From the NCBI GenBank assembly GCA_016192685.1, contig JACPTS010000001.1, positions 97,710 to 161,709 of the forward strand: a stretch of 64,000 nt of DNA, in the 5' to 3' direction. Source of the stretch: Candidatus Harrisonbacteria bacterium. Its GTDB lineage: Bacteria; Patescibacteriota; Minisyncoccia; UBA6257; 02-FULL-45-10c. The notes under the pieces are model-generated. The model saw only the letters and a list, made by a program, of their open reading frames with translations, was not told the DNA's origin and searched no databases. Every line of letters starts with the position of its first letter. Positions within the stretch are counted from its first letter, which is position 1. The position numbers and the translations under genes are program-made. Shown here piece by piece: positions 1 through 64,000 of the stretch.

Positions 1-170
1 CCGACTTTATCTCTTTCCTGATTATTCTTATAAAAAGTTCCGGTTTCTACAACATTCCTGAGCGATTCCGCGTGCCGAATCAAAATCAGAGTTTTTAATG
101 ACACCCGACCTCCTTATAGAATTTTCAAGTTTCAGCTTTAATAATAAAATAACACGGATAAAAGGAATGC

Positions 171-623
171 TCAATTCCTTTCTTCTATATCCTCTATTTT
201 TCTTAACCGGCGCTGATGCCGCTCCTCTCCGGAAAACGAAGTGGCGAGCCAGACCGAAAGAATTTTTTTGGCGTCCTCTTCATTAAGATAATCGGCGGCC
301 AAACTTAAAACATTAGCATTGTCGTCGCTCCGGGAAGTCGCTGCTTGCTCAGTATTAAAAGCGAGGGCCGAACGGACATTTTTAAATTTATTGGCCGCCA
401 CATCCACGCCCACGCCGGAACCGCAAATTAAAATTCCCCGGGAATTTTCCGAATCCAAACTGATTTTCCGCGCTGCCAAAGCCGCGAAGTCCGGATAATC
501 ATCTGTTGGCACGTATTTATCATTTCCAACATCCACTACTTCATAACCGCTCTCTTTTAAATAATTTTTAAGGGATTCTTTAAGCTGAAATCCCCGATGG
601 TCTGCGCCAATATAAATAAGCAT
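171..623 (-). CDS. rpiB: ribose-5-phosphate isomerase B (RpiB/LacA family)
   Basis: 150 aa. N-terminal IYIGADHRGF and the ICGSGVGVDVAANK block are characteristic of RpiB. Confidence 0.88.
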   Translation of the reverse strand: MLIYIGADHRGFQLKESLKNYLKESGYEVVDVGNDKYVPTDDYPDFAALAARKISLDSENSRGILICGSGVGVDVAANKFKNVRSALAFNTEQAATSRSDDNANVLSLAADYLNEEDAKKILSVWLATSFSGEERHQRRLRKIEDIEERN

Positions 624-742
624 ATTTAATTCAAAATTTAAAAATCAAAATGCAAAATTTTTGAATTTGTTTTTAACAAAATTTTAAAAGAATTTTTTAA
701 TTTTGAATTATCATTTTTCATTTTGATATTTACATTTTACAT

Positions 743-1765
743 TTACAAAGTTTCTGCCGCTTTTAAAACATGCCCAACTAAAGTCGCCACATACCCGGCT
801 TCATTGTCGTACCAAGAAAACACGCTTACCAAATCGCCATCCACTACTTGAGTAAATTTCAAATCTACAATCGCGCCATGGAGATCGCCAATTATATCCG
901 AGGAAACCAGCTGATCTTCAGTAACCTTTAAAATTCCCTGCCAGCGTTTTTCTTTAGCCGCTTTTCTAAAAATTTTATTGACTTCTTCAACGCTGGTTTT
1001 TCTTTTGGTAAGAAAAGTAATAACCCCCATGGAACCGCTGACAATCGGCACCCGCAGCGCCACGCCGTCAAATTTTCCCTCCAATTCCGGCAACGCCCGC
1101 ACCACGGAAATCGCCGCCCCGGTAAAAGACGGCGCAATGTTCTGCGCCGCCGCCCGGCCGCGCCGGAAATCCTTTCCTCTAGTCGGGCCGTCAACTAAAT
1201 TTTGGGTGGCGGTATAGCCATGAACCGTATTTAAAAACGCTTTTTTAATCCCGACAGTTTCCGACATTACCGCTACCACCGGCGAAGTGGCATTAGTGGT
1301 GCAGGAGCCGTTAGAGGTAATTTTACAAACTTTAAATTCCTCTTCATTTACGCCAAGCAAAACTGTTTTCGCGTCTTTCCGTTCCGCGTCTTTTGCCGGC
1401 GCGGTAATGACCACCTTTTTGGCACCGGCAGTCAGATGCACCGAAGCTTTTTCAAAAGATTCAAACGCGCCGGTGGATTCCACCGCAATATCAATTTTCA
1501 TTTCTTTCCAGGGTAATTTAACCGGGTCTTTCTCCTGAAACACCCTTACTCGTTTTCCGTCTATTACCAACTCATTATTTTTCACCTTTACTTCGTTGCC
1601 AAACTGCCGATAAACCGTGTCGTATTTCAAAAGATAAGCGAGATTTTCAATATCGCCCAAGTCATTAACAGCGACAATGTCCAAATTTTTATTATTCCAA
1701 ACCTGCCGGAAAAATAGCCGGCCAATCCGCCCAAAACCATTAATTGCGATTCGCGTTTTTGCCAT
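743..1765 (-). CDS. gap: glyceraldehyde-3-phosphate dehydrogenase, type I
   Basis: 340 aa. N-terminal INGFGRIGR Rossmann motif and catalytic SNGSCTTN block (variant of SNASCTTN). Length and C-terminal WYDNE motif fit GAPDH. Confidence 0.92.
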   Translation of the reverse strand: MAKTRIAINGFGRIGRLFFRQVWNNKNLDIVAVNDLGDIENLAYLLKYDTVYRQFGNEVKVKNNELVIDGKRVRVFQEKDPVKLPWKEMKIDIAVESTGAFESFEKASVHLTAGAKKVVITAPAKDAERKDAKTVLLGVNEEEFKVCKITSNGSCTTNATSPVVAVMSETVGIKKAFLNTVHGYTATQNLVDGPTRGKDFRRGRAAAQNIAPSFTGAAISVVRALPELEGKFDGVALRVPIVSGSMGVITFLTKRKTSVEEVNKIFRKAAKEKRWQGILKVTEDQLVSSDIIGDLHGAIVDLKFTQVVDGDLVSVFSWYDNEAGYVATLVGHVLKAAETL

Positions 1766-1783
1766 AAAAAATTATTCTTTTAA

Positions 1784-2977
1784 TTATACAACTTTCTTGT
1801 GCTGATTTAAATGAATGAATACCAGAAGTCCCGCTGCCATCATCACCGCTCCGTAAAGAATAGCCACGTCAGAGCCAAATTTAGTCCAAATCAGGCCGCC
1901 GATTACTCCGGCAAAAAGCGAGGAAATTCCGACTGCCGCATTCAAAAATCCTTGTCCGCTCGCCAGTCTGCCGGCCGGCACCAGCCTGGAAGCCAGCGCC
2001 CGCTCTATTCCGTCGGTCATTGCTGAATATAAACCCAAAATAATAAAACCAAAAACTGTTCCGATAATAGTTGATAGAAAATAAAGATTAGCATAAGCGA
2101 TAATGGCCGCGAGAAATCCGCCAGCCAGCACTTTTTTCTCGCCAATCCAGTCGGCTAACTTTCCAGCCGGAATCGCAAAAATTACAAAAGAAAGATTATA
2201 GATAAAATACATAAGAGGGATGGAAAATCCGTTCAGACCGACTTCTTGAGATTTTAAAAGCATCAGCGGAACCGGCATAAATCCCAATCCAAAAAGAAAA
2301 ACTGCCAAAATATATTCTTTAAAAGCAGTACTGTATCCGCTAAGCGAAAAAGTAAACGGCGGCTTAACCGCTGTTTCTTGACCAGTCGTTTCTTTCTTAA
2401 CGTCTTTTACAAAAACAAAAGTTACCACCGCTAAAATTCCAGCCGCAAAGCCAATTTTAAAAATCGCGCGATAGTCATTCAGAAAAACCGGCAAAAGCGC
2501 CACTGCCGCCAGCGGCCCCAGAGTGGCGCCAACGGTATCCATGGCCCGGTGATAACCAAAAGATTTTCCAAGCTCGCCGGATTCCACTGATTCGGAAATC
2601 AGCGCGTCCCGCGGCGAATCCCGCAAGCCCTTGCCAACCCTGTCAATCGCCCGCAACGCAAACACCTGCCAAAAACCAGTCACTAACGCCAAAAACCAGC
2701 GGGTGGAAACGGAAAGCGCGTAACCGGTCACTGCCAGAATTTTCCGCTTGCCGATTTTATCGGAAAACCAGCCAAAATAAATTTTTAAAACGCTGGCCAG
2801 CGCGTCGGCAAAACCCTCAATCAATCCTACCAAAACCGGCGGCGCGCCAAGAGTAATAGTTAAAAAAGCCGGCATCACCGACTGAATCATCTCGGATGAA
2901 AAATCATTCAATAAGCTTACTAAACCGAGAAAAAATACATTCCGCCGCAGGCCAAAAATTCTTCGTTCGTTTCCCAT
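1784..2977 (-). CDS. MFS transporter
   Basis: 397 aa with about 12 predicted TM helices. MFS-like GxxxDRxGRR-type loop (FSDKIGKRK) after TM2. Confidence 0.78.
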   Translation of the reverse strand: MGNERRIFGLRRNVFFLGLVSLLNDFSSEMIQSVMPAFLTITLGAPPVLVGLIEGFADALASVLKIYFGWFSDKIGKRKILAVTGYALSVSTRWFLALVTGFWQVFALRAIDRVGKGLRDSPRDALISESVESGELGKSFGYHRAMDTVGATLGPLAAVALLPVFLNDYRAIFKIGFAAGILAVVTFVFVKDVKKETTGQETAVKPPFTFSLSGYSTAFKEYILAVFLFGLGFMPVPLMLLKSQEVGLNGFSIPLMYFIYNLSFVIFAIPAGKLADWIGEKKVLAGGFLAAIIAYANLYFLSTIIGTVFGFIILGLYSAMTDGIERALASRLVPAGRLASGQGFLNAAVGISSLFAGVIGGLIWTKFGSDVAILYGAVMMAAGLLVFIHLNQHKKVV

Positions 2978-3444
2978 TAATATAATAATACCCTATCGCC
3001 GATTTTCAGTCCCATTTTTTTAACTAGCCCGGCATTGATTTCCAAAACTTTGTCCGCTGGCGCGGGCGGGCTATAAAATGGATAATCGCTTCCACTGGCA
3101 GTCGGCAAATTTTCCGAAAAACCAATAATCTCATCACTGCGAATCCAAACGATATCCAAAGAAAATTTCATGCCAGACATCCAAAAACTTAGGACGGCAG
3201 CGTCAGGAAAAATAAAAAACATTCCTTGATTTTCCGGCAAATTTTTCCGCCCCGATAAGCCCCGGGAGTGTTCCGACGGCTCATCGGCAATTTCCACCAA
3301 AAATTTATTTTGCCCCACCTCTAAAATTTGAGTGGCTGACAATGGGAGCGGGGGCATTAATAAAAATCTAGTCAGTCCCCCAAAAGCCAGCAAAATTATA
3401 AAAACTCCCAAACTAACAAAAATTCTTTTAAAATTATTTCGCAT
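2977..3444 (-). CDS. DUF192 domain protein
   Basis: 155 aa with an N-terminal TM/signal segment. Contains GMFFIFP...FWMSGMKFSLDIVWI, typical of the DUF192 (COG1430) core. Confidence 0.6.
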   Translation of the reverse strand: MRNNFKRIFVSLGVFIILLAFGGLTRFLLMPPLPLSATQILEVGQNKFLVEIADEPSEHSRGLSGRKNLPENQGMFFIFPDAAVLSFWMSGMKFSLDIVWIRSDEIIGFSENLPTASGSDYPFYSPPAPADKVLEINAGLVKKMGLKIGDRVLLY

Positions 3445-3907
3445 AGAGAAAATGAAAGGTGACTATGCCAAAGGCTACCGCCACATTAAGCGATTCTTTC
3501 TTGCCCCGCATCGGAATTTCCAAAATCTTGTCCGCCTTTTTCAAAATCGCCCTTGATATTCCACTTACCTCATTACCAAAAACAAGGGCGATTTTGTCCT
3601 GAGCTGGTCGAAGGATTACCTTATAATATGGAATCGCCTTTTTATCCTGCTCCACGGCCCAAATTTCATATCCTTCTTTTTTTAATTTATCCATCAATCT
3701 GCCGGCAGATTTTGCCTTTTCCCAGGCAACGGTTTTTTCCGCCCCCAGCGAAACCTTGACAAACTGCTGGCGCGGCCGGCCAAAGCGGTCAAAGGGGTCC
3801 GGCGTAATGCCGGCAAGATAAATTTTCGCGATACCCGCCGCATCCGCCGTCCGAAAAATTGAACCGGTGTTATGAAGGCTGCGGATATTGTCTAAAATGA
3901 CAACCAT
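3434..3907 (-). CDS. SpoU/TrmH-family RNA 2'-O-methyltransferase
   Basis: 157 aa. N-terminal LDNIRSLHNTGSIFRTADAAG and the C-terminal ESLNVAVAFGI motif III of SPOUT methyltransferases. Confidence 0.8.
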   Translation of the reverse strand: MVVILDNIRSLHNTGSIFRTADAAGIAKIYLAGITPDPFDRFGRPRQQFVKVSLGAEKTVAWEKAKSAGRLMDKLKKEGYEIWAVEQDKKAIPYYKVILRPAQDKIALVFGNEVSGISRAILKKADKILEIPMRGKKESLNVAVAFGIVTFHFLYAK

Positions 3908-3988
3908 TAATACAATATAGACAGAAAATAAAAAATAAACTAGTATATATTTACAATCAGAGAGAATCCCAATCGGATAGAGGGAAAA

Positions 3989-4756
3989 ATGAACCTTAAA
4001 AATTTATCGTATCTGCCAATAGCTTTTTTGCCATTTTTCATTAATGGCTGCGTCTCTATGGCGGCAAGAAAAGTTAATGAGCCATTAATAGAAATTATCT
4101 GGGCTGAAGTTAAAAAAATGACAAATTTAGACCCAAACCAGCCTCTGCCAGCCATCAATTATTCAAAAAATTGTTATGAATATAACAATACCCAATGTTA
4201 CGGCAAAGAACTTTGTGACCCGGAAGCAGAATGGAAAAGAGTTGAAGAATTAAAGAAAAGCAATAAAAAAGAGTGGAATAAATGCCGTAAAAAGATAAAA
4301 ACCACTGCCTTAGGAATCTATTATTATCACTGCCAAACTATCTGGATTTGTCTTAACAATACAAATAAGTATCATTGGGAATGGACATCGGGCTCTGGCG
4401 GTTTATCCTTGGGCCTAAAAGAAAAAGAGGCGGCTTTCTATAACACTATTGCCCATGAATTGCTCCATCATGCTTTATTTCTTAAAGGAATCAAAAGGGA
4501 AAATCACCGAATAATGAAAGAAGAGGGGTATCTGGAAAAAGTTATTGACGTAATCAGCCGCCATCTTGATTTGCCGCTTAATGGGCTTCAGAAAGAAATC
4601 AGCATGGAAAGCCTGGAACGAGGCATCCAACTGGATAGAGACAATAATTATAAAACTCTGGAAAGGGAAGGCCCTTTTATAGTGAAATGCGGCGCAGGTA
4701 ACGATGAAATCGTATACCATGAGAATTACGGTAATTTTTATATAAAATGCGATTAA
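3989..4756 (+). CDS. hypothetical Cys-rich lipoprotein with HExxH motif
   Basis: 255 aa. Signal peptide ending FFINGC (lipobox-like), many Cys, and IAHELLHH (HExxH zinc-metalloprotease signature). It is the only + strand gene in a minus-strand block and is locally AT-rich. Confidence 0.5.
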   Translation: MNLKNLSYLPIAFLPFFINGCVSMAARKVNEPLIEIIWAEVKKMTNLDPNQPLPAINYSKNCYEYNNTQCYGKELCDPEAEWKRVEELKKSNKKEWNKCRKKIKTTALGIYYYHCQTIWICLNNTNKYHWEWTSGSGGLSLGLKEKEAAFYNTIAHELLHHALFLKGIKRENHRIMKEEGYLEKVIDVISRHLDLPLNGLQKEISMESLERGIQLDRDNNYKTLEREGPFIVKCGAGNDEIVYHENYGNFYIKCD

Positions 4757-4761
4757 TAAAT

Positions 4762-4787
4762 AAAGCGCCTGCTAAAGGCGCTTTTTT
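4762..4787 (+). terminator. Rho-independent terminator
   Basis: Hairpin agcgcct-gctaa-aggcgct followed by tttttt, immediately after the stop of the 3989-4756 gene. It overlaps the convergent gene's end. Confidence 0.75.
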
Positions 4788-5269
4788 AAAAGAGAAATGG
4801 ATTGGTGAACGAAAAATATTAACAATCCTGCTCTATATACAATATCGCCCGGGCTTAAAAAATAATTTCCAATCAATATGATGTCGGCCAAAAAAATTAA
4901 TTTGGTATTGCCATTAATAAATTTGTGCTCCGGGCCTTCAAGGGCTTCGCCAGTTATCGGCATTGCGCCGCCATTGGCTATCATTACAGAAAAATTCATT
5001 AGTATCCCAATAATCGCGGCATTTAACCCCGCTTGCTTCCAATTCAAGGTTAAAAGCCAAAGCAAAACCAAAAATTGCAATACCAATTTCGTCACAGCGT
5101 CGATTCCTAAATAATTACAGGCGGAATTAACTAAAATGCCGAATAAAAGCGGGGAATATTTTTGAATCCATTTCGACAAGCTATCAAGATTAAAAAAGTG
5201 AAATAAGACGCCAACCACGAAACAAAATGTTGCTCCGCTTCTTAAAAATTCCATCAGCCGCTCCAGCAT
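4772..5269 (-). CDS. hypothetical polytopic membrane protein (possibly DUF5317-like)
   Basis: 165 aa with 4-5 hydrophobic helices and a conserved-looking ANGGAMP motif. The family assignment is tentative. Confidence 0.45.
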   Translation of the reverse strand: MLERLMEFLRSGATFCFVVGVLFHFFNLDSLSKWIQKYSPLLFGILVNSACNYLGIDAVTKLVLQFLVLLWLLTLNWKQAGLNAAIIGILMNFSVMIANGGAMPITGEALEGPEHKFINGNTKLIFLADIILIGNYFLSPGDIVYRAGLLIFFVHQSISLLKKRL

Positions 5270-5334
5270 TGGCTTCTCTTATAAAATGTCCAGATGCTAA
5301 TTAAATTATAACAAAAAATTGATAATTTGTCCAA

Positions 5335-5370
5335 TAAAAAACCACCGTTAAGACGGTCGGTGATTTTTTC
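5335..5370. terminator. weak bidirectional terminator-like hairpin
   Basis: A-run, then caccg...cggtg stem, then a T6 run, downstream of the 5348-5617 gene. Confidence 0.35.
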
Positions 5371-5617
5371 TTAAATGCCAGATAATTGAAATCAAAACCG
5401 TATTCATAAATATGCCGGCAATATTTAAAGCCACCATCCATTGATTATTAATTTCCAATCCGTAAAAAATCCAAACAATTCCGGAAACAATAACCAAAAT
5501 AATGCGCGGAAGCGATAGCTCGTCCGAATATCCTTTTTCCAAAATTAATTTTATCTGGTGCGCCATTCCAACGATTAAACAAATCAAACTTAAAAGCGGC
5601 GCTAGTTTCGCGAGCAA
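5348..5617 (-). CDS. small 3-TM membrane protein, SemiSWEET/PQ-loop-like
   Basis: 89 aa with 3 TM helices. Size and pattern (xQIKLIL...SLPRI...WIFYG...N) resemble the SemiSWEET/PQ-loop family, but it has HQ rather than the canonical PQ. Confidence 0.4.
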   Translation of the reverse strand: MLAKLAPLLSLICLIVGMAHQIKLILEKGYSDELSLPRIILVIVSGIVWIFYGLEINNQWMVALNIAGIFMNTVLISIIWHLRKNHRPS

Positions 5618-5681
5618 ACTTCCTCCTTTTCAATTTTCAAATAACTTAATTAGTTTAACAAAAATTAAAGAATAAAAGTAT

Positions 5682-8600
5682 CTAAGGCGCCAGGCCGATT
5701 TTAAAATACCAATCCGAAAAAGAATCCGGATAAGGAATAGTAAAATCGCAATAGCTGTCGCAGAGGCCGCTGTTCCCCTTTCCGGCCTGGCCGCCGTCAT
5801 AAAGGTCAGTGCCGGTATTAATCGCGTTCTGCCATTGATTTCGGAAAAATCCGGTATTACCGCTGCTGTAATTTTTAACGTCCAAAACCAGCCAATAAAT
5901 TTCTCCATCGGATAAAGAAACTGCTTCGTCAAAATTAAAAGATAGGTCGGCGCCGGAATCCGGATTGATTAAATTGAGAATGGTTTTTTCAGCAAGTAAA
6001 AAATCAAAATCCGGCAAACCGCCGTTATCCGGATAAATTGAAAGCCGGACATCCGCCGTATCGCTGACCGTCTCCTGCTTCAGCCTTAAAACAACCGTAT
6101 TAAAATCAAAATCCCCAACCACCTCAAGGCTTTGCAGGCTGGCAGTATCCGGACAAGACGGGCAGTTGGGATTTTTTACGCCAAAACTGCTGCTCCAGCC
6201 GTTTGCCTCGGTTTGGCTTATATAAAATGTAGTGGGCGGATAAGACCAGCTGGTGGTGGCGACGGAAGAATAATTTCCAAAATCATCTTTGGCCCGAACG
6301 CCGATTAAAAAGCTGTCGCCGGCAGAAACCGCCTTATTGGCAGTTATGGAACTGCTGTTATTCTGCCACGCCCAATCCGCCAATTCAGTAGTGGTAGAAT
6401 AATTAATCTCATAGTTAATCAAATTTTCTAAAGTATCAGAGTCACTAGCATTCTGCCAATTCAAATTCAATTCTGACTGGCTTGCGTCAAAATTTATTTC
6501 CAAACTGCCGTTAAAAATCGGGGCCTGATGAGTAGGCGCGCTTGCCTGAAAATAATATTTCGTCCGATCCAGCGCCGCTAATTTAAATTTCTGGTCTCCG
6601 CCGCCGGACTGATAAAAAGAATACAGCCCGACCGCCACAAAATCCGAGTTCGTGAAAGTAACGCCATCCGTAGTGGTTGCCAATTCTAATAATAAATGCG
6701 GGTCTTCAAGATTGCTGAATTGCAAAGCCGAATTTTCTACCCCGCCGCCATTACTGCAACGCGCTGCGGTGTCCGGAAGAATCAAAGAATAGCGCTCGGG
6801 ATTTCCGCCGGCGCAACTGGGATATTTTATTTGTAAAACTCCGTTAATAACTGACGATTGCCAATTATTAGCCGCATTTAATTCTAATTCTGCCGGCGCT
6901 TCCTGATTTAAATAAAAAACCAAAATTTTCCAAGTGCTTTGCGCGCCATTTTGATAAATATCAGGAACAAACGGATAATTGACGTAAGAAAAATCCAAAA
7001 GATATTTTTGGCTGGTGGTGCTGCGAGTATCTTTATAGAAATATAAATTAGTAAGCGGCGAAGTAACGCTAAGATTTTTGCTGGTGGTACTGCCGGTTAA
7101 ACCGTCGCGGTCTCTCGGAGTAATAGAAAATAAATAGGTGGTGCCCAATTCTTCTCCAACAAATTTATAACTGCTGGTAGCGCTCAAAGCCGCTAAATCT
7201 TTCAAGGAATTGGTGGAGGTGGCGTACCGCAAAAAATAAGTGATGGTAGAAGTAGCGGCATAATCCTGCGACTCACTCCAATTTAAAATCAGCTCCATCG
7301 TGCTGGAGCTGAAGCTGGCATTCAAAGTCTGAATGGCAGTCGGAGCGTTTCGCGGCTCCGGGAAACTATGGCTGTTTTGGGGATTGGAAGTTGCCCGAAT
7401 TTCAAAATCACTGCTATTACTATTAGTATCGCAGCCATTGCCAAGATATTCCCCGCTGCCTGATGCGGAAACACAGCCACCGCTATAGGCTTTTCGTTCC
7501 AGGCTTTGATTGGCGCCGGGATTGCTGGCAAAAACCGTTCCTTCCAGAAAAACATTTTGCGCTTCTCCCCAACCGACACTATCAATAATCGTTCCCGTAT
7601 CTATTGCGCCTTGCCGAAGCGCCACGGCATTATCATCGGCAATGGTTGCCGTGGTAGTCGCGTCCGGCGTTACAGCAATACTGACATAATTGCTATTTGC
7701 CCAAAGATAAAATCCTTTAGCTGGAACAAAAGCATCACTGGTCCAGGATTTAATGCTCGTATCAGTTGTTCCAGTTTTAGTACGCTTCACCAGCCGATAG
7801 CCGTTTAAATTTATTGACGAGTCGGTAGGATTATAAAGTTCAATAAAATCATTGGTAGTCTGTCCGGTGCCGCCAGTGATTTGAACTTCACTGATTACCA
7901 AGTGAGAAGTCCCGTCGGAAACGCTTGGGGTGGGAGTGGAGCTGGTGCCGCCGGAAGAACCGGAATCCATTTCCGAACTAACAACGAAACTATTTTCCTT
8001 TTTCGGCGTTCCGAAAATATTATTTTCGCCGTTGCCGCTATAAGTATGCCAGCTTAAATCCGAGGAACGTTCCATGGTTTTTCTTGCTGTGCTTTCTCCA
8101 GCCGGCCAATCCAGATTAGCCATCGCTTCATCAACAAGCGCGCAATTTTTATCAAAAAGACGCAGTCCTTCATCAGTATTAGAAAGCGCTCCTGCGTATA
8201 TAGCATCCGCTACCACGCCCGGAACCGAATCATCATCTGTCCGTTCCAAAAGCAGAAAAGCGCCTGCTCCTAATTTAGTTCCGGCCGGAAAAGTAATTTT
8301 AATCTGCTCACTTTTATCCAAAATCTGCCAACCGGAAATATCCAACTGTCCGCCGGAAATATTTTTGACCTCAATCCATTCATCATTAGCGCTTGCCGTC
8401 CCGCCCATCCAAGCCACCTCGTTAATTAAAAATTTCTGGTGATTTGGCGATTGAACAGTTTCATATTTACAAACCGGAAAAGTTGCTTCCCCTTGTCCGG
8501 CGCCAGCCGCGCCAATCGAAACTGATACTGTTTGCGCAGTCGCGGCCGCCGAATTTAAAGTCGCCGATCGTTGGTCGTTAGTTAATGATTGTCGCGCAAC

Positions 8601-9740
8601 GCGCTCCGCCACATCCTCATCTTGATTATCAGCTAAAATAGTCCCATCAATCTTATCCGCCCTATCGGAATTATTTTCCCCATCAGCCCCGACTGCCGCA
8701 TTCTGAACACTCACGCCATCGCCATTGTTATTGTTCAGCGGAATCTCCGCCACCAGCGCCAAACCGCTGGTATCTGCCTCCTTTCTCAAAAATTTACTGA
8801 AAAAATCTCCGACAGTTTCCGAAACTTGCGCTAACATTGACCCGGATCCATCAGTAACACGTTCCCCGAGATTAGCAATAAATTTATTAGCGCCAACCAC
8901 CGCATTACCTCCCGCGCCGGCAATTGGGTCAGCAACCGCCAAAACTGCTCCCATCGCTTTATGCGCGAGCGTTAGCTCTGGCGGATCAATACATAATTTT
9001 TGTCCATCCTGAATATTATTTTCTGACAATTTATTAAGTGACGCCTGGATATCAGAAATAATTCTGCCGCCTCGGTATTTTAAATACACATCAGAAAAAC
9101 TATGTCCCAATGAATCATCGCCGCTTTGCAATTCAATATGAGTATTCGAAGTCATAATGTTTTTAAAAGGCGTGCGAGCCGCTATGCCGGCAATAATCGT
9201 ATCCGTGTCAGAAGTAAGCCATTTCCCATCTCCGGCAACCCGGCTGGCAGGCGTAGCAACGCCATACACGCCGATTGATTCTTTCGGAACGCCGCCAACC
9301 TTGTCCGCGACTACATCATAAAAACTATTGGCATAAAAATTGCCCTGCGAATGGGCAACAAGAAGCAATTTTTGGGTGCGAACCTGCTCGCTGGCGGTTT
9401 TCAGCATTTCCACCAAGTCATAATCCTCAACTTTGCTAGAATCAAAAACTTTTTGATAAACAGCTACTGCAATATCCCCAAGACCTCCAAGGTGGGAGGG
9501 ATTGAGAAGATAATCAATGGTGAGAGGTTCATTGCTGTGCGTGTCAGGCAATATACGTTTCAAATTATCTCTATTTTTAATAGCACCGTCTTCATCAGTA
9601 AACACTCCATTTATCGTAGCAACAGTATAGCCCGTAGATGAACAAAATCTATTATTTGTTTGAGCTAATGTTGTAAGAGGAATTAAAGTTGTAACTACGA
9701 CAACTAAAACTATTTGAGATTTTATTAAAAAATACCTCAT
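5682..9740 (-). CDS. giant secreted surface protein: lipase-like domain plus lamin-tail and FN3-like repeats
   Basis: 1352 aa with a signal peptide. N-terminal region carries LLLVAHSQGNFY (GxSxG serine-hydrolase nucleophile elbow). At least two lamin-tail domains (LINEVAWMGG...DEWIEVKN...GWQILD and LVISEVQITGG...DFIELYN...GYRLV), plus Ser/Thr-rich linkers and beta-rich repeats. Confidence 0.8.
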   Translation of the reverse strand: MRYFLIKSQIVLVVVVTTLIPLTTLAQTNNRFCSSTGYTVATINGVFTDEDGAIKNRDNLKRILPDTHSNEPLTIDYLLNPSHLGGLGDIAVAVYQKVFDSSKVEDYDLVEMLKTASEQVRTQKLLLVAHSQGNFYANSFYDVVADKVGGVPKESIGVYGVATPASRVAGDGKWLTSDTDTIIAGIAARTPFKNIMTSNTHIELQSGDDSLGHSFSDVYLKYRGGRIISDIQASLNKLSENNIQDGQKLCIDPPELTLAHKAMGAVLAVADPIAGAGGNAVVGANKFIANLGERVTDGSGSMLAQVSETVGDFFSKFLRKEADTSGLALVAEIPLNNNNGDGVSVQNAAVGADGENNSDRADKIDGTILADNQDEDVAERVARQSLTNDQRSATLNSAAATAQTVSVSIGAAGAGQGEATFPVCKYETVQSPNHQKFLINEVAWMGGTASANDEWIEVKNISGGQLDISGWQILDKSEQIKITFPAGTKLGAGAFLLLERTDDDSVPGVVADAIYAGALSNTDEGLRLFDKNCALVDEAMANLDWPAGESTARKTMERSSDLSWHTYSGNGENNIFGTPKKENSFVVSSEMDSGSSGGTSSTPTPSVSDGTSHLVISEVQITGGTGQTTNDFIELYNPTDSSINLNGYRLVKRTKTGTTDTSIKSWTSDAFVPAKGFYLWANSNYVSIAVTPDATTTATIADDNAVALRQGAIDTGTIIDSVGWGEAQNVFLEGTVFASNPGANQSLERKAYSGGCVSASGSGEYLGNGCDTNSNSSDFEIRATSNPQNSHSFPEPRNAPTAIQTLNASFSSSTMELILNWSESQDYAATSTITYFLRYATSTNSLKDLAALSATSSYKFVGEELGTTYLFSITPRDRDGLTGSTTSKNLSVTSPLTNLYFYKDTRSTTSQKYLLDFSYVNYPFVPDIYQNGAQSTWKILVFYLNQEAPAELELNAANNWQSSVINGVLQIKYPSCAGGNPERYSLILPDTAARCSNGGGVENSALQFSNLEDPHLLLELATTTDGVTFTNSDFVAVGLYSFYQSGGGDQKFKLAALDRTKYYFQASAPTHQAPIFNGSLEINFDASQSELNLNWQNASDSDTLENLINYEINYSTTTELADWAWQNNSSSITANKAVSAGDSFLIGVRAKDDFGNYSSVATTSWSYPPTTFYISQTEANGWSSSFGVKNPNCPSCPDTASLQSLEVVGDFDFNTVVLRLKQETVSDTADVRLSIYPDNGGLPDFDFLLAEKTILNLINPDSGADLSFNFDEAVSLSDGEIYWLVLDVKNYSSGNTGFFRNQWQNAINTGTDLYDGGQAGKGNSGLCDSYCDFTIPYPDSFSDWYFKIGLAP

Positions 9741-9746
9741 ATAAAT

Positions 9747-10388
9747 TTAATTAGGTAATGTCGAAGAATCAATATCACATTTATCGTTTGTTGATTCACT
9801 ATAACTTCCAAGGTTTTTAAGAAAATCTTTTCGCGCTCTATTTCGGACATCGGTATTCAATTGTTTATTTTTAACAAAATTAACGTATACATCAATTTTT
9901 TCTATATCAGAATAATTCCTTGAAGATTCGGGGCTTTTTCTGGGCACAAGTATATCCGCAAGACAAGTATCTGCTCTACTCTGCTCTGTCACTACTTCGG
10001 TTACTGTCTCTTTATTCACAAACGACTGCACTACTTCCATCTGCAACGCTAACGCGTATTGCAAAAGCACCGCGCGGGTTTTGGCGGAATTCGGATATTC
10101 TTTAAAAATCGCGAGCTCCACGTCATCACGAATACCGTTTTGGTTGGCATCAACGCCTTCAATGGTTGCGTCAGCAAGCGCGCCCGGATCTGGCGGCAAA
10201 TTAACACCCATCACATCATCCAGCGCAAGCTTGGTCGCGTGAATCTTTGCCACCTGTTCCTCGGTTTTTCTTAAATTATAAAAATGCGGAATCCGAATCA
10301 GCACCACCGCGACATAAAAAACAGCGACAATCGCCGCTCCCCACTTCAATATTTTTTTAAAAATACTCAAAAAATTCCGCGAAAACAT
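9747..10388 (-). CDS. hypothetical membrane-anchored protein
   Basis: 213 aa with an N-terminal TM helix. It sits 6 bp upstream of, and is co-directional with, the 1352-aa gene. No recognisable motifs. Confidence 0.45.
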   Translation of the reverse strand: MFSRNFLSIFKKILKWGAAIVAVFYVAVVLIRIPHFYNLRKTEEQVAKIHATKLALDDVMGVNLPPDPGALADATIEGVDANQNGIRDDVELAIFKEYPNSAKTRAVLLQYALALQMEVVQSFVNKETVTEVVTEQSRADTCLADILVPRKSPESSRNYSDIEKIDVYVNFVKNKQLNTDVRNRARKDFLKNLGSYSESTNDKCDIDSSTLPN

Positions 10389-10440
10389 ATTGCTGACAAT
10401 TGTAATTCAACCTCAAAAATCCGTCAATAGCAATAGCAAA

Positions 10441-11391
10441 TTATTTATTTTTATTAAGGTGGTCGTAAATATTCAGCACGGCCTTAACGGCATCGCCGGC
10501 GGAAATGTTGTTTTGTTTATATAAAACATCGGACACGTCGCCGGCGGCCCAAATGCCGGAGAAAGAAGTCATTTGAGTTTTATGGTCAACAATAATCTGG
10601 CCGCGTTCATCAAGCTCCACTAAATCTTTCACTAAATCAGAGTTCGGGGCAGAACCGATTTCCACAAACACGCCATCTAATTTTAATTCTTCGGTTTGAT
10701 TTTTAGCTTTATCCAAATACCTTACGCCGGTGACCAGCTGCTCGCCTAAAATTTCCCGCACTTCTACTTGATATTTAATTTCTAATTTGGGATTAGCTTT
10801 TATTTCTTCCAAAGTAACCGGGTCGCCTTTCATGGCATCGCCGCGGACCAAGAGATAAATTTTATCGGCGTAAGCAAAAAGGTCGCGTACCGCCTCTAAA
10901 CCGGCATTTCCCGCCCCAACTACAGCAACAGTTTTGCCGCCGAAAAGCGGGGCGTCGCAGGTAGAACAATAAACCACACCCCTGCCGTTTAATTTGTCTT
11001 CTCCGGGAACACCGAGTTTTTTATGATGGCTGCCGGAGCAAACTAAAACCGTTTTGGCTTCAAAATTTTTTCCGCTTTCAGTAACTGCCTTAAAACTTTT
11101 GCCTTTTGACTTTTCCACTTTAGCAACAAAGTCGCCGTCTAAAATCTCAATCTCTTCCTGGGCGCGCAAATGCTCTTCCAGATTTTTTGCCAAATCAAAA
11201 CCGGAAATTGATTTGGCGCCAATCCAATTCTGAATATCGGCGGAAGCCAAAGACTGCCCGCCGAATTCTTTGGCTATCAAAAGAGTTTTAATTTTCTTGC
11301 GGGCGGCATAAACGCCGGCCGCCACGCCTGCCGGCCCGCCGCCTACTATAATAAGATCGTACATAAGTCTAATAGGACTTAATAAGTCCAA
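10441..11391 (-). CDS. trxB: thioredoxin-disulfide reductase
   Basis: 316 aa. FAD motif IIVGGGPAG, redox-active CSTCD (CxxC), and NAD(P) motif VAVVGAGNAG. Confidence 0.9.
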   Translation of the reverse strand: MDLLSPIRLMYDLIIVGGGPAGVAAGVYAARKKIKTLLIAKEFGGQSLASADIQNWIGAKSISGFDLAKNLEEHLRAQEEIEILDGDFVAKVEKSKGKSFKAVTESGKNFEAKTVLVCSGSHHKKLGVPGEDKLNGRGVVYCSTCDAPLFGGKTVAVVGAGNAGLEAVRDLFAYADKIYLLVRGDAMKGDPVTLEEIKANPKLEIKYQVEVREILGEQLVTGVRYLDKAKNQTEELKLDGVFVEIGSAPNSDLVKDLVELDERGQIIVDHKTQMTSFSGIWAAGDVSDVLYKQNNISAGDAVKAVLNIYDHLNKNK

Positions 11392-11406
11392 TAGGAAGAG
11401 AAAGTT

Positions 11407-11643
11407 TTATTTCAGGCCAAGCGCTCTTTCCAATTCTGACCGATTAAAACCAACGTGAATTTCGCCGTTAATATCAATTACCGGAACGCCAAGCTGATGG
11501 GATTTCTGAACCATCTCTTCGCGCGCCGCATCATCTTCCGCCACATTATGTTCGGTATATTGAATATTATTTTTATGAAAAAACTCCTTTGCCATCCGGC
11601 AATAAACGCAAGTGGGAGTGGAATAAATAGTTACTTTAGACAT
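11407..11643 (-). CDS. glutaredoxin-like protein (NrdH/Grx family)
   Basis: 78 aa with a thioredoxin fold. CVYC active site close to the N-terminus (TIYSTPTCVYC). Confidence 0.8.
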   Translation of the reverse strand: MSKVTIYSTPTCVYCRMAKEFFHKNNIQYTEHNVAEDDAAREEMVQKSHQLGVPVIDINGEIHVGFNRSELERALGLK

Positions 11644-11665
11644 AAACCTGCTTTACTAAATTATA

Positions 11666-12349
11666 TCACTTTGCCAATTCCTGCTCAATCGCGGCCTTAA
11701 ACTGATTATAAGGCAAAGCGCCTTCCAGTTTCCGGCCATTTACGAAAACCGTCGGGGTGGCTTGAACGCCGGCCTGTTGAGCGACATTATAATCATTTTC
11801 CACTTTTTTCGCGTATTTATTGCTATCCAAACAGGAAGCAAAGTCATTTTTATTCAAACCGATTTTATCAGCTAGCTTTAAGAAAGTTGTCCGGTTTAAA
11901 TTACCATTATATTCTTGGCCGTCCAAAATTTCTTCCTTAAAAATCTCATCATGATACAGCCAGAATTTTCCTTCATCTTTAGCGCACTCGGCGGCATTGG
12001 CGGCGGCCGCTGATTCCGGCCCAAGAAAAGCGAAGTGACGATAAACAAATTTAACCTTGCCGGCTTTCACGTAATCCTCCCGAATTTGCGGCTCGGATTG
12101 CGAGAAAAACCGGCCGCAAAAAGGGCATTGAAAATCGCTGTATTCAACTAATGTGACCGGAGCGGTTAATTCTCCTAAAACCACGTCATCCTTGGTCAAA
12201 TCCAATTCCTGGCCAGCCGCTTCTGAAATAGCCGCTAACTTATCATTCTGAACAGGTTGATTTTTAAGGCCGGTGCTATAAAGAACCGAACCGGCAATGA
12301 GAACGCCGGCAACTAATATGCTAACTGGCAAAAGATACTCCTGTTTCAT
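11666..12349 (-). CDS. DsbA-family thiol:disulfide oxidoreductase
   Basis: 227 aa with an N-terminal TM anchor. CPFC active site (FQCPFCGRF) and DsbA-like domain length. Confidence 0.8.
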   Translation of the reverse strand: MKQEYLLPVSILVAGVLIAGSVLYSTGLKNQPVQNDKLAAISEAAGQELDLTKDDVVLGELTAPVTLVEYSDFQCPFCGRFFSQSEPQIREDYVKAGKVKFVYRHFAFLGPESAAAANAAECAKDEGKFWLYHDEIFKEEILDGQEYNGNLNRTTFLKLADKIGLNKNDFASCLDSNKYAKKVENDYNVAQQAGVQATPTVFVNGRKLEGALPYNQFKAAIEQELAK

Positions 12350-12387
12350 AATTTAGGTTATATTATATATAACATTTTAACATATCT

Positions 12388-13731
12388 ATGGATAGCTTGT
12401 CCAAATTAAAACAGATTATTTTAGCCATTGGCGACGTAATTATTTTATACCTTGCCCTGACTTTGACGCTCTGGCTCCGCTACGGAAGCTTATTTTACGC
12501 AAAATTTTTTAACCAGCACATAGAACCATTCACGATAGTTTTTATAATTTGGATTGCTGTTTATTATATTGCCGGCCTTTATGACTTGCCGCTTCTTAAA
12601 AATAATCTGGAATTTAAGAAGAAATTTGGGGCAACCAATTTAATCAACACAGCCATTGCGGCGCTCTTTTTTTACGGCGTCCTTTCTTATTTTTCCATTT
12701 CCCCAAGAGCTAATCTCGCTATTTTTCTTTCAATCTTCGGTACGGCTGATTATCTCTGGCGCCATTTTTACAACTGGCTAATGGCTAAAACTGACCCGGA
12801 AAGCCGGCTGCTACTAGTCGGAGCAAATAAAACTGCCGAAGAAATTGCGGATTTTCTTGAAAAAAATCCCCAGCTTGGCTATCAGACAAATTATTGGATG
12901 AAAGAAGGTCTGGCGGATAAAGAATTCGCGCATCTGGCGCAAATTATCCTTGCCAATCGCATCAATATCATTGTTATTCCGGCTCACCTGAAAAAAGATT
13001 CCAAGGCCGCCAAAATAATTTATCAAACTCTCAGTCTGGGAGTGGAAGTAATTGATTTAGCCTCTCTTTACGAATCGCTCTTTCAAAAAGTGCCGCTGGC
13101 CGAGCTGGAAGAAGTCTGGTTTTTGGAAAATATCACGAAAAACCACAAAATTTATGAAATAATCAGCGGTCCGCTGGAATTTTTATTGGCGTTTTTCTTA
13201 ACCATATTGCTTTTGCCGCTGGCTATTTTAATCGCTATCTTAATCAAGATTACCTCCCCGGGATCAGCTTTCTTTACCCAGCGCCGGATCGGCAAAAATA
13301 ATAAGGAATTTACTATGTGGAAATTTAGGACTATGCGGGCGGATGCGGAAAAAGACGGGCCTAAATGGGCAAACTACCATAAGGATGACCGGGTGACAAA
13401 AATCGGAAAATTCCTGCGCTGGTCGCATTTGGATGAACTGCCGCAACTTTACAACATCCTTCGCGGCGAACTTTCTTTTGTCGGTCCCCGGCCGGAACAG
13501 CCGGAATTCGTAAAGAAACTCCGCCAAGAACTGCCTTACTACGACCTTCGGCATTTAACCAAGCCAGGCATCACCGGCTGGGCCCAAATCAATTACCGCT
13601 ACGCCGCCTCTACTGCCGACTCTTATCAAAAACTCCAATACGACATTTATTACATAAAAAATAACTCTCCGCTCATTGATTTTTTAATTATTTTAAAAAC
13701 CATTAAATTTTTGATTACTAATCACAGTTAA
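12388..13731 (+). CDS. polyprenyl-phosphate glycosyl-1-phosphate transferase (bacterial sugar transferase, WbaP-like)
   Basis: 447 aa. N-terminal TM helices and a C-terminal catalytic block FFTQRRIGKNNKEFTMWKFRTM...LDELPQLYNILRGELSFVGPRP diagnostic of the PF02397 sugar-transferase family. Confidence 0.9.
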   Translation: MDSLSKLKQIILAIGDVIILYLALTLTLWLRYGSLFYAKFFNQHIEPFTIVFIIWIAVYYIAGLYDLPLLKNNLEFKKKFGATNLINTAIAALFFYGVLSYFSISPRANLAIFLSIFGTADYLWRHFYNWLMAKTDPESRLLLVGANKTAEEIADFLEKNPQLGYQTNYWMKEGLADKEFAHLAQIILANRINIIVIPAHLKKDSKAAKIIYQTLSLGVEVIDLASLYESLFQKVPLAELEEVWFLENITKNHKIYEIISGPLEFLLAFFLTILLLPLAILIAILIKITSPGSAFFTQRRIGKNNKEFTMWKFRTMRADAEKDGPKWANYHKDDRVTKIGKFLRWSHLDELPQLYNILRGELSFVGPRPEQPEFVKKLRQELPYYDLRHLTKPGITGWAQINYRYAASTADSYQKLQYDIYYIKNNSPLIDFLIILKTIKFLITNHS

Positions 13732-13805
13732 ATAACACGAACGTCACGAACAAAATACTAACACCGCGAATAAATTAAGTTCGTGGTGTTCGCCTAAAAT
13801 TCGCA

Positions 13806-15095
13806 TTGTTCGTATTATGTACGCTAATGTTCCAAAAATTAAAATTTTTTCTTTTTGAAAATCAAGGCTTAAAGCAAAAAATCGCCAAGAATACTTTTTG
13901 GCTTTTTTTCGGCCAGATTTTCGGCCGATTAATCCGGGTGGCTATTGTTGTTTATGCCGCCAGAATCCTAGGGCCGGCCAGTTGGGGAGCTTTTTCTTAT
14001 GCCATGAGCTTTGCCGCTTTCATGTCCATTTTTTCCGATGTCGGCGTCAATGCTATTGTCACTAAAGAATCCAGCCGCAATCCAGAATTGGCTAATCATT
14101 ATTTTTCCACCGCGCTCGGCATAAAATTACTGCTATTAACAGCCGGAATGATCTTGGTGATTTTCGGGGCGCCGTTCATCACTAAAATTGAAGAAGCAAA
14201 AATCCTCCTGCCGATTATTGCTCTAGTGATTCTTTTTGACAGCCTGCGGAATTTCGGTTTTGCCATCAGCCGCGCTAAAGAAAAAATGGAGTTAGAGGGA
14301 TTGAATGAAATAATCACTAATTTTTTTATTTCTTCATTAGGATTTCTTGCGCTCCAAACCAGCAAATCCAGCTACGCCCTGACTATCGGCTATGCCATTG
14401 CCGTAGCCATCGGCTTTGGCTTGATTGCTTTTCAATTAAGACATTATTTCCGAAATTTTTTTAGCTATTTTGACTGGACGCTGATAAAACCAATACTCAA
14501 GACTGCCTGGCCATTTGCCCTTGCCAGCTCTTTGGGGGCAATCATGATCAATACAGACACCCTCATTCTCGGCTGGCTCAAAACTGCGGAGGCCGTCGGC
14601 TGGTATTCAGCGGCCCAACGGCCAGTCCAATTATTGTACGTGCTTCCAACTTTATTTGCCGTAAGCCTATTTCCAAACCTTAGCCGACTGGCTAAAAACG
14701 ATCCAAAACGCTTCAAGGCGGTGTTCCTCGGCTCTTTAAAAATTGCTCTTGCCGCTGCTTTACCGATTACTGTCGTTGGCATAATTTTTGGCCAAGAAAT
14801 CATCAATCTGCTTTTCGGATTAGAATACCAAAATGCTGTTCTGCCATTTCAAATCTTAATGGCGACAATTTTAATAATTTTTCCGTCGGCCATCGTTACT
14901 AACGCAAGCTTAGCTGCCGATCAGCAAAAAAATTTCATTATTTTCTCCCTGCTCGGCGCTTTCGGAAACGTCATTTTAGACATTATTTTAATCCCGAAAT
15001 ACGGCTTGGCTGGCTGTGCTGCCGCCACCGTCTTCACCCAAATCATCGCCAATTCTTTTATTTGGTATAAACTGAAACGGGAATTGAAACTTTAA
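13806..15095 (+). CDS. polysaccharide flippase (Wzx/MOP superfamily)
   Basis: 429 aa with about 12 TM helices and MOP-type topology. Lies next to the initiating sugar transferase. The true start may be an internal Met. Confidence 0.75.
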   Translation: MFVLCTLMFQKLKFFLFENQGLKQKIAKNTFWLFFGQIFGRLIRVAIVVYAARILGPASWGAFSYAMSFAAFMSIFSDVGVNAIVTKESSRNPELANHYFSTALGIKLLLLTAGMILVIFGAPFITKIEEAKILLPIIALVILFDSLRNFGFAISRAKEKMELEGLNEIITNFFISSLGFLALQTSKSSYALTIGYAIAVAIGFGLIAFQLRHYFRNFFSYFDWTLIKPILKTAWPFALASSLGAIMINTDTLILGWLKTAEAVGWYSAAQRPVQLLYVLPTLFAVSLFPNLSRLAKNDPKRFKAVFLGSLKIALAAALPITVVGIIFGQEIINLLFGLEYQNAVLPFQILMATILIIFPSAIVTNASLAADQQKNFIIFSLLGAFGNVILDIILIPKYGLAGCAAATVFTQIIANSFIWYKLKRELKL

Positions 15096-15120
15096 ACTGC
15101 TGCTAGAGATTACAAATAGT

Positions 15121-16020
15121 ATGAAATCACCGGCGATTGGCATTCTAGGAGTAGGCTGGGTCGGCCAACAGCTTAAAAAATATTTTGAGGAATTAAAAGG
15201 ATATCAGGCCGGAAATAATCTTCTACTATACGATATCAAACCGGAAAAATGCGCCGGGAATATTAATAACGCCGAGATAATTTTTGTCACTCTTCCTACG
15301 CCGCGAAATCCCAAAGACGGTTCTTGCGATCTATCTATTATTGAAGGGGCGATTGCTAAAATCAGCGAGGAAAAAATAATTGTCCTAAAATCTACCGTAC
15401 CGCCAGGCACTACTGAAGCTTTTCAAGAAAAATATCCCCAGCATAAATTCTTATTTAATCCGGAATTTCTAACTGAAAGCCGCGCCTGGGAAGACATGAT
15501 TAGGCCGGATCGCCAAATTGTCGGCTTTACAGAAAAAAGTTTAGAAGCGGCGTATCTGGTATTGAGTCTTTTGCCTAAAGCTCCTTTTATGTCCCCCTGG
15601 GGATTAAATACTTATAGCCGTGTTCGAATTAACGCTACCGAAGCAGAATTAATAAAATATGCCGGCAACATCCATTTTGTCCGAAAAGTAAATTGGGCGA
15701 ATGCCCTTTCTAAAATATCGGAAAAAATAGGCGCGGATTATGAAAATGTGAGGCAAGGAATGGCGGCGGACCACCGGATCGGAGATTCTCATTTAGACGT
15801 GAATCATGGCGGTTATCGCGGCTGGGGCGGCGCTTGTTTCCCAAAAGATTTGGACGCTTTTATCCAATTTACTAAAAATGCTGGGGTTAACGAAGTTACT
15901 AATCTACTCCAAGAAGATCATGATTTTAATGAAAATTTATTGAAAACCCAGGGCTTAACTCTAGAAGAAGTCAGCCAGCATATTGACACTTTGGAAAAAA
16001 AATTAAAAAAGAAAAAATAA
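15121..16020 (+). CDS. UDP-glucose/GDP-mannose dehydrogenase-family protein, short form
   Basis: 299 aa. N-terminal IGILGVGWVGQ NAD-binding motif and catalytic-Cys block GGACFPKD. It ends shortly afterwards, so a C-terminal UDP-binding domain is not evident. Confidence 0.7.
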   Translation: MKSPAIGILGVGWVGQQLKKYFEELKGYQAGNNLLLYDIKPEKCAGNINNAEIIFVTLPTPRNPKDGSCDLSIIEGAIAKISEEKIIVLKSTVPPGTTEAFQEKYPQHKFLFNPEFLTESRAWEDMIRPDRQIVGFTEKSLEAAYLVLSLLPKAPFMSPWGLNTYSRVRINATEAELIKYAGNIHFVRKVNWANALSKISEKIGADYENVRQGMAADHRIGDSHLDVNHGGYRGWGGACFPKDLDAFIQFTKNAGVNEVTNLLQEDHDFNENLLKTQGLTLEEVSQHIDTLEKKLKKKK

Positions 16021-16050
16021 TCCCTCGATACATCGGGGGATTATTTTTTT
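16021..16050 (+). terminator. Rho-independent terminator (hairpin plus T-run)
   Basis: The hairpin tccctcgat-ac-atcggggga (9-bp stem, one U-G pair) is followed by ttattttttt, directly after the 15121-16020 gene. Confidence 0.7.
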
Positions 16051-19000
16051 ACTGAGATTTAGTTCCGTAAACTTCTTCTAATTTAGCTCTAGTTTTAGGA
16101 CCTAAACGGCCGTTGCCCGGGTCATTGGCGTTTTGAATTACGCCATGTTTCAGCTGGAAGCGCCGGACTGCCCCTTCAGTTAATTTTCCATAAAAACCAG
16201 TAGCTAATCCTTCCGGATAAACTTCTTTATCAGAAGCCAGCAATTGCTGAACTCGCTTTACTTCATCATTGCGAGCGCCGCTTTGTAAATCTTGATTAAA
16301 GACCGGAGAAACTGCTTGGACGACCGGAGAAGGCTGGGCAACTGACGGTGCAGTTGGAACTGCTTTAGGCGCACCAAACACCTCCGCTAACTTCGCTCTA
16401 GTTTTTGGACCTAATCGGCCGGCACCCGGTTCATCTCCGCTTTTCACCACCCCATGCTTCAACTGGAATTTAAGCACAGCTTTTTGAGTAAGTGATCCGT
16501 AAAACCCGGTGGCTAATCCTTCCGGATAAACTTCTTTATCCGAAGCTAAGAGCTGCTGGACTCTTTTTACATCGTCATTGCGAGCGCCGCTTTGTAAATC
16601 TTGATTAAAGACCGGAGAAACTGCTTGGACGACCGGAGAAGGCTGGGCAACTGATGGAGCTTTCGGCACTGCTACTGGCGCTTGAGCAAGCGACGCAATT
16701 GGTGTTGGCGAAGTACCATAATTATAAGAAGCAAAACCTCCTCCGCCACCGCCTCCTCCGCCGCCAGCGCCGCCGCCGGAATCAGAAATTTGAACTTTTG
16801 CATTTACATCGCCGGAAGCAGTGGATTCAGATGTTCCGCTGGATTTATAAGCTGATACCTTATAAAAGAAAGTAGTTCCGTTAGTGGCGCTGGTGTCCGC
16901 GTAACTGGAAACATTACCAGCATCCGCCAAAAGCGCGAAACTGCCGCCAGAAGTAGTATCCCGATAAATATAGTAACCAGTGGCGCCGCTGACCGCTGTC
17001 CAGCTAACAGTGATAGTTTTGCTTCCGGCCGCGCCGGCGGCAGCCGCTACGCCAGAAGGAGTAGAAGGGGCATCACCATCTGTTGGACTGGAAAGAGCGT
17101 AATTAGAAAAGTGAGTGCCAAGGGCGGTAAAAGTTACCGTGGAAACATCAGAAAGATTTGAGGCAGGCGAAGCTACTACATTACTGGAAGAATCAAGATA
17201 AGTGGCAGTCGTGCTTAAAGATTCCCATTCTTTTTTATCTTCGCTATAAGATACCACTTTTAAATTAGCAACTTCGGTCGTAGTATCAATACCGCTGGAA
17301 GCTAATTCCGCTTTGGTATAAGTCAATTGAACAGTAGCGCTTTTGCCCGACTCTAAATTCTGTTTCTGCGAGCCGCCGGAAAACGCGTCAATATCTATGG
17401 CTTTGCTCGCAACAATATTAACGCTGACCGAATCCACATAATTACTGGTCTGTTTAGCAGTTAAATAAGAACTATTTCCGGAAGAACCAAGGGCATTGGT
17501 ATCCAAATCTACTTTTACATTTACCGTAGAATCGCTTAACGATCCGGCAGAACTATCCGTAAAAGTATTAGAAGTCGCAAGTTTAGATTGAAGCGAAGAA
17601 GTAGTAGTAAGAGCGATATTAATGCTGGATTGGGAAGCGCTGACAGTAAGCGGATTAGAGCTATAACCGGATTTAGAATAGCCGTCCGCTGCCGCAAATA
17701 CCCGCCAGGTGCCGCTAGTTACGTATAAAGTATAATTGCCGCTTGTATCCGTGGTAGTCACAGCTTGGCCGCCGCCAACTTTTTCCGCAAAGACAAAAGC
17801 GCCGCTGGCCGCTGATCCGCCGGTAGTCACTTGGCCGGCAATCGTAAGAGAAGCAGAAGTTAAAACAAAGTTCTGGGTGGTGGTGCCGGAAACCGTAACC
17901 GTGGTCGGCGAACCGATATAGCCAGGCTTGGAAACCAAAACTTTATAAGTGCCGTTAGCCGCTTTAATGCTGTAAGCGCCGGAGGTAGTAGCCGTAGTTC
18001 CAAAATGAACTCCATTGGATTCATCCACAAATTGGATCCAGGCATCGGTTAATTCATTGCCGGCAGTCGCGGCAGTGTGATAAACCGTTCCGGAAACCAA
18101 ACTAAGAGCCGCGGTATTGGTGTTAACGGTGATTTTCACGGTTTCAGTGCTGTTATCAATGGTTAAGGCGCCGGCCGAAGAAACAGAAGTGCCGGTGGAA
18201 TCAGAGCCAACGGAAACATTCGCCGGCGGCACTCCCTGAACAAAAGCGCGGATAATCGGCGTAGTGCCGGTAGCATACTGCAAAGAAGTAGTGGTGGCAT
18301 TACTAATTTCTATATAGGTGGATTGCTTGGTGGAGGTAGAAAATAATTCCACAAACGCTTTAGTAACCTGGAGGGCATTGCTGTTGGAATCTTTTACATT
18401 AATAACCACCGTATTTCTCTTGGGAATTTTTATGTAATTGTTGCTGGACGAAGCAGTGAGATTCAAAGTGCCAATGGCATTGCCGTTATTATTCAAAGCG
18501 GCAATTCGGCCATAACCGGGTTTAAAAATATCCGTAATAGTGTAGCCGCTTCCAGCCGGCACTCGGACGGAAAATTCTCCGTTAGAAGAAACTGCTTCAT
18601 TAACACCGCTCGCGCCGGACAAACGAATAATTGCTCCGCTAATGCCCTCGGTGCTGGTGGCAAAAGCGCTATTACTGTCCGCGTCTTCATAAATATAGCC
18701 GGAGTAAATACTGAAAGTCGCGGAAGAAGACGGCGCGAAATTAATATCCGATTGATTGGCTCCGCTAATTATGACAGTTTGCTCGCTCATTGGTCCGAAT
18801 CCCGGAATAAAAGCGCTGACTTTCCAAGTGCCATTATCAACATAAATCGTATAATTGCCGGTGGAAGAATCGGATAAAGCATCAACGTGTCCGGGAGCAT
18901 CAGTCCTGTAAGCAAACACTGAAGCGTTTCCAACCGCGTTAGTACCGTCCGTCACCTTGCCGGTAATCTTATAGCTTGGTTTAGCCATTTTCAAAGTAAA

Positions 19001-22000
19001 AGGATTAGCGCCGGAACTGCCGGTGGAAACAGTTGGAGAACCATCCACAAAAACATTTCCGGAAGAATCTACCACCACTGAAACCTCCCGAGATTGGCCC
19101 ATGCCCGGATTAAAAGCGCCAACCACATAAGCGCCGCTTGTTACTTTAATGGAAAACGCGCCTGAAGCCGAAGTTTGAGAATGATTGCCGGTACCGCCGC
19201 TCGCCGAATAAGCAAATACCATAGCGCTGGAAATAGCGTTTCCCGAACCATCTTTCAAAACTCCGCTAATGGTTTTATCAGCTACGGAAATTGAAAAAGT
19301 ATAAGAAGAGGCCACGCTATTATCAATCTTGGCAACACAAGCCGACGGACAGCCGGAAACTTCCACATTCACTGGCTTAGGCATTGACCAGGTTGGCGCT
19401 GACGGCGGGCCGCTAAACCCGGCATTTCCCTTTGGCATGGGCGGGCCGATGCCAATGCCCCAAGAACCATTAGTTTGCGGTATAGGAATAGTAGTAAGAA
19501 CAGTACTGGCAGTCAAAGCCGCGGTGCCAGGCGTTACGGTTCTCACGATAAACTGGCCGGGTCCGCCGGCAAAAATATCAATTTGTTCCGTGGCAGTAAA
19601 AGTATTAGCAGTGGTGCTCGCTTTCACATTAAAATTAATTGCCGAAGAGGTCGCGGTTAAAGAAAAATTGCGCGTCAAAAGACTGGTGGAAGTGGCACGG
19701 ACCGGCGCGGGCATAGTTTCTCCAAAAAAAGCCGTAGTGGTTCCAGTCGGAGTAATAAAAGGATCAGTAAAAAGATAATATTCTCCGCCACCACCAAAAT
19801 TATTACTTAAAAATTGGGAATTGATTGGTATATTAGTAAATTGATAAAGGCCGTTACTATCGGAACTGGCGTCTAAGGGGCCGGTTTGGGGGGACATTAA
19901 ATGAATCGCCACGCCATTAAGATTCGCGCCATTCCCGCTTACCACTCCTTGAATGGTGGTAGTGGCTCCGCCGCCCAAAGATCCGCCATTAATAAATACC
20001 GGGTTAGCATTGAAAGATTCCAAAAGATTGCCGCTGTCATCTTTGGATTTGATATCCAAAACATAACCGGAGCTGTCAAAACCTTTTGGCACGGACGGAT
20101 TCTTAATATCCGCCACGGCAAATTTCAAAAAGTCATGGACATCGCCGCTTTCTGATCTGGTCGCGGTATCCAACTTCAAAGTAATAGTTTTGGCCGTAGT
20201 ATTTTTAGTAATTTGGCTAATACCAATAGTAAGGCTGTCACCGGGGCCGTTGATATCCTTATTTAAATCTTTAACTAAGGGATTATTAGCGCTAGTGGTA
20301 GCGGCGCAGCAAAACCCGAAATCTGAAGTAGAAGGAAAAGTAACTACAATAGTGCCGTTCGCCGGAATTCGCTTGGCAATCGGCAACTCAAAAATATAGG
20401 TGCTGGAAGCGCTGACAAAAGTGCTAAGCGGCCGCACGCTGACCGGCGGCATAAATCCAATGCCGCTGGAACTGAAATCTTTCACATCTCCAAAAGTTGA
20501 CCCGCTAAACGAGCCGGGACCGGTAAATCCGCCGGAAGCCGCGAAAGAGGCAATAGTGCCGGTAAAAGAACTGGAGCCGGACATTAAGTTGCTGGAGATA
20601 TCTTTAATATTTTGAGCGGCAATCACAAAAGTTGAGCCGGAAGCCAATCGCACTCCTTCTAATTTTGCCGTCCGGGTAGTCGCGTCATAGGTTAACTTAT
20701 GTCCGGCCAGAGCGCTTAAAGTTTGCGCTGTGCCACCAACAGTTAAAGTATAATTAGCCAAAGTAGTCGCGTCCGTGGAATTCACTGCTTCATCAAAAGT
20801 AATTGCCAAGCTAAAATCATCGCCATTGGCAAAAAGCATAGTTGGTCCGGCGCTGTCGGTATTAGAAGATTCCACGGTCCAGCTTCGAGTTACGTTAGTG
20901 CCGAGATACACTCCGGAAACATTTTTCAACGAAGCGCCCTTCAGTGTTAAAGTTAAAGTTTCTCCGGTTGGCAAAACATTACTCGGCGTAAAATGGCCTT
21001 CTTTGGAAACCGTATTGTAAAAAACCGAACCAGGAAGATTAATCCCTCCGCCCTTGCTTAAAGTTACGGCGCCGGAAGTAGCAGTCGTAACATCAATAAC
21101 ATCGTCAAAAGTAAATAAAAAATCATTGGTATTCGCGGAAATAGTAGTTCCCGGCGTAGGCAAGGCGGCAGTTAACGCGGGCGCGGTCGCATCGCTTTGG
21201 CCTCCGACAGTAAAAACTGAAGTATAAACAGCCGGTAAACCAATGCCGCTCAAATTTTTAACACCGCTTCCAACAGTTAAAGTATAAGTGGCATTAACAG
21301 TAAGAGTACTGCCAACAGTCATAATAAGGGCATTCCGGCCAGTGGAAGTGCTGAAAGTAAAACCGGAAAGAGTAATCCCGCCGCTAAGAGTGACATTGGT
21401 GGAGTTAAGTGTAGTCGTATCCATATCCGCCTGGCTAAATTCCGCCACAATTTTGGAAATATTAGTCGGAACATTTAAACTGCCGGGGAAAGGATCAGTA
21501 CCCACCACTCGCGGCGGCGTAATATTAGCAGTGGTTTGGCTTGCTCCGCCGGTAGTAAAAGTAGCAGTATAATTCTGATTTCCGGCAGTAAAAGTATTTT
21601 GATCTAATTGATTTCCGGAAAGGTCCTGGACATCGCTGGTAACGGTGAAAGTATAAGAGGTGCTTCCTGACAAAGAATTCGCGAGCAAAACGCATTTTGC
21701 TTCCGGTTCATAATTACCGTGGAAAGGATTATAAGTGACGCTGGTGCAAAGATTAGAACCGGTTCCGCCGGCTTTTAAAGTAACCGTAGTGGTAGCGCTG
21801 GCTGATACAATAGTAGCGTTCGCTACTGGTTTGTTAAAATTAAAACCAATATAGGATAAATCCTTTGGCGCATTGATCATTTGGTCGCCCGGGAAAGAAC
21901 CGCTCACTTGTAATTTAGAGGTGTCCTGATTGCCGCCGCCAAAAGGAAATTCAGTCGCGCTAGCATTATTTTGAGGTTGCGGAGTAGTTCGGGAAGCAAA

Positions 22001-23158
22001 TTCCACGGAGTTCATATTTTTATCAAACCCATTTCCTTTAGTCGCGTCAGCTCCGCCAACAGCCATCGTAACCGCGGTGGAAGTGGCATTGGGATAACCC
22101 TGCGCTAATCTTTCAAGAGATGTCCCGTCATCCGCCAAGGCCGGAGCGCAAGGCGTAGTGCTTCCCTCGCCGTTTTCACAATTAGCAGTCGGCTGAAGGC
22201 CAAAACCAATCATATCAATTTTGGAACTGGTGGCTTGGGTTGTCGCGGAGGAAGTAGCAATGGAAAATCCGCCATGCAACGATAAAATGCTGGAGGTGGC
22301 ATTATAAACCGCGTCCAAAGGAACCGAACCGCTGTAACCGACTTGAGAACCAATTAAAAAATAACCGTGGCTGGGTATTACTTTTTTAAAATAATAAGTA
22401 AGCGCTACCGGCGTAGAACTGCCGTTCGGATAAAAAGCATGCAGGCGCAAGGGCAAATCCTCTAAATTAATATCCGCTTCCCCGGAATTATAAAGTTCAA
22501 TAAACTCATCGGCTGAATTGCCAGTTGAACCGGCTTTTACTTCGCTAATTTTTAAAGTAGCTGATTGATTAAGAGTTACTTTTTTGCCCGGATTGAAAGC
22601 ACTACCGATTCCGCCGGAAGTGGTACTGGCAAAATTATTCTGCATCCGGACGTCAAACCCATGGCTATTAGTAATGCCGCTAGCGGCCGTAGTAGAAGCA
22701 ACCACATAAAATTCCGTAGAAACAGCGCCGACAGAAGCCGCGGTGCTCGGCGTCAAAACAATCAATGTCCCGTCAGCCAACGGGCTGGTAGAAGCGGCGC
22801 CGGCAATAAAAGTATCTTCGCTAATTTGAAAATCGGGATGAGCGCCGGATTCTTTCCATAAAGAAATTCTGGAAATCTCTCCCTGGCTCATTGTTGAAGA
22901 AGCAAAAATTTGAACCCCAACTTTGCTCAAAGTATCAGAGCCGCTGGCTTGAACCAAACGAAATCTAACCATCGGGATAATCGCGCCGCCGCCAACCGTG
23001 ACGTTCTCAAAAAGCGCGTCAATCGGCGGAGCGTCCACGGTAATAGCTGCCTGGGCGGGCGCCACTAACAAAAAAACGGCTCCGAAAGCCGCCAAAACAT
23101 ATCCCAAACGTTTTGGAAAAGAAATAAAAGAAAAAAATGAAAAAACGCCAGTAGTCAT
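16049..23158 (-). CDS. giant cell-surface protein (lamin-tail, CarbopepD_reg-like/Ig-like repeats, poly-Gly, two C-terminal peptidoglycan-binding domains)
   Basis: 2369 aa with an N-terminal signal/TM segment. Lamin-tail domain (LKISEVKAGSTGNSADEFIELYN...). Several carboxypeptidase-regulatory-like beta-sandwich repeats (GVVSGNGANLNGVAIHL..., ITGKVTDGTNAVGNASVFAY...). A GGGAGGGGGGGGGG tract. Two near-identical C-terminal PG_binding_1-like units (DVKRVQQLLASDKEVYPEGLATGFYG...). Confidence 0.85.
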   Translation of the reverse strand: MTTGVFSFFSFISFPKRLGYVLAAFGAVFLLVAPAQAAITVDAPPIDALFENVTVGGGAIIPMVRFRLVQASGSDTLSKVGVQIFASSTMSQGEISRISLWKESGAHPDFQISEDTFIAGAASTSPLADGTLIVLTPSTAASVGAVSTEFYVVASTTAASGITNSHGFDVRMQNNFASTTSGGIGSAFNPGKKVTLNQSATLKISEVKAGSTGNSADEFIELYNSGEADINLEDLPLRLHAFYPNGSSTPVALTYYFKKVIPSHGYFLIGSQVGYSGSVPLDAVYNATSSILSLHGGFSIATSSATTQATSSKIDMIGFGLQPTANCENGEGSTTPCAPALADDGTSLERLAQGYPNATSTAVTMAVGGADATKGNGFDKNMNSVEFASRTTPQPQNNASATEFPFGGGNQDTSKLQVSGSFPGDQMINAPKDLSYIGFNFNKPVANATIVSASATTTVTLKAGGTGSNLCTSVTYNPFHGNYEPEAKCVLLANSLSGSTSYTFTVTSDVQDLSGNQLDQNTFTAGNQNYTATFTTGGASQTTANITPPRVVGTDPFPGSLNVPTNISKIVAEFSQADMDTTTLNSTNVTLSGGITLSGFTFSTSTGRNALIMTVGSTLTVNATYTLTVGSGVKNLSGIGLPAVYTSVFTVGGQSDATAPALTAALPTPGTTISANTNDFLFTFDDVIDVTTATSGAVTLSKGGGINLPGSVFYNTVSKEGHFTPSNVLPTGETLTLTLKGASLKNVSGVYLGTNVTRSWTVESSNTDSAGPTMLFANGDDFSLAITFDEAVNSTDATTLANYTLTVGGTAQTLSALAGHKLTYDATTRTAKLEGVRLASGSTFVIAAQNIKDISSNLMSGSSSFTGTIASFAASGGFTGPGSFSGSTFGDVKDFSSSGIGFMPPVSVRPLSTFVSASSTYIFELPIAKRIPANGTIVVTFPSTSDFGFCCAATTSANNPLVKDLNKDINGPGDSLTIGISQITKNTTAKTITLKLDTATRSESGDVHDFLKFAVADIKNPSVPKGFDSSGYVLDIKSKDDSGNLLESFNANPVFINGGSLGGGATTTIQGVVSGNGANLNGVAIHLMSPQTGPLDASSDSNGLYQFTNIPINSQFLSNNFGGGGEYYLFTDPFITPTGTTTAFFGETMPAPVRATSTSLLTRNFSLTATSSAINFNVKASTTANTFTATEQIDIFAGGPGQFIVRTVTPGTAALTASTVLTTIPIPQTNGSWGIGIGPPMPKGNAGFSGPPSAPTWSMPKPVNVEVSGCPSACVAKIDNSVASSYTFSISVADKTISGVLKDGSGNAISSAMVFAYSASGGTGNHSQTSASGAFSIKVTSGAYVVGAFNPGMGQSREVSVVVDSSGNVFVDGSPTVSTGSSGANPFTLKMAKPSYKITGKVTDGTNAVGNASVFAYRTDAPGHVDALSDSSTGNYTIYVDNGTWKVSAFIPGFGPMSEQTVIISGANQSDINFAPSSSATFSIYSGYIYEDADSNSAFATSTEGISGAIIRLSGASGVNEAVSSNGEFSVRVPAGSGYTITDIFKPGYGRIAALNNNGNAIGTLNLTASSSNNYIKIPKRNTVVINVKDSNSNALQVTKAFVELFSTSTKQSTYIEISNATTTSLQYATGTTPIIRAFVQGVPPANVSVGSDSTGTSVSSAGALTIDNSTETVKITVNTNTAALSLVSGTVYHTAATAGNELTDAWIQFVDESNGVHFGTTATTSGAYSIKAANGTYKVLVSKPGYIGSPTTVTVSGTTTQNFVLTSASLTIAGQVTTGGSAASGAFVFAEKVGGGQAVTTTDTSGNYTLYVTSGTWRVFAAADGYSKSGYSSNPLTVSASQSSINIALTTTSSLQSKLATSNTFTDSSAGSLSDSTVNVKVDLDTNALGSSGNSSYLTAKQTSNYVDSVSVNIVASKAIDIDAFSGGSQKQNLESGKSATVQLTYTKAELASSGIDTTTEVANLKVVSYSEDKKEWESLSTTATYLDSSSNVVASPASNLSDVSTVTFTALGTHFSNYALSSPTDGDAPSTPSGVAAAAGAAGSKTITVSWTAVSGATGYYIYRDTTSGGSFALLADAGNVSSYADTSATNGTTFFYKVSAYKSSGTSESTASGDVNAKVQISDSGGGAGGGGGGGGGGFASYNYGTSPTPIASLAQAPVAVPKAPSVAQPSPVVQAVSPVFNQDLQSGARNDDVKRVQQLLASDKEVYPEGLATGFYGSLTQKAVLKFQLKHGVVKSGDEPGAGRLGPKTRAKLAEVFGAPKAVPTAPSVAQPSPVVQAVSPVFNQDLQSGARNDEVKRVQQLLASDKEVYPEGLATGFYGKLTEGAVRRFQLKHGVIQNANDPGNGRLGPKTRAKLEEVYGTKSQ
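16075..16677. repeat. tandem duplication, about 309-bp period, 2 copies, encoding the two PG-binding domains
   Basis: Copies at about 16075-16368 and 16384-16677 are nearly identical. They include a 77-bp perfect identity starting at 16268 and 16577. Confidence 0.85.
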
Positions 23159-23209
23159 TTAAAATATATTGAATTTATTATAACAAAACAAAATGGATTT
23201 AAAAAAATC

Positions 23210-23240
23210 GGTTGTGGATAACTTTTCCACTCGCTATAAC
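23210..23240 (-). promoter_or_regulatory. conserved ~30-bp upstream motif containing a perfect DnaA-box 9-mer (TTATCCACA on the minus strand)
   Basis: ggttgtggataacttttccactcgctataac lies 52-82 bp upstream of the giant-protein start. A near-identical motif occurs at 26014-26044 upstream of the 24441-25889 gene. Confidence 0.4.
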
Positions 23241-23370
23241 TATTTGTCTACCGGCACCGGAGTCCGCTTGCTCCTGCGGCAAGCGGCTCTTACGCCTCGC
23301 TCCGAAATTCGCCTTCGGCGATCCAAGCATTTCGGAGCTCCGTAGTTGCCGCACAACAAATAGTTATAGC
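23233..23370 (+). ncRNA. candidate structured RNA or MITE-like element (about 140 nt)
   Basis: 15-bp perfect inverted repeats (gctataactatttgt / acaaatagttatagc) enclose three internal perfect stems: ccgcttgc/gcaagcgg, ctccgaaat/atttcggag, and a nested tcgcc-UUCG-ggcga tetraloop hairpin. No coding potential. The strand is assigned from the UUCG tetraloop. Confidence 0.35.
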
Positions 23371-23402
23371 TCGCTCTATGATATTTTACTTCCTTTAAAA
23401 AT

Positions 23403-23438
23403 AACCGAGCACATAATATTATGTGCTCGGTTATTTCT
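23403..23438 (-). terminator. bidirectional Rho-independent terminator
   Basis: Perfect 12-bp stem aaccgagcacat/atgtgctcggtt, flanked by an A-run on the plus strand (T-run on the minus strand) immediately downstream of the 23454-24386 gene. Confidence 0.7.
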
Positions 23439-23453
23439 CAAGATTTTATAATC

Positions 23454-24386
23454 TTATCTTTTTAGTAAGGCTTCCAAGGCTTTTTTGGCCGCGTCAAGCT
23501 GGGACTGAAGAGCAGATTTAGAAGTAGAAGGGGCTGGGGCTGGAGTCGGTGCTGGAGCCGGCGCCGGAGCTGGTTTTGATTTCAACAAATTCTGCAATGC
23601 CTCTTTAGCCGCGTCAAGCTGGGATTGAAGAGCAGATTTAGAAGTAGCAGGAGCTGAAGCAGGTGCTGGAGTTGGAGCCGGAACAGCTGGTTTTTTTATT
23701 CTGTCTAATAAAGCTTTAAGCTGGCTGGCGGCTGCGTCAAGTTGGGAGCGCAATCTAGACGGAGTGGATGGCGCTGAAACTGGAGCCGCAACAGGCGCTG
23801 GGACTCCTCTTACTTTATTTAGAAGATTTTGAAGTTGTTGTTTCAAATTTTCTAAAAGAGAAGCAGTTGGAGAAAGTGGTCTAGCAGGAGTTAATTGACC
23901 AGCTGGAGTTAATTGAGCTGTTGGAGCTAATGTTGTGCCAGTTCCGCCTCCACCTCCACCACCGCCGCCTCCTCCACCACCACCGCCGCCGCCTCCGCCG
24001 CCAAGACCAGAGCAAGTTTCTGTAGTAGAAGGAGTAATAGTAACCGTAACTGTGCCGGAATCCTGGGCGGCAAAAACAGTAACGGATGATTCAGAAGACG
24101 TACAGCTGGATTCTTGTTGGATGGCGCCAGTAGCAGAAACCGCGAATTTTCTCCGGTCAGTTGAACTCATACCAAAAGATTTGGAAGGGCTCAAAACAAC
24201 ATCCATACTGGCCGTATCCACGGTAATAGAATCAATAACCCGATCAACGGCAGTTACCAAGAAGGTATAACTGCCAATCACTATTTCCGTATTGCCGCCG
24301 CCAGTCAAGGTAAGATCATTCGCGGCAAAAGCAAACAAAGGCAAAAGCAAAGCTGACAAGATTTTTAAATAAATCTTTTTTTTCAT
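23454..24386 (-). CDS. secreted repetitive protein with a 21-residue poly-Gly tract and Pro/Ala-rich C-terminal repeats
   Basis: 310 aa with a signal peptide. G21 run, then three repeats of the type KSALQSQLDAAKEALQNLLK plus PAPAPAP. Confidence 0.7.
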   Translation of the reverse strand: MKKKIYLKILSALLLPLFAFAANDLTLTGGGNTEIVIGSYTFLVTAVDRVIDSITVDTASMDVVLSPSKSFGMSSTDRRKFAVSATGAIQQESSCTSSESSVTVFAAQDSGTVTVTITPSTTETCSGLGGGGGGGGGGGGGGGGGGGGTGTTLAPTAQLTPAGQLTPARPLSPTASLLENLKQQLQNLLNKVRGVPAPVAAPVSAPSTPSRLRSQLDAAASQLKALLDRIKKPAVPAPTPAPASAPATSKSALQSQLDAAKEALQNLLKSKPAPAPAPAPTPAPAPSTSKSALQSQLDAAKKALEALLKR

Positions 24387-24440
24387 AAATTAATGTTGTC
24401 AATCCCCCACCTAATTTATGTGGGGGATAAATGCTCAAGT

Positions 24441-25889
24441 TTATTGACAAGTTCCAGTTACCCAAACGGCAAAGAATCCTGATTTGCCGCTTGCAGCTGT
24501 AGCAGTCGCGAAAGCGCCTGGATCAGCAGGACCGATATACAATATATAATTTGTTCCATTAGAACCTCTCATTTGTATGCAACTGCCTTCAGGATTGGAA
24601 TCTGCCTGTAAGACAATAGTAGTTGTAGCACTGCTGGTAGCTGTTACTAAACTATTACTAAATAGAGTCGTGCCGCCAACGCTCAAAGTGCTGGAAGCGC
24701 TAAGAGGACCAGTAACATTCAACTGGGCAGCCACAGTGGAAGAAGAAGTCGTGACGAACCCGGCTAAGGTTGACAAGCTATTGACGGTTAAGGTGCCTTG
24801 AGTGGCAAAAGCTCCGGTAGAGGCAGTCGTGGTAGCTGTGCCGTTAACCCTCACATCGCCATAAAGGAAAGAGGTGCTGGTAACCGCTAAAGTGCTGGAG
24901 GCATTTAATTGGCCGGAGGCGGTAAGCTGAGCCACGCTGGAAGAAGCATTGGAAATAAATCCGCCAGTCAGAGTGGAAAGGCTATTAACTAATAACGTTG
25001 AAGAAGCGCTAAGAGGGCCGGTAACATTTAACTGGACAACAGCAGTGGAAGAAGCAGTCGTGATGAACCCGGCTAAGGTTGACAAGCTATTGACGGTTAA
25101 GGTGCCTTGAGTGGCAAAAGCTCCGGTAGAGGCAGTCGTGGTAGCTGTGCCGTTAACATTAAGGTTGTCATACAACGAAGTAATGCCAGTAACTGCCAAT
25201 GTGCTGGAGGCGAACAAAGAGCCGCGAGTGGTGAAATTACCGCTAGCCGCAGTCGTGGTAGCTGTGCCGTTAACATTAAGATTATTATATAACGTAGAAA
25301 TACCGCCAACTGACAATGTTGAAGAAGCGCTAAGAGAGCCATTAACATGCAATTGGGCATTAGCAGTGGAAGAAGAAGTAGTGATATATCCGGCTAAGGT
25401 TGACAAGCTATTGACGGTTAGAGTGCCTCGAGTAGCTAAATTACCCGAAGCAGCCGTAACCGTGGCAGTGCCGTTGATATTTACATCGCCATAAAGAAAA
25501 GAAGTGCTGGTAACCGCTAAAGTGCTGGAGGCATTTAATTGGCCGGAGGCGGTAAGCCGAGCTACGCTGGAAGAAGCATTGGAAATAAATCCGCCAGTCA
25601 GAGTGGAAAGGCCGTTAGCTAATAAAGTGCTGGAGGCATTGAATGGACCGGATACTTCCAACTGGGCATTTACAGTTGAAGAAGCTTTAGTAACAGAACC
25701 GCCAGTCATAGTAACCAAACCCGTGAGAGTAGAAGTATCAGTAACGCTCAAAGTACCGCCGGTGCTTAAATTAACACCGATTGTGGTAGCGGCAGTGGCT
25801 ACTAACCAAACGACCAAACTGGAAAGAACAACAGCAGTAAATACAGCAAAATATTGCTGCTTTCTGCTTAACGCATAACTTTTATTCAT
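24441..25889 (-). CDS. membrane-anchored repetitive surface protein (about 30-aa Ser/Thr/Asn-rich repeats)
   Basis: 482 aa with an N-terminal TM. About ten repeats of the type SSTLAVTSTSFLYGDVNINGTATTTASTGAFATQGTLTVNSLSTLAGF, and a Cys-containing C-terminal tail. The DNA carries near-identical ~90-120-bp repeats (for example 24761-24848 versus 25070-25157). Confidence 0.7.
   Translation of the reverse strand: MNKSYALSRKQQYFAVFTAVVLSSLVVWLVATAATTIGVNLSTGGTLSVTDTSTLTGLVTMTGGSVTKASSTVNAQLEVSGPFNASSTLLANGLSTLTGGFISNASSSVARLTASGQLNASSTLAVTSTSFLYGDVNINGTATVTAASGNLATRGTLTVNSLSTLAGYITTSSSTANAQLHVNGSLSASSTLSVGGISTLYNNLNVNGTATTTAASGNFTTRGSLFASSTLAVTGITSLYDNLNVNGTATTTASTGAFATQGTLTVNSLSTLAGFITTASSTAVVQLNVTGPLSASSTLLVNSLSTLTGGFISNASSSVAQLTASGQLNASSTLAVTSTSFLYGDVRVNGTATTTASTGAFATQGTLTVNSLSTLAGFVTTSSSTVAAQLNVTGPLSASSTLSVGGTTLFSNSLVTATSSATTTIVLQADSNPEGSCIQMRGSNGTNYILYIGPADPGAFATATAASGKSGFFAVWVTGTCQ
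24731..25460. repeat. intragenic near-identical DNA repeats (~90-120 bp, at least 3 copies) in the surface-protein gene
   Basis: cggctaaggttgacaagctattgacggtta... recurs at 24761, 25070 and 25391. Confidence 0.8.
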
Positions 25890-26013
25890 AATCCTTTATT
25901 TTGAGAACCTAACCCTTTATAAAGATAGATTCTAAAATTATATTATTTTTACGACCTTAATTTTTAATTTTAATTTGTAATGAAATTAAGTATAAATAAA
26001 TCAGCAATTGGTG

Positions 26014-26044
26014 AAAAGGGGTGGGCTGTGGATAACTTTTTCAT
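26014..26044 (-). promoter_or_regulatory. second copy of the conserved upstream motif with the TTATCCACA 9-mer
   Basis: ggctgtggataactttttcatcgcttatcgc lies about 130 bp upstream of the 24441-25889 start. It has the same orientation as the 23210-23240 copy. Confidence 0.4.
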
Positions 26045-26053
26045 CGCTTATCG

Positions 26054-28240
26054 CTACTTTTGCTTTTTAATTTCCTTAATAAGATTTTCTCCTTCGGTTT
26101 TAAATTCCGGGAAATCTTTTATGGCTTGTTCTAAAGCTTGGGTGGCGGAAGCTTTTTGATTAGCCAAAAGATGAGCGCCGCTTAAGCTTTTCCGGTATTC
26201 AAGATTTTTCGGTTCTAATTTAACAAAAGCCCCCCAGATGCCGGCTAAACGTTTATAATTTTGAACCCGCGAATAAACTTGCACTAAAATCTGATCGGCA
26301 ACATCCGCCGTACCAAATCCTTCCTGTAATAATTTTTCCGCTTCCCTTTGTTGATTATTTAATATGTAGGCGGCGGCTAAATTAATTCGTCCGTTATTAA
26401 ATTCTGAATCAAGTTTAAAAGATTTTTCCAAGACCGCGACGGCATTTTTATAATCCCCTTTTTGAATATAAACATCAGCAATTTCAAAATAAATCTGCTG
26501 TTTTTGAGGAGATAAATCCGAAGCTTTTTTAAAAACTTCTAAAGCTAAGTCTAAAAGGCCCACCTTATTGTAAATAGTTCCTAGAAAAAGATAAGGGCGG
26601 GGATCTAATGCATTTTCAACAACGCTTTTATCGGCTTCTTCAATCGCCTTACGGAGCATTCTGTCCCGAAAATCCGGGACGAGTTCCGGAAGGCCGCCGG
26701 CGCTAATGGCAAATCTTATCAATTGTTCCCCGATTTCTTGATTGCCCAAAGTATTATAAGACAAAGCTTTATTGAATTTTTCAAAAGCCAGCGGAATATT
26801 CTGACCCTGAATTGCTAAAGCATCCAAAAGATTCAAATTGGCCTGAAGAGGCTTAATATTAATAAAATAGATTGCTAAAACCAGCGGCGCGGCCAAAAGG
26901 CCGGCCGCTACCGGCCAATCGCCCCCCCTGCCTCCGCCAGCCGGCGGACTGACGCCGGGAACCGCGGTAGCGGCAGAGATACTATTAATATACGCGAGCA
27001 CGGCAAAAAAACCGATATAAGTGGCAATCTGGTCAAACACAAAAAAGTTTTCCGCTAAATAAACCGCTAAAAATGTGGTGAATAAAAGCGTATTTTCCAA
27101 AGTAAAATTGCCCTTGCGGTAATGGCTCCAAAGCAAATAAATCGCGACCGCAAAAATACTGAAATAAGATAAAGCGCCCAAAATTCCGGCATTAATCAGC
27201 CAATCAAAAACAATGTTATGAGATCGGTCAAACCACGGCTCCTGACGCCAAAGCTCCGATTTAAAATACTTGGAAAAAACCACGCCGTAATTATCCGGCC
27301 CCCAGCCTAAAATAGGCCGCTCCTTAAACCCTTCCCAGCCCATTCCCCAAATCGTGAAACGAGACCTGATAGTTCGTTCACTAAAAGAAAGAGAAGTCAG
27401 TCTAGCGAGAGTGGGGTTATTTTTTACAAACGGCTGATCTTTGGTTAAAAAAATTCCAAGGGGAATTATCAAAGCAATCAGCAGCCAAGCAAGAATAATT
27501 TCTTTTTTCACCAACTCCGCGTGATTTTCGGTCTTTTTAAAAATTAAATATAAAATGCCGAAAACAAAAATACCGATGATCAGGCCCAAAATCGCGCCGC
27601 GGGTGCCGGTAAAATAAATAGTTGCCAACGCCCAAACCGCCATCAAACCGTAAAAATACTTCTGCCATTTTTCCTTCGCCTCCAGCCAAAGAAACAGACA
27701 AAACCATAAAATAAATGTCAAATAAGCGGCTAAATAAGTCGGATTGCCGATGGTGCCGTCCACCCGATAAGAGCCGCCTTGAATAGCGGGCAGAAATTCC
27801 ATCCTTTGAAGAAAGGCGTAGGTATTTTCATAAATACTGGAAACGATAAAAAGGGTGAAAAAAATTTTCCAGTCGGATTTCCGGAAAACATGGGTCAAAA
27901 CCAAAAAATAAGCAAAAAGGTGCAAATAAGCCACCAATCCCTCCATCCGCTCATAATTAGACCAAAAACTTTTTGCCGGATTAACTCCGAAAATCGTCGC
28001 CAAGGCCACCACGGCAATAAAAATCGCCAGAGCGATTAAAAGCGGAGATTTCTTTGGCCGATACTCTTTATAGTAAATCGCTAAAAATACCCAGGCCGCA
28101 AAAACAACTTCTACGATTATCCGAAAAATAAAAGCTTTCCCGGTAATATAAGGAAAAAATAAAACTCGGGAAACATAAAGCGGAATAAACGGAACAATAA
28201 AAAGCCCCCCCTTAATAATCCATAAAATCGCTGATGGCAT
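26054..28240 (-). CDS. O-antigen ligase (Wzy_C)-like membrane protein with C-terminal TPR repeats
   Basis: 728 aa. About 12 TM helices with FTGTRGAILG (Wzy_C-type motif), then a soluble C-terminal region with TPR-like repeats (YNKVGLLDLALEVFKKASDL..., IQKGDYKNAVAVLEKSFKLD...). Confidence 0.8.
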   Translation of the reverse strand: MPSAILWIIKGGLFIVPFIPLYVSRVLFFPYITGKAFIFRIIVEVVFAAWVFLAIYYKEYRPKKSPLLIALAIFIAVVALATIFGVNPAKSFWSNYERMEGLVAYLHLFAYFLVLTHVFRKSDWKIFFTLFIVSSIYENTYAFLQRMEFLPAIQGGSYRVDGTIGNPTYLAAYLTFILWFCLFLWLEAKEKWQKYFYGLMAVWALATIYFTGTRGAILGLIIGIFVFGILYLIFKKTENHAELVKKEIILAWLLIALIIPLGIFLTKDQPFVKNNPTLARLTSLSFSERTIRSRFTIWGMGWEGFKERPILGWGPDNYGVVFSKYFKSELWRQEPWFDRSHNIVFDWLINAGILGALSYFSIFAVAIYLLWSHYRKGNFTLENTLLFTTFLAVYLAENFFVFDQIATYIGFFAVLAYINSISAATAVPGVSPPAGGGRGGDWPVAAGLLAAPLVLAIYFINIKPLQANLNLLDALAIQGQNIPLAFEKFNKALSYNTLGNQEIGEQLIRFAISAGGLPELVPDFRDRMLRKAIEEADKSVVENALDPRPYLFLGTIYNKVGLLDLALEVFKKASDLSPQKQQIYFEIADVYIQKGDYKNAVAVLEKSFKLDSEFNNGRINLAAAYILNNQQREAEKLLQEGFGTADVADQILVQVYSRVQNYKRLAGIWGAFVKLEPKNLEYRKSLSGAHLLANQKASATQALEQAIKDFPEFKTEGENLIKEIKKQK

Positions 28241-28281
28241 TATTCAATAATAGCTCTCATAAATTACTTGTCAAATAAAAC

Positions 28282-28968
28282 CTATCGTTTAATAGCGCGA
28301 AAAACTATTTTTTTCATTCTTTTATGCAAAAACGACAGGAAAAATGCCGCCAGCCGGTCCAACTTATGCTTCCATCCGTAAAAACGCAAAGCATCAGCTC
28401 CTTTGTAATCTGCCACCGCAAATCCGTTTCTTTCCAATAGCTCCTTCATTTCCTCAAAATCAAAAAAGCGGTCGTCTACCGGCTGAATATTTTTCCGCGC
28501 TTTGATATACCGATCAAATAAAATCCAATTTTTATTCGGGACGGTGACAATAAATATTCCGCTGGGACGCAACACACGCCTTACTTCTTCCAAAGCTTTA
28601 TCAAAATCTAAAAGATACGGGAAGACATCCACCATTACCACAAAATCAAACGAGTTATCGGGAAAAGGCATCTGTTCAATATCCGCTTTTAAAATCTTGG
28701 CTTCGGGCACTAAGCTTTTTGCCATAGCAATCAGCCGCTCGGATAAATCAATGCCGGTTAAACTTCTGATATTTCTGCCGCCTCGTTTTTGAATATTTTT
28801 TAACACCACTCCCTGCCCCACTCCGGCTTCTAAAATATCGCCGTGCCAATCCGGCTCAATATCCAAAACTTCATTATAAAATTCCTCCGGCAAACGCATT
28901 TTCTCGGCAATCGCATCATAACCTTCTCCGATATCTTTTTTAGTGACAATAGAACGGTCAATTGGCAT
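28282..28968 (-). CDS. class I SAM-dependent methyltransferase
   Basis: 228 aa. Motif I ILEAGVGQG, then an acidic beta-2 end and the typical post-I/II spacing. Confidence 0.75.
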   Translation of the reverse strand: MPIDRSIVTKKDIGEGYDAIAEKMRLPEEFYNEVLDIEPDWHGDILEAGVGQGVVLKNIQKRGGRNIRSLTGIDLSERLIAMAKSLVPEAKILKADIEQMPFPDNSFDFVVMVDVFPYLLDFDKALEEVRRVLRPSGIFIVTVPNKNWILFDRYIKARKNIQPVDDRFFDFEEMKELLERNGFAVADYKGADALRFYGWKHKLDRLAAFFLSFLHKRMKKIVFRAIKR

Positions 28969-30091
28969 GCTTTTTATTATAGAAATCCAAAATTAATTTT
29001 TCAAAAGTTCTCTCGTAATTTTCCATGGTGTATGATTTAACCATTTCCACGCCGGCTTTTCCCATTCTCTCTCTCGCCGCGCCATCGCGAAGCAAAATTA
29101 AAATTTTATCCGCCAGTTCCGCGGAATTTGCCGGCGGCACCGCAAAACCGGTTTCCCCATTCTTCACAAAAATCGGAATGTCCCCGATCGTAGTGGACAC
29201 TACCGGCTTTCCAAAACTCAATGCTTCCATAATCACAAAAGGCATATCGGTCCTAGTAGACGGATCAACGAAAATATCCGCAATCGGCAAAATATTTTCA
29301 ATGTCCGATTTGCCAAGAAATAATCCGGGAAATAAAACTCTATCTTCCAACTTGAGACTTGAGACTTGAGACTTGAGACTTTCTTCCAGCGGCCCCCAAC
29401 CGACTATTAAAAAATAAGCATTTGGAAATTTTTCCAAAACCAGCTTAGCGGCATCAATCAGATATTTATGCCCCTTTTCCGGAACCAATCGGCTGATCGT
29501 CAAAACAACCATAGCATCCTTTGGCAATTCTAAATCCTTGCGGATTAAATCCGGATTTCTCCCCTTAGATTTATCCACAAAAGACGGCGCGTACATGGTT
29601 ATAAATTTTTCCAAAGGAATTTTTTCCTGCTTAACGGTAAAAAATTTAGCCGCGTCCGAATCCGTGATTATTTTGTCAGTCCATTTGGACAAAATCCAAT
29701 CCATCCAAATCTGCCAGCGATGCTTATCTTCATATATATTATGCTCGTGAATGATAATCACCGGAACTCTCATGATTATCGCGGCCAGACGAACAATCAA
29801 ATTAGCGGAAAAAAGCGCGGTAACTGCCACGTCAAATTTCTCTTTCCGCAAAAAAATGAATAATTTTGTCCAGGCGGCTAAATCAAACAAGGATCGAAAA
29901 TTCAGCCGCTTCCAATAATCATCCGGCAAAACAATTTTTTCCTCAAAAGTGGCGCTTGGTTTCTCAGGAAACAAAGTTAAAAGATACGGCTCAAATTTTC
30001 CCCTATCCACAACGGGCAATTGATTTACCAATAATTTTTCCGCCCCGCCAACCGATAGACGGCCAATGGCAAAAAGTATTTTCTTACGCAT
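28958..30091 (-). CDS. glycosyltransferase family 4 (GT-B)
   Basis: GT4 architecture with a C-terminal EALSFGKPVV...E-x7-E-like region. The start is assigned to the internal Met (MRKKILFAIGRL), which removes the overlap with the downstream gene; the ORF track extends to 30130. Contains the 7-bp repeat tract at 29350-29381. Confidence 0.78.
   Translation of the reverse strand: MRKKILFAIGRLSVGGAEKLLVNQLPVVDRGKFEPYLLTLFPEKPSATFEEKIVLPDDYWKRLNFRSLFDLAAWTKLFIFLRKEKFDVAVTALFSANLIVRLAAIIMRVPVIIIHEHNIYEDKHRWQIWMDWILSKWTDKIITDSDAAKFFTVKQEKIPLEKFITMYAPSFVDKSKGRNPDLIRKDLELPKDAMVVLTISRLVPEKGHKYLIDAAKLVLEKFPNAYFLIVGWGPLEESLKSQVSSLKLEDRVLFPGLFLGKSDIENILPIADIFVDPSTRTDMPFVIMEALSFGKPVVSTTIGDIPIFVKNGETGFAVPPANSAELADKILILLRDGAARERMGKAGVEMVKSYTMENYERTFEKLILDFYNKKHAN
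29350..29381. repeat. heptanucleotide tandem repeat (acttgag, about 4.5 copies) inside the GT4 coding sequence
   Basis: Read directly: aacttgagacttgagacttgagacttgagactt. The 7-nt unit is not a multiple of 3, so copy-number change would frameshift. Confidence 0.9.
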
Positions 30092-31139
30092 AAAGATTTC
30101 CGGTTCTACCGGTAATAGTAAAGTTATCATCTATGTCTTGGAGAGCGGTTTTCCTACTATTATATATGCCGGAATAACCGAGCGCCATTAAAATCCGCTG
30201 TTCTTTAAGTATTTCTTCGGCTGTTATGGAAGTCGGTTTTTTGCGGGCAAGAGACTCCCGCAATTCCGATATCGCCGTAATTGTTCCGCTTAATCCCTTT
30301 TTGATTTTAATATTTCTGATTTTTCCGTTATTATCTTTAAGGCGCAAACTTCTGCCGTCAGACATTATCCAGATCTCTCCTCTTTCGCAAATAAGCCCGG
30401 TGTTTCTGCCGTCCCTGTCGGTTATTAATCCGGAAACTCCGTTTTTAAATTTTACCAATCCAAAATCCAAAACCGGGTCCAAATCAATTTTTTTATTATT
30501 AACATCCTTTTTATTAAATTTAAAAGAAGATTGCGCGTAAGCAACTTCCGAATTATCAGCAAAGTAATTTACTAAATCTACCGAGTGGGGATGAGTCCAC
30601 ATTAACGATGACTTCCCGAATTCAATAATTATCCTATTTAATTTTCCCAAGCGCCCGGATTGGATTATTTTTTTTGTTTGTTGGTAAACCGACGAATAAC
30701 GCCGAACAGCCCCGTAAGAAATTGCTACCCGATTTTTCTGAAGTGCCCTTACCGCTTTTTTGGCATCAGCCAAATTAATGGCTAATGGCTTTTCAATATG
30801 CATTCCTTTAATCCCATGATTGGCCGCGTAGATAATTATATCCGGCCGTTCGGCGGTTCTGGTGGCAATCGTAATAATATCCGGCGATTGCTCGGCAATC
30901 ATCTTTTTAAAATCAGTATAGATATTTTTAACTTTATGCGATTGGCCCGCTTTTTGGGCCAATTCCAAATTAAGATCGCAAACCGCGATTAATTCCACTC
31001 CGGGAGCCGCGCGAATCGCCGCGCAGTGATTTACCGGAAATTCACTGGCCGGTGAAATTTCTCCCGCAACTCTTTTAGTGAAAGCCCCGATGCGGCCGCA
31101 GCCGATAACCGCGGCTTTAATGCTTTTTTGTTTTCCCAT
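30084..31139 (-). CDS. Gfo/Idh/MocA-family NAD(P)-dependent oxidoreductase
   Basis: 351 aa. N-terminal AAVIGCGRIG Rossmann motif and EKPLA consensus. Confidence 0.85.
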   Translation of the reverse strand: MGKQKSIKAAVIGCGRIGAFTKRVAGEISPASEFPVNHCAAIRAAPGVELIAVCDLNLELAQKAGQSHKVKNIYTDFKKMIAEQSPDIITIATRTAERPDIIIYAANHGIKGMHIEKPLAINLADAKKAVRALQKNRVAISYGAVRRYSSVYQQTKKIIQSGRLGKLNRIIIEFGKSSLMWTHPHSVDLVNYFADNSEVAYAQSSFKFNKKDVNNKKIDLDPVLDFGLVKFKNGVSGLITDRDGRNTGLICERGEIWIMSDGRSLRLKDNNGKIRNIKIKKGLSGTITAISELRESLARKKPTSITAEEILKEQRILMALGYSGIYNSRKTALQDIDDNFTITGRTGNLYA

Positions 31140-32205
31140 ACGATAATTTCCGCCAATCTAATAAATAAGTGACTGCCTTCCCATTTCTGGATAATAGTTT
31201 CTGATAAGCGCGCGTTATTTGATCAGCCGGATAGATTCCTGATATTAAATAGTTAGGATTTAATTTCTTTTTGGAAATATCGTTGAGGATTTTTCGGCAA
31301 TTTTTTTGCAAAGTCTTAAACTCCGGTTCGCGTTGACCGGGATTATTTCCCAAGTCCGCGGAAATAATATTGATTTTCCTCGCATAAAAATATCGCGGGT
31401 CTAAAGGATTAAATTTAGGAGCCCCCTCGGTCCTCCCGGGAAAACCAAGAACCGAAATAATACCGTTTTTCCGCGGGAGCCGCAAAGCGATTTTCCAATC
31501 CGACCAGGTATTGGATGTGGTTACGACAATATCAGCTCCTTTCCCGTTAAAATATTTTTTGACCTTTTGCTCAATATCTTTATCGGTTTTCAACAAGGCG
31601 CTGTGAGCGCCTAATTTTTTTGCCAAACGCAATTTTGATTTGCTCGCCGATAATGCCGCGATACGGGCATTAAATAATTTAGCCTGCGCTACGGCGGTTA
31701 GTCCAAGCGTTCCAAGCCCGATAACCGCCACTTTGAAATCTTTTTTAATTTTCCCATTAGTAAGCGCAACGCGGCCAAGATTATAAAGATAAGCAAGCGC
31801 CGCCTGTTCCGGAGCAACCGAATTTGGAACGCGCGCTAAAATTTCAGAAGCTGGCATTTTAAAGACACTGCGATGCGACTGATCCGTAAGTATCAAATCT
31901 CCAGGTTTAAAATCCGCAACTTTTTTTCCAACATATAAAATTTTAGCCGCATTGCAATAGCCGAGCAAGCGCGGATATATTTTACCCGGACGAAGCGGTG
32001 AATCGCCCTTATACGCGGCCACTTCCGTTCCCGGAGAAATAGCGGTTATTACGGTTTGGGCAATAATTTCCGAAGGTTTTAATTTATCGCTATCTATAAC
32101 AACGGGATGGAAAAATATTTTTTTTGGCTTTTTAAGTTCTACAAATGAACCGAAAAATTTCATACCCATATCATTGAAGTTTTGGCCATTTTTCAAATCT
32201 TTCAA
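31117..32205 (-). CDS. MDR-family (alcohol/sorbitol-dehydrogenase-like) oxidoreductase
   Basis: GroES-like N-terminal domain plus Rossmann VAVIGLGTLGLTAV. The start may be the internal Met (MGMKFFG, about 32169), which would remove the 35-nt overlap. Confidence 0.7.
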   Translation of the reverse strand: MKDLKNGQNFNDMGMKFFGSFVELKKPKKIFFHPVVIDSDKLKPSEIIAQTVITAISPGTEVAAYKGDSPLRPGKIYPRLLGYCNAAKILYVGKKVADFKPGDLILTDQSHRSVFKMPASEILARVPNSVAPEQAALAYLYNLGRVALTNGKIKKDFKVAVIGLGTLGLTAVAQAKLFNARIAALSASKSKLRLAKKLGAHSALLKTDKDIEQKVKKYFNGKGADIVVTTSNTWSDWKIALRLPRKNGIISVLGFPGRTEGAPKFNPLDPRYFYARKINIISADLGNNPGQREPEFKTLQKNCRKILNDISKKKLNPNYLISGIYPADQITRAYQKLLSRNGKAVTYLLDWRKLSYGKTKKH

Positions 32206-32752
32206 AAGATTGGACAGATTCCCTGCCGTTTATCATTTCTTGCTCATAGCATAAGCGCATTTTATTTTCCTTATCAGCTTTATTTATTTCAACTGATTTA
32301 TCAGCTACGAAAGGACGGATACCTAATTCAGTCGTTCCTGGCACTTCAAACATCCATACTTCCTTGGGAGTGATAGTTCTGTATGGCCGGCAAGCCACCA
32401 TGACCGCCTCGGAAACCAACCTATGATCTTTGTTCAAATCCCCGATAAAATTCGTATAAACAATATCGGGTTTATGCTTTTGCACCGCGGCTTCAGCGAT
32501 GCTTATAAGTTTTTTTATCGGAAGAGCATCTAACTCTTGATCGGCCAGATTTTCATTGGCATATTCAGCATTTAATAAATTAGCCAGCTTTTTCATCCCC
32601 TCAAACTGTTTTTCGTCCCGGCCTCCGGTGAACCACTGAAAATTGATTTTATCTCCAGCCTCTGAGTGTTTAAGCAGAACTCCTAAACATCCAAACGCCT
32701 CATCGTCAGGATGAGCGGAAATAACCAAAACACTTTTCTTATTTTCTTTCAT
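32171..32752 (-). CDS. PIG-L/LmbE-family N-acetylglucosaminyl deacetylase
   Basis: 193 aa. N-terminal VLVISAHPDDEAFG signature. Confidence 0.8.
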   Translation of the reverse strand: MKENKKSVLVISAHPDDEAFGCLGVLLKHSEAGDKINFQWFTGGRDEKQFEGMKKLANLLNAEYANENLADQELDALPIKKLISIAEAAVQKHKPDIVYTNFIGDLNKDHRLVSEAVMVACRPYRTITPKEVWMFEVPGTTELGIRPFVADKSVEINKADKENKMRLCYEQEMINGRESVQSFERFEKWPKLQ

Positions 32753-33462
32753 TATTTTTTTAAATCTTTTTTTGTAATATTGCCTTCAAAAATTATCTTC
32801 GGACTATTCGGACCCTCATTCAACAGCAAATCCCAAAGACTCATATATGGAACAAAATCCCCCCAAAGTTGGTTATAAGCCGGGTGCTTATAATCTTGAA
32901 AATATAATCCTATGTTGTCCCGCTTAAATGCCTCAGCATCAATATAATCCCGGCCCAATCCGCCGGAAACATAAAGATTGCTTTTCAATCCCTTGCAAAT
33001 ATCCAATACCAGCTCATTTTTTTTGCTTTCATATTTTGGCAAATCCGAAGCTTTGATTATTTTTGTATCTATCCCCAGCGCCGAGTTAAACATCAAAAGC
33101 TGTTCATAGCATAAATCAGAAATATATTTAAAATCTTTTTTATAAAAATCATCAATAATCGGGGAAAATTCATTCCAATATTTCGCTTTTTTATAATTCA
33201 GTTCCAGGGCCTTTTGGTGTTTTTTTTTCCAGGATTGGTCCGCGATTTCTATATCTTTAATCGGCTTGTCAAAATGGCCTTTTAATTTTACCGGCACCGT
33301 AAGCCAAACCGGGCCATTGGCGGTTTTAATTTTATTCCTATTTATAAAACTATTTTTCTCAAACTGCGTGGTGTCAAAAAATACGAAAGTATCCGACAGC
33401 CCGATTTTATGGAAATAACCAAGCCAAGGCGAATAAGCCGGCTGATGAATTGATAAAATCAT
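32752..33462 (-). CDS. WbqC-family protein
   Basis: 236 aa. N-terminal ILSIHQPAYSPWLGYFHKI is characteristic of WbqC-like proteins in O-antigen clusters. Contains an A10 tract. Confidence 0.65.
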   Translation of the reverse strand: MILSIHQPAYSPWLGYFHKIGLSDTFVFFDTTQFEKNSFINRNKIKTANGPVWLTVPVKLKGHFDKPIKDIEIADQSWKKKHQKALELNYKKAKYWNEFSPIIDDFYKKDFKYISDLCYEQLLMFNSALGIDTKIIKASDLPKYESKKNELVLDICKGLKSNLYVSGGLGRDYIDAEAFKRDNIGLYFQDYKHPAYNQLWGDFVPYMSLWDLLLNEGPNSPKIIFEGNITKKDLKK

Positions 33463-34148
33463 AAGGATTTCCTGGCCAAAATTATAAATTCATCATATTC
33501 CATAAATTTACCTTTTATATTCTTTAAAGAATGGCGCATTATATTTTCTAATCTGAATTTTTTAAATAATTCATTAATTTCACCAAGGTTAAAAAAATGC
33601 GCTAAGCCGGCGCGATAAAAGCTGCCTTCTTTAAAATTATTATAAGTATTTTTTCCTATTTTTTTACCGTATTTCTTATCCGGGTGATATTGGCTATAGG
33701 CAAAACTTATGAACAATCCGCCGGGCTTAAGCGATCTAAACACCTCATTCAATGCAACTACAATATCTGGTAAACAATTGGCGTAAATGCTTTCCCGGTC
33801 AATAATAATGTCAAAAAAATTATCAGGATAAGGCAAATTAAGAAAATCTCCTTGCAAAAAATCACCTTTTAAATGCCATTTTGAAAATCTTTCCTTACAA
33901 GCTCTGACAGCGGAATCTGACCCGTCCAGGCCAAAAACTTTAAAGCCGCTCTCGGCTAAAAATTTGGAGTTGTTGCCGGCCCCGCAGCCCAGATCTAAAA
34001 CTTTTATTTTGGATCTTTTTTCTCGCGGGATGGAAAAAAAATTCCTTGCTACGATACTTACCAAAATGTCATAAGGATAAAAATTAAGCTGGCGGCCCTT
34101 TGAATACACTTTCTTTTCCCAAACCTGTTGGTTAGATTTTTTTATCAT
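33459..34148 (-). CDS. class I SAM-dependent methyltransferase
   Basis: 229 aa. Motif I VLDLGCGAGNN. Confidence 0.8.
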   Translation of the reverse strand: MIKKSNQQVWEKKVYSKGRQLNFYPYDILVSIVARNFFSIPREKRSKIKVLDLGCGAGNNSKFLAESGFKVFGLDGSDSAVRACKERFSKWHLKGDFLQGDFLNLPYPDNFFDIIIDRESIYANCLPDIVVALNEVFRSLKPGGLFISFAYSQYHPDKKYGKKIGKNTYNNFKEGSFYRAGLAHFFNLGEINELFKKFRLENIMRHSLKNIKGKFMEYDEFIILARKSL

Positions 34149-35190
34149 GTTTAAAATATTTATATAAGACAGCTCTAATATATTTAATCTGCTTCCCTGA
34201 TAAGCTTGGGTAAATTGGCAAAGACAGGGTTGTTTTGGCCATTTCTTCGCTTACCGGATAATTTTTAGAAGGTAATCCTAAATAATTATGCAGTAATTCA
34301 TATCTTTCTATGGGGACAATTGTTTTAATTTTATTTTTTAAAAAATAATTTTGCAGCCGGCGGGGATTGCTTATTTTTAATATAAAACGGAAAAAATTGG
34401 GTTTAGTTAAACTATTTTTCTTAGGAAATATAATTTCGGGCGTATTCTTTGAATATGCATAGGCAATTTTCTGTCTTTTTTTTAAAAAAAATGGAAGTTT
34501 TTTAAGCTGAGCCCTGCCTATAGCGGCCTGCAGATCGGACATCTGGAAATTAAATCTCGGTTTATAATTCCTGCGGCAATCAAACTCCCGATAATCTTTA
34601 ATTTTCGCTATTAAATTTTTATTTTGGGAAAACACCATTCCCCCATAGCCGGTAGTCATCATCTTGGACGCGTAAAAAGAAAAAATCGCGATATCGCCGA
34701 ATGTACCGACATATTTATTATTAAATTTAGAACCCAGCGCTTGAGCGCAATCTTCAATTATCGGTATTCCCAAATTTAGAAACTTGCGCGTATCAGCCGG
34801 ATAACCGAAAGTATGGGTAATTATTATCGCTTTAGTTCTTCTGTTAACTTTTTTTACCGTCTCAAAATAAGAAAGATTTAAATTTTCAATATCAACTAAA
34901 ACCGGTCTGGCTCCAGCCATAAAAATCGCGTTAAGAACCGCCGAGCAAACATAAGTCGGTAAAATGACTTCGTCTCCCTTGCCGATACCCAAAGAAATCA
35001 GTGCCAGATAAAGAGCCGCTGTCCCGCTGGAAACCGCTGCCGCCTGCCCGGGCTTTTTAAATAAAAATCCGCTGAACTCATCTTCAAACTTTTTTACTTC
35101 GCTTCCCTGCGCTACCCAGCCGGATTTTATAACTCTAGCCGCAGCATCTATTTCTTCTTTGCCTAAAGTCGGTTTATTGTGAGGAATCAT
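34132..35190 (-). CDS. DegT/DnrJ/EryC1/StrS-family PLP-dependent sugar aminotransferase
   Basis: 352 aa. N-terminal SGWVAQGSEVKKFEDEF and a PLP-lysine region (FSFYASKMMTTG). Confidence 0.85.
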   Translation of the reverse strand: MIPHNKPTLGKEEIDAAARVIKSGWVAQGSEVKKFEDEFSGFLFKKPGQAAAVSSGTAALYLALISLGIGKGDEVILPTYVCSAVLNAIFMAGARPVLVDIENLNLSYFETVKKVNRRTKAIIITHTFGYPADTRKFLNLGIPIIEDCAQALGSKFNNKYVGTFGDIAIFSFYASKMMTTGYGGMVFSQNKNLIAKIKDYREFDCRRNYKPRFNFQMSDLQAAIGRAQLKKLPFFLKKRQKIAYAYSKNTPEIIFPKKNSLTKPNFFRFILKISNPRRLQNYFLKNKIKTIVPIERYELLHNYLGLPSKNYPVSEEMAKTTLSLPIYPSLSGKQIKYIRAVLYKYFKHDKKI

Positions 35191-35626
35191 TTTTATAGTA
35201 ACCCTCTTTTATAACAGGCGGATTTCCTATCACCAATGAATAAGGAGGGATTTCGCACGGCTTGGTGATAATTGTTCCGGCCGCCACAACGGTATGATGA
35301 CCGATATGGACGCCGCCGCCGATAAAACAATGGGAACCGATAAAAACATCATTATCAATGGCAATCTTTCTCCTTTCAATTTCTTTTGCTAAGCCGACAG
35401 CCTTTTTATGCGAATCAGCTACATTAATACTGACAAACGAAGCAATGTCGCAATTATCCCCTATTTTTACCAAGGATTCTTGGGCATTAACTTCGGAAAA
35501 AAGCCCGATATAAACATTTTTCCCGAATTCCGGCTGGCCGCCAATATAAACCAAGGGATGAAATTGATTAGCGGGCATCTTAATTAATTTAGCGATAATT
35601 TTATAAAATACGTTCATAATGTTCAT
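35174..35626 (-). CDS. hexapeptide-repeat (LbH) acetyltransferase
   Basis: 150 aa. Repeated [LIV]GxxxxI hexapeptides (IGDNCDI, IGSHCFIGGGVHIGHHTVV). Confidence 0.8.
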   Translation of the reverse strand: MNIMNVFYKIIAKLIKMPANQFHPLVYIGGQPEFGKNVYIGLFSEVNAQESLVKIGDNCDIASFVSINVADSHKKAVGLAKEIERRKIAIDNDVFIGSHCFIGGGVHIGHHTVVAAGTIITKPCEIPPYSLVIGNPPVIKEGYYKNDSSQ

Positions 35627-36681
35627 AAATCTCCCTTCCTAATTATATCGCCCTTTTTGAAATTTCTTTTTGCTATTTTGCCTATAACCTTCGGCAAATA
35701 TTTCGGCGGCAATCCTGTCCCCGGCCTTTTTACTTCCAAATCCTGGACTTTAATTTTTTCTCCTTTTTTAACCGGATTGGCAAACATAATGCTTCTCCGG
35801 GCGATTTTTTTCATTTCCAGTTCTTGCCGGGATAATTTAAATTCCGAACTTCCCGGCATTTGCTCCGCTTCCCTGACTTGCTTAACCAAAAAGTCCAGTT
35901 CTTTCGGATCAGCCGCGAACCAATGATCCGGTCCGGGCAGATTCTTATCCAGAGTAAAATGCTTTTCAATCATTTTTGCTCCCAGAATTACGGCGATGAC
36001 GGCCGCGGCACTGCCCTCGGTATGATCAGAATAACCGATAACGCAATCTTTATAAATCTTTTGCAAAGTTTTAATCTGCGTTAAATTCGCTTCTTTTGGC
36101 GGAGTAGGATATAAAGAAGCGCATTTTAAAATAACTATCTTATTATTATATTTTTTTATTGTGTTTACTGCGTCTTTTATTTCTTCCAAAGCGCTCATCC
36201 CCGTAGAAATAATCATCGGCTTTTTCTTTTGGGCATAATACGCCAGCATCGGAAGATTGGTCAGGTCGTCGGAACCGACCTTAATGGCCGGCATTCCGAT
36301 TTCTTTACCGCAGAGATAATCAACTGTTTTAAAACTATTGTCTTGCGGAGTGGAGAATATGATTATTCCGATTTTCTTGGCATATCCGAATAAATCCTTT
36401 TGCTTTTTTTTATTTAATTCATTCCTTTTAAACATCCCGTATTGGGACTCGGTAATTTTTCTTCCTTGGCTTTTATAGGTATACATTAAATTCTTGTCGC
36501 CGACGAAATCTTCCGTGACAAAGGATTGCAATTTAACGGCATCAGCGCCGGCTTTCTTGGCAGCCGCTATCATTTTTTTAGCCAGGTTTAAATTGCCGTT
36601 ATGATTGATGCCCAATTCCGCCACTATAAAAGTTTTATTCCTGCCGCCTATTTTTTTATTGCCGATTTTTATCTCCGTCAT
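35623..36681 (-). CDS. NeuB-family ulosonic-acid synthase (N-acetylneuraminate/pseudaminate/legionaminate synthase family)
   Basis: 352 aa. IVAELGINHNG, KLQ, YSDHTEG, IEKHFTLDK and a C-terminal SAF/antifreeze-like domain. Confidence 0.88.
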   Translation of the reverse strand: MTEIKIGNKKIGGRNKTFIVAELGINHNGNLNLAKKMIAAAKKAGADAVKLQSFVTEDFVGDKNLMYTYKSQGRKITESQYGMFKRNELNKKKQKDLFGYAKKIGIIIFSTPQDNSFKTVDYLCGKEIGMPAIKVGSDDLTNLPMLAYYAQKKKPMIISTGMSALEEIKDAVNTIKKYNNKIVILKCASLYPTPPKEANLTQIKTLQKIYKDCVIGYSDHTEGSAAAVIAVILGAKMIEKHFTLDKNLPGPDHWFAADPKELDFLVKQVREAEQMPGSSEFKLSRQELEMKKIARRSIMFANPVKKGEKIKVQDLEVKRPGTGLPPKYLPKVIGKIAKRNFKKGDIIRKGDL

Positions 36682-37346
36682 TTGAATTGGTAAGTGCCGT
36701 TTTTAATTTGCCTCACTCCTTGTTTTTCTAATTTAATTCTTTCTTTCATCGCTCTGCTTTTACGGGCCCGGGTAATAATTTTACGCCAAGCTTCCGGCTC
36801 ATACTCCATAACGATATCTTCGGCCGATTTTATTTTTAACTTTGATAAGTTAAGCATTTTTTTTAACGGCCGCAAATCAGCAACATATTTTATCATTGCC
36901 AGAATGCGCGGCAAATGATGTTCATTTGAAATTACAACAGCGCTACGAAATACTCCTCCTTTAAGTATCTTTTGTAATTCTTTCAACTGCTGATAGGTAG
37001 TGCCGGATTTTTCTTCTTTAATTATATTTTTTGCCGGAATGCCAAGTTTAACCAATTCTTCTTTTATCACGCTGGCTAAAGTAATTTTTCCGGGTAAAAC
37101 ATCCTTTAGCTGGCCCTTGCCGCCAGAGGCAATAATTAATTGCTTCGGATTTTCTTTGTATAAAAAACCGGCAGCTATCACTCTTAATCTGTCTCCGCTA
37201 ATGCCGAAATTATCGCCTGTATCGTCAAAAGTAGTAGTGCGCCAGCGACCGCCTTCTTTTACCAAACCGCCGCCAAAAATTACCAAGACATCTAAATTCT
37301 TCATTATTATATAGAACAAAAAATTGGGGCGGCAGTAACAAATCAA
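36678..37346 (-). CDS. DUF218 (YdcF/ElyC/SanA-like) protein
   Basis: 222 aa. IFGGG...IASGG pattern typical of DUF218. Confidence 0.65.
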   Translation of the reverse strand: MICYCRPNFLFYIIMKNLDVLVIFGGGLVKEGGRWRTTTFDDTGDNFGISGDRLRVIAAGFLYKENPKQLIIASGGKGQLKDVLPGKITLASVIKEELVKLGIPAKNIIKEEKSGTTYQQLKELQKILKGGVFRSAVVISNEHHLPRILAMIKYVADLRPLKKMLNLSKLKIKSAEDIVMEYEPEAWRKIITRARKSRAMKERIKLEKQGVRQIKNGTYQFK

Positions 37347-37840
37347 GTAACAATTAGATCAACTTCTTCCCCGTTTTTAATATAAAGCGCATTTGCTTCA
37401 TCAGTATCCAGATGAACCCGAAAATCAAAATTTGGGCTCACCCGAACCAGCACTTTATCCAATCGGCCGGCCCGGACGCCGCCTTTTTGAATAGCCACTT
37501 CATCGCCGTCTTTTAATCCGAGTTCCTGGGCTTGGCGGTCAGAAATATGCAGATGCCGCAATGTTACGGCATATCCGGTTTCTTTATTTCTTTTCCATTT
37601 TGGCGCTGTATCGCGGCCAAAACGCTTAATCCAATCAGTTAAAGACAATTCAAATTGGTCCTCCGATCGGCAAGGCATAATCACCCGAAAATCCTCCATT
37701 CCGTCGTTATAATATTCTTTACTCGCCCATTGTTCCGGCTGGGATAAATCTTTCAGCTTAGTCAATTTCAAACCGGATTTTTTTAAAGTTTCCTCGGTTA
37801 AATGACAATGCTTATTGGAAACCTCGCAGATTACTTTCAT
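37343..37840 (-). CDS. PduL-family phosphate acyltransferase-like protein
   Basis: 165 aa. Two PduL half-repeats: VSNKHCHL and RHLHIS...LGLKDGDEV...GVRAGRLDKVLVRVSPNFDFRVHLDTDEANA. The latter closely matches the Salmonella PduL C-repeat (RHIHMS...LGVKDGDSV...VRVSPKF...HLDTDEANA). Confidence 0.7.
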   Translation of the reverse strand: MKVICEVSNKHCHLTEETLKKSGLKLTKLKDLSQPEQWASKEYYNDGMEDFRVIMPCRSEDQFELSLTDWIKRFGRDTAPKWKRNKETGYAVTLRHLHISDRQAQELGLKDGDEVAIQKGGVRAGRLDKVLVRVSPNFDFRVHLDTDEANALYIKNGEEVDLIVT

Positions 37841-37849
37841 AATTTATTT

Positions 37850-38887
37850 TCAAACTTGGTGCAAATCCGCTTCTTCTACCAAACGCAACAATTCACTTAG
37901 ATCTAATTTAGGAGCGTGTTCGGAAGAAAATTGAATTCCCTTAACTCCCTTAACCGTTGAAGGATAAACCTTAGCGTATTCCCTATTATTTACTTTCTCA
38001 TGGGGAGTTAAAATATACATGTCCTCGGTTTCTAAAACTTTGTCCACCTCATGATTGGCTAAAAGCTGTTCATGAAATTTTTCTCCATCCCGCGCCCCAA
38101 TAACTTTAATCTTTACGTCTTCCTTTTTTTTACCGGCCAAAGGAGCGTAATAATGCACGGCCGCGTCAATTAAATCTCCCAACCGAACCGAGGGCATCTT
38201 CAAAATAAAAATTTCCTGGCCCTGGCTTAAGTTTGCCGCCCGCAAAACCAAATTAACAGCCTGGGGAATGGTCATGACAAACCTGGTCATGTCCGGAGCC
38301 GTAATTGTTATTTCTTTATTGCCAAAAATCTGTTTCCTTAAAAGCGGAAGGAGGCTGCCGCGGCTGCCCAAAACATTGCCGAAACGGACGCAAGAAAACT
38401 TAGTCCTTTTACCGCCTCCATAATAATAGGTGGCTAAAAAAAGTTTTTCAGCCATCAGTTTGGAAACACCCAAAACGCCCTGCGGTTCGGCAACTTTATC
38501 GGTGGAAATCCCGATTACTTGTTCCACATTTTCTTCCCGCGCCGCCTCAATTACATTTTGAACACCGATAATATTAGTTTTTACGGCTTCAAAAGGATTA
38601 TATTCGCAGATTGGAACTTGTTTTAGGGCGGCGGCATGAAAAACAATATCCACGCCATCCATTGCCATTCGCAAACGATCTTTATCTCGAACATCTCCCA
38701 CTATAAATCTAAGCGTTGAATTACCCAAACCAAAATCATGCATCAAATGATAATGGCGGTCTTCATGCCGGGCAAAAATTCGGATTGCCTTGGGATTATA
38801 TTTAAGAAGCTGACGGACAATCTCTAAGCCGATAGAACCTGTGCCGCCGGTCACTAAAATTGTTTTACCTTCAAATTGATTTTTCAT
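37850..38887 (-). CDS. UDP-GlcNAc 4,6-dehydratase (PseB/FlaA1/CapD family)
   Basis: 345 aa. ILVTGGTGSIG, HAAALKQVP, and the TDKAxxP-like block (ISTDKVAEP). Confidence 0.85.
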   Translation of the reverse strand: MKNQFEGKTILVTGGTGSIGLEIVRQLLKYNPKAIRIFARHEDRHYHLMHDFGLGNSTLRFIVGDVRDKDRLRMAMDGVDIVFHAAALKQVPICEYNPFEAVKTNIIGVQNVIEAAREENVEQVIGISTDKVAEPQGVLGVSKLMAEKLFLATYYYGGGKRTKFSCVRFGNVLGSRGSLLPLLRKQIFGNKEITITAPDMTRFVMTIPQAVNLVLRAANLSQGQEIFILKMPSVRLGDLIDAAVHYYAPLAGKKKEDVKIKVIGARDGEKFHEQLLANHEVDKVLETEDMYILTPHEKVNNREYAKVYPSTVKGVKGIQFSSEHAPKLDLSELLRLVEEADLHQV

Positions 38888-40014
38888 TGTTTTTTAATAG
38901 TAGAGATTAATTTTTCGCAAATATATTTGATGTCTGATTCTTTTAAACCAATATAAAAAGGCAACGCCACTGCTTTATTGCTAACATTTTCAGAAATTGG
39001 AAAGTCACCTTCTTTATAACCAAACAAGTTCTTGTAAAAACTAAACAAATGTATAGAAGGCAAATACGGCTTCGTGCTAATTCCTTCCGCTGCTAATTTT
39101 TCAATCAGCTGATTCCGGTTTATTTTTTTATTTTTAAGCGAAACTACATAGACAAACCAGGTGTGGATATTAGCTGGAGCAATAACGGGAACCTGAATGA
39201 AATCGGAATGCGGCTTTAAATATTTTGTATACATTTCAGCAACCTTTCTTCGTTCTGATAAAAGAAAATCAATCTTCTCAATCTGGGCCAATCCGGCAGC
39301 CGCGCTTAATTCATCCATCCGATAGTTATAGCCAAGCCGCTCATGATCCAGCCATTGCATATTTTCCGCCCGGCCCTGATTCCGAAGACTGCGGAATAGT
39401 TGGTCTGATTTTTTATCATTAGTGACAATCATCCCGCCCTCGCCGGTGGTCATTTGCTTATTGGGATAAAAAGCGAAAACCGCTGATTCGCCAAAAGTGC
39501 CAACTTTCCTCCCCTTATAAGTAGCGCCAATGCTTTCGCAGACATCTTCAATGATTTTTAATTTGTATTTTTTGGCGATTTTCATTATCGGATCCATATC
39601 AGTCGCTTGGCCGAAAATATGCACCGCTAAAATCGCTTTGGTTTTTTTGGTAATCTTTTCTTCAATTTTTGCCGGGTTCATATTATAGGTAACCGGATCA
39701 ATATCAACAAAAACCGGCTTAGCGCCGACATATAAAATAGAATTCGCCGAAGCGACAAAAGAAAATGGGGTAGTAATCACTTCATCGCCCGGACCGATGC
39801 CGGCGGCAATCATGGTTAAATGCAACCCAGCCGTGCCGCTGGAAACCGCGCAAGCATATTTAACTCCCATAAAATCAGCGAATTTCTTTTCAAATAATTC
39901 TATTTTAGGGCCAATGCTCAAAATCCCGGAGCGCAAAACTTCTAGAACGTATTGTTCTTCTTTTTTGGTAATATAAGGTTTTGCTATTGAATATTTCTTT
40001 TTTGTTTTTTTCAT
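38884..40014 (-). CDS. DegT-family PLP-dependent aminotransferase (PseC-like)
   Basis: Start placed at the internal Met (MKKTKKKYSIAKPYITKKEE...); the ORF track extends to 40194. Typical DegT N-terminus and FSFVASANS / PLP region. Confidence 0.85.
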   Translation of the reverse strand: MKKTKKKYSIAKPYITKKEEQYVLEVLRSGILSIGPKIELFEKKFADFMGVKYACAVSSGTAGLHLTMIAAGIGPGDEVITTPFSFVASANSILYVGAKPVFVDIDPVTYNMNPAKIEEKITKKTKAILAVHIFGQATDMDPIMKIAKKYKLKIIEDVCESIGATYKGRKVGTFGESAVFAFYPNKQMTTGEGGMIVTNDKKSDQLFRSLRNQGRAENMQWLDHERLGYNYRMDELSAAAGLAQIEKIDFLLSERRKVAEMYTKYLKPHSDFIQVPVIAPANIHTWFVYVVSLKNKKINRNQLIEKLAAEGISTKPYLPSIHLFSFYKNLFGYKEGDFPISENVSNKAVALPFYIGLKESDIKYICEKLISTIKKQ

Positions 40015-40115
40015 TTTAAATGCGTTACTGCTATCTATATAAAACCAAAAAATAAGCCTAAAAGTTTTTAATGAAAATCCACGCAATGGCGTGGATTTTG
40101 TGTAAAGATTATTCT

Positions 40116-40550
40116 TTATTTTTTCCTCCGTTTTCTCAATTTTTCCGAATATTCTTCTGTGGTCATTAAAAATCTGGCCGGTGAACCAGCCCAAACTTCA
40201 TTAGGCGGCAAATCTTTATTTACAAAACTCTGCGCTCCGACAATGGTATTTTCACCAACAGTAATGCCCGGCATCACGATGCTATGCGAACCGATTCGGC
40301 AATTCTTTTTAAGAACCACCAACCCTTGTTTATCATCAATAGTAGAGGCTGAATAAAGGGTGCAATGGGAGCCTATTTGTACTTCATCTTCAATCGTCAC
40401 GCCATGGTGCGCGAAAATCGCGGTAAATGCTCCGATATCTGTTTTTTTACCAAGCTTAAAATTCTCCGGACGATAAACTACCCAATTCCATTTGGTAAGT
40501 TTTCCGTGCTCAATTTTTGGCAGTTGCCAATTTTTAAATCGATTATTCAT
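40116..40550 (-). CDS. hexapeptide-repeat (LbH) acetyltransferase
   Basis: 144 aa. IGSHCTLYSASTI, IGSHSIVMPGITVGENTIVGAQSFV. Confidence 0.8.
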   Translation of the reverse strand: MNNRFKNWQLPKIEHGKLTKWNWVVYRPENFKLGKKTDIGAFTAIFAHHGVTIEDEVQIGSHCTLYSASTIDDKQGLVVLKKNCRIGSHSIVMPGITVGENTIVGAQSFVNKDLPPNEVWAGSPARFLMTTEEYSEKLRKRRKK

Positions 40551-40557
40551 AAATTAA

Positions 40558-41235
40558 TTATTTAATTTTAAAAAGTTTCTTAGCTAATTCAAGGTCTTCA
40601 AAAGTATCTATGTCAACACTTCTTTCAAATGGTATCACGTATTTGCCCAAATCTTTTCCATAATATTTTTTCTCTTTCAAAAAATTAGCAACCTTCACCC
40701 AGCGCACCGCTCCCGAGGGGCAATAGACTTTGGGCAATTTTTTTGAATCAACCAAATATTTTTTCCCAAAAAAGAAATCCAGACGCCCATTTTTTTCTTC
40801 CAGTGCCCAAAACGGATACAGCCAATAGTAATCAACCACGCTCATTAAGCAATTTTTCTTTAATTTCCGTAAAATTTCGTAGGATTTCTTGACGTCTTCC
40901 GAATTTCGCAAGGGGCAATTCGGCATCAGCAGGCATAAATAATCAAATTTTGTTTTAACATTTTTCAACAAATGCGCGGTCACGTCTTCTAATGACGCCT
41001 TATCGCCGGAAATTTCCGCCGGGCGAAGAATCTTTTTAACGCCTTTATAAGAATCGGCCGCGTTTAATATTTCCTCTGAATCAGAAGAAATATAAATACT
41101 ATCGCCAAAAAGCCCTGATTTTATAGCCGCTTCAATTGTATGGGCAATCATCGGCTTGCCGTGAAAATCAACAATATTCTTTTTGGGAATTCTTTTTGAA
41201 CCGCCCCTGGCCGGAATAAGACAAATATTTTTCAT
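40558..41235 (-). CDS. acylneuraminate cytidylyltransferase family (CMP-ulosonic-acid synthetase)
   Basis: 225 aa. N-terminal ICLIPARGGSKRIPKKN signature. Confidence 0.85.
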   Translation of the reverse strand: MKNICLIPARGGSKRIPKKNIVDFHGKPMIAHTIEAAIKSGLFGDSIYISSDSEEILNAADSYKGVKKILRPAEISGDKASLEDVTAHLLKNVKTKFDYLCLLMPNCPLRNSEDVKKSYEILRKLKKNCLMSVVDYYWLYPFWALEEKNGRLDFFFGKKYLVDSKKLPKVYCPSGAVRWVKVANFLKEKKYYGKDLGKYVIPFERSVDIDTFEDLELAKKLFKIK

Positions 41236-42086
41236 ATTGTTTTGAATTCAATCGCCAGAGCCGTGGCTTCGGCCTGGGCAATATGAGTCATATGAGTTCT
41301 TTTGCTCTCAATTTCCCGAATACGAGAAAGCATGCCAACAAGACCCTGACGATGATACGCGCCAAGAATAACTTTACCCATTTCATCGGCATTGCGGCTC
41401 TCGGCAAACTCAATCATGCCGTCAGTAAATAAAAGCAAAGTCTTTAATTCTTTCAGCGGTAAAGTTGTTTTATACCAGCTATTTTCCGCTCCTGACTGGC
41501 CATTAAGAACAACTGCCTTTTTATCTAAATTTTTATTTACTCTTTCAATCCGCAATTTAGCGGAGATAGGCATATATTCAAGCCAGGCTCTATTGCGATC
41601 GCCGTGGTATTTTTTAATAATGTTATTAATAATATTGATACACTCTTCTTCATTAAGAATATTTTGATTTGATGTTGCTCCTATTTCCCCGTTAGTTTTT
41701 TCCCATACCGCATAGCAATCGCCCCCCTGCAAAATTTGGATGCCGTCTTCTCCTATTTTTACAAAAGCAAAAGCCATTCCCGGCAATAAGTCCGCGCGAT
41801 TCATATCAATCCCCTGCGATTCAGAAAATTCCCGAAGTCGGGCATTTGCTTTTTTTACAACCGCGATCAATTCGTCGCTATCGTTCGCTTGAGTAAAAAC
41901 CTCATCCACTATTTCAACGGCCTTTTGCCCGCCGGATTTGCCGCCAAAAAGCCTTGGCCCGACTGCCGGGTCATAAAGTCCGCTTACTCCATCCAGCACT
42001 CCAAAAAACGGCGGGTGAAAAACAAGTCTATCTTCCAAAATCTTTGCCGTTCCCGAATCATAAAGAGTTTTTACCCGAAAATCCAT
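41232..42086 (-). CDS. PP2C/SpoIIE-like protein phosphatase domain protein
   Basis: 284 aa. GVLDGVSG (cf. PP2C GxxDGHGG), GGDCYAVW, and LLFTDGMIE (cf. the DG[LV]WD motif). Assignment is moderate. Confidence 0.55.
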   Translation of the reverse strand: MDFRVKTLYDSGTAKILEDRLVFHPPFFGVLDGVSGLYDPAVGPRLFGGKSGGQKAVEIVDEVFTQANDSDELIAVVKKANARLREFSESQGIDMNRADLLPGMAFAFVKIGEDGIQILQGGDCYAVWEKTNGEIGATSNQNILNEEECINIINNIIKKYHGDRNRAWLEYMPISAKLRIERVNKNLDKKAVVLNGQSGAENSWYKTTLPLKELKTLLLFTDGMIEFAESRNADEMGKVILGAYHRQGLVGMLSRIREIESKRTHMTHIAQAEATALAIEFKTI

Positions 42087-42092
42087 AATATT

Positions 42093-43103
42093 TTAAAAGT
42101 CAGAATATTTTAATATCGTATTTTTAACCAAATCCCGTTTAGCTCTTTTTCCAAGCACCTTAGCCATTTCCGAAGAAGGAATTCCGGTCCCGGGCCTTTT
42201 GACTCCCAGCAGATCCTCGGTTATTTTGGTTCCCTTTGAAATATTTACATTGGCAACCAGACTGCGCCGGAAAGCTTTCCGCATTTCTTTTTCTCTCGCC
42301 CCGGGCGCGATATTTTTTTCATTGGAATTAACAGCTTTATCAAAAAATCTGATTTGCTCAGCCATCTTTTTAAATTCCGCCGGGTCAGCCGAACTTGGCT
42401 GGTCCGGGCCGGGCATGTTTTTATCCAAAGTAAAATGCTTTTCAATTATTTTAGCTCCCAAAGCAACCGCAGCAACCGGCGCGAAAATATCCAGAGTATG
42501 GTCAGAATAACCGATAATGTGTTCGGGGAAAGCTCTTTTTAAAATTCCAATTCTTTGCAAATTCAATTCTTCGGCTTTAGGCGGATACAGCGAAACACAG
42601 TGTAAAATCCCCAGATTCTTTTTCCGGTCTTTTAAAATTTGGACTGCTTCTTCTATTTCTTCCATATCTCCCAAGCCAACTGAAATAATTATCGGTTTTT
42701 TTGTTTTAACAACTTCCTTCAATAAAAAATGGTTATTTAAATCGCAAGAAGCAATTTTAAAAAGCGGGGCGCCGATTTTCTCCAGCATTGCGATTGACCG
42801 CTTTCCGAAAACCGACGCGAAAAAAATAATTCCTTCCTTTTTGGCAAAATCAGCCAATTTAACATAGTCATCGCCGGATAATTCCCAGCCCTTTAACATT
42901 TCAAAAAAACTCTGCCCGCCCTTAACATGCTCCGCTTTCCGCGCTTCCTCAATAATCAACTCTTCGGTTTTAAAGGCCTGAAATTTTACCGCGTCAGCAC
43001 CGCAGGCTTTTGCCGCGGTAATCAGTTTTTTAGCGGTCTCAAAATCACCGTTATGGTTAATACCGGCTTCGGCAATGATAAAAACGGAGTCTTTTTTAAA
43101 CAT
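42093..43103 (-). CDS. NeuB-family ulosonic-acid synthase (second copy)
   Basis: 336 aa. IIAEAGINHNGD, KFQ, YSDHT, IEKHFTLDK and a C-terminal SAF domain. Confidence 0.88.
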   Translation of the reverse strand: MFKKDSVFIIAEAGINHNGDFETAKKLITAAKACGADAVKFQAFKTEELIIEEARKAEHVKGGQSFFEMLKGWELSGDDYVKLADFAKKEGIIFFASVFGKRSIAMLEKIGAPLFKIASCDLNNHFLLKEVVKTKKPIIISVGLGDMEEIEEAVQILKDRKKNLGILHCVSLYPPKAEELNLQRIGILKRAFPEHIIGYSDHTLDIFAPVAAVALGAKIIEKHFTLDKNMPGPDQPSSADPAEFKKMAEQIRFFDKAVNSNEKNIAPGAREKEMRKAFRRSLVANVNISKGTKITEDLLGVKRPGTGIPSSEMAKVLGKRAKRDLVKNTILKYSDF

Positions 43104-43136
43104 ATTATTAAGATGGATTCTAATATAGAACCTTTA

Positions 43137-44582
43137 TTAAGATGGCGCTGTTTCCAGCTCGGAAAGAATCAGCCGCGAAAGATTTTTAATGTTTTCTTCC
43201 TTGCTTATTCCGGAAAGTTCTTTTCCAACTAAATCAAAATAGGCCTGGACACTGGATTGATCCAGGGCCGCCAAGTAATTAAACATTAACTCGGGGCTAA
43301 CCCCGAATCCTTGCCGGATTCTCCAAATGGCATCTTTGCAACTTTCAACATTATTAACTTTGAAAACGCCGGAACATTCCTTATACCAGGGAAAACCAAA
43401 AACTAAAACCGGTTTTGCCCTCATTAACGCCTCCCAGCCCGCGGTTCCGCTCACCGTAGCCAATACCTGGCAATTTCTGATTAATTCATGGGTGCCGGTG
43501 GCCATTGGCACGAGGCGTACATTTGGCAATCGGGCAATAGATTTATAAAAACCTCGGTAACGGCAATTAAAAAAATTAAGCCCGCGAGGCAGCCACTGCG
43601 ACGGGTGCTCTTTTACATAAATCAGCCAATCAGAAGGAACGCTAGCGGCTAAAATCTCAATCATTAAAATTTGATTAACAAATACGCCGCCTTGAGGGCT
43701 GGAAGTCCGCTCCGGTTGATAATTCAGAGGGACGTAAATAAACGGTTTGGTAAAATCAGCGGGCAAGGCTACGCTTTCATATTCAGTTTTCAGGTTTTCG
43801 CGAAAAATTTTTGAAATAAAATTAAACGTTTTTCCAAAAAAAGTGAGGTTAACGAGGCTGTCCCTGATCATTTTAATTTTGGTAAAAATAGCTTTCTTCC
43901 CGATATAATTCTTTTTTAATTTTTGGATGTTCCGCGGAACCATATCGGATAATTGCTCTTGATAATGCCGCCGCATATCTTCCCGCAGATCCGCTAAAAC
44001 AAATTTCCGGCCCCGATTATCTTGCAATGCTTTCTCTAAAGATCGGCTGCCGATTCGATAATCATTCATTAATAACATCCGGTCAAATTGGACAATTCTT
44101 TCAAATATAATATTTTTTATATTTAACAATTCACATATGGAAAAAATAATAAAATCATAAACAGTATGGGGAATATCATTGTGGATGACAACATCCGGTT
44201 TCAAAGTTTGGATAACTCCGTACCAATACCGCACCAAGTCAAAATAAATTTGCTTCCGTTCGGAAACGCCGATATCTTTATATTTTTTATTCATCATGCT
44301 CAAAACTGCTGATTCGGCTTCATACAACTTTGCGATTAAATCCTCTCCCGGGGGGAAAAAATTAGAAGTGTTTATCTCCTTTGCGGGAAGGCCCGCCACA
44401 GCATCTTCATGAGAGTGCCAGATGACTCCGGAAAATTCTTTGCTGTCGGCGATTTTTCCTATACCAGTTCCAGCCCAAGTCCAATAAACAATTTTATGCG
44501 ATTGTTTCTGAAGTTCTTTGGCAACTTCCACCAATCCAAGACCGTCATCAACAGACCAGCCAATTATAAATATCCGTTTCAT
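43137..44582 (-). CDS. capsule-polysaccharide-biosynthesis-like protein (KpsC/KpsS/LpsZ, PF05159-like; putative ulosonic-acid transferase)
   Basis: 481 aa. FIYVPLNYQPE...QILMIE...IYVKEHPSQ...VSGTAGWEALM pattern. Paralog of 44579-46072. Confidence 0.5.
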   Translation of the reverse strand: MKRIFIIGWSVDDGLGLVEVAKELQKQSHKIVYWTWAGTGIGKIADSKEFSGVIWHSHEDAVAGLPAKEINTSNFFPPGEDLIAKLYEAESAVLSMMNKKYKDIGVSERKQIYFDLVRYWYGVIQTLKPDVVIHNDIPHTVYDFIIFSICELLNIKNIIFERIVQFDRMLLMNDYRIGSRSLEKALQDNRGRKFVLADLREDMRRHYQEQLSDMVPRNIQKLKKNYIGKKAIFTKIKMIRDSLVNLTFFGKTFNFISKIFRENLKTEYESVALPADFTKPFIYVPLNYQPERTSSPQGGVFVNQILMIEILAASVPSDWLIYVKEHPSQWLPRGLNFFNCRYRGFYKSIARLPNVRLVPMATGTHELIRNCQVLATVSGTAGWEALMRAKPVLVFGFPWYKECSGVFKVNNVESCKDAIWRIRQGFGVSPELMFNYLAALDQSSVQAYFDLVGKELSGISKEENIKNLSRLILSELETAPS

Positions 44583-46072
44583 AATTTTGGCAATTCCGCC
44601 GCTATAAAATCAGCGATATTTTTCATGCTTTCCGATTGAGATAAATCAGAACCCTCGCCGGCCGAAGGCGCCCGATAACCCCGAATCCCTGCTTTTCCCA
44701 AGCTTTTCAAATAATTAATTGTTAGTTGGGGGTCAACTTTAAAGCCATTGACAATTTTATTGACGGCGTCCCGGCAAGAAGAAACATCCCGAACGAGAAA
44801 AATTCCCGGACAATCCAAATACCAAGGATAACCGAAAATAATCGCCGGCTTGGACCAGAGCGTCGCTTCCCAACCGGGAGCGCCGGAGGCCGTCGCCACT
44901 GCCTGGGATTCTTTAATTAATCGGTAGGAATTCGTTTCCACTGGAATAATTTTAACATTTTTAATTTCGGAAATTTTTTGATAATAGCCGCGATTTTTAT
45001 AATTGGAAAATCCCAAACCGAAACGAAGCCATTGAAGCGGATGTTCTTTCACGTAAATAATCCAATTTTCCGGCAAAGCGGCGGACAATGTTTCCAGCAT
45101 CAGAATCTGGTCAACAAAAACATCGCCTTGCGGAGCAGTGGAACATTCCGGCTGAACCTGTAACGCGACATAAATAAATTTCTTGGAAAAATCCGGAGCA
45201 GACTCAAAACTCCGGTATTCTTTTTTTAAATTATCCTGAACCGCGTAAGAAATGTTAAAAAATAATTTTTTAATCCAGCGCCGATAATTCCTACTCCCCC
45301 ACTTCCACCGTAAATAACCAAAAGATTTCCAAAAAATAGTTCCGTCTTGGATACTCGCTCTTACTTTTGAAATAAACAGCGGGTCTACCAAAGAATATTT
45401 CTTTTTTAGAAACCTCAGATTCCCCGGCATTTCATTGAAATCCTTTTTTGTCGTTCTTAAATAATACTTCCGGATATCCTCCGGCAAATCATCAACGCTG
45501 AAGTTTTTCTCCCGATTGAACTCCAATTCTTTTTGAAGCCGCTCACTGCCCAGCCAAAAATCTTTTAACGGCAATAATCGGCCGGGAATCCTGGTATCAA
45601 CAAAAGTAAGAACCTTAATTCCCAGAAGTTTAGCTAGGGAATAAAGAACAAAATCGTAAGAATTATGAGGAATATAGGAAAGAATCACGGCTTCCGGCTG
45701 ATATTTTTTTAACACGCCGAACCAATATTGAACCAGATGATAATAAAAATGCTTGCGCCTGTTAACCTCGTCTTTAAAAACCAAATTCATCGGTACTAAA
45801 TTATTAAGCATGGTTAAAGTTAAAGATTCGGTTCTATAAAGTTTCTCAATTAAATCAGTTCCCGGCGGCAAAAAATCAGACATATCAATACCAGCGGCTG
45901 GCCTGCCGTTCATCGCGTCTCCAAAAAAATGAAATATCGCTTCCGGCGGCTTAAATTCATCCGCGCCCTCGGAACCGACAAAATAAACAATTTCGTGATT
46001 ATGTTTTTTAAGCTCCGAGATAAGATGGATGAATTGCTGGCCCTTGTCCGGCCAAACCAAAATTAGTTTCAT
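44579..46072 (-). CDS. capsule-polysaccharide-biosynthesis-like protein (KpsC/KpsS-like paralog)
   Basis: 497 aa. FIYVALQVQPE...QILMLE...IYVKEHPLQ...ASGAPGWEATL. There is a 4-nt ATGA overlap with the downstream paralog. Confidence 0.5.
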   Translation of the reverse strand: MKLILVWPDKGQQFIHLISELKKHNHEIVYFVGSEGADEFKPPEAIFHFFGDAMNGRPAAGIDMSDFLPPGTDLIEKLYRTESLTLTMLNNLVPMNLVFKDEVNRRKHFYYHLVQYWFGVLKKYQPEAVILSYIPHNSYDFVLYSLAKLLGIKVLTFVDTRIPGRLLPLKDFWLGSERLQKELEFNREKNFSVDDLPEDIRKYYLRTTKKDFNEMPGNLRFLKKKYSLVDPLFISKVRASIQDGTIFWKSFGYLRWKWGSRNYRRWIKKLFFNISYAVQDNLKKEYRSFESAPDFSKKFIYVALQVQPECSTAPQGDVFVDQILMLETLSAALPENWIIYVKEHPLQWLRFGLGFSNYKNRGYYQKISEIKNVKIIPVETNSYRLIKESQAVATASGAPGWEATLWSKPAIIFGYPWYLDCPGIFLVRDVSSCRDAVNKIVNGFKVDPQLTINYLKSLGKAGIRGYRAPSAGEGSDLSQSESMKNIADFIAAELPKL

Positions 46073-47928
46073 AGATTTGAATTTTTATTTAAATGGTATA
46101 TTTGATAAAAATAAGATTGCGGCTGTCGCAAAAGTTCCTGCGGCGCGCCGCTTTCCACAATGCGGCCTCCATCCAATACCAAAATCCTGTCAAATTCCCT
46201 AACCGTAGAAAGCCGGTGCGCGATCGCAAAAACCGTAATTTTGCCGCGCAAATCCGCGATTGCTTTCTGAATAAGCGCTTCTGATTCATTATCCAAAGCG
46301 CTGGTGGCCTCGTCAAGAATTAAAATCTCGGGTTTTCGCGCCAAAACTCTGGCTAGCGCGATTCTTTGTTTCTCTCCGCCGGAAAGACGGACTCCTCTTT
46401 CACCAACTATAGTTTCAAATTGCTCGGGAAGATTTTTAATAAATTCATAAATATTGGCCATTTTTGCCGCTTCAATAATATCCTCTTTATTCATCGCGGG
46501 GTCGTAAAATTTAATATTATTCAAAATAGTATCGTTAGTTAAAAAAACATCTTGAGACACATAGCCGATATTTGTTCTCCATTCCCGCAAACTGATGTCA
46601 GCCGCGTCTTCTCCGTCCAACAAAATTACTCCGCTCTTTGGTTTAAACAAACGCAAAAGCAAATCAACAATCGTGGTCTTGCCGGCGCCGGAAGAGCCGA
46701 CTAATCCCAATAATTCTCCCTTTTTAATATAAAAATTGTTATGGGACAATATTTCCTTCTGGCCGTCATAATCAAAACCGACATCCTTAAATTCCAAGCT
46801 ATGGCGGAAAGAAAAATTTTTTCTTCCGGAATCCGTTTCTTTATTGCTCGCGGCCTCTTCGCGGTAAGCCAAAACGCTGGCAAGCGACGGAATCAAAGAA
46901 TTCCACACATATACTTCCGATTGGGCCGCCTGAATACCGGCAAAAACCCTGTTAATCGCGTAAACCGCCACCGCGAAAGAACCGAGATTAAACGCGCCGC
47001 TTTTATAAAAAAAAGTAAATACGCCGACAATAAACAAAATGCCTACCGGCTGGAGCATCGCGGTATTAAAACTGCCGAGTTCTCCGATTTTAATTTGTAA
47101 ATTCTTTATATCGTCAAAATATGCTTCGCCTTTTCGCAATGCCCGCTCCTCGGCAAACATTGATTTAATGGATTTCATCCCGATAATATTCTCATTCACG
47201 TAATGGGCCAAATCTTTGGATCTTTGGACCATTTTCTGGGACAGGTTTCTGGTTTTATTGAATAACGGCTTAAATAAAAATAATATTGCCCCGCCAAAAA
47301 CAATAGCCAATACCGCGACCCAAAAAGAAACATTTACCACCAATAAACTATAAATGGCGATATTAACCGCTATTAAAAATGCGGAACTGATATGAGCCAG
47401 TAAGGCCGAACTATCTTTGACATTGGCCACTAAAATCTGATCCAAATGCCCGACTTTTTGCTTAGAAAGATAAGACCAATCGCCGGCAAAAGTTAATTTT
47501 AAAAGCTCCAGCCGGGTTTTTTTCTGGTAATCTCCGATAATAACATTGGTAATATATTGGCCGGCAAATAACAAAATAGCCTTAATAAAAAATAACAGCA
47601 AAATAAAAATAAGCAGGTATTGAATCGTAAAATTTATATTGGAATAAATAAAAAAACTCTCTATCGCTCTGGAAATAACATCGTTTGCCGGAACGTTATT
47701 TTTATCGGCAAAAGAAAGCAGGGGGATAATCGCGTTTATCCCGAAACCTTCCAGAATTCCGCTAAAAAAAGTCAGAACTGCCATAATCGCAATCTGCGAT
47801 TTATACTGCCCGAAAGCTTCTTTTAATAATCGCAACCATTCCGAAAATTTATATTTTTTATTGACCATATACTTCAATATAACCCTAAAAAATAAAAATG
47901 AGTTACCCGCTTTGGCACTCATTTTCAT
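46069..47928 (-). CDS. ABC transporter, fused permease/ATPase (MsbA-like exporter)
   Basis: 619 aa. Six TM helices, then Walker A GSSGAGKTT, signature LSGGEKQRIALAR and Walker B ILILDEATSALD. Confidence 0.9.
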   Translation of the reverse strand: MKMSAKAGNSFLFFRVILKYMVNKKYKFSEWLRLLKEAFGQYKSQIAIMAVLTFFSGILEGFGINAIIPLLSFADKNNVPANDVISRAIESFFIYSNINFTIQYLLIFILLLFFIKAILLFAGQYITNVIIGDYQKKTRLELLKLTFAGDWSYLSKQKVGHLDQILVANVKDSSALLAHISSAFLIAVNIAIYSLLVVNVSFWVAVLAIVFGGAILFLFKPLFNKTRNLSQKMVQRSKDLAHYVNENIIGMKSIKSMFAEERALRKGEAYFDDIKNLQIKIGELGSFNTAMLQPVGILFIVGVFTFFYKSGAFNLGSFAVAVYAINRVFAGIQAAQSEVYVWNSLIPSLASVLAYREEAASNKETDSGRKNFSFRHSLEFKDVGFDYDGQKEILSHNNFYIKKGELLGLVGSSGAGKTTIVDLLLRLFKPKSGVILLDGEDAADISLREWRTNIGYVSQDVFLTNDTILNNIKFYDPAMNKEDIIEAAKMANIYEFIKNLPEQFETIVGERGVRLSGGEKQRIALARVLARKPEILILDEATSALDNESEALIQKAIADLRGKITVFAIAHRLSTVREFDRILVLDGGRIVESGAPQELLRQPQSYFYQIYHLNKNSNL

Positions 47929-47949
47929 TATCTCCTGTTTAAAAGATTA

Positions 47950-48549
47950 TTAATCTGTAATGCTCCAGTTATAATCGCCTTTGCTGGCGCGATAGAGTTT
48001 GCATTTTTTAATGTCCGCGGAAGAAAGACTAAGCGCTTCACAATCTAAATTAGAATTAAAATCAATAGTTGTCAGCGTGCTTCTGGAAAGATTAATAGTG
48101 CTGCCAAGAGCGTAATTATCCGAAGAGCTGGGATTGCTAGCGGTATTAGCGGATTGCGACGCCGGTTGAATAATATTGCCGTTAACATCCACTAAAGCGC
48201 CATTTGGCAAACGAAAAGTTCCTGATGGCAAAGATGGGGCTGGAGATGGAGTGGGCGGAGCCGGTGAAGCTTTTTTCAACGCTTCCAAAAATTGGGCGGT
48301 TTGCGCCAATTTCTCTTCTATTTCCGTTTTTTTGGTTTTTGCCGTGGTCTGAACAACTGATTTTTCTTCTTTTTCCGGCTGACTAATGGCCGCTTCCTGA
48401 ACTATCTCCTGACTGCTGGTTGCGGCGACCGGCGCTTCGAAAACCCCGCTTTGTGGGGCTAAAGGCGCGGAAACCAAACCAACCGCCACTAAAATCGTTA
48501 CGGCAACGGACGCTATTTTATTAAAAACTGCGCTTAAAAATCCCCACAT
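47950..48549 (-). CDS. hypothetical secreted/anchored protein with a Pro-rich linker
   Basis: 199 aa. N-terminal TM, then KLAQTAQFLEALKKASPAPPTPSPAPS, the same style as the repeats in the 23454-24386 protein. Confidence 0.45.
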   Translation of the reverse strand: MWGFLSAVFNKIASVAVTILVAVGLVSAPLAPQSGVFEAPVAATSSQEIVQEAAISQPEKEEKSVVQTTAKTKKTEIEEKLAQTAQFLEALKKASPAPPTPSPAPSLPSGTFRLPNGALVDVNGNIIQPASQSANTASNPSSSDNYALGSTINLSRSTLTTIDFNSNLDCEALSLSSADIKKCKLYRASKGDYNWSITD

Positions 48550-48574
48550 ATTTTAATTATAGCAAATTCGTTTA

Positions 48575-50074
48575 TTAAAATTTCAAAATATGCCCCTGAA
48601 CAGTTAAAATCAGCTCTACAATTTCCCGAACCGCGTGCTGCCCGCCCTTGGCTGCCGCGACATAATCAACAATGGATCTTATTCTCGGATGGGCATCGGC
48701 AACCGTGATTGATACTCCAACCACATTAAAAACCGCTTCATCATTTAAATCATCGCCAATATAAGCCGCTTCTTTTTGAGAAAATCCGTACTCCGACATA
48801 ATCCTTTTTAAAATTTCCGCTTTTCCGCCGGCATCGGCTACGCCTTGCGAACATTTAATATTCCAAGTTTTACAACGGGCAGCCACTACCGGATTAATTG
48901 TTTTAGAAATGACGTAGGGTGTGATGCCAAACCGTTTCAGCATTTCAATGCTTAAACCATCTTTACGGCTGCAACGCACGGTTTCTTTCCCGTTTTGGTC
49001 AATATAAACAAATCCATCGGTTAGCACGCCGTCAAAATCCATTGCCAATAACTTAACATTTTTTAACTTTTCGGCTAATTCTTGATTAGAAAACCAGATC
49101 GCCCTCCTGGGAAAAATAATTCTTACCATCGCCCAAGACTTATCATCAAATAACACGAAAGCCAGTAAAAAAATCAGTGTGCCGAACGCCTTAAAAAAAG
49201 TCGCCGGCTCGCCAAAAAACAAAACTCCAAAAATCATCGTCATAATCAAATAACTGCTGTTCATTACCAAATTTTTAAAAGCGATAAAAGCGCCAAATTT
49301 ATAACTTAAAAGATTGAAAATCAAGGCGCCGACAAAAAATACGCTGGTACCGGCCGCTGCTAACCAAAACTTCCGCATTGACAAAGAAAAATCAGCTAAT
49401 AACTCAACCTGATTTAACCAAAATAATCCTCCCAAAGAAACCAAAATCGTTGCTAAACCTCCCCAAAAACTCAATGTCAAAGGATGAGATTCTTTAATCC
49501 ATTGGGCAATCCCTTGAATAACCGCCAAAAGCAGCATCACCGCAAAAGACAATTCAATCCAAAGCGGCAAATTAGAAATCTCCGCCAAAGACGGATAACC
49601 GAGAACTGTATATCCGGCTGCTGCGGCAAACACAATGCCTAAAATCTTCCGAAAATTTAAGGTATTGCCGAAAAGAAAATAACCAATCAGCGCTCCGGGA
49701 ACTATGGATAAAGTAACAATTAAAGTATTGACGCCTACATCTCCGCCGCTAGCAAAAACCAAAAAAGTGAGGATAGTGGCAACTGAAAAAATAATCCCAT
49801 ATAAAATTGCTCCGAAAATATGTTTTGGGGCATCCAGAATACTGCCTAAAGATTTATCAGTAAGTCCCCGGCTGACAGCATAAATAACCTGAAACAAACC
49901 AATAACTAAAGTAGCGGCATAAGCATGGCCAAAAGTAACGCTGAGCTGGCCGACGGATTTCTGAAATAACTTAGCTCCAGTTTTAAAAACCGCTTCCAGC
50001 AAAATCCATTTCATCCAGGACTCACCGGCCATCTTTCTGCCATCCCAAAATATCTTTAAAAAATTATTTGCCAT
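48575..50074 (-). CDS. polytopic membrane domain fused to a KdsC-family (HAD-IIIA) ulosonate-phosphate phosphatase
   Basis: 499 aa. About 330 aa with 9-10 TM helices, then LLAMDFDGVLTDG...GDDLND...KGG, which is the KdsC/YrbI signature. Confidence 0.75.
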   Translation of the reverse strand: MANNFLKIFWDGRKMAGESWMKWILLEAVFKTGAKLFQKSVGQLSVTFGHAYAATLVIGLFQVIYAVSRGLTDKSLGSILDAPKHIFGAILYGIIFSVATILTFLVFASGGDVGVNTLIVTLSIVPGALIGYFLFGNTLNFRKILGIVFAAAAGYTVLGYPSLAEISNLPLWIELSFAVMLLLAVIQGIAQWIKESHPLTLSFWGGLATILVSLGGLFWLNQVELLADFSLSMRKFWLAAAGTSVFFVGALIFNLLSYKFGAFIAFKNLVMNSSYLIMTMIFGVLFFGEPATFFKAFGTLIFLLAFVLFDDKSWAMVRIIFPRRAIWFSNQELAEKLKNVKLLAMDFDGVLTDGFVYIDQNGKETVRCSRKDGLSIEMLKRFGITPYVISKTINPVVAARCKTWNIKCSQGVADAGGKAEILKRIMSEYGFSQKEAAYIGDDLNDEAVFNVVGVSITVADAHPRIRSIVDYVAAAKGGQHAVREIVELILTVQGHILKF

Positions 50075-51002
50075 GATTAACTAACTCCTCACAAATCTTT
50101 TTTGCAACCGCATATTGAGTTTCCGGAGTAAAAGTAGCAATATGCGGCATGGCAATAACTTTCGGGTGAGAAATCAAACGCTTAAGAATTTCATTATTAA
50201 ACGGCGGCTCTTCGGAAAATACGTCCAAAGCAACGCCGGCAACCCACCCGGATTCAACCGCCGCCAGCAACGCCTTTTCATCTGTCACTTCTCCGCGCGA
50301 AGTATTAATTACATAGGCTCCTGGTTTTAATAAAGATAATAATTTTTCATTAACTATTTGCTTGGTAAGGTCAGTCAATGGCACATGGAAAGTAATAAAA
50401 TCGCTTTTTTGAAGCAAGGTTTCCAATTCTGATTTTTCCACGCCAATACTCTTTAAAAAATCTTCATCATAGACTATATCATTTGCCAGCACCCGCATCC
50501 CTAAATTTCGCGCCATTTTCGCAACCTCTTTGCCGATATTTCCCAAACCGACGATTCCAAGAGTTTTCCCGGAAACTTGCGTTGCCGATGTCCGTTTCCA
50601 CTTGCCTTCTCTCATGTCATTGGCAAACGGCACGATATTGCGAGCCAAAGTAAAAATAAAAGCCATGGTCAGCTCGGCAACCGAATGTTTATTAATGCCG
50701 GGAAAAAACTTTAACGCAATTCCCCGCTCTTCCAGCGCCGGAATATCAATATGTTCTAACCCCACTCCAAATGGCATTACCACTTTAAGATTGGGAAATA
50801 GCGAAAATTCTTTTTTGCCAACCGGCAATAAAGCTCCGGCTACCATCGCCGCCACCTCTTCGGGATTAAAAGAAAATGGCGGGTTAAGCCGCTCATCTAG
50901 CACAACGCGCCAACTATGCTCATCTAAAAATTCCGCCAGGTCAGGAGAACGGACAATAGTATTAGAAAATGACGGAGTGGTGGTAAGAACTATTTTGGCC
51001 AT
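50064..51002 (-). CDS. D-isomer-specific 2-hydroxyacid dehydrogenase
   Basis: 312 aa. GKTLGIVGLGNIGKEVA and the catalytic R/E/H arrangement with PHIA. Confidence 0.85.
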   Translation of the reverse strand: MAKIVLTTTPSFSNTIVRSPDLAEFLDEHSWRVVLDERLNPPFSFNPEEVAAMVAGALLPVGKKEFSLFPNLKVVMPFGVGLEHIDIPALEERGIALKFFPGINKHSVAELTMAFIFTLARNIVPFANDMREGKWKRTSATQVSGKTLGIVGLGNIGKEVAKMARNLGMRVLANDIVYDEDFLKSIGVEKSELETLLQKSDFITFHVPLTDLTKQIVNEKLLSLLKPGAYVINTSRGEVTDEKALLAAVESGWVAGVALDVFSEEPPFNNEILKRLISHPKVIAMPHIATFTPETQYAVAKKICEELVNHGK

Positions 51003-52165
51003 GGATGCTGTTTCAAGGCTTTTTCATTTATTTCCGTGCCCCAGCCTGGTCCTTTCGGAAGTTCCATCTGGCCGTTAATAATCTTCGGAACATTGGTAAC
51101 CACCTCATCCCGCCACGGCACATCTTCCACATCCAATTCCATAATCCGAAGATTGGGAATCACCGCAGAAAGCTGGGCGCTGATAAAAGTCGCCAAATGC
51201 CCGTTATGGTTATGAGGCGCAAAATTCATTTCCTGTAATTCCGCCAAGGCCGCGATTTCTTTAGCGCGGATAAATCCATTCCAGGTCGGATTGGAAATAA
51301 CAATATCCATGGCATGGCGTTCCAAATAAGGACGATATTGCCTCGCGCCGTAAAGGTCTTCACCGGAAGCAATTGGAATTTTTACTGAATCCCTAATCAA
51401 CCGAAGCGCGCCTGGATCATAAGAATCCAGTTCCAGCCACATCAAATTGTATTTTTCCAGCATCCGGCCAATTTTAATAAAGCCCTCGGTTTTAAAATTA
51501 AAATTAAGGTCTAAAATAATATCTATATCATCGCCGGCAGCATCGCGAAGCGCGCTTGCCCACTTATCAATCGCTTTCAATTTATAATTATCAACATTCA
51601 GTTCTGGCCAGCCATCGCTTTTAGCAAAGCCCGCCATATAAATTTCCGGCTTCTCGCCAAAAAATGCGACTTTCGGCTTAATCACTTTAAAACCGGAGGA
51701 TTTTACCTCTTTAATTAACTCTTTTAACTCGCTAAGCGACTGCATCTGCGGTTTGCCGATCGCGGCCGCGTCCCGAACCCGGGAAGTGGCAAAATGCGAC
51801 CAGTATAAAGGAATGGTCTCGCGGACTGGCCCACCAAATAATTCGTAAACCGGAACGCTTAAAGCTTTTGCTTTAATATCTAAAAGCGCGTTTTCAATGC
51901 CGCCAATGGCTTTTTGAATAATACTGCCCGGACTCTGCCGAGTCCGCGAATACATCAGCCAGTATAATTTTTCCACCAAACGCGGGTCCTGACCAACTAA
52001 AAGCGAACTTAAATCTTTAATAACTCCCTCAAGTCCGCGCGGCGAGCCATGGGAATCAGAGCATTCGCTCCAGCCAACCAAACCTTCATCTGTGGAAATT
52101 TTAACAAAAGTCCACGGCCGCCAGCCCGCATCACAATATAAAGCTTCTACTTTAGTAATAACCAT
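50990..52165 (-). CDS. enolase-superfamily (mandelate racemase/muconate lactonizing enzyme-like) sugar-acid dehydratase
   Basis: 391 aa. Capping domain plus TIM-barrel acid residues (IDIILDLNFNF, LDSYD pattern). Confidence 0.75.
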   Translation of the reverse strand: MVITKVEALYCDAGWRPWTFVKISTDEGLVGWSECSDSHGSPRGLEGVIKDLSSLLVGQDPRLVEKLYWLMYSRTRQSPGSIIQKAIGGIENALLDIKAKALSVPVYELFGGPVRETIPLYWSHFATSRVRDAAAIGKPQMQSLSELKELIKEVKSSGFKVIKPKVAFFGEKPEIYMAGFAKSDGWPELNVDNYKLKAIDKWASALRDAAGDDIDIILDLNFNFKTEGFIKIGRMLEKYNLMWLELDSYDPGALRLIRDSVKIPIASGEDLYGARQYRPYLERHAMDIVISNPTWNGFIRAKEIAALAELQEMNFAPHNHNGHLATFISAQLSAVIPNLRIMELDVEDVPWRDEVVTNVPKIINGQMELPKGPGWGTEINEKALKQHPWPK

Positions 52166-52169
52166 TTTA

Positions 52170-52886
52170 TTATTTATTTAAATTATTCTTTAAATATTCG
52201 GCCACCATAAAATCCACTTCCGAATCAATGTCCACTGACCGGTCTTGTGGAACAATATAAGGCCGAATCCGCTCTCCGGTAATGGAATTATACTTGGAAA
52301 GTATATGGGGACGAAAAGCGACTAAATTAGCGCGAAAATAGGCCTTGGCATATCCTTGCCTAAGCAGAGGCGCCGCGTCTTTCGGGTCACCGCTGATATA
52401 GCCAACCACTAATTCTCCTCCCTTACCGTCCGGGACCAATTTTAAAGCTTTTGCCGGATGCTGGCTTGCCAGTGCCATTACAATAGAAGAGTCTGCTTCC
52501 GGATCATTTAAAAGCGCTTCCACGGCGCCGTCAAAATCGCCAGGCTGCTGAAAAGGCACGGTCGGCATTCCGCGCACCACTAAATCCGGCTCATAACTTT
52601 CATTTTCCCGAAGCCAATTTACCGCGTGATTCACATAATCAAAATCAGTGGATTTATCGCCGGAAAATTCTGCCGGCCGCAAAAATGGCGTTTCCGCGCC
52701 ATAATCTCTTGCCACTTTGGCATATTCTTCTGAATCAGTGGAAATAATCACCCGATTAACATATTTTGATTTTTTCGCCGCCTCAATAACCCAAGCCAAC
52801 AGCGGCTTTCCGCCAAGCAATTTTATATTTTTATTCGGAACGCCTTTTGAGCCGGAACGGGCGCCGATCAAAGCCAAAACCGTCAT
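52170..52886 (-). CDS. acylneuraminate cytidylyltransferase family (second CMP-sugar synthetase)
   Basis: 238 aa. LALIGARSGSKGVPNKN. Confidence 0.85.
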   Translation of the reverse strand: MTVLALIGARSGSKGVPNKNIKLLGGKPLLAWVIEAAKKSKYVNRVIISTDSEEYAKVARDYGAETPFLRPAEFSGDKSTDFDYVNHAVNWLRENESYEPDLVVRGMPTVPFQQPGDFDGAVEALLNDPEADSSIVMALASQHPAKALKLVPDGKGGELVVGYISGDPKDAAPLLRQGYAKAYFRANLVAFRPHILSKYNSITGERIRPYIVPQDRSVDIDSEVDFMVAEYLKNNLNK

Positions 52887-52898
52887 TGATATTACAAC

Positions 52899-53810
52899 CT
52901 AAAATATAGCCACTGGGTTAACTGGCGAGCCAGTGGCATTTTTAAGCCGCAAAGGATTAATAGAAATCAAAAATTCCCAGCGTTTTTTTTCCTTGCAAAC
53001 TTTAGCTAACTCTTCAAGATTAGCATTATCTAAAATCCAAAGACCCATACTTACCAATGAAATCACATGGAATGGATTGTTAATATTGGGATATAAATTG
53101 CTTTTATGACTATTTGCAGTATCTGAACCAATAATGGAAACTTCTCGCTCGCGAAGCCATGGCATAGCGGCGGCGCTTAATCCTGGTTCTTTTGCAATTT
53201 CAATATTTTCTTTTGTTTCTAAAATTCTTTTATAATTGCCAGTCCGCACTAATAATACATCACCCGATTCAACTTTCACTCCAACAATTTTTTCTGCCGC
53301 TTCCAAATCCGCAACCGTTACTGCTTCTCCCGATTCCAACCATTTTTTATTTTTTATAGCGGCAACATCCAATAACACGCCTCGTGTGATAATACCGTTT
53401 CTCAAAACCTCCACATCATTGACTTGCGCGCCTTCCCGAGAACTGACCAAATCTGCCGGCCGGTTATTATACATCTTGCCTTTCCAAAAATAATGGGCCG
53501 GGCTGTCTATGTGGGTAATGCTGTTGCCATGAAAAACCATTCCAATGTATTCCAATCCCGCTCGCCGACCTTCGCCGCTGTCAATCTCTTTACGCAACGC
53601 TTGCGTTTTAAGATCCGGCTCCGGAGAACTCTCTATCGGTCTTGCGCAAGTAACTGAAACTCCATCCCGTACCAAAGCCAAAGATTTTTTGACTTTCTTC
53701 GGATTTATAAAATTAATCGTTCCCAGCTCATCTTCTTTTCCCCAGCGTTCCCAATTGCTTAAAGAATCCAAATAACTTAAAACTTCTTTTTCGCTAAAAT
53801 TATCATTCAT
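52899..53810 (-). CDS. cyclase-family protein (PF04199, kynurenine-formamidase-like)
   Basis: 303 aa. HGNSITHIDSPAH matches the HxGTHxDxPxH cyclase motif. Confidence 0.65.
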   Translation of the reverse strand: MNDNFSEKEVLSYLDSLSNWERWGKEDELGTINFINPKKVKKSLALVRDGVSVTCARPIESSPEPDLKTQALRKEIDSGEGRRAGLEYIGMVFHGNSITHIDSPAHYFWKGKMYNNRPADLVSSREGAQVNDVEVLRNGIITRGVLLDVAAIKNKKWLESGEAVTVADLEAAEKIVGVKVESGDVLLVRTGNYKRILETKENIEIAKEPGLSAAAMPWLREREVSIIGSDTANSHKSNLYPNINNPFHVISLVSMGLWILDNANLEELAKVCKEKKRWEFLISINPLRLKNATGSPVNPVAIF

Positions 53811-53880
53811 AATATCGTAATTATATAACCCGCAAACAATACAAATAGTAATAAAAAAATACCCGTATTCTACAGGTATT

Positions 53881-54861
53881 TTATAAAATTTCCACTCCTT
53901 CTAAATTTCCTTCCAAAACATTCACTACATTCCGCGTAACTTTCAAAACAATTTCTTGTTCCGTGCTTTTAGTTAACGAGGCGCTATGAGGAGATAAAAT
54001 AATATTGCCGCCATTTTTTCCATACTCTATCAGTTTTTTCATAAACAGCTGATCAAACGGCGGCTCGCTGGAAAAAACATCCAGCGCGGCTCCGCCAATT
54101 TTTTTAGCCATTACTAATTCGGCCAGGACTTCTTCATCAACAACTGCGCCGCGGGAAATATTTACCAAAAACGCATCAGGCCTCATCAATGAAAGCAAAT
54201 TCTTACCAATCAAGTTAGTGGTTTCCGGAGTGAGTAAAACTGATACTACTACGGCATCACTGGCAGACATCACTTGGGGAAGCTCTACCAATTTTAATCC
54301 GTATTTATCTGCTATTTCTAACACTTCTGGCCGCCGCGATTGATTCCAACCAATAAGATTTCCGACACCTAACGCATGCAACTTCTCTGCCAAGAGACGC
54401 CCAATAGAACCAACCCCTACGATTCCTACGGTCATTTCTGATAAAGATTTGCCTCGGCTTTTCTGCCATATACCCCCAAGCATATTGCTATGCATCGGTA
54501 CAATATTTCTAGAAAGCGCTAAAATAAGGCCCAAAACAAATTCGCTGACTGGCTTAGCATTTAAGCCGGAAACACGGGTAACCCTAATTCCTTTAAGCCG
54601 AGCGGCAGCAAGATCTACGTTGTTATAGCCAGTTCCATTTCTGGCAATCGTCTTTAAATTTGGAAAAAGGCGCATAACCTCATCACCGCATTCTTTATCA
54701 CCCAATACCAAAGCAATCACTCTCTCCGCCATATCCACTGACAATTTAAAATCATCAGTTCGGATTAATTCAAATCGATCCTGAAAAACTTCCTGATTTG
54801 CTAACCCTCTCTCATTCCAAAAACCGCGCGCTGCTATTAGAATTACTGGTTTTTGATTCAT
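53881..54861 (-). CDS. D-isomer-specific 2-hydroxyacid dehydrogenase (second copy)
   Basis: 326 aa. VGIVGVGSIGRLLA with the PH and RG catalytic blocks. Confidence 0.85.
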   Translation of the reverse strand: MNQKPVILIAARGFWNERGLANQEVFQDRFELIRTDDFKLSVDMAERVIALVLGDKECGDEVMRLFPNLKTIARNGTGYNNVDLAAARLKGIRVTRVSGLNAKPVSEFVLGLILALSRNIVPMHSNMLGGIWQKSRGKSLSEMTVGIVGVGSIGRLLAEKLHALGVGNLIGWNQSRRPEVLEIADKYGLKLVELPQVMSASDAVVVSVLLTPETTNLIGKNLLSLMRPDAFLVNISRGAVVDEEVLAELVMAKKIGGAALDVFSSEPPFDQLFMKKLIEYGKNGGNIILSPHSASLTKSTEQEIVLKVTRNVVNVLEGNLEGVEIL

Positions 54862-55646
54862 TGCTGTACCCTCTTACGGAGCATGGTAATGCGAGTCGCA
54901 TCTTCTTCCGCCGCGTGAGTATGCAAACGGGATTTATTTTCCAGCCACAAAAGCTCCAGCTGATGCGCGCTCCTAACTGCCTCATCAAAAGATTCCAATC
55001 CCCGCTTAGCGTCAAATACCACCTTTCTGGTTTCAAAACGATCCAGTAAATTATTGGCAACCAAATTTTCAATCAGCGGGCGGCTGCCAGATTCAATGCT
55101 TCCGCCAAGCATTGTGCCAAACCCATGTTCTCGCGCCCCCCTGAAAATAGCAGTTACCCTTTCCGACATTAATGGAGAATCAATATCTTTACGAGTAAGT
55201 CCAAAAGATCCCGTAAGATCCACGCGGCCAATGGTGATGTGCTTAAGTCCATAAGCCGACGCAAGTTTCAGCATGGCATTTAAATCTTCATAAGCTTTCG
55301 CGGTTTCAATCATAAATATAATTGCGGTATCTTCCCGCTCATCTTCCGGCAAATGCTTATTAACCGCATCAATAAATTTACTAAGCGCGTAAACGCTTTC
55401 AATCATCGGGGCGACAATGCCGGAAACGCCAATCCGGCGCGCTTGCAAAATTCCCCAGACATCTTCCGGACCGCCAATTTTAAGAGTAAGATGCACGCCG
55501 GAACGCGATACAATATCTTTCAAACGCAATAATTCTTCAAAACGGGTGCCTTCCGATTCAAATTCCGCTTTCAAACCAACTACTCCATATTCATCGCGCA
55601 TTCTCGTAAGCAAAGCTACGATTTCTTTTTCTTTTATGTTCATCAT
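54858..55646 (-). CDS. HpcH/HpaI-family aldolase / citrate-lyase beta-like protein
   Basis: 262 aa. IETAKAYEDL and ITIGRVDLTGSFGL resemble the PF03328 active-site regions. Confidence 0.6.
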   Translation of the reverse strand: MMNIKEKEIVALLTRMRDEYGVVGLKAEFESEGTRFEELLRLKDIVSRSGVHLTLKIGGPEDVWGILQARRIGVSGIVAPMIESVYALSKFIDAVNKHLPEDEREDTAIIFMIETAKAYEDLNAMLKLASAYGLKHITIGRVDLTGSFGLTRKDIDSPLMSERVTAIFRGAREHGFGTMLGGSIESGSRPLIENLVANNLLDRFETRKVVFDAKRGLESFDEAVRSAHQLELLWLENKSRLHTHAAEEDATRITMLRKRVQQ

Positions 55647-55735
55647 ATCTCCTTTTATATTAGAACTATAAAAGATAACAAAATTTCCCGCATATCAGTC
55701 ACTGCGTCATAAACGAGCTACCTATCTGCCATGCG

Positions 55736-55757
55736 GCCTGCCTGCCGGCAGGCAGGC
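55736..55757. other. perfect 22-bp GC-rich palindrome in an intergenic region
   Basis: gcctgcctgccggcaggcaggc, between an SDR gene end and the aldolase gene start. Confidence 0.8.
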
Positions 55758-55772
55758 AACTACGGAGAAAAA

Positions 55773-56573
55773 TCAACGCATTATCGCTCCGCCATCAACA
55801 AAAAGTATTTGCCCGGTAATGTTTTTCGCCTCGTCAGAGCCGAGAAAAACCGCCGCCATCCCGATGTCTTCCGGAGTTTGCTCTCGCTGAAGCGGCACTA
55901 ATTCTTTCATGCGCTTTTCAAAAATGGCGCGCGGTTCCATATTTTGATATTTCTCCGGAAATAATTCTTTTAAATTTTCGGCAATATGTTCCCAAAGCGG
56001 CGTCCAAACCAATCCCGGCGCGATGGCATTCACCGTAACGCCATACGGAGCGAATTCGTGGGCAAGAATTTGGGTAAAAGTGGCGACTCCCATCTTGGCC
56101 ACGCTATACGGCGGTTTCATGCGGCCGGGCATGAATGCCGCGATAGATGAAAGATTAATAATTCTTCCGGATTTGCGTTCCTGAAAATGCGGCGCGATTG
56201 CTTTAGCGGCATAAAAAACTGGTTTCATATTAAATTTCCACGCCTCATCCCAATCTTCTTCGGTATTCCGAGTGAACGGCAGTCCGGGCCGGCATTCTTT
56301 TCCGACATTATTAACTAAAATATCTATTCCGCCGAATTTTTCAATCACTTTCCTGAAAAAATCATTTATCTCTTTTTCTTGAGTAACATCTAATTTTACC
56401 GCCGACACCTTTGCCCCGGACTTGGATAATTCCGATGCCGCGTTTTCCGCTTGTTCTAAATTAATATCAGCAATAACCGCGATTGCTCCTTCTTTTGCCA
56501 TGCAAGAGACAATTCCCTTTCCAATGCCGCTGGCGCCGCCGGTCACAACTGCTACTTTATTTTTGAGTCTCAT
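55773..56573 (-). CDS. SDR-family oxidoreductase
   Basis: 266 aa. VAVVTGGASGIGKG with catalytic YxxxK (YSVAK). Confidence 0.88.
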   Translation of the reverse strand: MRLKNKVAVVTGGASGIGKGIVSCMAKEGAIAVIADINLEQAENAASELSKSGAKVSAVKLDVTQEKEINDFFRKVIEKFGGIDILVNNVGKECRPGLPFTRNTEEDWDEAWKFNMKPVFYAAKAIAPHFQERKSGRIINLSSIAAFMPGRMKPPYSVAKMGVATFTQILAHEFAPYGVTVNAIAPGLVWTPLWEHIAENLKELFPEKYQNMEPRAIFEKRMKELVPLQREQTPEDIGMAAVFLGSDEAKNITGQILFVDGGAIMR

Positions 56574-56593
56574 AAATATTTTAATTATTAATT

Positions 56594-57397
56594 TTAACGC
56601 ATCACTGCGCCGCCGTCCACGAATAATATTTGTCCGGTGATATTTTTTGCTTCATCAGAGGCAAGAAAAACCGCCGCCATCCCGATGTCTTCCGGAGTTT
56701 GTTCTCTTTTTAAAGGAATCAAATCGCTTACATGCTTATTAAAAATCTGCCGCGGAGACATTTTTTTATATTTTTCCGGCCATCGCTCAACCAGCTGAGG
56801 CGCGAACCCTTCCCATAAAGGCGTCCAAACCAATCCCGGCGCGATGGCATTCACCGTAACGCCATACGGAGCGAATTCGTGGGCAAGAATTTGGGTAAAA
56901 GTCGCTATGCCGACCTTGGAAACGCTGTAATGGGGTTTAGTAAGTCCGGGCATAAATCCGGCAATAGAAGACATATTAATAATCCTACCTGATTTACGTT
57001 CCTGAAAATGCGGCGCGATTGCTTTAGCGGCATAAAAAACCGGCTTCACGTTAACATCCCAGACCAAATCCCAATCTTCTTCAGTATTATTAGTAAATGG
57101 CATTCCCAACTTTCCGGTAACACCAACGTTATTCACCAAAATATCAATTCCGCTAAAATCATCAATAACTCTCTTAATCGCTTTCCGCGTTTCTTGTTCT
57201 TTAGTAACGTCCACTTGTAATGCCAGTCCGCGAGTACCATAAGAATCCGCGCAAAATTTCATAACCTCTTCCGCTTGTTTTATATCACGGTCAGCAATAA
57301 TCGCGATTGCCCCCTCTTTTGCCATACAATTCACAATGCCTTTTCCAATGCCGTTGGCGCCGCCGGTTATAATTGCTACTTTATTTTTGAGTCTCAT
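56594..57397 (-). CDS. SDR-family oxidoreductase (tandem paralog)
   Basis: Start placed at the internal Met (MRLKNKVAIITGGANGIGKG); the ORF track extends to 57427. Shares stretches of up to ~85 bp identical to the adjacent paralog. Confidence 0.85.
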   Translation of the reverse strand: MRLKNKVAIITGGANGIGKGIVNCMAKEGAIAIIADRDIKQAEEVMKFCADSYGTRGLALQVDVTKEQETRKAIKRVIDDFSGIDILVNNVGVTGKLGMPFTNNTEEDWDLVWDVNVKPVFYAAKAIAPHFQERKSGRIINMSSIAGFMPGLTKPHYSVSKVGIATFTQILAHEFAPYGVTVNAIAPGLVWTPLWEGFAPQLVERWPEKYKKMSPRQIFNKHVSDLIPLKREQTPEDIGMAAVFLASDEAKNITGQILFVDGGAVMR

Positions 57398-57402
57398 TAT
57401 AA

Positions 57403-58155
57403 TTATTTTACTTGCTTTTCTTCGCAATGCGCGTTCATTAAGGCAAATTTCGGATTTTCATCTAAATATGTAAGCACCTCCAGAACGCTGATAATCTGCC
57501 CTCCGCCCTTATAAAATTTTTTATAGATCAATTCCATTAGCTCAAAATCTTCCGGAAAATCCACGGTCAGGCGATAATTCCGCGCGTATTTCGGCGGAGC
57601 AATAACTATCGGACCGATTTTAAATTCTCCTTTTTTATTGTCCATAATATAAGGATCTACATGCTCTTTGTCGTAAGCCGAAGTCGCTTCCCGAAACGCT
57701 TTCTCAATCGCCCGGAAAGAAAATATCTCGCAGTCAAGGCCGCGCGGAAAAGTTCTCTCGCCGGAAAATACATTACTGATGTAATCATAATTATCTTTTT
57801 TAAACGCCTCTAAACATAAATCAATAATTTTAGGGTCAATTAACGGGCAATCAGCAGTGATGCGAACAACAGTATCACCGGCAGTAGCGCCATATTTTTT
57901 TGCCGTTTCATAATAACGCTCCAGAACATTTTCCACCGATCCCCGAAAATATAAAAAATTATTTTCCCGGCAAAATTTTTCCGTTGCGTCATCTTCCGGC
58001 GCAATCGTGGTGGCTACTATAACTTTATCTATATAACGAGAACGCCTTACCCGGTTAACCACGTGCCAGAGCTGGGGCTTGCCCGCTAAATCTTTTAAGA
58101 TCTTTCCCGGCAGGCGGGTAGAACCCATCCGAGCCTGAATAATAGCTAAAATCAT
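57403..58155 (-). CDS. cytidylyltransferase (PseF/SpsF/acylneuraminate cytidylyltransferase family; third copy)
   Basis: 250 aa. LAIIQARMGSTRLPGKILKDLAGKP. Confidence 0.8.
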   Translation of the reverse strand: MILAIIQARMGSTRLPGKILKDLAGKPQLWHVVNRVRRSRYIDKVIVATTIAPEDDATEKFCRENNFLYFRGSVENVLERYYETAKKYGATAGDTVVRITADCPLIDPKIIDLCLEAFKKDNYDYISNVFSGERTFPRGLDCEIFSFRAIEKAFREATSAYDKEHVDPYIMDNKKGEFKIGPIVIAPPKYARNYRLTVDFPEDFELMELIYKKFYKGGGQIISVLEVLTYLDENPKFALMNAHCEEKQVK

Positions 58156-59294
58156 TAAAAAGTTTTAATTATTTCAATCAACTTTTTAACAATAAATTTC
58201 TGGTCTTTGGATTTTAAATCGGGAAAAATCGGCAAAGAAATCGCGGCTTCATAATACGCTTCAGCTTTTGGACACAGGCCTTTTTTAAATCCCAAAGATT
58301 GATAATAGGGATGCCAATAAACCGGCAGATAATGAACCTGGACTCCGATGCCCGCCTCTCTTAATTTTTTAAAAATGCCGGAACGTTTTTTCACCAACGC
58401 GCCTTTTAATCTGATTACATAAATATGCCAAGATGAAGAAAAATCTTTATTGTCTGACGGAAGTTCTAATTTATCAGAAAATTTCTTGAAAGCTTTGTTA
58501 TAAGCTGCGGCAATTTTTTTTCTTGCTTTTATAAATTTATCCAATCTTTTAAGCTGGGAAATTCCCAGCGCCGCCTGAATATCGGTAATCCGGTAGTTAT
58601 ATCCCAGTTCCTGCATCTCGTGATACCAATCTCCATGGGATTTCATTTTGAATTTCTCCGGGTCGCGGACAATTCCATGATGCCGGAAAACTTTCATTTT
58701 TTCATAATAATCTTTGTTATCGGTAAGCACCGCTCCTCCTTCCCCGGTAGTAATGGATTTTACCGGATGAAAACTAAATGCCGTCATGTCAGCCACAGAG
58801 CCGATTTTTTTTCCTTTATAACTTGCTCCTAACGCGTGACAGCCGTCTTCCACTAAAACTAAATTATGTTCACGCGCGATTTTTTTAAATTCTTCTAATT
58901 TCGCCGGCAAACCGGCAAAATCCACCACAGAAATAATTCTGGTTTTAGAATTTATTTTTTTTACCGCTTCCTTGGGATCCAGATTCAAATCTTCCGCAAT
59001 ATCGGCAAAAACCGGCTTAGCGCCTAAATAAAGACCGGGATTGGCAGTGGCGGCAAAAGTCAGTGGAGTAGTTATGAATTCGTCTCCAGATTTTAATCCG
59101 GCGGCGAAATAAGCGGCGTGAAGCGCGGCCGTGCCGCTGGAAAAAATCACGGCATATTTAGCGCCGCAATATTTGGCCAAAGCCTCCTCAAATTCGGCTA
59201 TTTTGGGACCTTGGCTTAACCAATCCGATTTCAAAACTTTCGTAACTGCTTCAATATCCGATTTATCAATTGACTGATGACCGTAAGGTATCAT
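58155..59294 (-). CDS. DegT-family PLP-dependent aminotransferase (PseC-like; third copy)
   Basis: 379 aa. MIPYGHQSIDKSDIEAV...LSQGPKIAEFE. Confidence 0.85.
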   Translation of the reverse strand: MIPYGHQSIDKSDIEAVTKVLKSDWLSQGPKIAEFEEALAKYCGAKYAVIFSSGTAALHAAYFAAGLKSGDEFITTPLTFAATANPGLYLGAKPVFADIAEDLNLDPKEAVKKINSKTRIISVVDFAGLPAKLEEFKKIAREHNLVLVEDGCHALGASYKGKKIGSVADMTAFSFHPVKSITTGEGGAVLTDNKDYYEKMKVFRHHGIVRDPEKFKMKSHGDWYHEMQELGYNYRITDIQAALGISQLKRLDKFIKARKKIAAAYNKAFKKFSDKLELPSDNKDFSSSWHIYVIRLKGALVKKRSGIFKKLREAGIGVQVHYLPVYWHPYYQSLGFKKGLCPKAEAYYEAAISLPIFPDLKSKDQKFIVKKLIEIIKTF

Positions 59295-59306
59295 TTTAAA
59301 AAAATA

Positions 59307-60284
59307 TTATACAAAATTAGCAAGGTCTTCCTTAGTCAATTCCCTTGCTGCATTGCTGGCATAATTAAAATTTTCAGGAACATTAGGAAAATCTTTAAAA
59401 TGCGATTTATCCCACCAATCATGGCTCGGTTCAACTAGATAATATTTGCCAATGTCCCTCGCTCTCCGCGCCTCATCTTCGGTAAGAAGCATTTCATGCA
59501 ATTTTTCCCCGGGCCTAGCGCCGATAATTTTAACTTTGCAATTGGGGACCAAAACCGAAATTAAATTCTTAACTTTCATTGCCGATAATTTTGGCACAAC
59601 GATCTCTCCGCCCTTCATTAAGCGTAAAGTATCCAAAACAAGATCTACTCCTTGATCCAAAGTAATCCAAAATCTAGTCATATCTTCGTGAGTGAGAGTA
59701 ACTTCGCCATTTTTTTTCTGTTCTTGTAAAACTTCGGTGATACTTCCGCGGCTGCCGACTACGTTTCCGTAACGCACTGCGCTAAAAATCGGTTTTTTCT
59801 CTATTCCGCTGTAAGAATTGGCCGCGATTAAAAGCTTTTCCGCGCAAAGCTTAGTGGCGCCGTAAAGATTTATCGGATTTACCGCTTTATCAGTGGAAAC
59901 CAGCACAACTTTTTTCACCCCATTATCCAAAGCCGCGTCAATGACATTTTGCGTGCCCAAAACATTGGTTTTAACCGCTTCCAACGGATTAAACTCCAGC
60001 ATCGGAACCTGTTTAAGGGCGGCCGCGTGGACTACCACATCCACCCCCCGAAAAGCTCGCTGTAATCTGGCAAGGTCGCGGACGTCTCCTAAAAAAAATC
60101 TTAATTTATTTCCCGGATTGCCGAATTTCCTCTGCATGGCATGCTGTTTAAATTCATCGCGGCTAAAAACAATAACCCGCTTGCAATCGCCGTCTTTCAA
60201 AAGAAACTCAACAAATTTTTGGCCGAAAGAACCGGTACCGCCGGTAACAAGCACGGACTTATCTTTCAAAAAATTTATATCCAT
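59307..60284 (-). CDS. UDP-GlcNAc 4,6-dehydratase (PseB/FlaA1 family; second copy)
   Basis: 325 aa. VLVTGGTGSFG, HAAALKQVP, VSTDKAVNP. Confidence 0.85.
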   Translation of the reverse strand: MDINFLKDKSVLVTGGTGSFGQKFVEFLLKDGDCKRVIVFSRDEFKQHAMQRKFGNPGNKLRFFLGDVRDLARLQRAFRGVDVVVHAAALKQVPMLEFNPLEAVKTNVLGTQNVIDAALDNGVKKVVLVSTDKAVNPINLYGATKLCAEKLLIAANSYSGIEKKPIFSAVRYGNVVGSRGSITEVLQEQKKNGEVTLTHEDMTRFWITLDQGVDLVLDTLRLMKGGEIVVPKLSAMKVKNLISVLVPNCKVKIIGARPGEKLHEMLLTEDEARRARDIGKYYLVEPSHDWWDKSHFKDFPNVPENFNYASNAARELTKEDLANFV

Positions 60285-60383
60285 AAATAATACACGATAT
60301 ATAACTAATCGGAGACTTATCTAGTAACAATCTAAATAAATATAACTTGTTCTTAATTTACTAACAATATAAGATATTCATAT

Positions 60384-61328
60384 ATGCAATGCGGCATTTG
60401 CAAAAAAAATTCCAATCCAATATTTAAAGAAAAAAGCGGGAATTATTCTCTATATGAATGCCCGCTCTGCGGCGGCCAATTTTGGAACCCGATGAAAAAT
60501 CCGGGGGCGGAGTGGTATGAAAAAGATATCCGGTATTCTTTCCGGAATAAAAATCCACTGAAAACTCCGGAGGTCAACCATCGGGAATTTCTGCGCGATT
60601 TGCCAGCGTCCAAAGGAAAACTTTTAGATATCGGAATGGGTACGGGTAATTTTCTGGCCGCGGCAGTAGCCAATGGCTATGACGGCTATGGAACTGATTT
60701 TGACAATGATGCCATTGAAACGGCCAAAGAATTTTTCGGCCTCCAAAATGTTTTCCCGCTGAATACCGAAGAGGCAATCAAAAAATTCGGTCCGGGATAT
60801 TTTGACGTCATTACGCTCTTTGAAGTTCTGGAACACCTGGAAGACCCCTCCGAATCCCTGGAAAAAATAAAGGTTCTTTTGAAAAAAGGCGGGTATCTGG
60901 CAATCAGTGTGCCTTACCGCGGATCTTCAAAATTATTTAAAGCCCACGACATACCGCCGCGCCATCTGACCAGATGGAGCGAAAAATCCATGGAAAACTT
61001 TTTAAACTCGCATCAATTTTCCGTAACGCGGATGAAAGTCATTCCGGTTCCCTTTTCTTATTTAATCACCAAATATCATTTTTGGTACGAGGGCATTTTC
61101 AGTTTCGGCGCGGTAGAAAAACTTACCTCGCCGAAAAAAACGCAAAAGGGAGAAACTATTGCCAATAATTTCAAAAAAAACTACAGGAAAATCAAGATGC
61201 TGCAATCGCTGGCGCGTCTGAAAGATTATCTGCTTTTTTCCATCCCCGCGGCAATTTTATACCTGCGCCTGCTATTGAATAAAAAGGCGGGACTTGACCT
61301 TTATGTTCTTGCGCAATTTAAAGATTAA
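60384..61328 (+). CDS. class I SAM-dependent methyltransferase with an N-terminal Cys4 zinc-ribbon
   Basis: 314 aa. CGIC...CPLCGG, then motif I LLDIGMGTGNF. Confidence 0.75.
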   Translation: MQCGICKKNSNPIFKEKSGNYSLYECPLCGGQFWNPMKNPGAEWYEKDIRYSFRNKNPLKTPEVNHREFLRDLPASKGKLLDIGMGTGNFLAAAVANGYDGYGTDFDNDAIETAKEFFGLQNVFPLNTEEAIKKFGPGYFDVITLFEVLEHLEDPSESLEKIKVLLKKGGYLAISVPYRGSSKLFKAHDIPPRHLTRWSEKSMENFLNSHQFSVTRMKVIPVPFSYLITKYHFWYEGIFSFGAVEKLTSPKKTQKGETIANNFKKNYRKIKMLQSLARLKDYLLFSIPAAILYLRLLLNKKAGLDLYVLAQFKD

Positions 61329-62413
61329 ACTCTTCGGATAGTTTTCTGCCAAACTTTCATTCCTTCTAAATAAGATGAAATATAATTTTTCTGATGTTCA
61401 TCCAATTTTTTATCTTGCGACAAAAATTTTTCTAAGCCGAAAATAAGCTCTCCATAGCAATCCCCGTAATTTTTTCCCTTCATTTTTATTTTCTGAAGCC
61501 AATCGCAAAAAAGATCGCTCAAAATCATCCCGTCCCGCTCTTTATCAAAATCCTTAAAATAATTATGCGGGTTGCGGTCTTGATAAACCAACGGATTGCC
61601 AAAAGAAATGTAGTGCCCCAAATAATCGGCAATCGCCTTAATTACGTAAGCCGCCCAAATATCATCATACCTTCCGACCATCGGGCTTAAAAAATAAGCC
61701 GGAATAATTTCCCGCGCCAGCGCCGTATTTTGGGAATTAAAAGGCGACCAGGTGCCTTTTCCCAAAGCAAAATTTTCTTTTCGCTTATAACTCAGAACAT
61801 TAATCGGATTTGTTAATCTGGTGACCGCGTCAATATCCGGGTCCCCAAGCCAAAATCCGGCATTAACCACGATTTTTCCTTTTTTCTTTTTAACGGAAAG
61901 CTTTTCTTTCAGCCAGCGCTTCCCCATCGGAAAACCGCGATGATAAAAAGGCGCATTTTTTTCTTCTTTTAAAAAACCGCAGACATTCAGCCAGCCGGTG
62001 GAAGAACGGATAAAATCCATTTTTTGTTCCGTGCCCACAATGCTGTTCTGGCCGACAAAATCCCCGCTGGCAAAAAAATTGTCGTCATCAATAGTGATTA
62101 TCAATTCCGCGCCCTGTTCATAAGCAAATAAAATCCCTATATTCCTCCGCTGGATGGAATTAAATACCAGATGCTTTTCCAGCTCCGGATATTTTTTCAG
62201 ATAAACCGCCTGATCGGCGACATTAAAAAAATGGATTGGGACATCAGTTTTTCTACTAAGTTCTTTACAGAATATTTTTGCTTCCAAAGGAGTTTTTTTA
62301 TCTCCGACAACAATGCATTCTGTATCTTTATGCCCATGCTTTTTAAAATTATTGATATAATCTTTTAAAAGGACTGGAACATTTATCGTGGTTGTGACTA
62401 TCGCTGTTTTCAT
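61325..62413 (-). CDS. GT75/RGP-like protein (reversibly glycosylated polypeptide / UDP-arabinopyranose mutase family)
   Basis: 362 aa. ITIDDDNFFA (cf. plant RGP TIDDDCFVA) and RYDDIWAAYVIKAIADYLG (cf. RGP RYDDMWAGWC.KVICDHLG). Confidence 0.6.
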   Translation of the reverse strand: MKTAIVTTTINVPVLLKDYINNFKKHGHKDTECIVVGDKKTPLEAKIFCKELSRKTDVPIHFFNVADQAVYLKKYPELEKHLVFNSIQRRNIGILFAYEQGAELIITIDDDNFFASGDFVGQNSIVGTEQKMDFIRSSTGWLNVCGFLKEEKNAPFYHRGFPMGKRWLKEKLSVKKKKGKIVVNAGFWLGDPDIDAVTRLTNPINVLSYKRKENFALGKGTWSPFNSQNTALAREIIPAYFLSPMVGRYDDIWAAYVIKAIADYLGHYISFGNPLVYQDRNPHNYFKDFDKERDGMILSDLFCDWLQKIKMKGKNYGDCYGELIFGLEKFLSQDKKLDEHQKNYISSYLEGMKVWQKTIRRV

Positions 62414-62429
62414 CTCGTTAGAAAAATAA

Positions 62430-63458
62430 TCAAATTCTTTTTTTAGCCATTTCTAAAACTCGACTCATGCCCTCTTCCAAACTGACTTTCGGTTTCCATC
62501 CCAAACTATAAATTTTCTTGGGATCGGCATATCTGGATTGGACGCCGACCGGTTTATCTAAAAGCTGTTTTATAGTTGGATTATAACCTTCTATTTTTGC
62601 CAATATTTTTATAATTTCATTAAAACTTCTCAATTCGCCGGTGCCGATATTCACCCCGCTGCCATCGGAAATTTTATCCAAGACAACAAACATCGCCTCA
62701 ACGCAATCGTCTATATAAACAAAATCTCTGCCCTGCTCGCCGGTTCCCCAAACCGTTATAGGATTTTCTCTTTTAGCAATGCGCGCGGCAATGGCCGGGA
62801 CCGGATAAGTCAAATCCTGGTCTTCGCCGTAACCGGAAAATGGCCGGACGCAGGCCACGTGTAGGCCGTAATGTTTTGCCGCCAAAGTGCTTAAATATTC
62901 TCCCGATAACTTGCTCCAGCCATAAGTCATATCCGGCTGGCCAAGATTCCCGCCAAAAGAAATCACTTCTTCCGGCAAAGCAATATGCTTTTCTTTAGAT
63001 TGCAGATTAACCGGATAGGCGGCGCTGGAACTCGCGTACATAATTCTGGAAATTTTATCTTTATTCCGCGTTGCCCAGACAAAAAATAATGAATCAATCG
63101 CGAAGTCAGTCGCCACCAGCACGGGATCGCCATCAATTAATAATCTGCCGCCGACAATAGATGCCAAATGAAAAACATCGGAAAATTCCGGTAACTTTAT
63201 TTGAGAGCGGCTTTTTAATTGATCTAAGAAAAAATCCAACGCGTCTTTTTCTATAAATACCAGTTCTTGGCCGCCTTTTTTATAAACCGAATATTCCGGC
63301 TCCATTGTTTTTTCAAATTCCAAAAGCCATTTATCCGGATGCCAGCCGGTAAATAGGTTATCCACCACCCAAACCGACTCGCCGCGATTTAAAAGATATT
63401 TAATTAAATGTCGGCCGACAAATCCGCAACCACCGGTAACTAAAACTGGATTTTTCAT
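62430..63458 (-). CDS. NAD-dependent nucleotide-sugar epimerase/dehydratase (extended SDR)
   Basis: 342 aa. VLVTGGCGFVGRHL with the YxxxK catalytic pair (YGWSK). Confidence 0.85.
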   Translation of the reverse strand: MKNPVLVTGGCGFVGRHLIKYLLNRGESVWVVDNLFTGWHPDKWLLEFEKTMEPEYSVYKKGGQELVFIEKDALDFFLDQLKSRSQIKLPEFSDVFHLASIVGGRLLIDGDPVLVATDFAIDSLFFVWATRNKDKISRIMYASSSAAYPVNLQSKEKHIALPEEVISFGGNLGQPDMTYGWSKLSGEYLSTLAAKHYGLHVACVRPFSGYGEDQDLTYPVPAIAARIAKRENPITVWGTGEQGRDFVYIDDCVEAMFVVLDKISDGSGVNIGTGELRSFNEIIKILAKIEGYNPTIKQLLDKPVGVQSRYADPKKIYSLGWKPKVSLEEGMSRVLEMAKKRI

Positions 63459-64000
63459 AAATTTTCTTTTTTAGATAATAACACTTTAAAAGCTATTTTA
63501 AAATACTTAAAATTGGCAAAAAAAGTATTCTGAGATTCGCCTTCCTTGCGGGCATGCCACTGGCAAGGAATTTCTTTTATCCGGGCGCCGAGCCGAAGCG
63601 GCTTTAAAATGGTTTCCAGTAAAAACGGATGGCGCAATTCTTCCCAGCGAATTTTTTGGACTAAATCAGTTTTAAAAATTCGGAATCCATAAGTTAAATC
63701 GGAAAGATTCGTCCAATATAACCATTGGAAAAATTTCTGAAAAATAAAATTCAAAAAGAATTTTATCGGATTATAAGAACGAAATCCTCCGGCACCTCCC
63801 ATCCAGCGAGATGCCGTGACAATATCGTAATTTCCAGTATTGGCTTCGTTGATAAGATTTTTAACGACATGCGGATCGGTCTCCAAATCACTTGCCATCA
63901 TAAGAACCCATTTGCCGCTTGCTAAACCAAAAGCATCTCTCATTGCCCCGCCAAGATAAGGCAATTTTTGCCGGTAATCCTTAATGAAATCGCCGTATTG
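63455..64000 (-). CDS. glycosyltransferase family 2 (DPM1-like), N-terminus beyond the window end
   Basis: The C-terminal two-thirds of a GT2 domain is visible (ASDLETDP ... TASRW ... GFRIFK). The ORF track starts at Met 63964, only 36 nt from the window edge, and the DxD-containing N-terminal part of the domain is not seen. The track is blind beyond the edge, so the N-terminus is probably outside the window. Confidence 0.65.
   Translation of the reverse strand, partial: QYGDFIKDYRQKLPYLGGAMRDAFGLASGKWVLMMASDLETDPHVVKNLINEANTGNYDIVTASRWMGGAGGFRSYNPIKFFLNFIFQKFFQWLYWTNLSDLTYGFRIFKTDLVQKIRWEELRHPFLLETILKPLRLGARIKEIPCQWHARKEGESQNTFFANFKYFKIAFKVLLSKKENL

Follow-up and report, generated by a model that had tools for sequence, protein, structure and literature searches.

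Protein O-glycosylation in Neisseria meningitidis and Neisseria gonorrhoeae is phase variable through a heptanucleotide repeat inside pglE (PMC7157529), and pglA and pglE act sequentially (PMC4235727). In Haemophilus influenzae, SSR loci comprise tetranucleotides in LPS genes, AACAACC in the ORF of a TonB-dependent receptor, TGAAAGA in the hmw promoters and AATTTTG x14 inside hmw1a, and heptamer tracts of at least three units are counted as candidate switches (PMC2651432). Phase-variable SSRs are biased towards the N-terminal end (PMC3315296). Two reports on Campylobacter jejuni describe poly-G phase-variable genes for capsule, LOS and flagellar glycans, switched by slipped-strand frameshift (PMC8437040, PMC6321876). 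In the Candidate Phyla Radiation (CPR), a Gracilibacteria genome carries a coding 9-mer repeat (PTD) that is hypervariable and for which slipped-strand mispairing is discussed (PMC6851277); save for this repeat, our literature search found no SSR phase variation in CPR/Patescibacteria.

We examined a heptanucleotide tract in a 64-kb window (the whole stretch of DNA that was analysed) from a Candidatus Harrisonbacteria genome, where the original prediction had seen about 4.5 copies of a 7-nt unit inside a GT4 glycosyltransferase gene and proposed a phase-variation switch. Read directly from the window, the letters are ACTTGAGACTTGAGACTTGAGACTTGAGACTT, for which TRF gave a period of 7, 4.6 copies, 100% matches and a score of 64, in agreement with the predicted copy number (Table 1). 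The tract is real and far beyond chance, as confirmed by several tests. In 200 windows simulated under a Markov-1 model, the longest perfect period-7 tract averaged 15.5 nt and never exceeded 22 nt, against 32 nt observed, and the second-longest such tract in the real window is 16 nt. When synonymous codons were resampled with the peptide held fixed, the tract remained exceptional (p<5e-5), with an excess confined to lag 7, and its codon choice given the peptide has a probability of ~1.5e-9 under the genome's own codon usage. The codons that make up the tract are indeed rare ones: CTC accounts for 4% of Leu codons, AAG for 20% of Lys codons, and AGT and TCA for 11% and 10% of Ser codons. The tract was also said to be the sole multi-copy non-triplet SSR, which holds for perfect SSRs of at least three units: the window has no second one, and what else occurs is limited to poly-A/T stretches of 8-9 nt and a single (TC)5. 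Two further ideas were tried and rejected, that the heptamer is a genome-wide motif (each rotation occurs 4-8 times in the window, mostly in the tract itself) and that slippage is assisted by a hairpin (the tract is without secondary structure).

Table 1. Coordinates of the tract, its gene and the surrounding features within the window
Feature	Position	Strand	Description and basis
Perfect heptanucleotide tract	29350-29381	-	Coding strand AAGT(CTCAAGT)x4 = (AAGTCTC)x4.6, 32 nt; sequence, TRF, chance tests
Twelve codons AGT CTC AAG TCT CAA GTC TCA AGT CTC AAG TTG GAA	29345-29380	-	S238-E249, SLKSQVSSLKLE, 377-aa numbering
GT4 glycosyltransferase gene, 377 aa	28958-30091	-	Identical to NCBI MBI3046042.1, Candidatus Harrisonbacteria
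N-terminal Rossmann domain (Pfam Glyco_transf_4)	29630-30052	-	Pfam
C-terminal Rossmann domain (Pfam Glycos_transf_1)	29051-29545	-	Holds the tract, then the conserved E289 region downstream
TAG stop	29340-29342	-	Frame of +1/-2 units, 8 nt past the tract; product would end ...SLKSQVGR
TGA stop	29233-29235	-	Frame of -1/+2 units
Class I SAM methyltransferase, downstream	28282-28968	-	ATG within the last GT4 codons, 11-nt overlap, no visible Shine-Dalgarno
GFO/IDH/MocA-type oxidoreductase gene, upstream	30084-31139	-	Stop overlaps the GT4 start
Same-strand glycan operon	26054-41235	-	Around GT4

That assembly or sequencing made the tract is scarcely credible, because its sequence recurs with 100% identity in the Logan assemblies of at least eight sequencing runs (consensus assemblies of one clone, 100% identical over 3-7 kb) and matches the protein of the NCBI MAG. 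Among these runs are SRR4343428, SRR4343430 and SRR12113428, the last sharing its contig with five others. Moreover, the tract of 32 nt is shorter than a read and should contain no 31-mer twice, which would leave a k=31 de Bruijn graph nothing to collapse; it lies in an intact ORF and encodes a helix of canonical length.

The tract lies, as predicted, inside a GT4 gene. On the minus-strand ORF, Pfam detected Glycos_transf_1 (PF00534; E=1.9e-37, 128.9 bits for a cut-off of 26.4) and Glyco_transf_4 (PF13439; E=5.2e-09, 36.8 bits for a cut-off of 28.5), and phmmer matched the protein to the solved structures 2jjm, 3mbo, 3c48, 5d00 and 3oka at E values of 1e-12 to 1e-16. An AlphaFold2 model (pLDDT 88) alternates strand and helix elements in two Rossmann-like domains. 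No NCBIfam model reached its curated cut-off (the best, TIGR03088, scored 105.8 bits vs 409). From domain matches and model, the product is thus predicted to be a GT4 (GT-B fold) glycosyltransferase, with no specific characterised enzyme assigned. The ORF itself extends to 30130 and could encode 390 aa, a product for which exact look-up gave no match; the true start is M14, where the annotated protein begins, on the basis of the ATGCGTAA start/stop overlap with the upstream gene. Downstream, the overlap of the methyltransferase with GT4 and its lack of a visible Shine-Dalgarno make it probable that the two are translationally coupled. The surrounding genes encode a cytidylyltransferase, two DegT aminotransferases, a PseB-like dehydratase, NeuB, a hexapeptide acetyltransferase, methyltransferases, WbqC, PIG-L, dehydrogenases, GT4 and a Wzy_C/TPR ligase-like protein. 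This gene content marks a predicted nonulosonic-acid/surface-glycan operon of a Harrisonbacteria (CPR) genome, and hence a locus for a surface structure. The source organism is an ultra-small groundwater bacterium.

Within the protein, the tract does not sit between the two Rossmann domains, as had been claimed, but inside the C-terminal one, at aa 250-261 of a Pfam domain spanning aa 196-360 (390-aa ORF numbering). The encoded peptide had been given correctly as SLKSQVSSLKLE. Most of S238-E249 forms an amphipathic alpha-helix (residues 236-245), flanked by strands 225-230 and 252-253 and modelled by AlphaFold2 with a pLDDT of 91-97, and alignment with the solved GT4 2jjm places the peptide, gap-free, on the helix just after the GxGP loop (GWGP here). 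Translated across its three codon phases, (AAGTCTC)n yields S-L-K-S-Q-V-S, such that three units give seven residues and thereby a single amphipathic-helix heptad. The tract occupies nt 711-742 of 1134, that is 63-65% into the gene and away from its 5' end.

We then considered the consequences of a change in unit number. The unit is not divisible by 3, and the predicted frameshift upon gain or loss of one unit is borne out by the two off-frame stops: in simulated alleles of -2, -1, +1 and +2 units, translation of the 390-aa ORF ends after 258, 296, 265 and 303 aa, and +/-3 units keep the reading frame. Thus, +/-1 or +/-2 units would truncate the enzyme, with loss of its C-terminal catalytic half including the conserved E289 region, and would probably also uncouple translation of the downstream methyltransferase through a polar effect. 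As judged from its reading frames, the tract would be a latent ON/OFF frameshift site.

This anatomy (a perfect non-triplet SSR within an ORF, immediate off-frame stops, a surface-glycan operon) is what would be expected of a true contingency locus, in which mutability is itself selected and slipped-strand mispairing reversibly switches GT4 and the coupled methyltransferase, so that the episymbiont would diversify a surface glycan as a defence against phages or in the recognition of host cells. The 4.6 units pass the three-unit heptanucleotide threshold used in H. influenzae (PMC2651432), a precedent exists in the pilin-glycan gene pglE (PMC7157529), and the rare codons of the tract leave translation efficiency as no explanation for its sequence. 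Evidence for actual switching is, however, what the searches failed to deliver. No copy-number polymorphism was seen: the assemblies from at least eight runs carry one allele, the cluster of the tract protein contains just one member, and none of the products predicted for -3 to +3 units occurs in a collection of 15 billion proteins. Homology search found no truncated near-identical homolog, and the searched collections contained neither a variant of +/-7 aa nor a truncated allele nor an ortholog with a frameshift at the array. All 20 array-bearing orthologs described below are in frame at one length, with arrays mostly decayed and so not mutable. A tract of 4 units only, 65% into the gene, with no further SSR candidates in the window and no report found of SSR phase variation among CPR bacteria, also argues against this reading, which we regard as possible but doubtful.

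Among the homologs, one (L132) may hold a fixed length change. Two other candidates were discarded, L082 having its frameshift near residue 120 rather than at the array and the odd match of L086 being a partial duplication with palindromic inserts rather than an array slip.

The original prediction had held that a uniform copy number, and a peptide conserved in homologs free of the DNA repeat, would speak against a switch, and this is largely what we found: every assembly and about 87/92 homologs have a segment of one length, and SLKSQVxSLKLE recurs at equal length in orthologs, including homologs whose DNA has no perfect repeat. What stands of the ON/OFF proposal are the frame mechanics, the surface-glycan context and past slippage; switching itself is possible but undemonstrated, as no length variant was found. 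Since all sampled copies are equally long, a coding repeat shaped by slippage is the preferred reading, and the tract is only possibly an on/off switch.

Comparison of orthologs provides the evidence for slippage. For 20 of the 42 distinct orthologs, no other window of the gene has as strong a period-7 signal as this segment (score 17-26, for a background with a 99.9th percentile of 16 and a maximum of 19 over 18,927 windows), and the period-7 signal of their DNA exceeds what their peptides require; the other 22 carry an ordinary LxxQAxxLGI helix encoded by non-repetitive DNA with no period-7 signal. Most of the 20 arrays have decayed. Perfect or near-perfect arrays are found in separate clades, with AAGTCTC in the window/L054 and in L128, CAAATTA x4.4 in L013 and AAATCAA x3.5 in L081. 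L128 comes from ERZ4903072 and L013 from JAUYKI010000015. When these arrays are set beside their decayed sisters (L004, L059, L070, L130), the units compared are AAGTCTC x4 in the window, AAATTAC x4 in L013 and AAATCAA x3.5 in L081. In substitution-only simulations started from sister-like states, perfect arrays were reached in 0/500,000 runs. L128 has the same unit as the window at 58% identity, and no stretch of identical DNA shared by these two genes is longer than the array (34 nt vs 17 nt for the next best) at 35% divergence; short-patch horizontal transfer is unlikely, as identity stops at the array borders. Identical codons between window and L128 are also frequent in the array (8/10 vs a background of 0.55), a test that is not decisive by itself and is superseded by the codon-resampling, identical-run and simulation tests. 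The units of L054 follow a 2+2 pattern (CTC, CTC, CTT, CTT) that fits unit turnover. In several lineages, units are more alike within one sequence than to their positional counterparts in relatives, which, on sequence comparison, points to concerted evolution. Since point substitution cannot make these arrays, we infer that their units turn over by slippage.

The same data bear on the idea of an inert relic, according to which the repeat-like codons of an ancestral low-complexity helix were kept by selection on the peptide and by slow synonymous decay, slippage having no present or recent role and the tract being no less stable than other coding DNA. In its favour, the peptide matches the canonical GT4 helix LKxQ[AV]KxL[GK]LE residue for residue, and nearly all homologs share its length; where residues are conserved in the rest of the gene, codon identity between distant orthologs is still 0.5-0.6, showing that synonymous sites are not fully randomised; and length variation was not observed. 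Yet three distinct perfect units cannot all be ancestral, perfect arrays are out of reach of point substitution in the simulation, the arrays are far better conserved than the remainder of the gene, and the codon-usage and resampling probabilities given above oppose a neutral leftover. We consider a relic distinctly improbable.

A function of the array as DNA or RNA, whether as an iterated protein-binding site, as an internal regulatory element acting on the downstream methyltransferase or as a rare-codon translational pause aiding domain folding, would be consistent with two observations: the tract is a rare-codon cluster, and in one deep comparison no other part of the gene is as well conserved at the nucleotide level. 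Such a function is very unlikely: the units differ by lineage (AAGTCTC, CAAATTA, AAATCAA), as would not be expected of a specific recognition sequence, the array has no secondary-structure potential and, outside the tract, the window shows no enrichment of the heptamer. A spacing of 7 nt is, in addition, out of phase with the DNA helix.

We therefore come back to a coding microsatellite that slippage maintains, that selection keeps at a fixed length and that is also a latent frameshift site, a reading to which we give an even chance. Replication slippage would create the tract and, as we infer, also keep it homogeneous, while selection would hold the total array length constant, both the frame and the canonical helix length being needed. 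Within this fixed length, point mutation would decay the units and slipped-strand turnover would re-homogenise them, sometimes to a new unit. A heptamer array stands at exactly this site in about half of the orthologs. Switching is most likely rare at present, because there are only 4 units and no polymorphism is observed, and a side effect of slippage in a helix that structurally tolerates it is a likelier account than a tuned contingency switch.

Three observations pull the other way. Single-unit slips that homogenise a 4-unit array imply frameshifted (OFF) intermediates, as in a phase-variable locus, and therefore the fixed-length microsatellite and a true switch differ by rate and selection. 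A perfect AAGTCTC array in lineages that are 58% identical could mean selection for repeat perfection, that is for mutability. Finally, a surface-glycan operon is a context typical of contingency loci. Arrays that are conserved or convergent at the DNA level over deep divergence, with independent re-homogenisation in at least three lineages, likewise favour a contingency locus. The broader proposal that Harrisonbacteria and related Parcubacteria keep a heptanucleotide switch at a fixed GT4 site, with arrays maintained or re-created by selected mutability, nevertheless seems unlikely to us.

Should the tract switch, CPR/Patescibacteria would vary their surface glycans by the bet-hedging trick of host-adapted pathogens, with a bearing on phage evasion or host recognition by tiny uncultured cells attached to other microbes. 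SSR-driven ON/OFF variation of a nonulosonic-acid-containing surface glycan in uncultured episymbionts would, if true, be the first classical phase variation in the Candidate Phyla Radiation. If the tract does not switch, its locus still offers a natural example of slippage writing and rewriting a protein helix, a 7-nt unit in three phases becoming a 7-residue heptad, and it cautions against inferring phase variation from one genome.

How, then, does this locus compare with the systems described above? Like pglE, it has a 7-nt repeat inside the ORF of a surface-glycan-extending gene, where gain or loss of a unit frameshifts; but pglE switching is seen between isolates and within carriers, whereas the present tract is without copy-number variation and belongs to a CPR bacterium rather than a host-adapted proteobacterium. 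With H. influenzae it shares a non-triplet SSR in or beside a surface-structure gene. There, however, tracts vary by strain (1-13, 13-38 units) and some are out of frame; the 4.6 units found here in every sample, fixed in a structural helix, pass the three-unit heptamer threshold but are far under the 13-38 units of proven heptamer switches (PMC2651432). Many of the phase-variable genes of C. jejuni likewise modify sugars and belong to nonulosonic-acid or surface-glycan clusters; their tracts differ in being homopolymeric, many per genome and of measured switching, whereas the present window has no other candidate. The Gracilibacteria repeat is also a tandem coding repeat in a CPR genome, but with a triplet-compatible 9-nt unit in a long array that is hypervariable within the population, and it alters protein length with no ON/OFF frameshift. 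BshA (PDB 2jjm, 5d00), MshA (3c48) and PimA/PimB' (3oka), finally, differ in encoding the helix by non-repetitive DNA, as in 22/42 orthologs, and share with the Harrisonbacteria enzyme the two-Rossmann-domain architecture and a gap-free alignment at the helix after the GxGP loop.

The heptanucleotide tract (ACTTGAG, ~4.5 copies with zero mismatches) reads AAGT(CTCAAGT)x4 on the minus strand, within a GT4 glycosyltransferase gene. TRF agreed with the original prediction on this point (period 7, 4.6 copies, 100% matches, score 64) and, as had also been claimed, no other perfect non-triplet SSR with at least three units occurs in the 64-kb window. Such a length is far above chance expectation: when the window was simulated 200 times under a Markov-1 model, the longest perfect period-7 tract had a mean of 15.5 nt and a maximum of 22 nt, and the second-longest real one measures 16 nt. 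The array is built from rare codons (CTC 4% of Leu, AAG 20% of Lys, AGT 11% and TCA 10% of Ser, GTC 15% of Val), a choice that, given the peptide, has a probability of ~1.5e-9 from codon usage. An artefact is most improbable, as Logan assemblies of at least eight sequencing runs (consensus assemblies of one clone) are 100% identical to the window across 3-7 kb. A functional DNA or RNA element is very unlikely; no hairpin potential was found in the tract, and its occurrences in the window did not support the heptamer as a genome-wide motif. The same gene carries the sole dinucleotide run of at least five units in the window, probably by chance.

The gene starts at M14 of its ORF, where ATGCGTAA overlaps the stop codon that ends the oxidoreductase gene upstream; translation from here yields the 377-aa protein annotated at NCBI (MBI3046042.1, Candidatus Harrisonbacteria MAG); an NCBIfam search reached no equivalog. 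The tract codes for S238-E249 (377-aa numbering). Contrary to the predicted placement between the N- and C-terminal Rossmann domains, an AlphaFold2 model (mean pLDDT 88, 91-97 around the tract peptide) puts most of the peptide in a helix (236-245) of the C-terminal domain, between the VGWGP-ending strand and the RVLF strand. Its alignment to the corresponding helix of the solved GT4 2jjm is gap-free (GWGPLEESLKSQVSSLKLEDRVLF vs GDGPEFCTILQLVKNLHIEDRVLF), and 4.6 units therefore match the canonical length of that helix exactly. Since three units of 7 nt translate into a heptad of seven residues, hydrophobic at i and i+4, the repeat is able to encode a working amphipathic helix.

Gain or loss of one unit does frameshift GT4, as anticipated: simulated -2, -1, +1 and +2 unit alleles stop after 258, 296, 265 and 303 aa of the 390-aa ORF, and -3 and +3 alleles keep the frame. 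A premature stop would probably lower translation of the downstream methyltransferase too, because its ATG sits within the final GT4 codons with no obvious Shine-Dalgarno. GT4 belongs to ~16 tightly overlapping minus-strand genes (~26-41 kb) for a cytidylyltransferase, two DegT aminotransferases, PseB-like dehydratase, NeuB, hexapeptide acetyltransferase, methyltransferases, WbqC, PIG-L, two dehydrogenases, GT4 and a Wzy_C/TPR ligase-like protein, which is a nonulosonic-acid-type surface-glycan operon. Two adjoining ORFs with low-complexity CCG-type tracts, Gly-rich on the coding strand (75-87% match), are probably surface proteins, and an intergenic-looking AT-rich stretch could be a promoter or origin-like region.

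A homology search with the GT4 protein gave 376 matches, none of them a near-identical truncated protein. Among the best 100 of these, the GWG-to-PG spacing was 21 residues in ~87 of 92 scorable proteins and none of the 92 differed by 7 residues. SLKSQVxSLKLE-like peptides were found again in homologs down to ~55% identity. The GT4 protein is the single member of its cluster, its predicted -3 to +3 unit products were not found in a 15-billion-protein collection, and no ortholog with a frameshift at the array was found among the loci compared. Constant length and a shared peptide, named in the original prediction as speaking against it, are thus largely what the proteins give, but ortholog DNA alters the picture. 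One ortholog (L132) is longer by 9 nt in the array region and may represent a fixed array-length change (one unit gained with a compensating 2 nt, or three units gained and 12 nt lost); another (L082) changes frame away from the array, which points to a pseudogene or to an error in sequencing.

Ortholog DNA was gathered for ~130 loci, and 42 distinct orthologs were scored for period 7. Most orthologs with the SLK-type peptide hold a degenerate AAGTnnn x4.5 pattern at the exact tract site. In 20/42, the 36-nt array segment was the strongest period-7 window of the entire gene, with lag-7 scores (17-26 of 29) not equalled by its other windows (background: 99.9th percentile 16, maximum 19, n=18,927 coding windows); the other 22, whose helix is of the ordinary LxxQAxxLGI type, did not stand out. 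The excess is lag-7-specific and surpasses what is expected from each peptide when synonymous codons are resampled (p<5e-5 for the window, L054, L058 and L128; 0.0002-0.015 for most others; per-sequence values are not independent because the orthologs are phylogenetically related). Beside this excess, a purely peptide-level relic seems rather unlikely.

Perfect arrays fall in separate clades beside decayed ones (neighbour-joining tree), and substitution-only simulations from sister-like start states at gene-wide divergence gave the observed perfect runs in 0/500,000 for every pair. The genes of the window and L128, at 35% nucleotide divergence, share their longest stretch of identity, 34 nt, over the array (next 17 nt), and L013 and L130 differ at 5/36 array positions vs 41% gene-wide (P=4e-4). 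By the genetic code, AGTCTCA is the sole heptamer spelling SLKSQVS in its three phases, so convergence on the AAGTCTC unit is possible. Of three different perfect units, not all can be ancestral; copies of adjacent units must therefore have taken the place of older ones, a case of concerted evolution via transient misalignment or slipped-strand turnover. The tract site is mutationally alive over evolutionary time, with total length held constant. Several GT4 orthologs also carry in-frame inserts (30-100 nt) at the array's helix/loop, strong DNA palindromes (hairpins -9 to -38 kcal/mol) that look like a small palindromic element inserting in frame and resemble Rickettsia palindromic elements in this.

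Features of the window and of GT4 orthologs (L-numbers are ortholog loci; identities are to the window protein)
Feature	Position	Strand	Remarks
Heptanucleotide tract	29350-29381		
GT4 ORF, 390 aa	28958-30130	minus	Pfam Glyco_transf_4 aa 27-167, Glycos_transf_1 aa 196-360
TAG stop	29340-29342	minus	8 nt past tract
TGA stop	29233-29235	minus	off-frame stop in simulated alleles
(TC)5 run	29066-29075		codes ...ARER...
AT-rich stretch, ~120 nt	628-747		overlapping degenerate tandem repeats, periods 7, 11, 14, 20-21; e.g. AATTCAA x4.6, 76% match
Giant ORF, 2369 aa	16049-23158	minus	CCG-type tract 16737-16778 (12 units)
ORF, 310 aa	23454-24386	minus	no Pfam match; CCG-type tract 23944-24003 (~20 units)
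Complete-looking nonulosonic-acid pathway in a CPR genome	35623-41235		NeuB, two DegT, PseB-like dehydratase, acetyltransferase, cytidylyltransferase
PTAC (phosphate propanoyltransferase) domain protein	37343-37840		embedded in the pathway with a DUF218 protein; unexpected for a glycan operon
L128 array			AAGTCTC x3.9, unit as in window; 58% identity; sister to decayed L059/L060
L013 array			CAAATTA x4.4, perfect across 31 nt; 49% identity; relative L129/L130 decayed
L081 array			AAATCAA x3.5; 48% identity
L054 array			units CTC, CTC, CTT, CTT; 85% identity
L132 gene (protein P0021)	L132:1001-2134		at least 5 xxGTCAA units (AAGTCAA, CGGTCAA, TAGTCAA, ATGTCAA, ATGTTAT); peptide SLKSTVNSQMSNVISSQV, 7-residue periodicity
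L082 gene	L082:214-1319		Rifle metagenome contig; frame change near residue 120
Palindromic insert	L131:1745-1783		
Palindromic insert	L064:1349-1390		
Palindromic insert	L089:198-242		
Palindromic inserts	L086:575-604, 968-1003, 1286-1393		also at inter-domain linker; palindrome occurs three times in gene, resembles L089 insert (86% over 37 nt)
Tandem duplication	L086:431-1567		C-terminal domain start (query residues 183-239, incl. GWGPLKEKL) after palindromic insert; rearranged gene or assembly chimera at contig end

The best reading, which we hold with middling confidence, is a coding microsatellite that slippage maintains at a helix whose structure permits it; the tract would then be a latent frameshift site, probably a rarely used one. 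That it is a selected ON/OFF contingency switch, as originally proposed, is possible though doubtful: the off-frame stops, the surface-glycan operon and the pglE precedent (PMC7157529) fit, and turnover by single-unit slips implies OFF intermediates, but no copy-number polymorphism was seen in consensus assemblies or homologs, most arrays in the clade have decayed, the tract has only 4 units vs 13-38 in proven heptamer switches (PMC2651432), and its position 65% along the gene departs from the N-terminal bias of phase-variable SSRs (PMC3315296). Recurrent re-homogenisation of an array at a fixed helix is notable in its own right. We found no published case of phase variation by SSRs in CPR bacteria, the nearest one there being a 9-mer coding repeat, hypervariable, from Gracilibacteria (PMC6851277); if the tract does switch, it would be a known kind of system, an SSR in a glycan gene.

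Follow-up and report, generated by a model that had tools for sequence, protein, structure and literature searches.

Candidate roles for a DUF218 protein, a shortened PduL and a divergent PP2C-fold protein in a nonulosonate operon of Candidatus Harrisonbacteria

Three genes at 36678-42086, encoding a DUF218 protein, a shortened PduL-type protein (mini-PduL) and a PP2C-like protein, are tentatively proposed to be working parts of a CPR-specific nonulosonate (NulO) pathway of the pseudaminic/legionaminic type. The DUF218 protein probably serves as a nucleotide-sugar hydrolase that replaces a missing canonical enzyme. The source contig belongs to Candidatus Harrisonbacteria (Parcubacteria/CPR), an ultra-small bacterium, and the genes lie in a glycan operon of about 50 kb, all on one strand and with two NeuB synthases, inside the window (the whole 64,000-nucleotide stretch analysed). 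All three ORFs are present on the minus strand. Genes of the operon are tightly packed, with many overlaps of 1-47 nt. In the literature searched, no co-mention of the combination was found. The features are as follows.

48575-50074, minus strand: EamA-like membrane domain fused to a KdsC/YrbI-type HAD sugar-acid phosphate phosphatase, same operon
42093-43103, minus strand: NeuB2 nonulosonate synthase with NeuB and SAF domains (PF03102, E 6e-80; TIGR03569 364 bits and PseI 275 bits, each under its cutoff)
41232-42086, minus strand: divergent PP2C-fold protein of module 1, predicted (PP2C_2, E 1e-4, with AlphaFold/Foldseek)
40558-41235, minus strand: CMP-nonulosonate synthetase, PseF-like cytidylyltransferase (PF02348, E 5e-23; TIGR03584 PseF 172 bits, under cutoff)
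40116-40550, minus strand: LbH (hexapeptide) N-acetyltransferase 1, NeuD/PglD-like (PF00132, E 2e-12; TIGR03570, E 1.5e-18)
38884-40194, minus strand: DegT/PseC-like sugar aminotransferase 1 (PF01041, E 1.5e-127)
37850-38887, minus strand: PseB-like UDP-GlcNAc 4,6-dehydratase 1 (PF02719, E 4e-99; TIGR03589 323 bits, under cutoff)
37343-37840, minus strand: mini-PduL phosphotransacylase, predicted, 165 aa (PF06130, E 2.9e-32)
36678-37304, minus strand: DUF218/YdcF-like protein, cytoplasmic, 208 aa (PF02698, E 8e-17)
35623-36681, minus strand: NeuB1 nonulosonate synthase (PF03102, E 2e-81; TIGR03569 358 bits, under cutoff)
35174-35626, minus strand: LbH N-acetyltransferase 2 (PF00132, E 1e-8)
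34132-35190, minus strand: DegT aminotransferase 2

These genes form two modules. Module 1 comprises NeuB2, the PP2C-like protein, the CMP-transferase, an LbH acetyltransferase, an aminotransferase and the 4,6-dehydratase, while module 2 comprises the DUF218 protein, NeuB1, an LbH acetyltransferase, an aminotransferase and tailoring enzymes. After aminotransferase 2, module 2 runs to 30084 with a methyltransferase, WbqC, a PIG-L deacetylase, an ADH and a GFO; its DUF218-NeuB-LbH...WbqC-PIG-L order is also found in L013 and L032. Profile matches confirmed the two NeuB synthases, two LbH acetyltransferases, PseB-like and PseC-like enzymes and a PseF-like cytidylyltransferase. The interpretation given in the first-pass annotation is, as a whole, partly supported. 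Two start codons are probably displaced. The real start of aminotransferase 1 probably lies downstream of the listed TTG, because PF01041 begins at residue 74 and the L001 orthologue has 370 aa. Translation of the DUF218 gene probably begins at the ATG at 37304 and not at the TTG at 37346, since homologues and the NCBI record have 208 aa beginning MKNLDV. The TTG start would overlap the PduL gene by 4 nt; with the ATG, the spacer between the two genes is 38 nt. At its other end, the DUF218 stop codon overlaps the NeuB1 gene by 4 nt.

The operon covers all canonical NulO steps but nucleotide removal, for which no canonical enzyme was found. In this step the nucleotide is removed from the di-N-acetylated NDP-hexose to give the free sugar for NeuB, usually by PseG or LegG/NeuC. 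Of the 56 non-nested window ORFs of at least 110 aa, the 54 scanned (all but two giants of 1352 and 2369 aa; nested ORFs and ORFs below 110 aa lay outside the scan) gave no match to Epimerase_2 (NeuC/LegG) or a PseG-type enzyme, and neither did the scanned parts of L001, L013, L015 and L016. Across the 72 related loci described below, the absence of PseG refers to Pfam/NCBIfam profiles on only 30 unlabelled neighbouring ORFs, which contained neither PseG nor Epimerase_2. The first-pass annotation had left the DUF218 gene uninterpreted and the missing hydrolase step unremarked.

At 90% identity the DUF218 subfamily falls into 89 clusters, and all those with a taxon name are CPR. It was located in 72 metagenomic loci, most commonly in the order PseB, DegT, ..., CMP-transferase, DUF218, NeuB, GNAT. 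Of the three genes, DUF218 has the most consistent NeuB linkage. NeuB lies at most 300 bp from DUF218 in 25 of 33 well-flanked copies and somewhere in the locus in 31 of them. It is also the first labelled gene after DUF218 in 37 of the 53 cases that could be observed. In L013, each of the two NeuB genes adjoins its own DUF218. Single-ORF fusions join DUF218 to a GNAT in both orders (L041, L050, L053, P0193, P0224, P0234), to a CMP-transferase (L006, L058) and to a GFO oxidoreductase (L064, L072); in the three GNAT fusions scanned (P0193, P0224, P0234), the top match of the GNAT was PseH TIGR03585. Synteny and fusions mark the DUF218 protein as a member of the pathway.

PseG and LegG/NeuC resemble the DUF218 protein in their pathway place, between the N-acetyltransferase and the NeuB-family synthase, and in being encoded beside the synthase. 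PseG is fused to a PseH-like GNAT in some bacteria, and the DUF218 family has such fusions as well. PseG is the UDP-2,4-diacetamido-2,4,6-trideoxy-beta-L-altropyranose hydrolase and LegG/NeuC are hydrolysing 2-epimerases. PseG/NeuC are two-domain GT-B proteins, whereas the DUF218 protein consists of one YdcF-type Rossmann-like domain (about 205 aa) and is unrelated to them in sequence and fold. The DUF218 call of the first-pass annotation was borne out (PF02698), and the AlphaFold model (pLDDT 94.9) has E. coli YdcF (3CA8) as its closest PDB structure. PF02698 is shared with E. coli YdcF, SanA and ElyC, and the fold with YdcF. The fold match to YdcF carries no information on chemistry, and we know of no reaction for YdcF, SanA or ElyC. 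T103, H130 and E162 are conserved in at least 90% of the subfamily and are spaced like T125/H149/E182, the essential triad of SanA (PMC12176290). A connection with envelope glycan metabolism is likewise shared with the E. coli proteins. SanA and ElyC are membrane-anchored, periplasmic proteins genetically tied to lipid-linked precursors of peptidoglycan and enterobacterial common antigen (ECA); unlike them, the DUF218 subfamily is soluble, cytoplasmic and encoded beside NeuB in CPR, and carries an invariant C-terminal motif peculiar to it (R189, E193, G196, Y205).

A less probable but serious alternative is that the DUF218 protein belongs to the pathway without being the hydrolase. It might then be an esterase/deacetylase, an epimerase, a tailoring enzyme that uses SAM or a NeuB scaffold, and nucleotide removal would fall to an enzyme whose gene lies elsewhere or, in some other way, to NeuB's partner. 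The only DUF218 structure solved, that of YdcF, belongs to a protein described as binding and using SAM. Fusions to a GFO oxidoreductase (L064, L072), a class-III aminotransferase directly upstream in 16 of the 55 cases with a visible upstream neighbour, and loci with two NeuB genes but a single detectable DUF218 (L038, L049, L056, L077, L079) would also suit another activity. The window is part of a 608-kb genome, and PseG, LegG or AckA could be encoded outside it. However, the clusters already hold dedicated methyltransferases, deacetylases and oxidoreductases, and the hydrolase is the sole canonical step without a candidate. The PseH-like GNAT and CMP-transferase fusion partners represent the steps flanking PseG and PseI. 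Epimerase_2 (NeuC/LegG) occurs alongside DUF218 in just one of the 72 loci (scanned parts), a biased phyletic test of complementarity because these loci were chosen for the presence of DUF218.

The PP2C-like protein (284 aa) is cytoplasmic with one domain. Its Pfam PP2C_2 match is sub-threshold (E 1e-4; 22.4 bits, where the cutoff is 24), as weak a match as in 12 of 22 family members, and it has no NCBIfam match; neither the protein nor its family profile matched PDB sequences. The PP2C call of the first-pass annotation therefore fell short of the Pfam threshold but stood on the fold. The AlphaFold model (pLDDT 91.3) matched PstP, Stp1 and PPM1B in Foldseek with probability 1.0 and E 2e-10, and the predicted fold is that of the bacterial PP2C/PPM Ser/Thr phosphatases PstP, Stp1, tPphA and PrpC (TM 0.55-0.69). 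E18, D19, D32, G33, D123, D222, G223 and E273 are invariant. The acidic motifs ED, DGxxG, GD and DG of PP2C/PPM phosphatases have invariant equivalents, whereas Glu273 stands in place of their final DN motif, and the PP2C-like protein differs further in its long helical insertions and its biosynthetic operon. These predictions indicate a genuine, very divergent PP2C-fold protein and candidate metal-dependent phosphoesterase.

Its role could be that of a sugar-phosphate phosphatase or a regulator, and the small-molecule role is the weakest of the three inferences, with a regulatory protein phosphatase nearly as likely. The gene adjoins NeuB modules in L001, L008, L010 and L017; in L010 and L008, module 1 is kept with the PP2C-like gene and without DUF218, PduL or Epimerase_2. 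The synthase, phosphatase and CMP-activation order of the KDN-9-P synthase/phosphatase (Bacteroides) and NANS/NANP (animals) is mirrored by NeuB2, the PP2C-like protein and the cytidylyltransferase. Unlike the PP2C-like protein, KDN-9-P phosphatase and NANP are HAD enzymes, and module 1 looks like a 6-deoxy (9-deoxy-NulO) pathway with no 9-phosphate, unlike both pairs. The KdsC-type HAD domain already in the operon, at 48575-50074, scores above cutoff with TIGR01670 (115.9 bits against 106.95) and 85.7 bits with the KDN-9-P phosphatase model; its presence counts against a small-molecule role for the PP2C-like protein.

A regulatory Ser/Thr protein phosphatase, controlling glycan or surface-layer synthesis through a target such as a pathway enzyme, glycosyltransferase or transporter and having no small-molecule substrate, is a less probable but serious alternative. 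The structural neighbours are all protein phosphatases, as are, to our knowledge, all biochemically characterised PP2C-fold enzymes. The wider family is large (250 clusters at 50% identity, E <= 1e-30), and its distant members L009, L011, L012 and L089, which have glycan contexts with no NeuB in range, are more in keeping with a general regulator than with an enzyme dedicated to NulO. On the other hand, the eight contexts seen show no signalling gene next to the PP2C-like gene, be it for a kinase, an FHA domain or anything else, and the protein has no regulatory or membrane domain. The gene is housed in tightly packed enzyme operons. Here, of the 4-nt overlaps described on both sides in the first-pass annotation, the one with the cytidylyltransferase gene is confirmed, and a 6-nt gap separates the gene from the NeuB2 stop codon.

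The PduL call was upheld by PF06130 PTAC (112 bits against a cutoff of 25) and by PDB 5CUO, which matches residues 3-160 (E 7e-21). Mini-PduL shares by sequence the two-domain di-zinc fold of microcompartment PduL/EutD (PF06130; rPduL, 5CUO) and keeps all six Zn ligands of rPduL (equivalents of H48, H50, E109, H157, H159, H204) and most CoA and phosphate contacts (S45, K70, R97, R103, Q107, R194 and N211 retained). It is shorter, with 165 aa against roughly 190-230 aa, has an internal deletion of about 20 aa, has lost a GPKG hairpin and the Ser127 loop, which positions phosphate in rPduL, and scores under the NCBIfam PduL/EutD cutoffs. Unlike microcompartment PduL, it has no encapsulation peptide and no shell genes nearby. 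It is predicted to be an active PduL-class di-zinc phosphotransacylase. Recycling of CoA for neighbouring enzymes, as by microcompartment PduL, is conceptually the role proposed here; the amino-sugar operon setting and the proposed direction towards acetyl-CoA differ. Regeneration of acetyl-CoA for the N-acetyltransferases is plausible, and fits the intact catalytic and CoA-binding residues and the constant place beside an aminotransferase or dehydratase: mini-PduL adjoins DegT or dehydratase in five architectures (window/L001/L017, L003, L005, L006, L007). In L015, an ATP-citrate-lyase-like trio, another acetyl-CoA source, lies directly upstream of DUF218-GNAT. The scan of the window ORFs turned up no source of acetyl-phosphate.

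It is improbable that mini-PduL instead N-acylates the 4-amino sugar from acyl-phosphate or acyl-CoA, or provides an acyl group other than acetyl, for example propionyl. We know of no N-acyltransferase activity for the PduL fold, the CoA contacts and the phosphate-contact Arg103 are kept, and each of the five architectures has a separate acetyltransferase no more than about 5 kb away. The loss of the Ser127 loop and the gain of invariant Trp38 and Trp70 in the subfamily would suit such a change, as would the position directly after the aminotransferase in L003 and L006, where an N-acyltransferase is expected, and the lack of an acetyltransferase between mini-PduL and the CMP-transferase in L003. 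Characterised PduL enzymes use propionyl-CoA (PMC4784909).

Sporadic insertion, the scenario that the first-pass annotation named as a refutation, or hitch-hiking without any glycan-pathway role is very improbable for the three genes: although PduL and the PP2C-like protein occur in just one architecture (L017) of the 72 DUF218-selected loci, each of the three is found again in related CPR glycan clusters, beside the same pathway genes in several gene orders at 30-88% identity, and the base composition of the region is like that of the rest of the operon. The single architecture suggests that PduL and the PP2C-like protein are dispensable for most CPR NulO clusters, and the rarity of mini-PduL (about 37 clusters against 89 for DUF218) likewise implies that most do without it.

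As working parts of the pathway, the three proteins would act at different points. The PP2C-like protein, in module 1 without a DUF218 of its own, would most likely target a sugar-phosphate or nucleotide-sugar intermediate. Mini-PduL would most likely convert acetyl-phosphate and CoA to acetyl-CoA, and so may re-charge the CoA freed by the two N-acetyltransferases in a cell with a small CoA pool and few other users. The cytoplasmic YdcF-like DUF218 protein would hydrolyse the NDP-sugar, possibly with epimerisation, at a conserved Thr-His-Glu-type site in its nucleotide-binding Rossmann-like fold, and would hand the product to the NeuB whose gene follows immediately.

The three unusual genes that a first-pass annotation had placed within a nonulosonic acid (NulO) operon, encoding PduL-like, PP2C-like and DUF218 proteins, were confirmed there, and their neighbours matched its description (two NeuB synthases, a cytidylyltransferase, two LbH acetyltransferases, two DegT aminotransferases and a PseB-like dehydratase). 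In the ORF map of the window, every ORF between about 64 and 26 kb is on the minus strand, and the packing is tight. GC content is about 0.37-0.42 over the operon, and the three genes show no compositional break. Each of the three proteins has a database entry at 100% identity, HYY86_00695 for the PduL-like, HYY86_00720 for the PP2C-like and a 'YdcF family protein' for the DUF218 product. The genes of the two NeuB modules are as follows.

34132-35190, minus strand: second DegT aminotransferase
35174-35626, minus strand: second LbH acetyltransferase
35623-36681, minus strand: NeuB1
36678-37346 as listed, probable ATG start at 37304, minus strand: DUF218; PF02698, E 8e-17
37343-37840, minus strand: PduL-like; PF06130 (PTAC/PduL), E 2.9e-32
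37850-38887, minus strand: PseB-like dehydratase
38884-40194 as listed, minus strand: PseC-like aminotransferase (DegT1)
40116-40550, minus strand: LbH acetyltransferase
40558-41235, minus strand: PseF-like cytidylyltransferase
41232-42086, minus strand: PP2C-like; PF13672 (PP2C_2), E 1e-4, below cutoff; no NCBIfam match
42093-43103, minus strand: NeuB2

The PP2C-like gene had been described as overlapping its neighbours by 4 nt on both sides; this holds for the overlap onto the cytidylyltransferase gene, but on the NeuB2 side a 6-nt spacer follows the stop codon. Two start codons probably differ from those listed. DUF218 most likely starts at the ATG at 37304, which yields the 208-aa length shared by all homologues, and the overlapping TTG at 37346 is unlikely. 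The DegT1 ORF is listed from a TTG and shares 79 nt with the upstream LbH gene; its Pfam domain begins at residue 74, the orthologue in L001 (the L numbers denote genomic or metagenomic loci with homologues of the three genes) has 370 aa, and the real start probably lies about 66 codons inside the listed ORF.

The downstream part of the operon encodes a methyltransferase, WbqC, a PIG-L deacetylase, ADH, GFO, a GT4 glycosyltransferase, a second methyltransferase and a Wzy_C+TPR protein. This O-antigen-ligase-like protein (about 730 aa; 26054-28240, minus strand), which also closes the clusters in L005, L011, L015, L016, L017, L067 and L077, may serve as the ligase or O-oligosaccharyltransferase of the acidic glycan. 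Two giant ORFs lie beside the glycan cluster on the minus strand, at 16049-23158 (2369 aa) and 5682-9740 (1352 aa). The upstream part encodes two KpsC/S-like Capsule_synth proteins, an ABC exporter and an EamA-KdsC-type phosphatase fusion. The last is a 499-aa protein (48575-50074, minus strand) in which an EamA-like membrane domain is joined to a KdsC/YrbI-type HAD phosphatase, an unusual transporter-like/phosphatase fusion in a glycan operon; it scored above the TIGR01670 cutoff and also matched a KDN-9-phosphate phosphatase model. A 199-aa ORF between the EamA-KdsC and ABC exporter genes (47950-48549, minus strand) gave no Pfam or NCBIfam match. A second sugar-acid module at 50064-60284 (minus strand) comprises two 2-hydroxyacid dehydrogenases, an enolase-superfamily (MR_MLE) enzyme, a PF04199 cyclase, an HpcH/HpaI aldolase, two SDRs, two further CTP_transf_3 cytidylyltransferases, a third DegT and a second PseB-like dehydratase. 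Since the operon has one cytidylyltransferase more than NeuB genes (three and two), it may also produce a third CMP-activated keto-acid sugar, by way of a class-II aldolase.

A Pfam scan of 54 of the 56 non-nested window ORFs of at least 110 aa (all except the 1352- and 2369-aa giants) found no Epimerase_2 (NeuC/LegG) or PseG-type protein, and the PseG (TIGR03590) and NeuC/LegG (PF02350) profiles were matched by neither DUF218, the PP2C-like protein nor any other scanned ORF. Among the canonical steps, only the one that strips the nucleotide off the di-N-acetylated NDP-hexose therefore lacks an assigned gene. Both window NeuB proteins score higher on the NeuB/LegI-type model than on the PseI model (NCBIfam).

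A metagenome scan yielded 72 DUF218 loci, annotated by BLAST and HMM with the window proteins and a few seed sequences; as these loci were picked via DUF218 itself, its association with NeuB and the lack of PseG among them are not an unbiased test. The typical gene order is PseB, DegT, (WbuX/GATase/HisF amidotransferase), CMP-transferase, class-III aminotransferase, DUF218, NeuB and GNAT. Of the 33 DUF218 genes with at least 1.1 kb available on each side, 25 had NeuB no more than 300 bp away, 29 had it no more than 1.5 kb away and 31 had it at some place in the locus; NeuB was the next labelled downstream gene in 37 of 53 observable cases. In L013/L014 (Parcubacteria GW2011_GWC2_42_12), two NeuB genes are each adjoined by their own DUF218, and in L038, L049, L056, L077 and L079 two NeuB genes are found with only one detectable DUF218. 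A counting rule in which NeuB genes equal the sum of DUF218, PP2C-like and Epimerase_2 genes per locus held in the first eight architectures and failed in the latter five loci.

DUF218 is also found fused to enzymes of the pathway. Three subfamily members end in a GNAT domain for which PseH (TIGR03585) is the top NCBIfam match, at E 7e-11 to 7e-7 and below the cutoff, and single-ORF fusions were identified with GNAT in either order (L041, L050, L053), with a cytidylyltransferase (L006, L058) and with GFO (L064, L072). Epimerase_2 was confined to a single locus of the 72, L084, where it is encoded on the opposite strand. A sample of 30 recurrent or singleton unlabelled ORFs from the DUF218 loci, searched with Pfam/NCBIfam profiles, contained no PseG or Epimerase_2, and gave methyltransferases, FemAB, BFO_1060-type NulO transferases, a formyltransferase, an ATP-grasp enzyme, a metallophosphoesterase, WbuX and flippases.

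Two further features of these loci were recorded. Immediately before DUF218, the commonest upstream neighbour (16 of 55 visible cases, for example L021, L026, L029, L037, L065 and L083) encodes a class-III aminotransferase (Aminotran_3, about 440 aa), which is not present in the window. The stop-to-stop ORFs containing NeuB at L077:2687-4321 and L079:13163-15103 are unusually long (545 and 647 codons), and the extra length could be an added domain or upstream non-coding sequence.

DUF218 is a widespread domain, and the E. coli members SanA and ElyC affect the synthesis of peptidoglycan and of enterobacterial common antigen (ECA). In the DUF218 literature, the roles of ElyC and SanA in envelope synthesis are genetic only and the reaction is not known. 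The window protein matches PF02698 at 61.8 bits against a cutoff of 27.6, and belongs to a subfamily of 89 clusters at 90% identity, in which every cluster with a taxon name is from CPR bacteria. Its predicted model (pLDDT 94.9) has E. coli YdcF (3CA8) as best PDB match, with a probability of 1.0 and a TM-score of 0.51, and this is the sole solved structure that it matches. A search of the PDB with the DUF218 sequence gave chance matches only, as did single-sequence and profile searches with the PP2C-like protein, and the fold assignments of the two proteins therefore rest on predicted structures. T103, H130 and E162 are conserved in at least 90% of 81 DUF218-subfamily sequences. Compared by spacing, not by alignment, these residues (27 and 32 residues apart) resemble the SanA triad T125/H149/E182 (24 and 33), which is essential for function (PMC12176290).

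In CPR clusters with equivalents of PseB, PseC, PseH (or LbH), PseI/NeuB and PseF, DUF218 sits in the position of the hydrolase. The missing step, the conserved neighbourhood and the fusions to flanking steps led us to propose DUF218 as the nucleotide-sugar hydrolase. That DUF218 is an integral enzyme of the NulO pathway appears very probable, while its more specific identity as the putative hydrolase is given roughly even, slightly favourable, weight. The likeness to PseG and NeuC proposed here is one of function, not of family membership. The reaction would be either hydrolysis alone or hydrolysis with 2-epimerisation, the NeuB scores favouring NeuB/LegI over PseI.

The assignment of the PduL-like protein to its family was upheld by profile search, with PF06130 scoring 112.3 bits against a cutoff of 25. 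NCBIfam scores were below the cutoffs (PRK15070, 112 against 209; EutD, 91 against 315), which places this protein, a member of a short subfamily here called mini-PduL, outside the curated PduL/EutD equivalogs. Residues 3-160 align to the characterised PduL, rPduL (PDB 5CUO), for which Erbilgin et al. (PMC4784909) list the CoA/phosphate contacts and the zinc ligands H48, H50, E109, H157, H159 and H204. All six zinc ligands are kept, as H11, H13, E64, H96, H98 and H143 respectively, and so are the equivalents of the CoA contacts S45, K70, R97 and N211 as well as the phosphate contact R103, Q107 and R194. The mapped positions are invariant or at least 95% conserved among 42 members of the short subfamily (150-180 aa). 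The subfamily as a whole has lost a segment of about 20 residues including the 'RDSGD' loop with the other phosphate contact, Ser127, together with the GPKG hairpin, and has gained invariant Trp38 and Trp70. Unlike microcompartment PduL sensu stricto, mini-PduL has no N-terminal encapsulation peptide, beginning directly at the first catalytic strand, and no neighbouring shell genes, no BMC shell domain being present among the Pfam matches of the window. From these residues, mini-PduL is likely to be an active phosphotransacylase of a distinct 'mini' form. Its neighbourhoods fall into five gene orders.

Window, L001, L002, L017: PseB-PduL-DUF218-NeuB
L003, L004: PseB-DegT-PduL-GFO-aminotransferase-CMP-transferase
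L005: NeuC-LbH-PduL-DegT-PseB
L006: DegT-PduL-amidotransferase genes
L007: SDR-PduL-GT4-GNAT-DegT; no NeuB in view

The constant partner of mini-PduL across these orders is the dehydratase/aminotransferase pair, not NeuB. This pair would create an amino group that must then be acylated, which fits the supply of acetyl-CoA by mini-PduL, the role the first-pass annotation had proposed and one that we consider plausible, with the balance about even. Independent support for this idea comes from L015, a CPR NulO cluster in which an ATP-citrate-lyase-like trio (ATP-grasp_2/Citrate_bind; CoA_binding/Ligase_CoA; Citrate_synt; 6096-10081) lies directly upstream of DUF218-GNAT-PseB and represents a second kind of acetyl-CoA-producing enzyme. 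No source of acetyl-phosphate was seen in the window. Alternatively, mini-PduL may itself acylate the sugar, since its place in L003 and L006 is precisely the one expected of an N-acyltransferase. A housekeeping phosphotransacetylase of CPR bacteria was rejected, since mini-PduL, with about 37 clusters (90% identity), is rare and always in amino-sugar clusters, and Parcubacteria are, according to a review, predicted to use an ADP-forming acetyl-CoA synthetase (PMC9698310).

The PP2C assignment did not pass the profile check, in which PP2C_2 scored 22.4 bits against a cutoff of 24 and SpoIIE 17.2 against 25; 12 of 22 family members match PP2C_2 weakly, with a best E of 2e-5. The AlphaFold model (pLDDT 91.3, pTM 0.90) was compared with the PDB using Foldseek, and the top 50 matches listed are almost all PP2C phosphatases (PstP, Stp1, PPM1B, tPphA), with a best E of 2e-10 and a probability of 1.0. 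As judged from this model, the protein almost certainly has the PP2C fold, a beta-sandwich flanked by helices. E18, D19, D32, G33, D123, D222, G223 and E273 are invariant in the 22 aligned members, and the acidic residues among them, placed by order and secondary structure and not by superposition, follow the PP2C motif order ED / DGxxG / GD / DG / (D->E). In comparison with PP2C motifs I, II, VIII and XI, the last motif has Glu273 where PP2C has Asp.

A word-indexed search gave 26 clusters of the PP2C-like family, and an exhaustive profile search gave 250 representatives (50% identity) at E <= 1e-30 and 859 at E <= 1e-3, the matches listed being almost all over essentially the full length (about 255-350 aa); a GTDB genome scan gave two loci only. 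The closer relatives, at 42% identity or more, belong to NeuB modules. These include L008, with the order NeuB-PP2C-LbH, and L010, where PP2C is close to NeuB-LbH-DegT-PseB-CMP-transferase-ABC and the proteins are 54-66% identical to those of window module 1, the NeuB2 module; neither locus contains DUF218, PduL or Epimerase_2. Distant members (32-39% identity; L009, L011, L012) are encoded in divergent orientation beside DegT and a long PglF-like dehydratase, NeuB being absent from the range covered, and one marine member adjoins GT4 and BNR genes. At L009:5283-7528, two tandem paralogues are found by a phosphoglycosyl transferase, a split transketolase, DegT and the PglF-like dehydratase, on a 9.6-kb contig without NeuB.

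These contexts link the PP2C-like family to amino-sugar and glycan synthesis, and action on a small-molecule substrate is tentatively considered, a regulatory protein phosphatase being only slightly less probable. No kinase or FHA partner gene was adjacent in eight PP2C-like neighbourhoods. A NulO-9-phosphate phosphatase is less likely, because module 1 looks 6-deoxy and a KdsC-type HAD phosphatase is already present.

The earlier interpretation is supported in part: the PduL profile held, the PP2C profile fell short of its cutoff, and acetyl-CoA supply fits as an inferred role. NulO pathways are considered well mapped, with six enzyme steps each. In the literature searched, there was no co-mention of DUF218/YdcF with PseG, NeuB or NulO terms or of PduL with NulO or CPR terms, and no link of CPR/Patescibacteria with nonulosonic or pseudaminic acid. 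It appears that a NulO pathway with an unassigned hydrolase step operates in a large uncultivated bacterial group, and the position of DUF218, beside the synthase or fused to flanking enzymes, suggests a specific substrate for this long-known domain of unknown function. This CPR bacterium spends about 50 kb of a contig of about 0.6 Mb on acidic surface sugars, and CPR glycan operons may contain an acetyl-CoA supply of their own, to judge from mini-PduL in the window and the ATP-citrate-lyase-like genes of L015.

Taken together, a tentative joint reading is that DUF218 represents an unrecognised class of sugar-diphosphate hydrolase, whose cytoplasmic CPR form may replace PseG/LegG and cleave the NDP-diacetamido-trideoxyhexose for NeuB. 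On this reading, the same operons would also have drawn a PP2C-fold enzyme into the chemistry of small-molecule sugars and a reduced PduL into the supply of acetyl-CoA. If true, this would be the first biochemical activity for the widespread DUF218 family (YdcF, SanA, ElyC), and it would suggest that the periplasmic SanA and ElyC act on analogous undecaprenyl-diphosphate-linked sugars.

What the first reader, a model, noticed from the sequence alone, without database searches (positions are those of the whole stretch)
43137..47928. Tandem KpsC/KpsS-like paralogs plus an MsbA-like ABC exporter: candidate ulosonic-acid transferases
Two adjacent about 480-500-aa proteins share the motifs [PA]LxxQPE...QILM[IL]E...IYVKEHP...SG[TA][AP]GWEA, which is reminiscent of the PF05159 capsule-synthesis family. 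KpsC and KpsS are beta-Kdo transferases. Here the paralogs sit directly downstream of the CMP-nonulosonate genes and directly upstream of a fused ABC exporter. They are therefore good candidates for retaining transferases that move Pse/Leg/Kdn-type sugars onto a lipid or glycan acceptor before export. That would be a role not described for this family in CPR-like bacteria.
Basis: inference. Interest (0 to 1): 0.65.

Follow-up and report, generated by a model that had tools for sequence, protein, structure and literature searches.

The report
Paired nonulosonic-acid transferases with ABC exporter
Two neighbouring genes in this candidate-phyla-radiation bacterium very probably encode enzymes that attach sialic-acid-like nine-carbon sugars to a membrane-bound surface glycan, which the adjoining ABC pump then exports; this enzyme type is already known from Acinetobacter (KpsS1), so it is a large unstudied branch of a known kind, not a new system.

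Summary
Three translationally coupled minus-strand ORFs encode an MsbA/Sav1866-type ABC exporter (619 aa), then two paralogs (497 and 481 aa, 40% identical). All the quoted motifs are present, and PF05159 is the only Pfam family matched.

The paralogs are confident GT-B folds (pLDDT 94). Their closest characterised relative is not KpsC/KpsS. It is an Acinetobacter baumannii K-locus protein next to the psa genes that fits the published description of KpsS1 (GT118, a retaining pseudaminic-acid transferase): hhalign 98.9%.

The family's invariant Glu291 (QPE) lies at the position of the Asp nucleophile in the QxxxD motif of KpsC. His326 (KEHP) aligns with the HP general acid.

Among 80 related genomes, nearly all CPR:
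- 73 have NeuB, cytidylyltransferase or PseB genes within 10 kb.
- An ABC exporter is the immediately preceding recognised gene in 56 of 70 evaluable loci.
- One distant member is fused to a Wzt-type ABC ATPase inside a legionaminic-acid-type locus.
- The exporter → B-type → A-type order recurs in several CPR lineages.

Best reading: these are CMP-nonulosonate transferases that cap a membrane-bound glycan, coupled to ABC export. This is a new variant of a known kind and of moderate interest. Nothing has been shown biochemically.

The parts
46069..47928 (-). Fused transmembrane-domain plus ATPase ABC exporter (619 aa) of the Sav1866/MsbA/PglK/HepA type. It is the first gene of the trio, and its stop codon overlaps the start codon of B (ATGA).
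   Evidence: PF00664 plus PF00005. HepA_fam 348.8, MsbA 323.7 and PglK 228.2 bits, all below their cut-offs. Sav1866 2hyd E=9e-70 and MsbA in the PDB. Overlap verified.
44579..46072 (-). Paralog B (497 aa): the exporter-proximal, 'B-type' GT-B transferase predicted to use a CMP-nonulosonate donor.
   Evidence: PF05159 32.8 bits. 40% identical to A. Clusters with the exporter-proximal copies of other tandem loci. Keeps QPE, KEHP and PH.
43137..44582 (-). Paralog A (481 aa): the exporter-distal, 'A-type' GT-B transferase predicted to use a CMP-nonulosonate donor.
   Evidence: PF05159 35.1 bits. AF2 pLDDT 94.4, pTM 0.92. hhalign 98.9% to the A. baumannii KpsS1-type protein. 100% identical to the Candidatus Harrisonbacteria MAG protein HYY86_00730, annotated as hypothetical.
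43710..43718 (-). QPE motif of A (Q289-P290-E291). Glu291 is the candidate catalytic nucleophile, at the position of Asp in the QxxxD motif of KpsC/KpsS.
   Evidence: Invariant in 121/121 close homologs. Glu is present in 146/146 aligned distant representatives and in all three clades. The spacing to the HP His is 35 residues, against 34 in KpsC and 35 in the KpsS1-type protein.
43602..43613 (-). KEHP motif of A (K324-E325-H326-P327). It is the 'HP' motif; the His is the candidate general acid acting on the CMP phosphate.
   Evidence: Aligned to 'YVKVHP' of T. dismutans KpsC and to 'YVKDHK' of the KpsS1-type protein. The role of this His in KpsC/WbbB is taken from PMC10148158.
44166..44171 (-). 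Invariant P138-H139 in the strand-to-helix loop of the N-terminal domain of A. It is a candidate acceptor-activating base. It lies 2-3 residues after the position of the 'YE' Glu132 of KpsS1, which is not conserved here.
   Evidence: 121/121 conserved. The hhalign register against the KpsS1-type protein. Positions 135-136 are not acidic in the family. The assignment as base is inference.
43758..43985 (-). Basic amphipathic helical insertion of A (residues 200-275), inferred to be a module for peripheral membrane binding.
   Evidence: It carries +8 of the protein's +10 net charge and includes the helix with the highest hydrophobic moment (muH 0.61). No transmembrane segment is predicted. The equivalent region of B carries +13 of +13. 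It is all-helical in the model.
45146..45154 (-). QPE motif of B (residues 307-309), within 'ALQVQPE'; compare KpsS 'VLQVYND'.
45038..45049 (-). KEHP motif of B (residues 342-345).
35623..43103 (-). Nonulosonate module downstream in transcription: NeuB (42093..43103), a 284-aa ORF of unknown function, PseF-like cytidylyltransferase (40558..41235), hexapeptide acyltransferase, PseC-like aminotransferase, PseB-like dehydratase, PTAC, DUF218, and a second NeuB (35623..36681).
48575..60284 (-). Sugar-modification and nonulosonate genes upstream in transcription: PseB (59307..60284, above the TIGR03589 cut-off), DegT, two cytidylyltransferases (57403.., 52170..), short-chain dehydrogenases, an aldolase, 2-hydroxyacid dehydrogenases, an enolase-superfamily protein, and an EamA+HAD fusion.
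26054..28240 (-). Wzy_C (O-antigen-ligase / PglL-type) plus TPR membrane protein (728 aa) that closes the locus. It is the candidate extracytoplasmic transferase for the exported glycan.
   Evidence: PF04932 76.8 bits plus TPR repeats. It recurs in 11 of 80 related loci and in L005.

Best explanation
A and B are cytoplasmic, peripherally membrane-bound GT-B glycosyltransferases. They use CMP-activated 5,7-diamino nonulosonic acids (pseudaminic/legionaminic type) made by the surrounding genes.

They belong to a very large, unnamed family centred on CPR bacteria. Its closest characterised relative is the Acinetobacter retaining pseudaminyltransferase KpsS1 (GT118). KpsC/KpsS (GT107) and WbbB (GT99) are more distant.

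Proposed chemistry, inferred from motif equivalence:
- The C-terminal Rossmann domain binds the CMP-sugar.
- His326 (KEHP) protonates the departing CMP.
- The invariant Glu291 (QPE) takes the place of the Asp nucleophile of QxxxD and forms a glycosyl-enzyme intermediate.
- An acceptor hydroxyl held by the variable N-terminal domain (candidate base His139) resolves that intermediate. The anomeric configuration is therefore retained.

Proposed pathway, inferred from synteny and one gene fusion:
- The acceptor is a membrane-embedded, lipid-linked glycan. The locus has a Bac_transf initiating transferase and GT2/GT4 enzymes.
- B-type and A-type enzymes add nonulosonate residues at two different positions or linkages.
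- The capped product goes to the co-translated MsbA/PglK-type ABC exporter. This resembles the way the beta-Kdo cap added by WbbB licenses ABC export.
- A Wzy_C/TPR protein then probably transfers the glycan to a surface acceptor.
For: Family and fold:
- PF05159 is the only Pfam hit.
- There is a weak hit to the BFO_1060 family, whose Tannerella members are genetically validated Pse/Leg-derivative transferases (PMC5420450).
- The AF2 model has pLDDT 94.4 and a GT-B fold; WbbB gives the highest TM-scores among the listed hits.
- The profile aligns to KpsC-N with hhalign 96.9%, E=1.6e-10.
- It aligns to an A. baumannii K-locus protein that follows psaA-F with 98.9%, E=1.5e-17, over 307 columns. 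That protein has YE at 131-132 and about 30% identity to KpsS, as published for KpsS1 (PMC12887879).

Motifs:
- Glu291 is invariant in 121/121 close homologs and 146/146 aligned distant representatives.
- It sits 6 residues after the first strand of the C-terminal domain, the position Asp160 appears to occupy in KpsC (strand placement in KpsC judged from its sequence). It is 25 residues before the conserved Pro and 35 before the His.
- The KpsS1-type protein has HPE...KDH with the same 35-residue spacing.
- C-terminal-domain residues are invariant in all three clades, while N-terminal-domain residues differ in the divergent clade.

Context:
- 73 of 80 loci carry NeuB, CTP_transf_3 or PseB. An ABC exporter is the immediately preceding recognised gene in 56 of 70 evaluable loci, mostly with gaps of -4 to +20 nt.
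- ATGA overlaps join the three genes here.
- P0248 is a Wzt-type ATPase fused to a full-length family member. It sits next to an ABC-2 permease in a locus with NeuB, NeuC-like, PglD-like, WecA-like and Wzy_C genes.
- A 28%-identical full-length homolog lies in a NeuB/NeuC/CMP-transferase/ABC cluster on a Rhizobium sp. WL3 plasmid.
- The exporter → B-type → A-type order is conserved in Harrisonbacteria, Giovannonibacteria and others.
- The basic amphipathic insertion and the absence of a transmembrane helix fit a peripheral membrane enzyme.
- No other candidate nonulosonate transferase family was found among the annotated ORFs of the window.
Against: - There is no biochemical evidence at all.
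- The alignment of QPE onto QxxxD rests on spacing, secondary structure and ungapped extension. hhalign did not align that stretch confidently with KpsS or with KpsC (starts at residue 306).
- I could not read model coordinates, so I have no 3-D check of which residues line the cleft.
- Fold search alone does not set KpsC/WbbB apart from other GT-B proteins. UDP-GlcNAc 2-epimerases and GT1 enzymes score as well, and TagF-like capsule polymerases appear at ranks 34 and 43.
- The HP His is replaced by Asn in 27 of 147 distant representatives.
- The proposed base of KpsS1 (Glu132) is not conserved here.
- The number of transferase copies does not track the number of NeuB copies, so 'one enzyme per sugar' is unsupported.
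- That the Acinetobacter ORF is KpsS1 itself is inferred, not checked against an accession.
- The window also encodes a Wzx-type flippase, so the exporter's substrate is not certain.
Confidence: 0.7

Rival explanations
1. The donors and context are the same, but the enzymes invert configuration in a single displacement, like GT38/GT52/GT80 bacterial sialyltransferases. These also carry an HP motif. Glu291 would then bind substrate or act as base rather than as nucleophile.
For: The HP motif is shared by inverting sialyltransferases (PMC5420450). Most natural legionaminic-acid linkages require inversion from the CMP-beta donor (my own knowledge). The QxxxD Gln at position -4 is not conserved. 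The alignment in the motif region has low confidence.
Against: No sialyltransferase Pfam family matched at E<=1. The only families with significant similarity are KpsC/KpsS and the KpsS1 type, all reported as retaining (PMC10148158, PMC12887879). The acidic residue is invariant and lies exactly at the nucleophile position.
Confidence: 0.2
2. The pair works like KpsS plus KpsC. One enzyme puts the first nonulosonate on a phospholipid or glycolipid, and the other extends it. The result is a lipid-anchored oligo- or poly-nonulosonate that the ABC exporter moves out directly, with no polyprenol-linked glycan acceptor.
For: The pair is homologous to KpsS/KpsC. Two ancient, order-conserved paralog types lie next to an ABC exporter. 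Both carry a basic amphipathic insertion suited to a lipid surface. Loci such as L005 and L026 have two transferases but only one NeuB within the flanks.
Against: 60 of 80 loci have a single copy. The exporter is of the MsbA/PglK type, not the KpsMT ABC-2 type. Bac_transf, GT2, GT4 and Wzy_C genes in this and related loci point to a conventional lipid-linked oligosaccharide. KpsS1, the closest characterised relative, adds a single Pse to a sugar of a repeat unit (PMC4487303).
Confidence: 0.15
3. They are genuine beta-Kdo transferases (GT107-type KpsS/KpsC orthologs).
For: PF05159 membership. The cytidylyltransferase at 57403..58155 has weak KdsB-like hits.
Against: The QxxxD Asp is replaced by Glu, and the Gln is not conserved. 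The N-terminal domain is much larger than in KpsC. Similarity to KpsC/KpsS is limited to about 70-150 C-terminal residues. The neighbours are NeuB, PseB, PseC and PseF-like genes, with no KdsA-type synthase. The proteins are closer to the KpsS1 type than to KpsS or KpsC.
Confidence: 0.04
4. They are TagF/TagB-like CDP-glycerol or CDP-ribitol phosphotransferases that build a teichoic-acid-like polymer exported by the ABC transporter.
For: They have a GT-B fold. TagF-like capsule polymerases appear among the fold hits (8qoy and 8a0m, ranks 34 and 43). The Tannerella nonulosonate transferases were once annotated as TagB-like.
Against: There is no PF04464 hit at E<=1. No TagF structure is among the top full-length fold hits. 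No CDP-glycerol or CDP-ribitol synthesis genes were seen. Co-occurrence with NeuB and CMP-transferase genes is strong.
Confidence: 0.03
5. They glycosylate a protein directly in the cytoplasm, like Maf or FlmG acting on flagellin, and the ABC exporter is unrelated.
For: Large surface proteins are encoded next to the locus. Nonulosonates are often attached to proteins.
Against: There is no similarity to Maf or FlmG families. Translational coupling to the exporter is tight and conserved, and a fusion to an ABC ATPase exists. CPR bacteria of this group are not known to be flagellated (my own knowledge).
Confidence: 0.05

Closest known systems
KpsS1 of Acinetobacter baumannii (GT118), a retaining Pse5Ac7Ac pseudaminyltransferase, together with its relatives KpsS2 and Gtr59
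   Same: - Length is about 480 aa, and the PF05159 hit is partial in the same way.
- hhalign gives 98.9% over 307 columns, covering the end of the N-terminal domain, the helical insertion and the whole C-terminal domain.
- The motif geometry is the same: xPE, then 35 residues, then K[D/E]H.
- The gene sits next to a nonulosonate biosynthesis module (PMC4487303).
   Different: - Identity is only about 22-31%, and the first 115 or so residues cannot be aligned.
- The proposed base of KpsS1, Glu132 (YE), is replaced by non-acidic residues, with an invariant Pro-His 2-3 residues later.
- The motifs read QPE/KEHP instead of HPE/KDHK.
- The family is coupled to an MsbA-type ABC exporter rather than lying in a Wzx/Wzy capsule locus.
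- It is found in CPR bacteria.
- The Acinetobacter ORF was identified as KpsS1 from published descriptors, not from an accession number.
KpsC and KpsS (GT107), retaining beta-Kdo transferases that build the capsule lipid anchor
   Same: - Same Pfam family.
- The C-terminal domain is homologous: hhalign 96.9% to KpsC-N.
- The HP motif aligns.
- An acidic residue sits at the nucleophile position.
- The products go to an ABC export pathway.
   Different: - Glu replaces Asp, and the Gln of QxxxD is not conserved.
- The N-terminal domain is much larger and has a basic helical insertion.
- The EDG/EEG base motif was not recognisable.
- The neighbouring genes make nonulosonates, not Kdo.
- The exporter has a different ABC architecture.
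WbbB GT99 module (Raoultella/Klebsiella), a beta-Kdo chain terminator
   Same: - GT-B fold, with the best TM-scores among the listed full-length fold hits.
- The logic is the same: an ulosonic-acid cap is added to a lipid-linked glycan and coupled to ABC-transporter export (PMC12887879). The Wzt-ATPase::transferase fusion P0248 mirrors this.
   Different: Sequence similarity is negligible (E about 0.8). The donor is Kdo. The terminator role for the CPR enzymes is my hypothesis only.
Tannerella forsythia Tanf_01245 / TFUB4_00887 (NCBIfam BFO_1060 family), Pse/Leg-derivative transferases
   Same: There is weak profile similarity across the region containing the HP motif (26.7 and 20 bits). The gene lies next to CMP-nonulosonate genes, and the sugar transferred is a terminal nonulosonate (PMC5420450).
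   Different: The scores are far below the family cut-off of 200 bits, so A and B are not members. The Tannerella enzymes carry DXD and D/E-D/E-G motifs that were not examined here.

Membership tests
Pfam PF05159 Capsule_synth (KpsC / KpsS / KpsS1 superfamily) | Score above the Pfam gathering threshold | tested here: met
   A scores 35.1 bits and B 32.8 bits against a cut-off of 20. Only profile positions about 144-271 of 310 are matched.
GT118 (KpsS1) | Significant sequence similarity to KpsS1 | tested here: met
   The family profile against the A. baumannii K-locus KpsS1-type ORF (L088:8125-9567): hmmsearch E=1.1e-22 and hhalign 98.9%, E=1.5e-17, 307 columns. BLASTP of that ORF against A gives 30.7% over 137 aa, E=8e-18. 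Caveat: that this ORF is KpsS1 is inferred from YE131-132, about 30% identity to KpsS, and its position after psaA-F.
GT118 (KpsS1) | Glu132 of the 'YE' motif, the proposed general base (PMC12887879) | tested here: not met
   In the hhalign register the YE pair aligns with positions 135-136, which are Pro/Ser and Thr/Ala/Val in the family. An invariant P138-H139 follows.
GT118 (KpsS1) | Retaining transfer of Pse5Ac7Ac from CMP-alpha-Pse | not testable with these tools
   This needs an enzyme assay and NMR of the product.
GT107 (KpsC/KpsS) | Invariant QxxxD motif with an Asp nucleophile | tested here: not met
   The position-equivalent residue is an invariant Glu (E291). Position -4 is His, Asn, Gln or Ser.
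GT107 (KpsC/KpsS) | HP motif (His as general acid) | tested here: met
   KEHP aligns to KVHP of KpsC. His326 is conserved in 120/121 close homologs, but in only 107/147 distant representatives.
GT107 (KpsC/KpsS) | General-base Glu in the N-terminal-domain E-D/E-G motif (Glu66 of KpsC) | tested here: inconclusive
   The N-terminal domains do not align. Position 161 is the residue at a topologically similar strand end, and it is acidic in only 97 of 121 sequences.
GT107 (KpsC/KpsS) | CMP-beta-Kdo donor, with Kdo biosynthesis genes in the context | tested here: not met
   The neighbours are NeuB, PseB, PseC and PseF-like. No KdsA-type synthase was found among the annotated ORFs of the window.
GT99 (WbbB) | Sequence similarity to the WbbB Kdo-transferase module | tested here: not met
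   Profile against PDB sequence: E about 0.8. Only fold-level similarity was found (TM 0.32/0.38).
NCBIfam NF046086 BFO_1060 family (Tannerella Pse/Leg transferases) | Score above the curated cut-off (200 bits) | tested here: not met
   26.7 bits for A and 20 bits for B.
TagF / CDP-glycerol glycerophosphotransferase (PF04464) | Pfam match | tested here: not met
   No hit at E<=1.
Bacterial sialyltransferase and Maf families (GT38, GT42, GT52, GT80, Maf) | Pfam match to any of these families | tested here: not met
   PF05159 was the only Pfam family reported at E<=1.
GT-B fold glycosyltransferases | Two Rossmann-like domains, with the nucleotide-sugar site in the C-terminal domain | tested here: met
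   AF2 pLDDT 94.4. Foldseek hits to GT-B enzymes at E 1e-9 to 1e-7 for the full length and 1e-5 to 1e-3 for the C-terminal domain.

The most novel reading that the evidence does not exclude
This would be a distinct glycosyltransferase family, not GT107 and not strictly GT118. It would use a Glu nucleophile (QPE) and a His base (PH). Its general job, across thousands of CPR/Patescibacteria lineages and some Proteobacteria, would be to add a nonulosonic-acid cap that licenses a lipid-linked glycan for ABC export, by analogy with the WbbB Kdo terminator. If so, sialic-acid-like surface coats would be a common, ABC-exported trait of these episymbiotic bacteria. The conserved B-type plus A-type pair would build a defined di-nonulosonate or doubly capped structure.
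Probability: 0.3. Interest if true: 0.6.

Novelty: new variant of a known kind. Interest (0 to 1): 0.42.

Why it matters
Few cognate transferases for bacterial nonulosonic acids are known (PMC5420450). KpsS1 was characterised only in 2024.

This analysis gives a specific, testable function to a very large family that is everywhere annotated as 'hypothetical': 2926 clusters at 50% identity with E<=1e-30, and 9863 with E<=1e-3.

It also names the catalytic residues to mutate (E291, H326, H139). It shows a conserved coupling to an ABC exporter, including a natural fusion.

It suggests that many CPR bacteria display pseudaminic/legionaminic-type sugars on their surface. These organisms are uncultured, have reduced genomes and live attached to hosts. 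Such sugars could bear on host attachment, phage recognition and immune mimicry.

A 28%-identical full-length homolog in a cultured Rhizobium offers an experimental way in.

Tried and rejected
2. HMMER local and glocal alignment of a KpsC fragment to the family profile did not cover the QxxxD region. hhalign against KpsS misaligned that region. The Glu/Asp equivalence therefore rests on spacing, on secondary structure and on the KpsS1-type alignment.
3. The search with E. coli KpsS listed only enterobacterial KpsS of at least 64% identity among its best 120 hits and did not reach KpsS1. KpsS1-type sequence came instead from a tblastn of the plasmid collection, which holds mislabelled A. baumannii chromosomes.
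4. The KpsS1 paper itself is not in the held library.
5. I tested the idea of one transferase per nonulosonate pathway by counting copies. Transferase and NeuB copy numbers do not correlate, so I dropped it.
6. TagF, sialyltransferase, Maf and Kdo-transferase readings were considered and rejected (see rival explanations).
7. The hit of B's N-terminus to the designed TIM barrel 7mcd comes from a repeated short segment and is spurious.
8. Literature searches pairing CPR names with nonulosonic, pseudaminic or sialic acid found nothing relevant.

Full report
**What is there.** The interval 43137-47928 holds exactly three ORFs, all on the minus strand:
- 46069..47928, 619 aa
- 44579..46072, 497 aa, called B here
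- 43137..44582, 481 aa, called A here

The whole region from about 26 to 64 kb is a single minus-strand gene array. In the direction of transcription the 619-aa gene comes first, then B, then A. Both junctions are ATGA start/stop overlaps, which indicates translational coupling.

A and B are 40% identical over their full length, E=2e-127. The only correction is to 'upstream' and 'downstream': the exporter is transcriptionally upstream, and NeuB (42093..43103) is downstream.

**Family assignment.**
- PF05159 (Capsule_synth) is the only Pfam family found for A or B at E<=1. Both hits are above the gathering score, but they cover only the C-terminal Rossmann region of the profile. No TagF (PF04464), sialyltransferase or Maf family appears.
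- NCBIfam gives only a weak match, 26.7 and 20 bits against a cut-off of 200, to the BFO_1060 family. That family is named after the Tannerella forsythia proteins whose knock-outs lose the terminal Pse/Leg derivative of the O-glycan (PMC5420450).
- The 619-aa protein is a fused transmembrane-domain plus ATPase exporter of the Sav1866/MsbA/ABCB type. HepA, MsbA and PglK models all score below their cut-offs.

**Structure.**
- With a 121-sequence alignment, AlphaFold2 gives a very confident model of A: pLDDT 94.4, pTM 0.92.
- The model has an N-terminal Rossmann-like domain, an all-helical insertion at about residues 180-271, and a C-terminal Rossmann domain.
- Foldseek against the PDB returns GT-B enzymes: UDP-GlcNAc 2-epimerases, GT1 enzymes and MurG. 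The WbbB GT99 Kdo-transferase gives the highest TM-scores among the listed hits.
- A model of the C-terminal domain alone (pLDDT 91.5) again hits generic GT-B C-terminal domains. KpsC is at ranks 14, 16, 26 and 44, and WbbB at 19, 20 and 38. TagF-like capsule polymerases appear at ranks 34 and 43.

**Closest characterised relative.**
- Profile searches link the C-terminal domain to KpsC. hmmsearch against PDB sequences gives E=1.7e-8, and KEHP aligns to KVHP of T. dismutans KpsC. hhalign to E. coli KpsC-N gives 96.9%, E=1.6e-10. The link to KpsS is weaker, at 78-83%.
- A tblastn of A against the plasmid collection hit two A. baumannii records of 3.7-4.1 Mb. These are evidently chromosomes filed as plasmids.
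- In one of them the hit is a 480-aa ORF lying one gene after a PseB/PseC/PseF...PseI (psa) module.
- That ORF has YE at residues 131-132. It is 29.6% identical to E. coli KpsS over 98 residues and belongs to PF05159. This matches what PMC12887879 reports for KpsS1, the retaining Pse5Ac7Ac transferase that founded GT118: Glu132 in a YE motif and 30% identity to KpsS.
- The window family aligns to this ORF far better than to KpsC or KpsS. hmmsearch gives E=1.1e-22. hhalign gives 98.9%, E=1.5e-17 over 307 columns, running from the last part of the N-terminal domain through the helical insertion to the end of the C-terminal domain. In the reverse direction, BLASTP with the Acinetobacter ORF as query gives E=8e-18 to A, against 1e-7 to KpsS and 4e-7 to KpsC-N.
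- The closest known enzyme is therefore a KpsS1-type pseudaminyltransferase. I inferred that the ORF is KpsS1 from these descriptors. I could not check it against an accession, and the KpsS1 paper is not held.

**Catalytic residues.** In KpsC and WbbB three residues do the chemistry (PMC10148158):
- the Asp of an invariant QxxxD motif, the nucleophile that forms the Kdo adduct
- the His of the HP motif, the acid acting on the CMP phosphate
- an N-terminal-domain Glu, the base

The spacings are as follows (for E. coli, for the Acinetobacter protein):

| Protein | Motifs | Acidic residue to His |
|---|---|---|
| KpsC-N (E. coli) | QTFND160 ... H194-P195 | 34 |
| KpsC-C (E. coli) | QVEDD488 ... 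H522-P523 | 34 |
| KpsS (E. coli) | LQVYND237 ... H275-P276 | 38 |
| A (this window) | PLNYQPE291 ... H326-P327 | 35 |
| B (this window) | ALQVQPE ... KEHP | 35 |
| KpsS1-type (A. baumannii) | IHFHPE303 ... KDH338 | 35 |

- Glu291 lies 6 residues after the first strand of the C-terminal domain. Asp160 appears to hold the same position in KpsC; I judged the KpsC strand from its sequence, not from a structure. Both lie 25 residues before a conserved Pro.
- Extending the hhalign alignment with KpsC-N backwards without gaps puts Asp160 on Glu291.
- Q289-P290-E291 and K324-E325 are invariant in 121 close homologs.
- Glu291 is present in all 146 aligned distant representatives, whereas the HP His is Asn in 27 of 147.
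- I infer that Glu291 is the counterpart of the Asp nucleophile and that the enzymes retain configuration like KpsS1. This rests on position, not on a confident residue-level alignment (misaligns the stretch) and not on 3-D coordinates, which the tools do not expose.
- The proposed base of KpsS1, Glu132, is not conserved. The aligned positions 135-136 are Pro/Ser and Thr/Ala/Val. An invariant Pro138-His139 follows in the same loop and is my candidate base.

**Context here.** The locus runs from 26 to 64 kb and encodes:
- two NeuB-type synthases
- three CMP-sugar cytidylyltransferases, two of them PseF-like
- two PseB-type dehydratases, one above the TIGR03589 cut-off
- three DegT aminotransferases
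- hexapeptide acyltransferases, methyltransferases, WbqC and PIG-L
- GT2, GT4 and RGP/STELLO-like transferases
- a terminal Wzy_C plus TPR protein

On the plus strand nearby are a Bac_transf initiating phosphoglycosyltransferase and a Wzx-like flippase. Two giant surface proteins flank the locus. No other candidate nonulosonate transferase family was found among the annotated ORFs.

**Context elsewhere.**
- A is 100% identical to a 'hypothetical protein' of a Candidatus Harrisonbacteria MAG. All the homologs listed are unnamed or 'hypothetical'.
- The profile finds 2926 clusters (50% identity) at E<=1e-30 and 9863 at E<=1e-3.
- A scan of one genome per species found 265 relatives. The best 80 loci are nearly all Patescibacteria/CPR MAGs.
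- Among those 80, 73 have NeuB (49), CTP_transf_3 (51) or PseB (65) within 10 kb.
- An ABC exporter homologous to the one here is the immediately preceding recognised gene in 56 of 70 evaluable loci, mostly with gaps of -4 to +20 nt.
- 11 loci have the Wzy_C/TPR gene, and 20 have two family copies.
- A neighbour-joining tree shows three clades. The A-type clade holds most single copies and the exporter-distal tandem copies. The B-type clade holds the exporter-proximal tandem copies from Harrisonbacteria, Giovannonibacteria and others. A deep clade holds copies transcribed divergently from the exporter. The duplication is therefore old and its gene order is conserved, which argues for two distinct activities.
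- C-terminal-domain residues (P290, E291, K324, E325, H326, P327, R341, E384, K390) are invariant or nearly so in all three clades. The conserved N-terminal-domain residues are lost in the divergent clade. This is what a shared donor site and variable acceptor sites would produce.
- Transferase copy number does not follow NeuB copy number.

**Link to export.**
- One distant member, P0248 (821 aa), is a Wzt/TagH-type ABC ATPase fused to a full-length family member that keeps QPE, VKEHP, GWEA, PH and YW.
- P0248 follows an ABC-2 permease. Its locus has CTP_transf_3, NeuB, a NeuC-like epimerase, a PglD-like acetyltransferase, DegT, a WecA-like transferase and Wzy_C.
- A 28%-identical full-length homolog on a Rhizobium sp. 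WL3 plasmid also lies between ABC transporter genes and neuB, neuC and a cytidylyltransferase gene.
- This parallels WbbB, whose beta-Kdo cap terminates the O-antigen and potentiates ABC export (PMC12887879).
- A and B have no transmembrane helix. Their helical insertions carry nearly all the net positive charge (+8 of +10, and +13 of +13). Each also contains the helix with the highest, or jointly highest, hydrophobic moment in its protein. This fits peripheral binding to the membrane where a lipid-linked acceptor sits.

**Mechanism, with its status.**
- *Shown by computation:* the paralogy, PF05159 membership, the GT-B fold, homology to KpsC and to the KpsS1-type protein, the invariant motifs, and conserved synteny with nonulosonate genes and an ABC exporter.
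- *Inferred:* the donor is a CMP-activated 5,7-diamino nonulosonate. Glu291 is the nucleophile, His326 the acid and His139 the base, so configuration is retained. The acceptor is a membrane-bound lipid-linked glycan. B and A add residues at two positions. The exporter flips the capped product and the Wzy_C/TPR protein transfers it onward.
- *Rivals:* an inverting mechanism, a KpsS/KpsC-like lipid-anchored oligo-nonulosonate, Kdo transfer, TagF-like phosphotransfer, and direct protein glycosylation. Each is weighed in its own section of this report.

**Novelty.**
- PF05159 proteins next to nonulosonate modules (KpsS1, KpsS2, Gtr59) were predicted to be retaining nonulosonate transferases in 2014-15 (PMC4487303). 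KpsS1 was confirmed in 2024 (cited in PMC12887879). The idea itself is therefore not new.
- What is new: a huge, unnamed CPR-centred branch, its QPE/KEHP/PH signature, the loss of the YE base, the conserved coupling and occasional fusion to ABC exporters, and the conserved B-type/A-type pair.
- I found no paper in the held library that links CPR bacteria with these sugars.
- I rate this a new variant of a known kind, of moderate interest.

Noticed in passing
window 48575..56573 (-): Between the two nonulosonate modules lies a block encoding an EamA+HAD fusion, two 2-hydroxyacid dehydrogenases, an enolase-superfamily protein, an HpcH-type aldolase, a cyclase and two short-chain dehydrogenases. 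It may make an unusual acyl substituent for the sugar, for example a glycerate-like group as in Tannerella Pse5Am7Gra.
   Followed up: no
window 36678..37840 (-); also L001, L003 and many of L006-L085: A DUF218 gene recurs between NeuB and the cytidylyltransferase gene in related loci, often followed by an unannotated ORF of about 220 aa; the window has DUF218 and, in addition, a PTAC (phosphate propanoyltransferase) gene. No PseG or NeuC-type hydrolase was seen in the window, so DUF218 or the unknown ORF may supply the missing pathway step.
   Followed up: partly
window 26054..28240 (-): A 728-aa Wzy_C (O-antigen ligase / PglL-like) protein with C-terminal TPR repeats ends the locus. It recurs in 11 of 80 related loci and could be an O-oligosaccharyltransferase or ligase for the exported glycan.
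   Followed up: partly
window 16049..23158 (-) and 5682..9740 (-): Two giant predicted surface proteins lie next to the glycan locus and are possible glycosylation targets. One is 2369 aa with Big_5, CarboxypepD_reg, LTD and PG_binding_1 domains. The other is 1352 aa with LTD domains.
   Followed up: no
window 12388..16020 (+): A Bac_transf initiating phosphoglycosyltransferase, a Wzx/MurJ-like flippase and a truncated-looking UDP-glucose dehydrogenase are encoded on the opposite strand. The window therefore has both a Wzx-type and an ABC-type export route.
   Followed up: no
window 47950..48549 (-), 41232..42086 (-), 23454..24386 (-), 9747..10388 (-): These ORFs have no Pfam assignment, or only a sub-threshold one. 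The 284-aa ORF has a weak PP2C_2 hit. The 199-aa ORF lies immediately upstream of the ABC exporter.
   Followed up: no
L088 (NZ_CP077849.1) and NZ_CP104448.1: Two A. baumannii records of 3.7-4.1 Mb in the plasmid collection are evidently chromosomes labelled as plasmids. Almost no annotation is held for them. That mislabelling is what gave access to a K locus with a KpsS1-type gene.
   Followed up: partly
L006, L041, L054: MAGs titled 'uncultured Gammaproteobacteria bacterium' carry loci of typical CPR type: ABC exporter, family transferase, PseB and NeuB. They are probably taxonomically mislabelled bins.
   Followed up: no
L087 10001-12466 (P0248): A natural fusion joins a Wzt/TagH-type ABC ATPase to a full-length member of this transferase family. 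It lies next to an ABC-2 permease in a legionaminic-acid-type locus of an unidentified metagenomic organism.
   Followed up: yes
L089 8463-14312 (Rhizobium sp. WL3 plasmid): Four consecutive 'hypothetical' genes of 450-513 aa sit between ABC transporter genes and neuB. Only one of them (10001-11530) matches the family profile. The other three are uncharacterised and may be further glycosyltransferases.
   Followed up: partly
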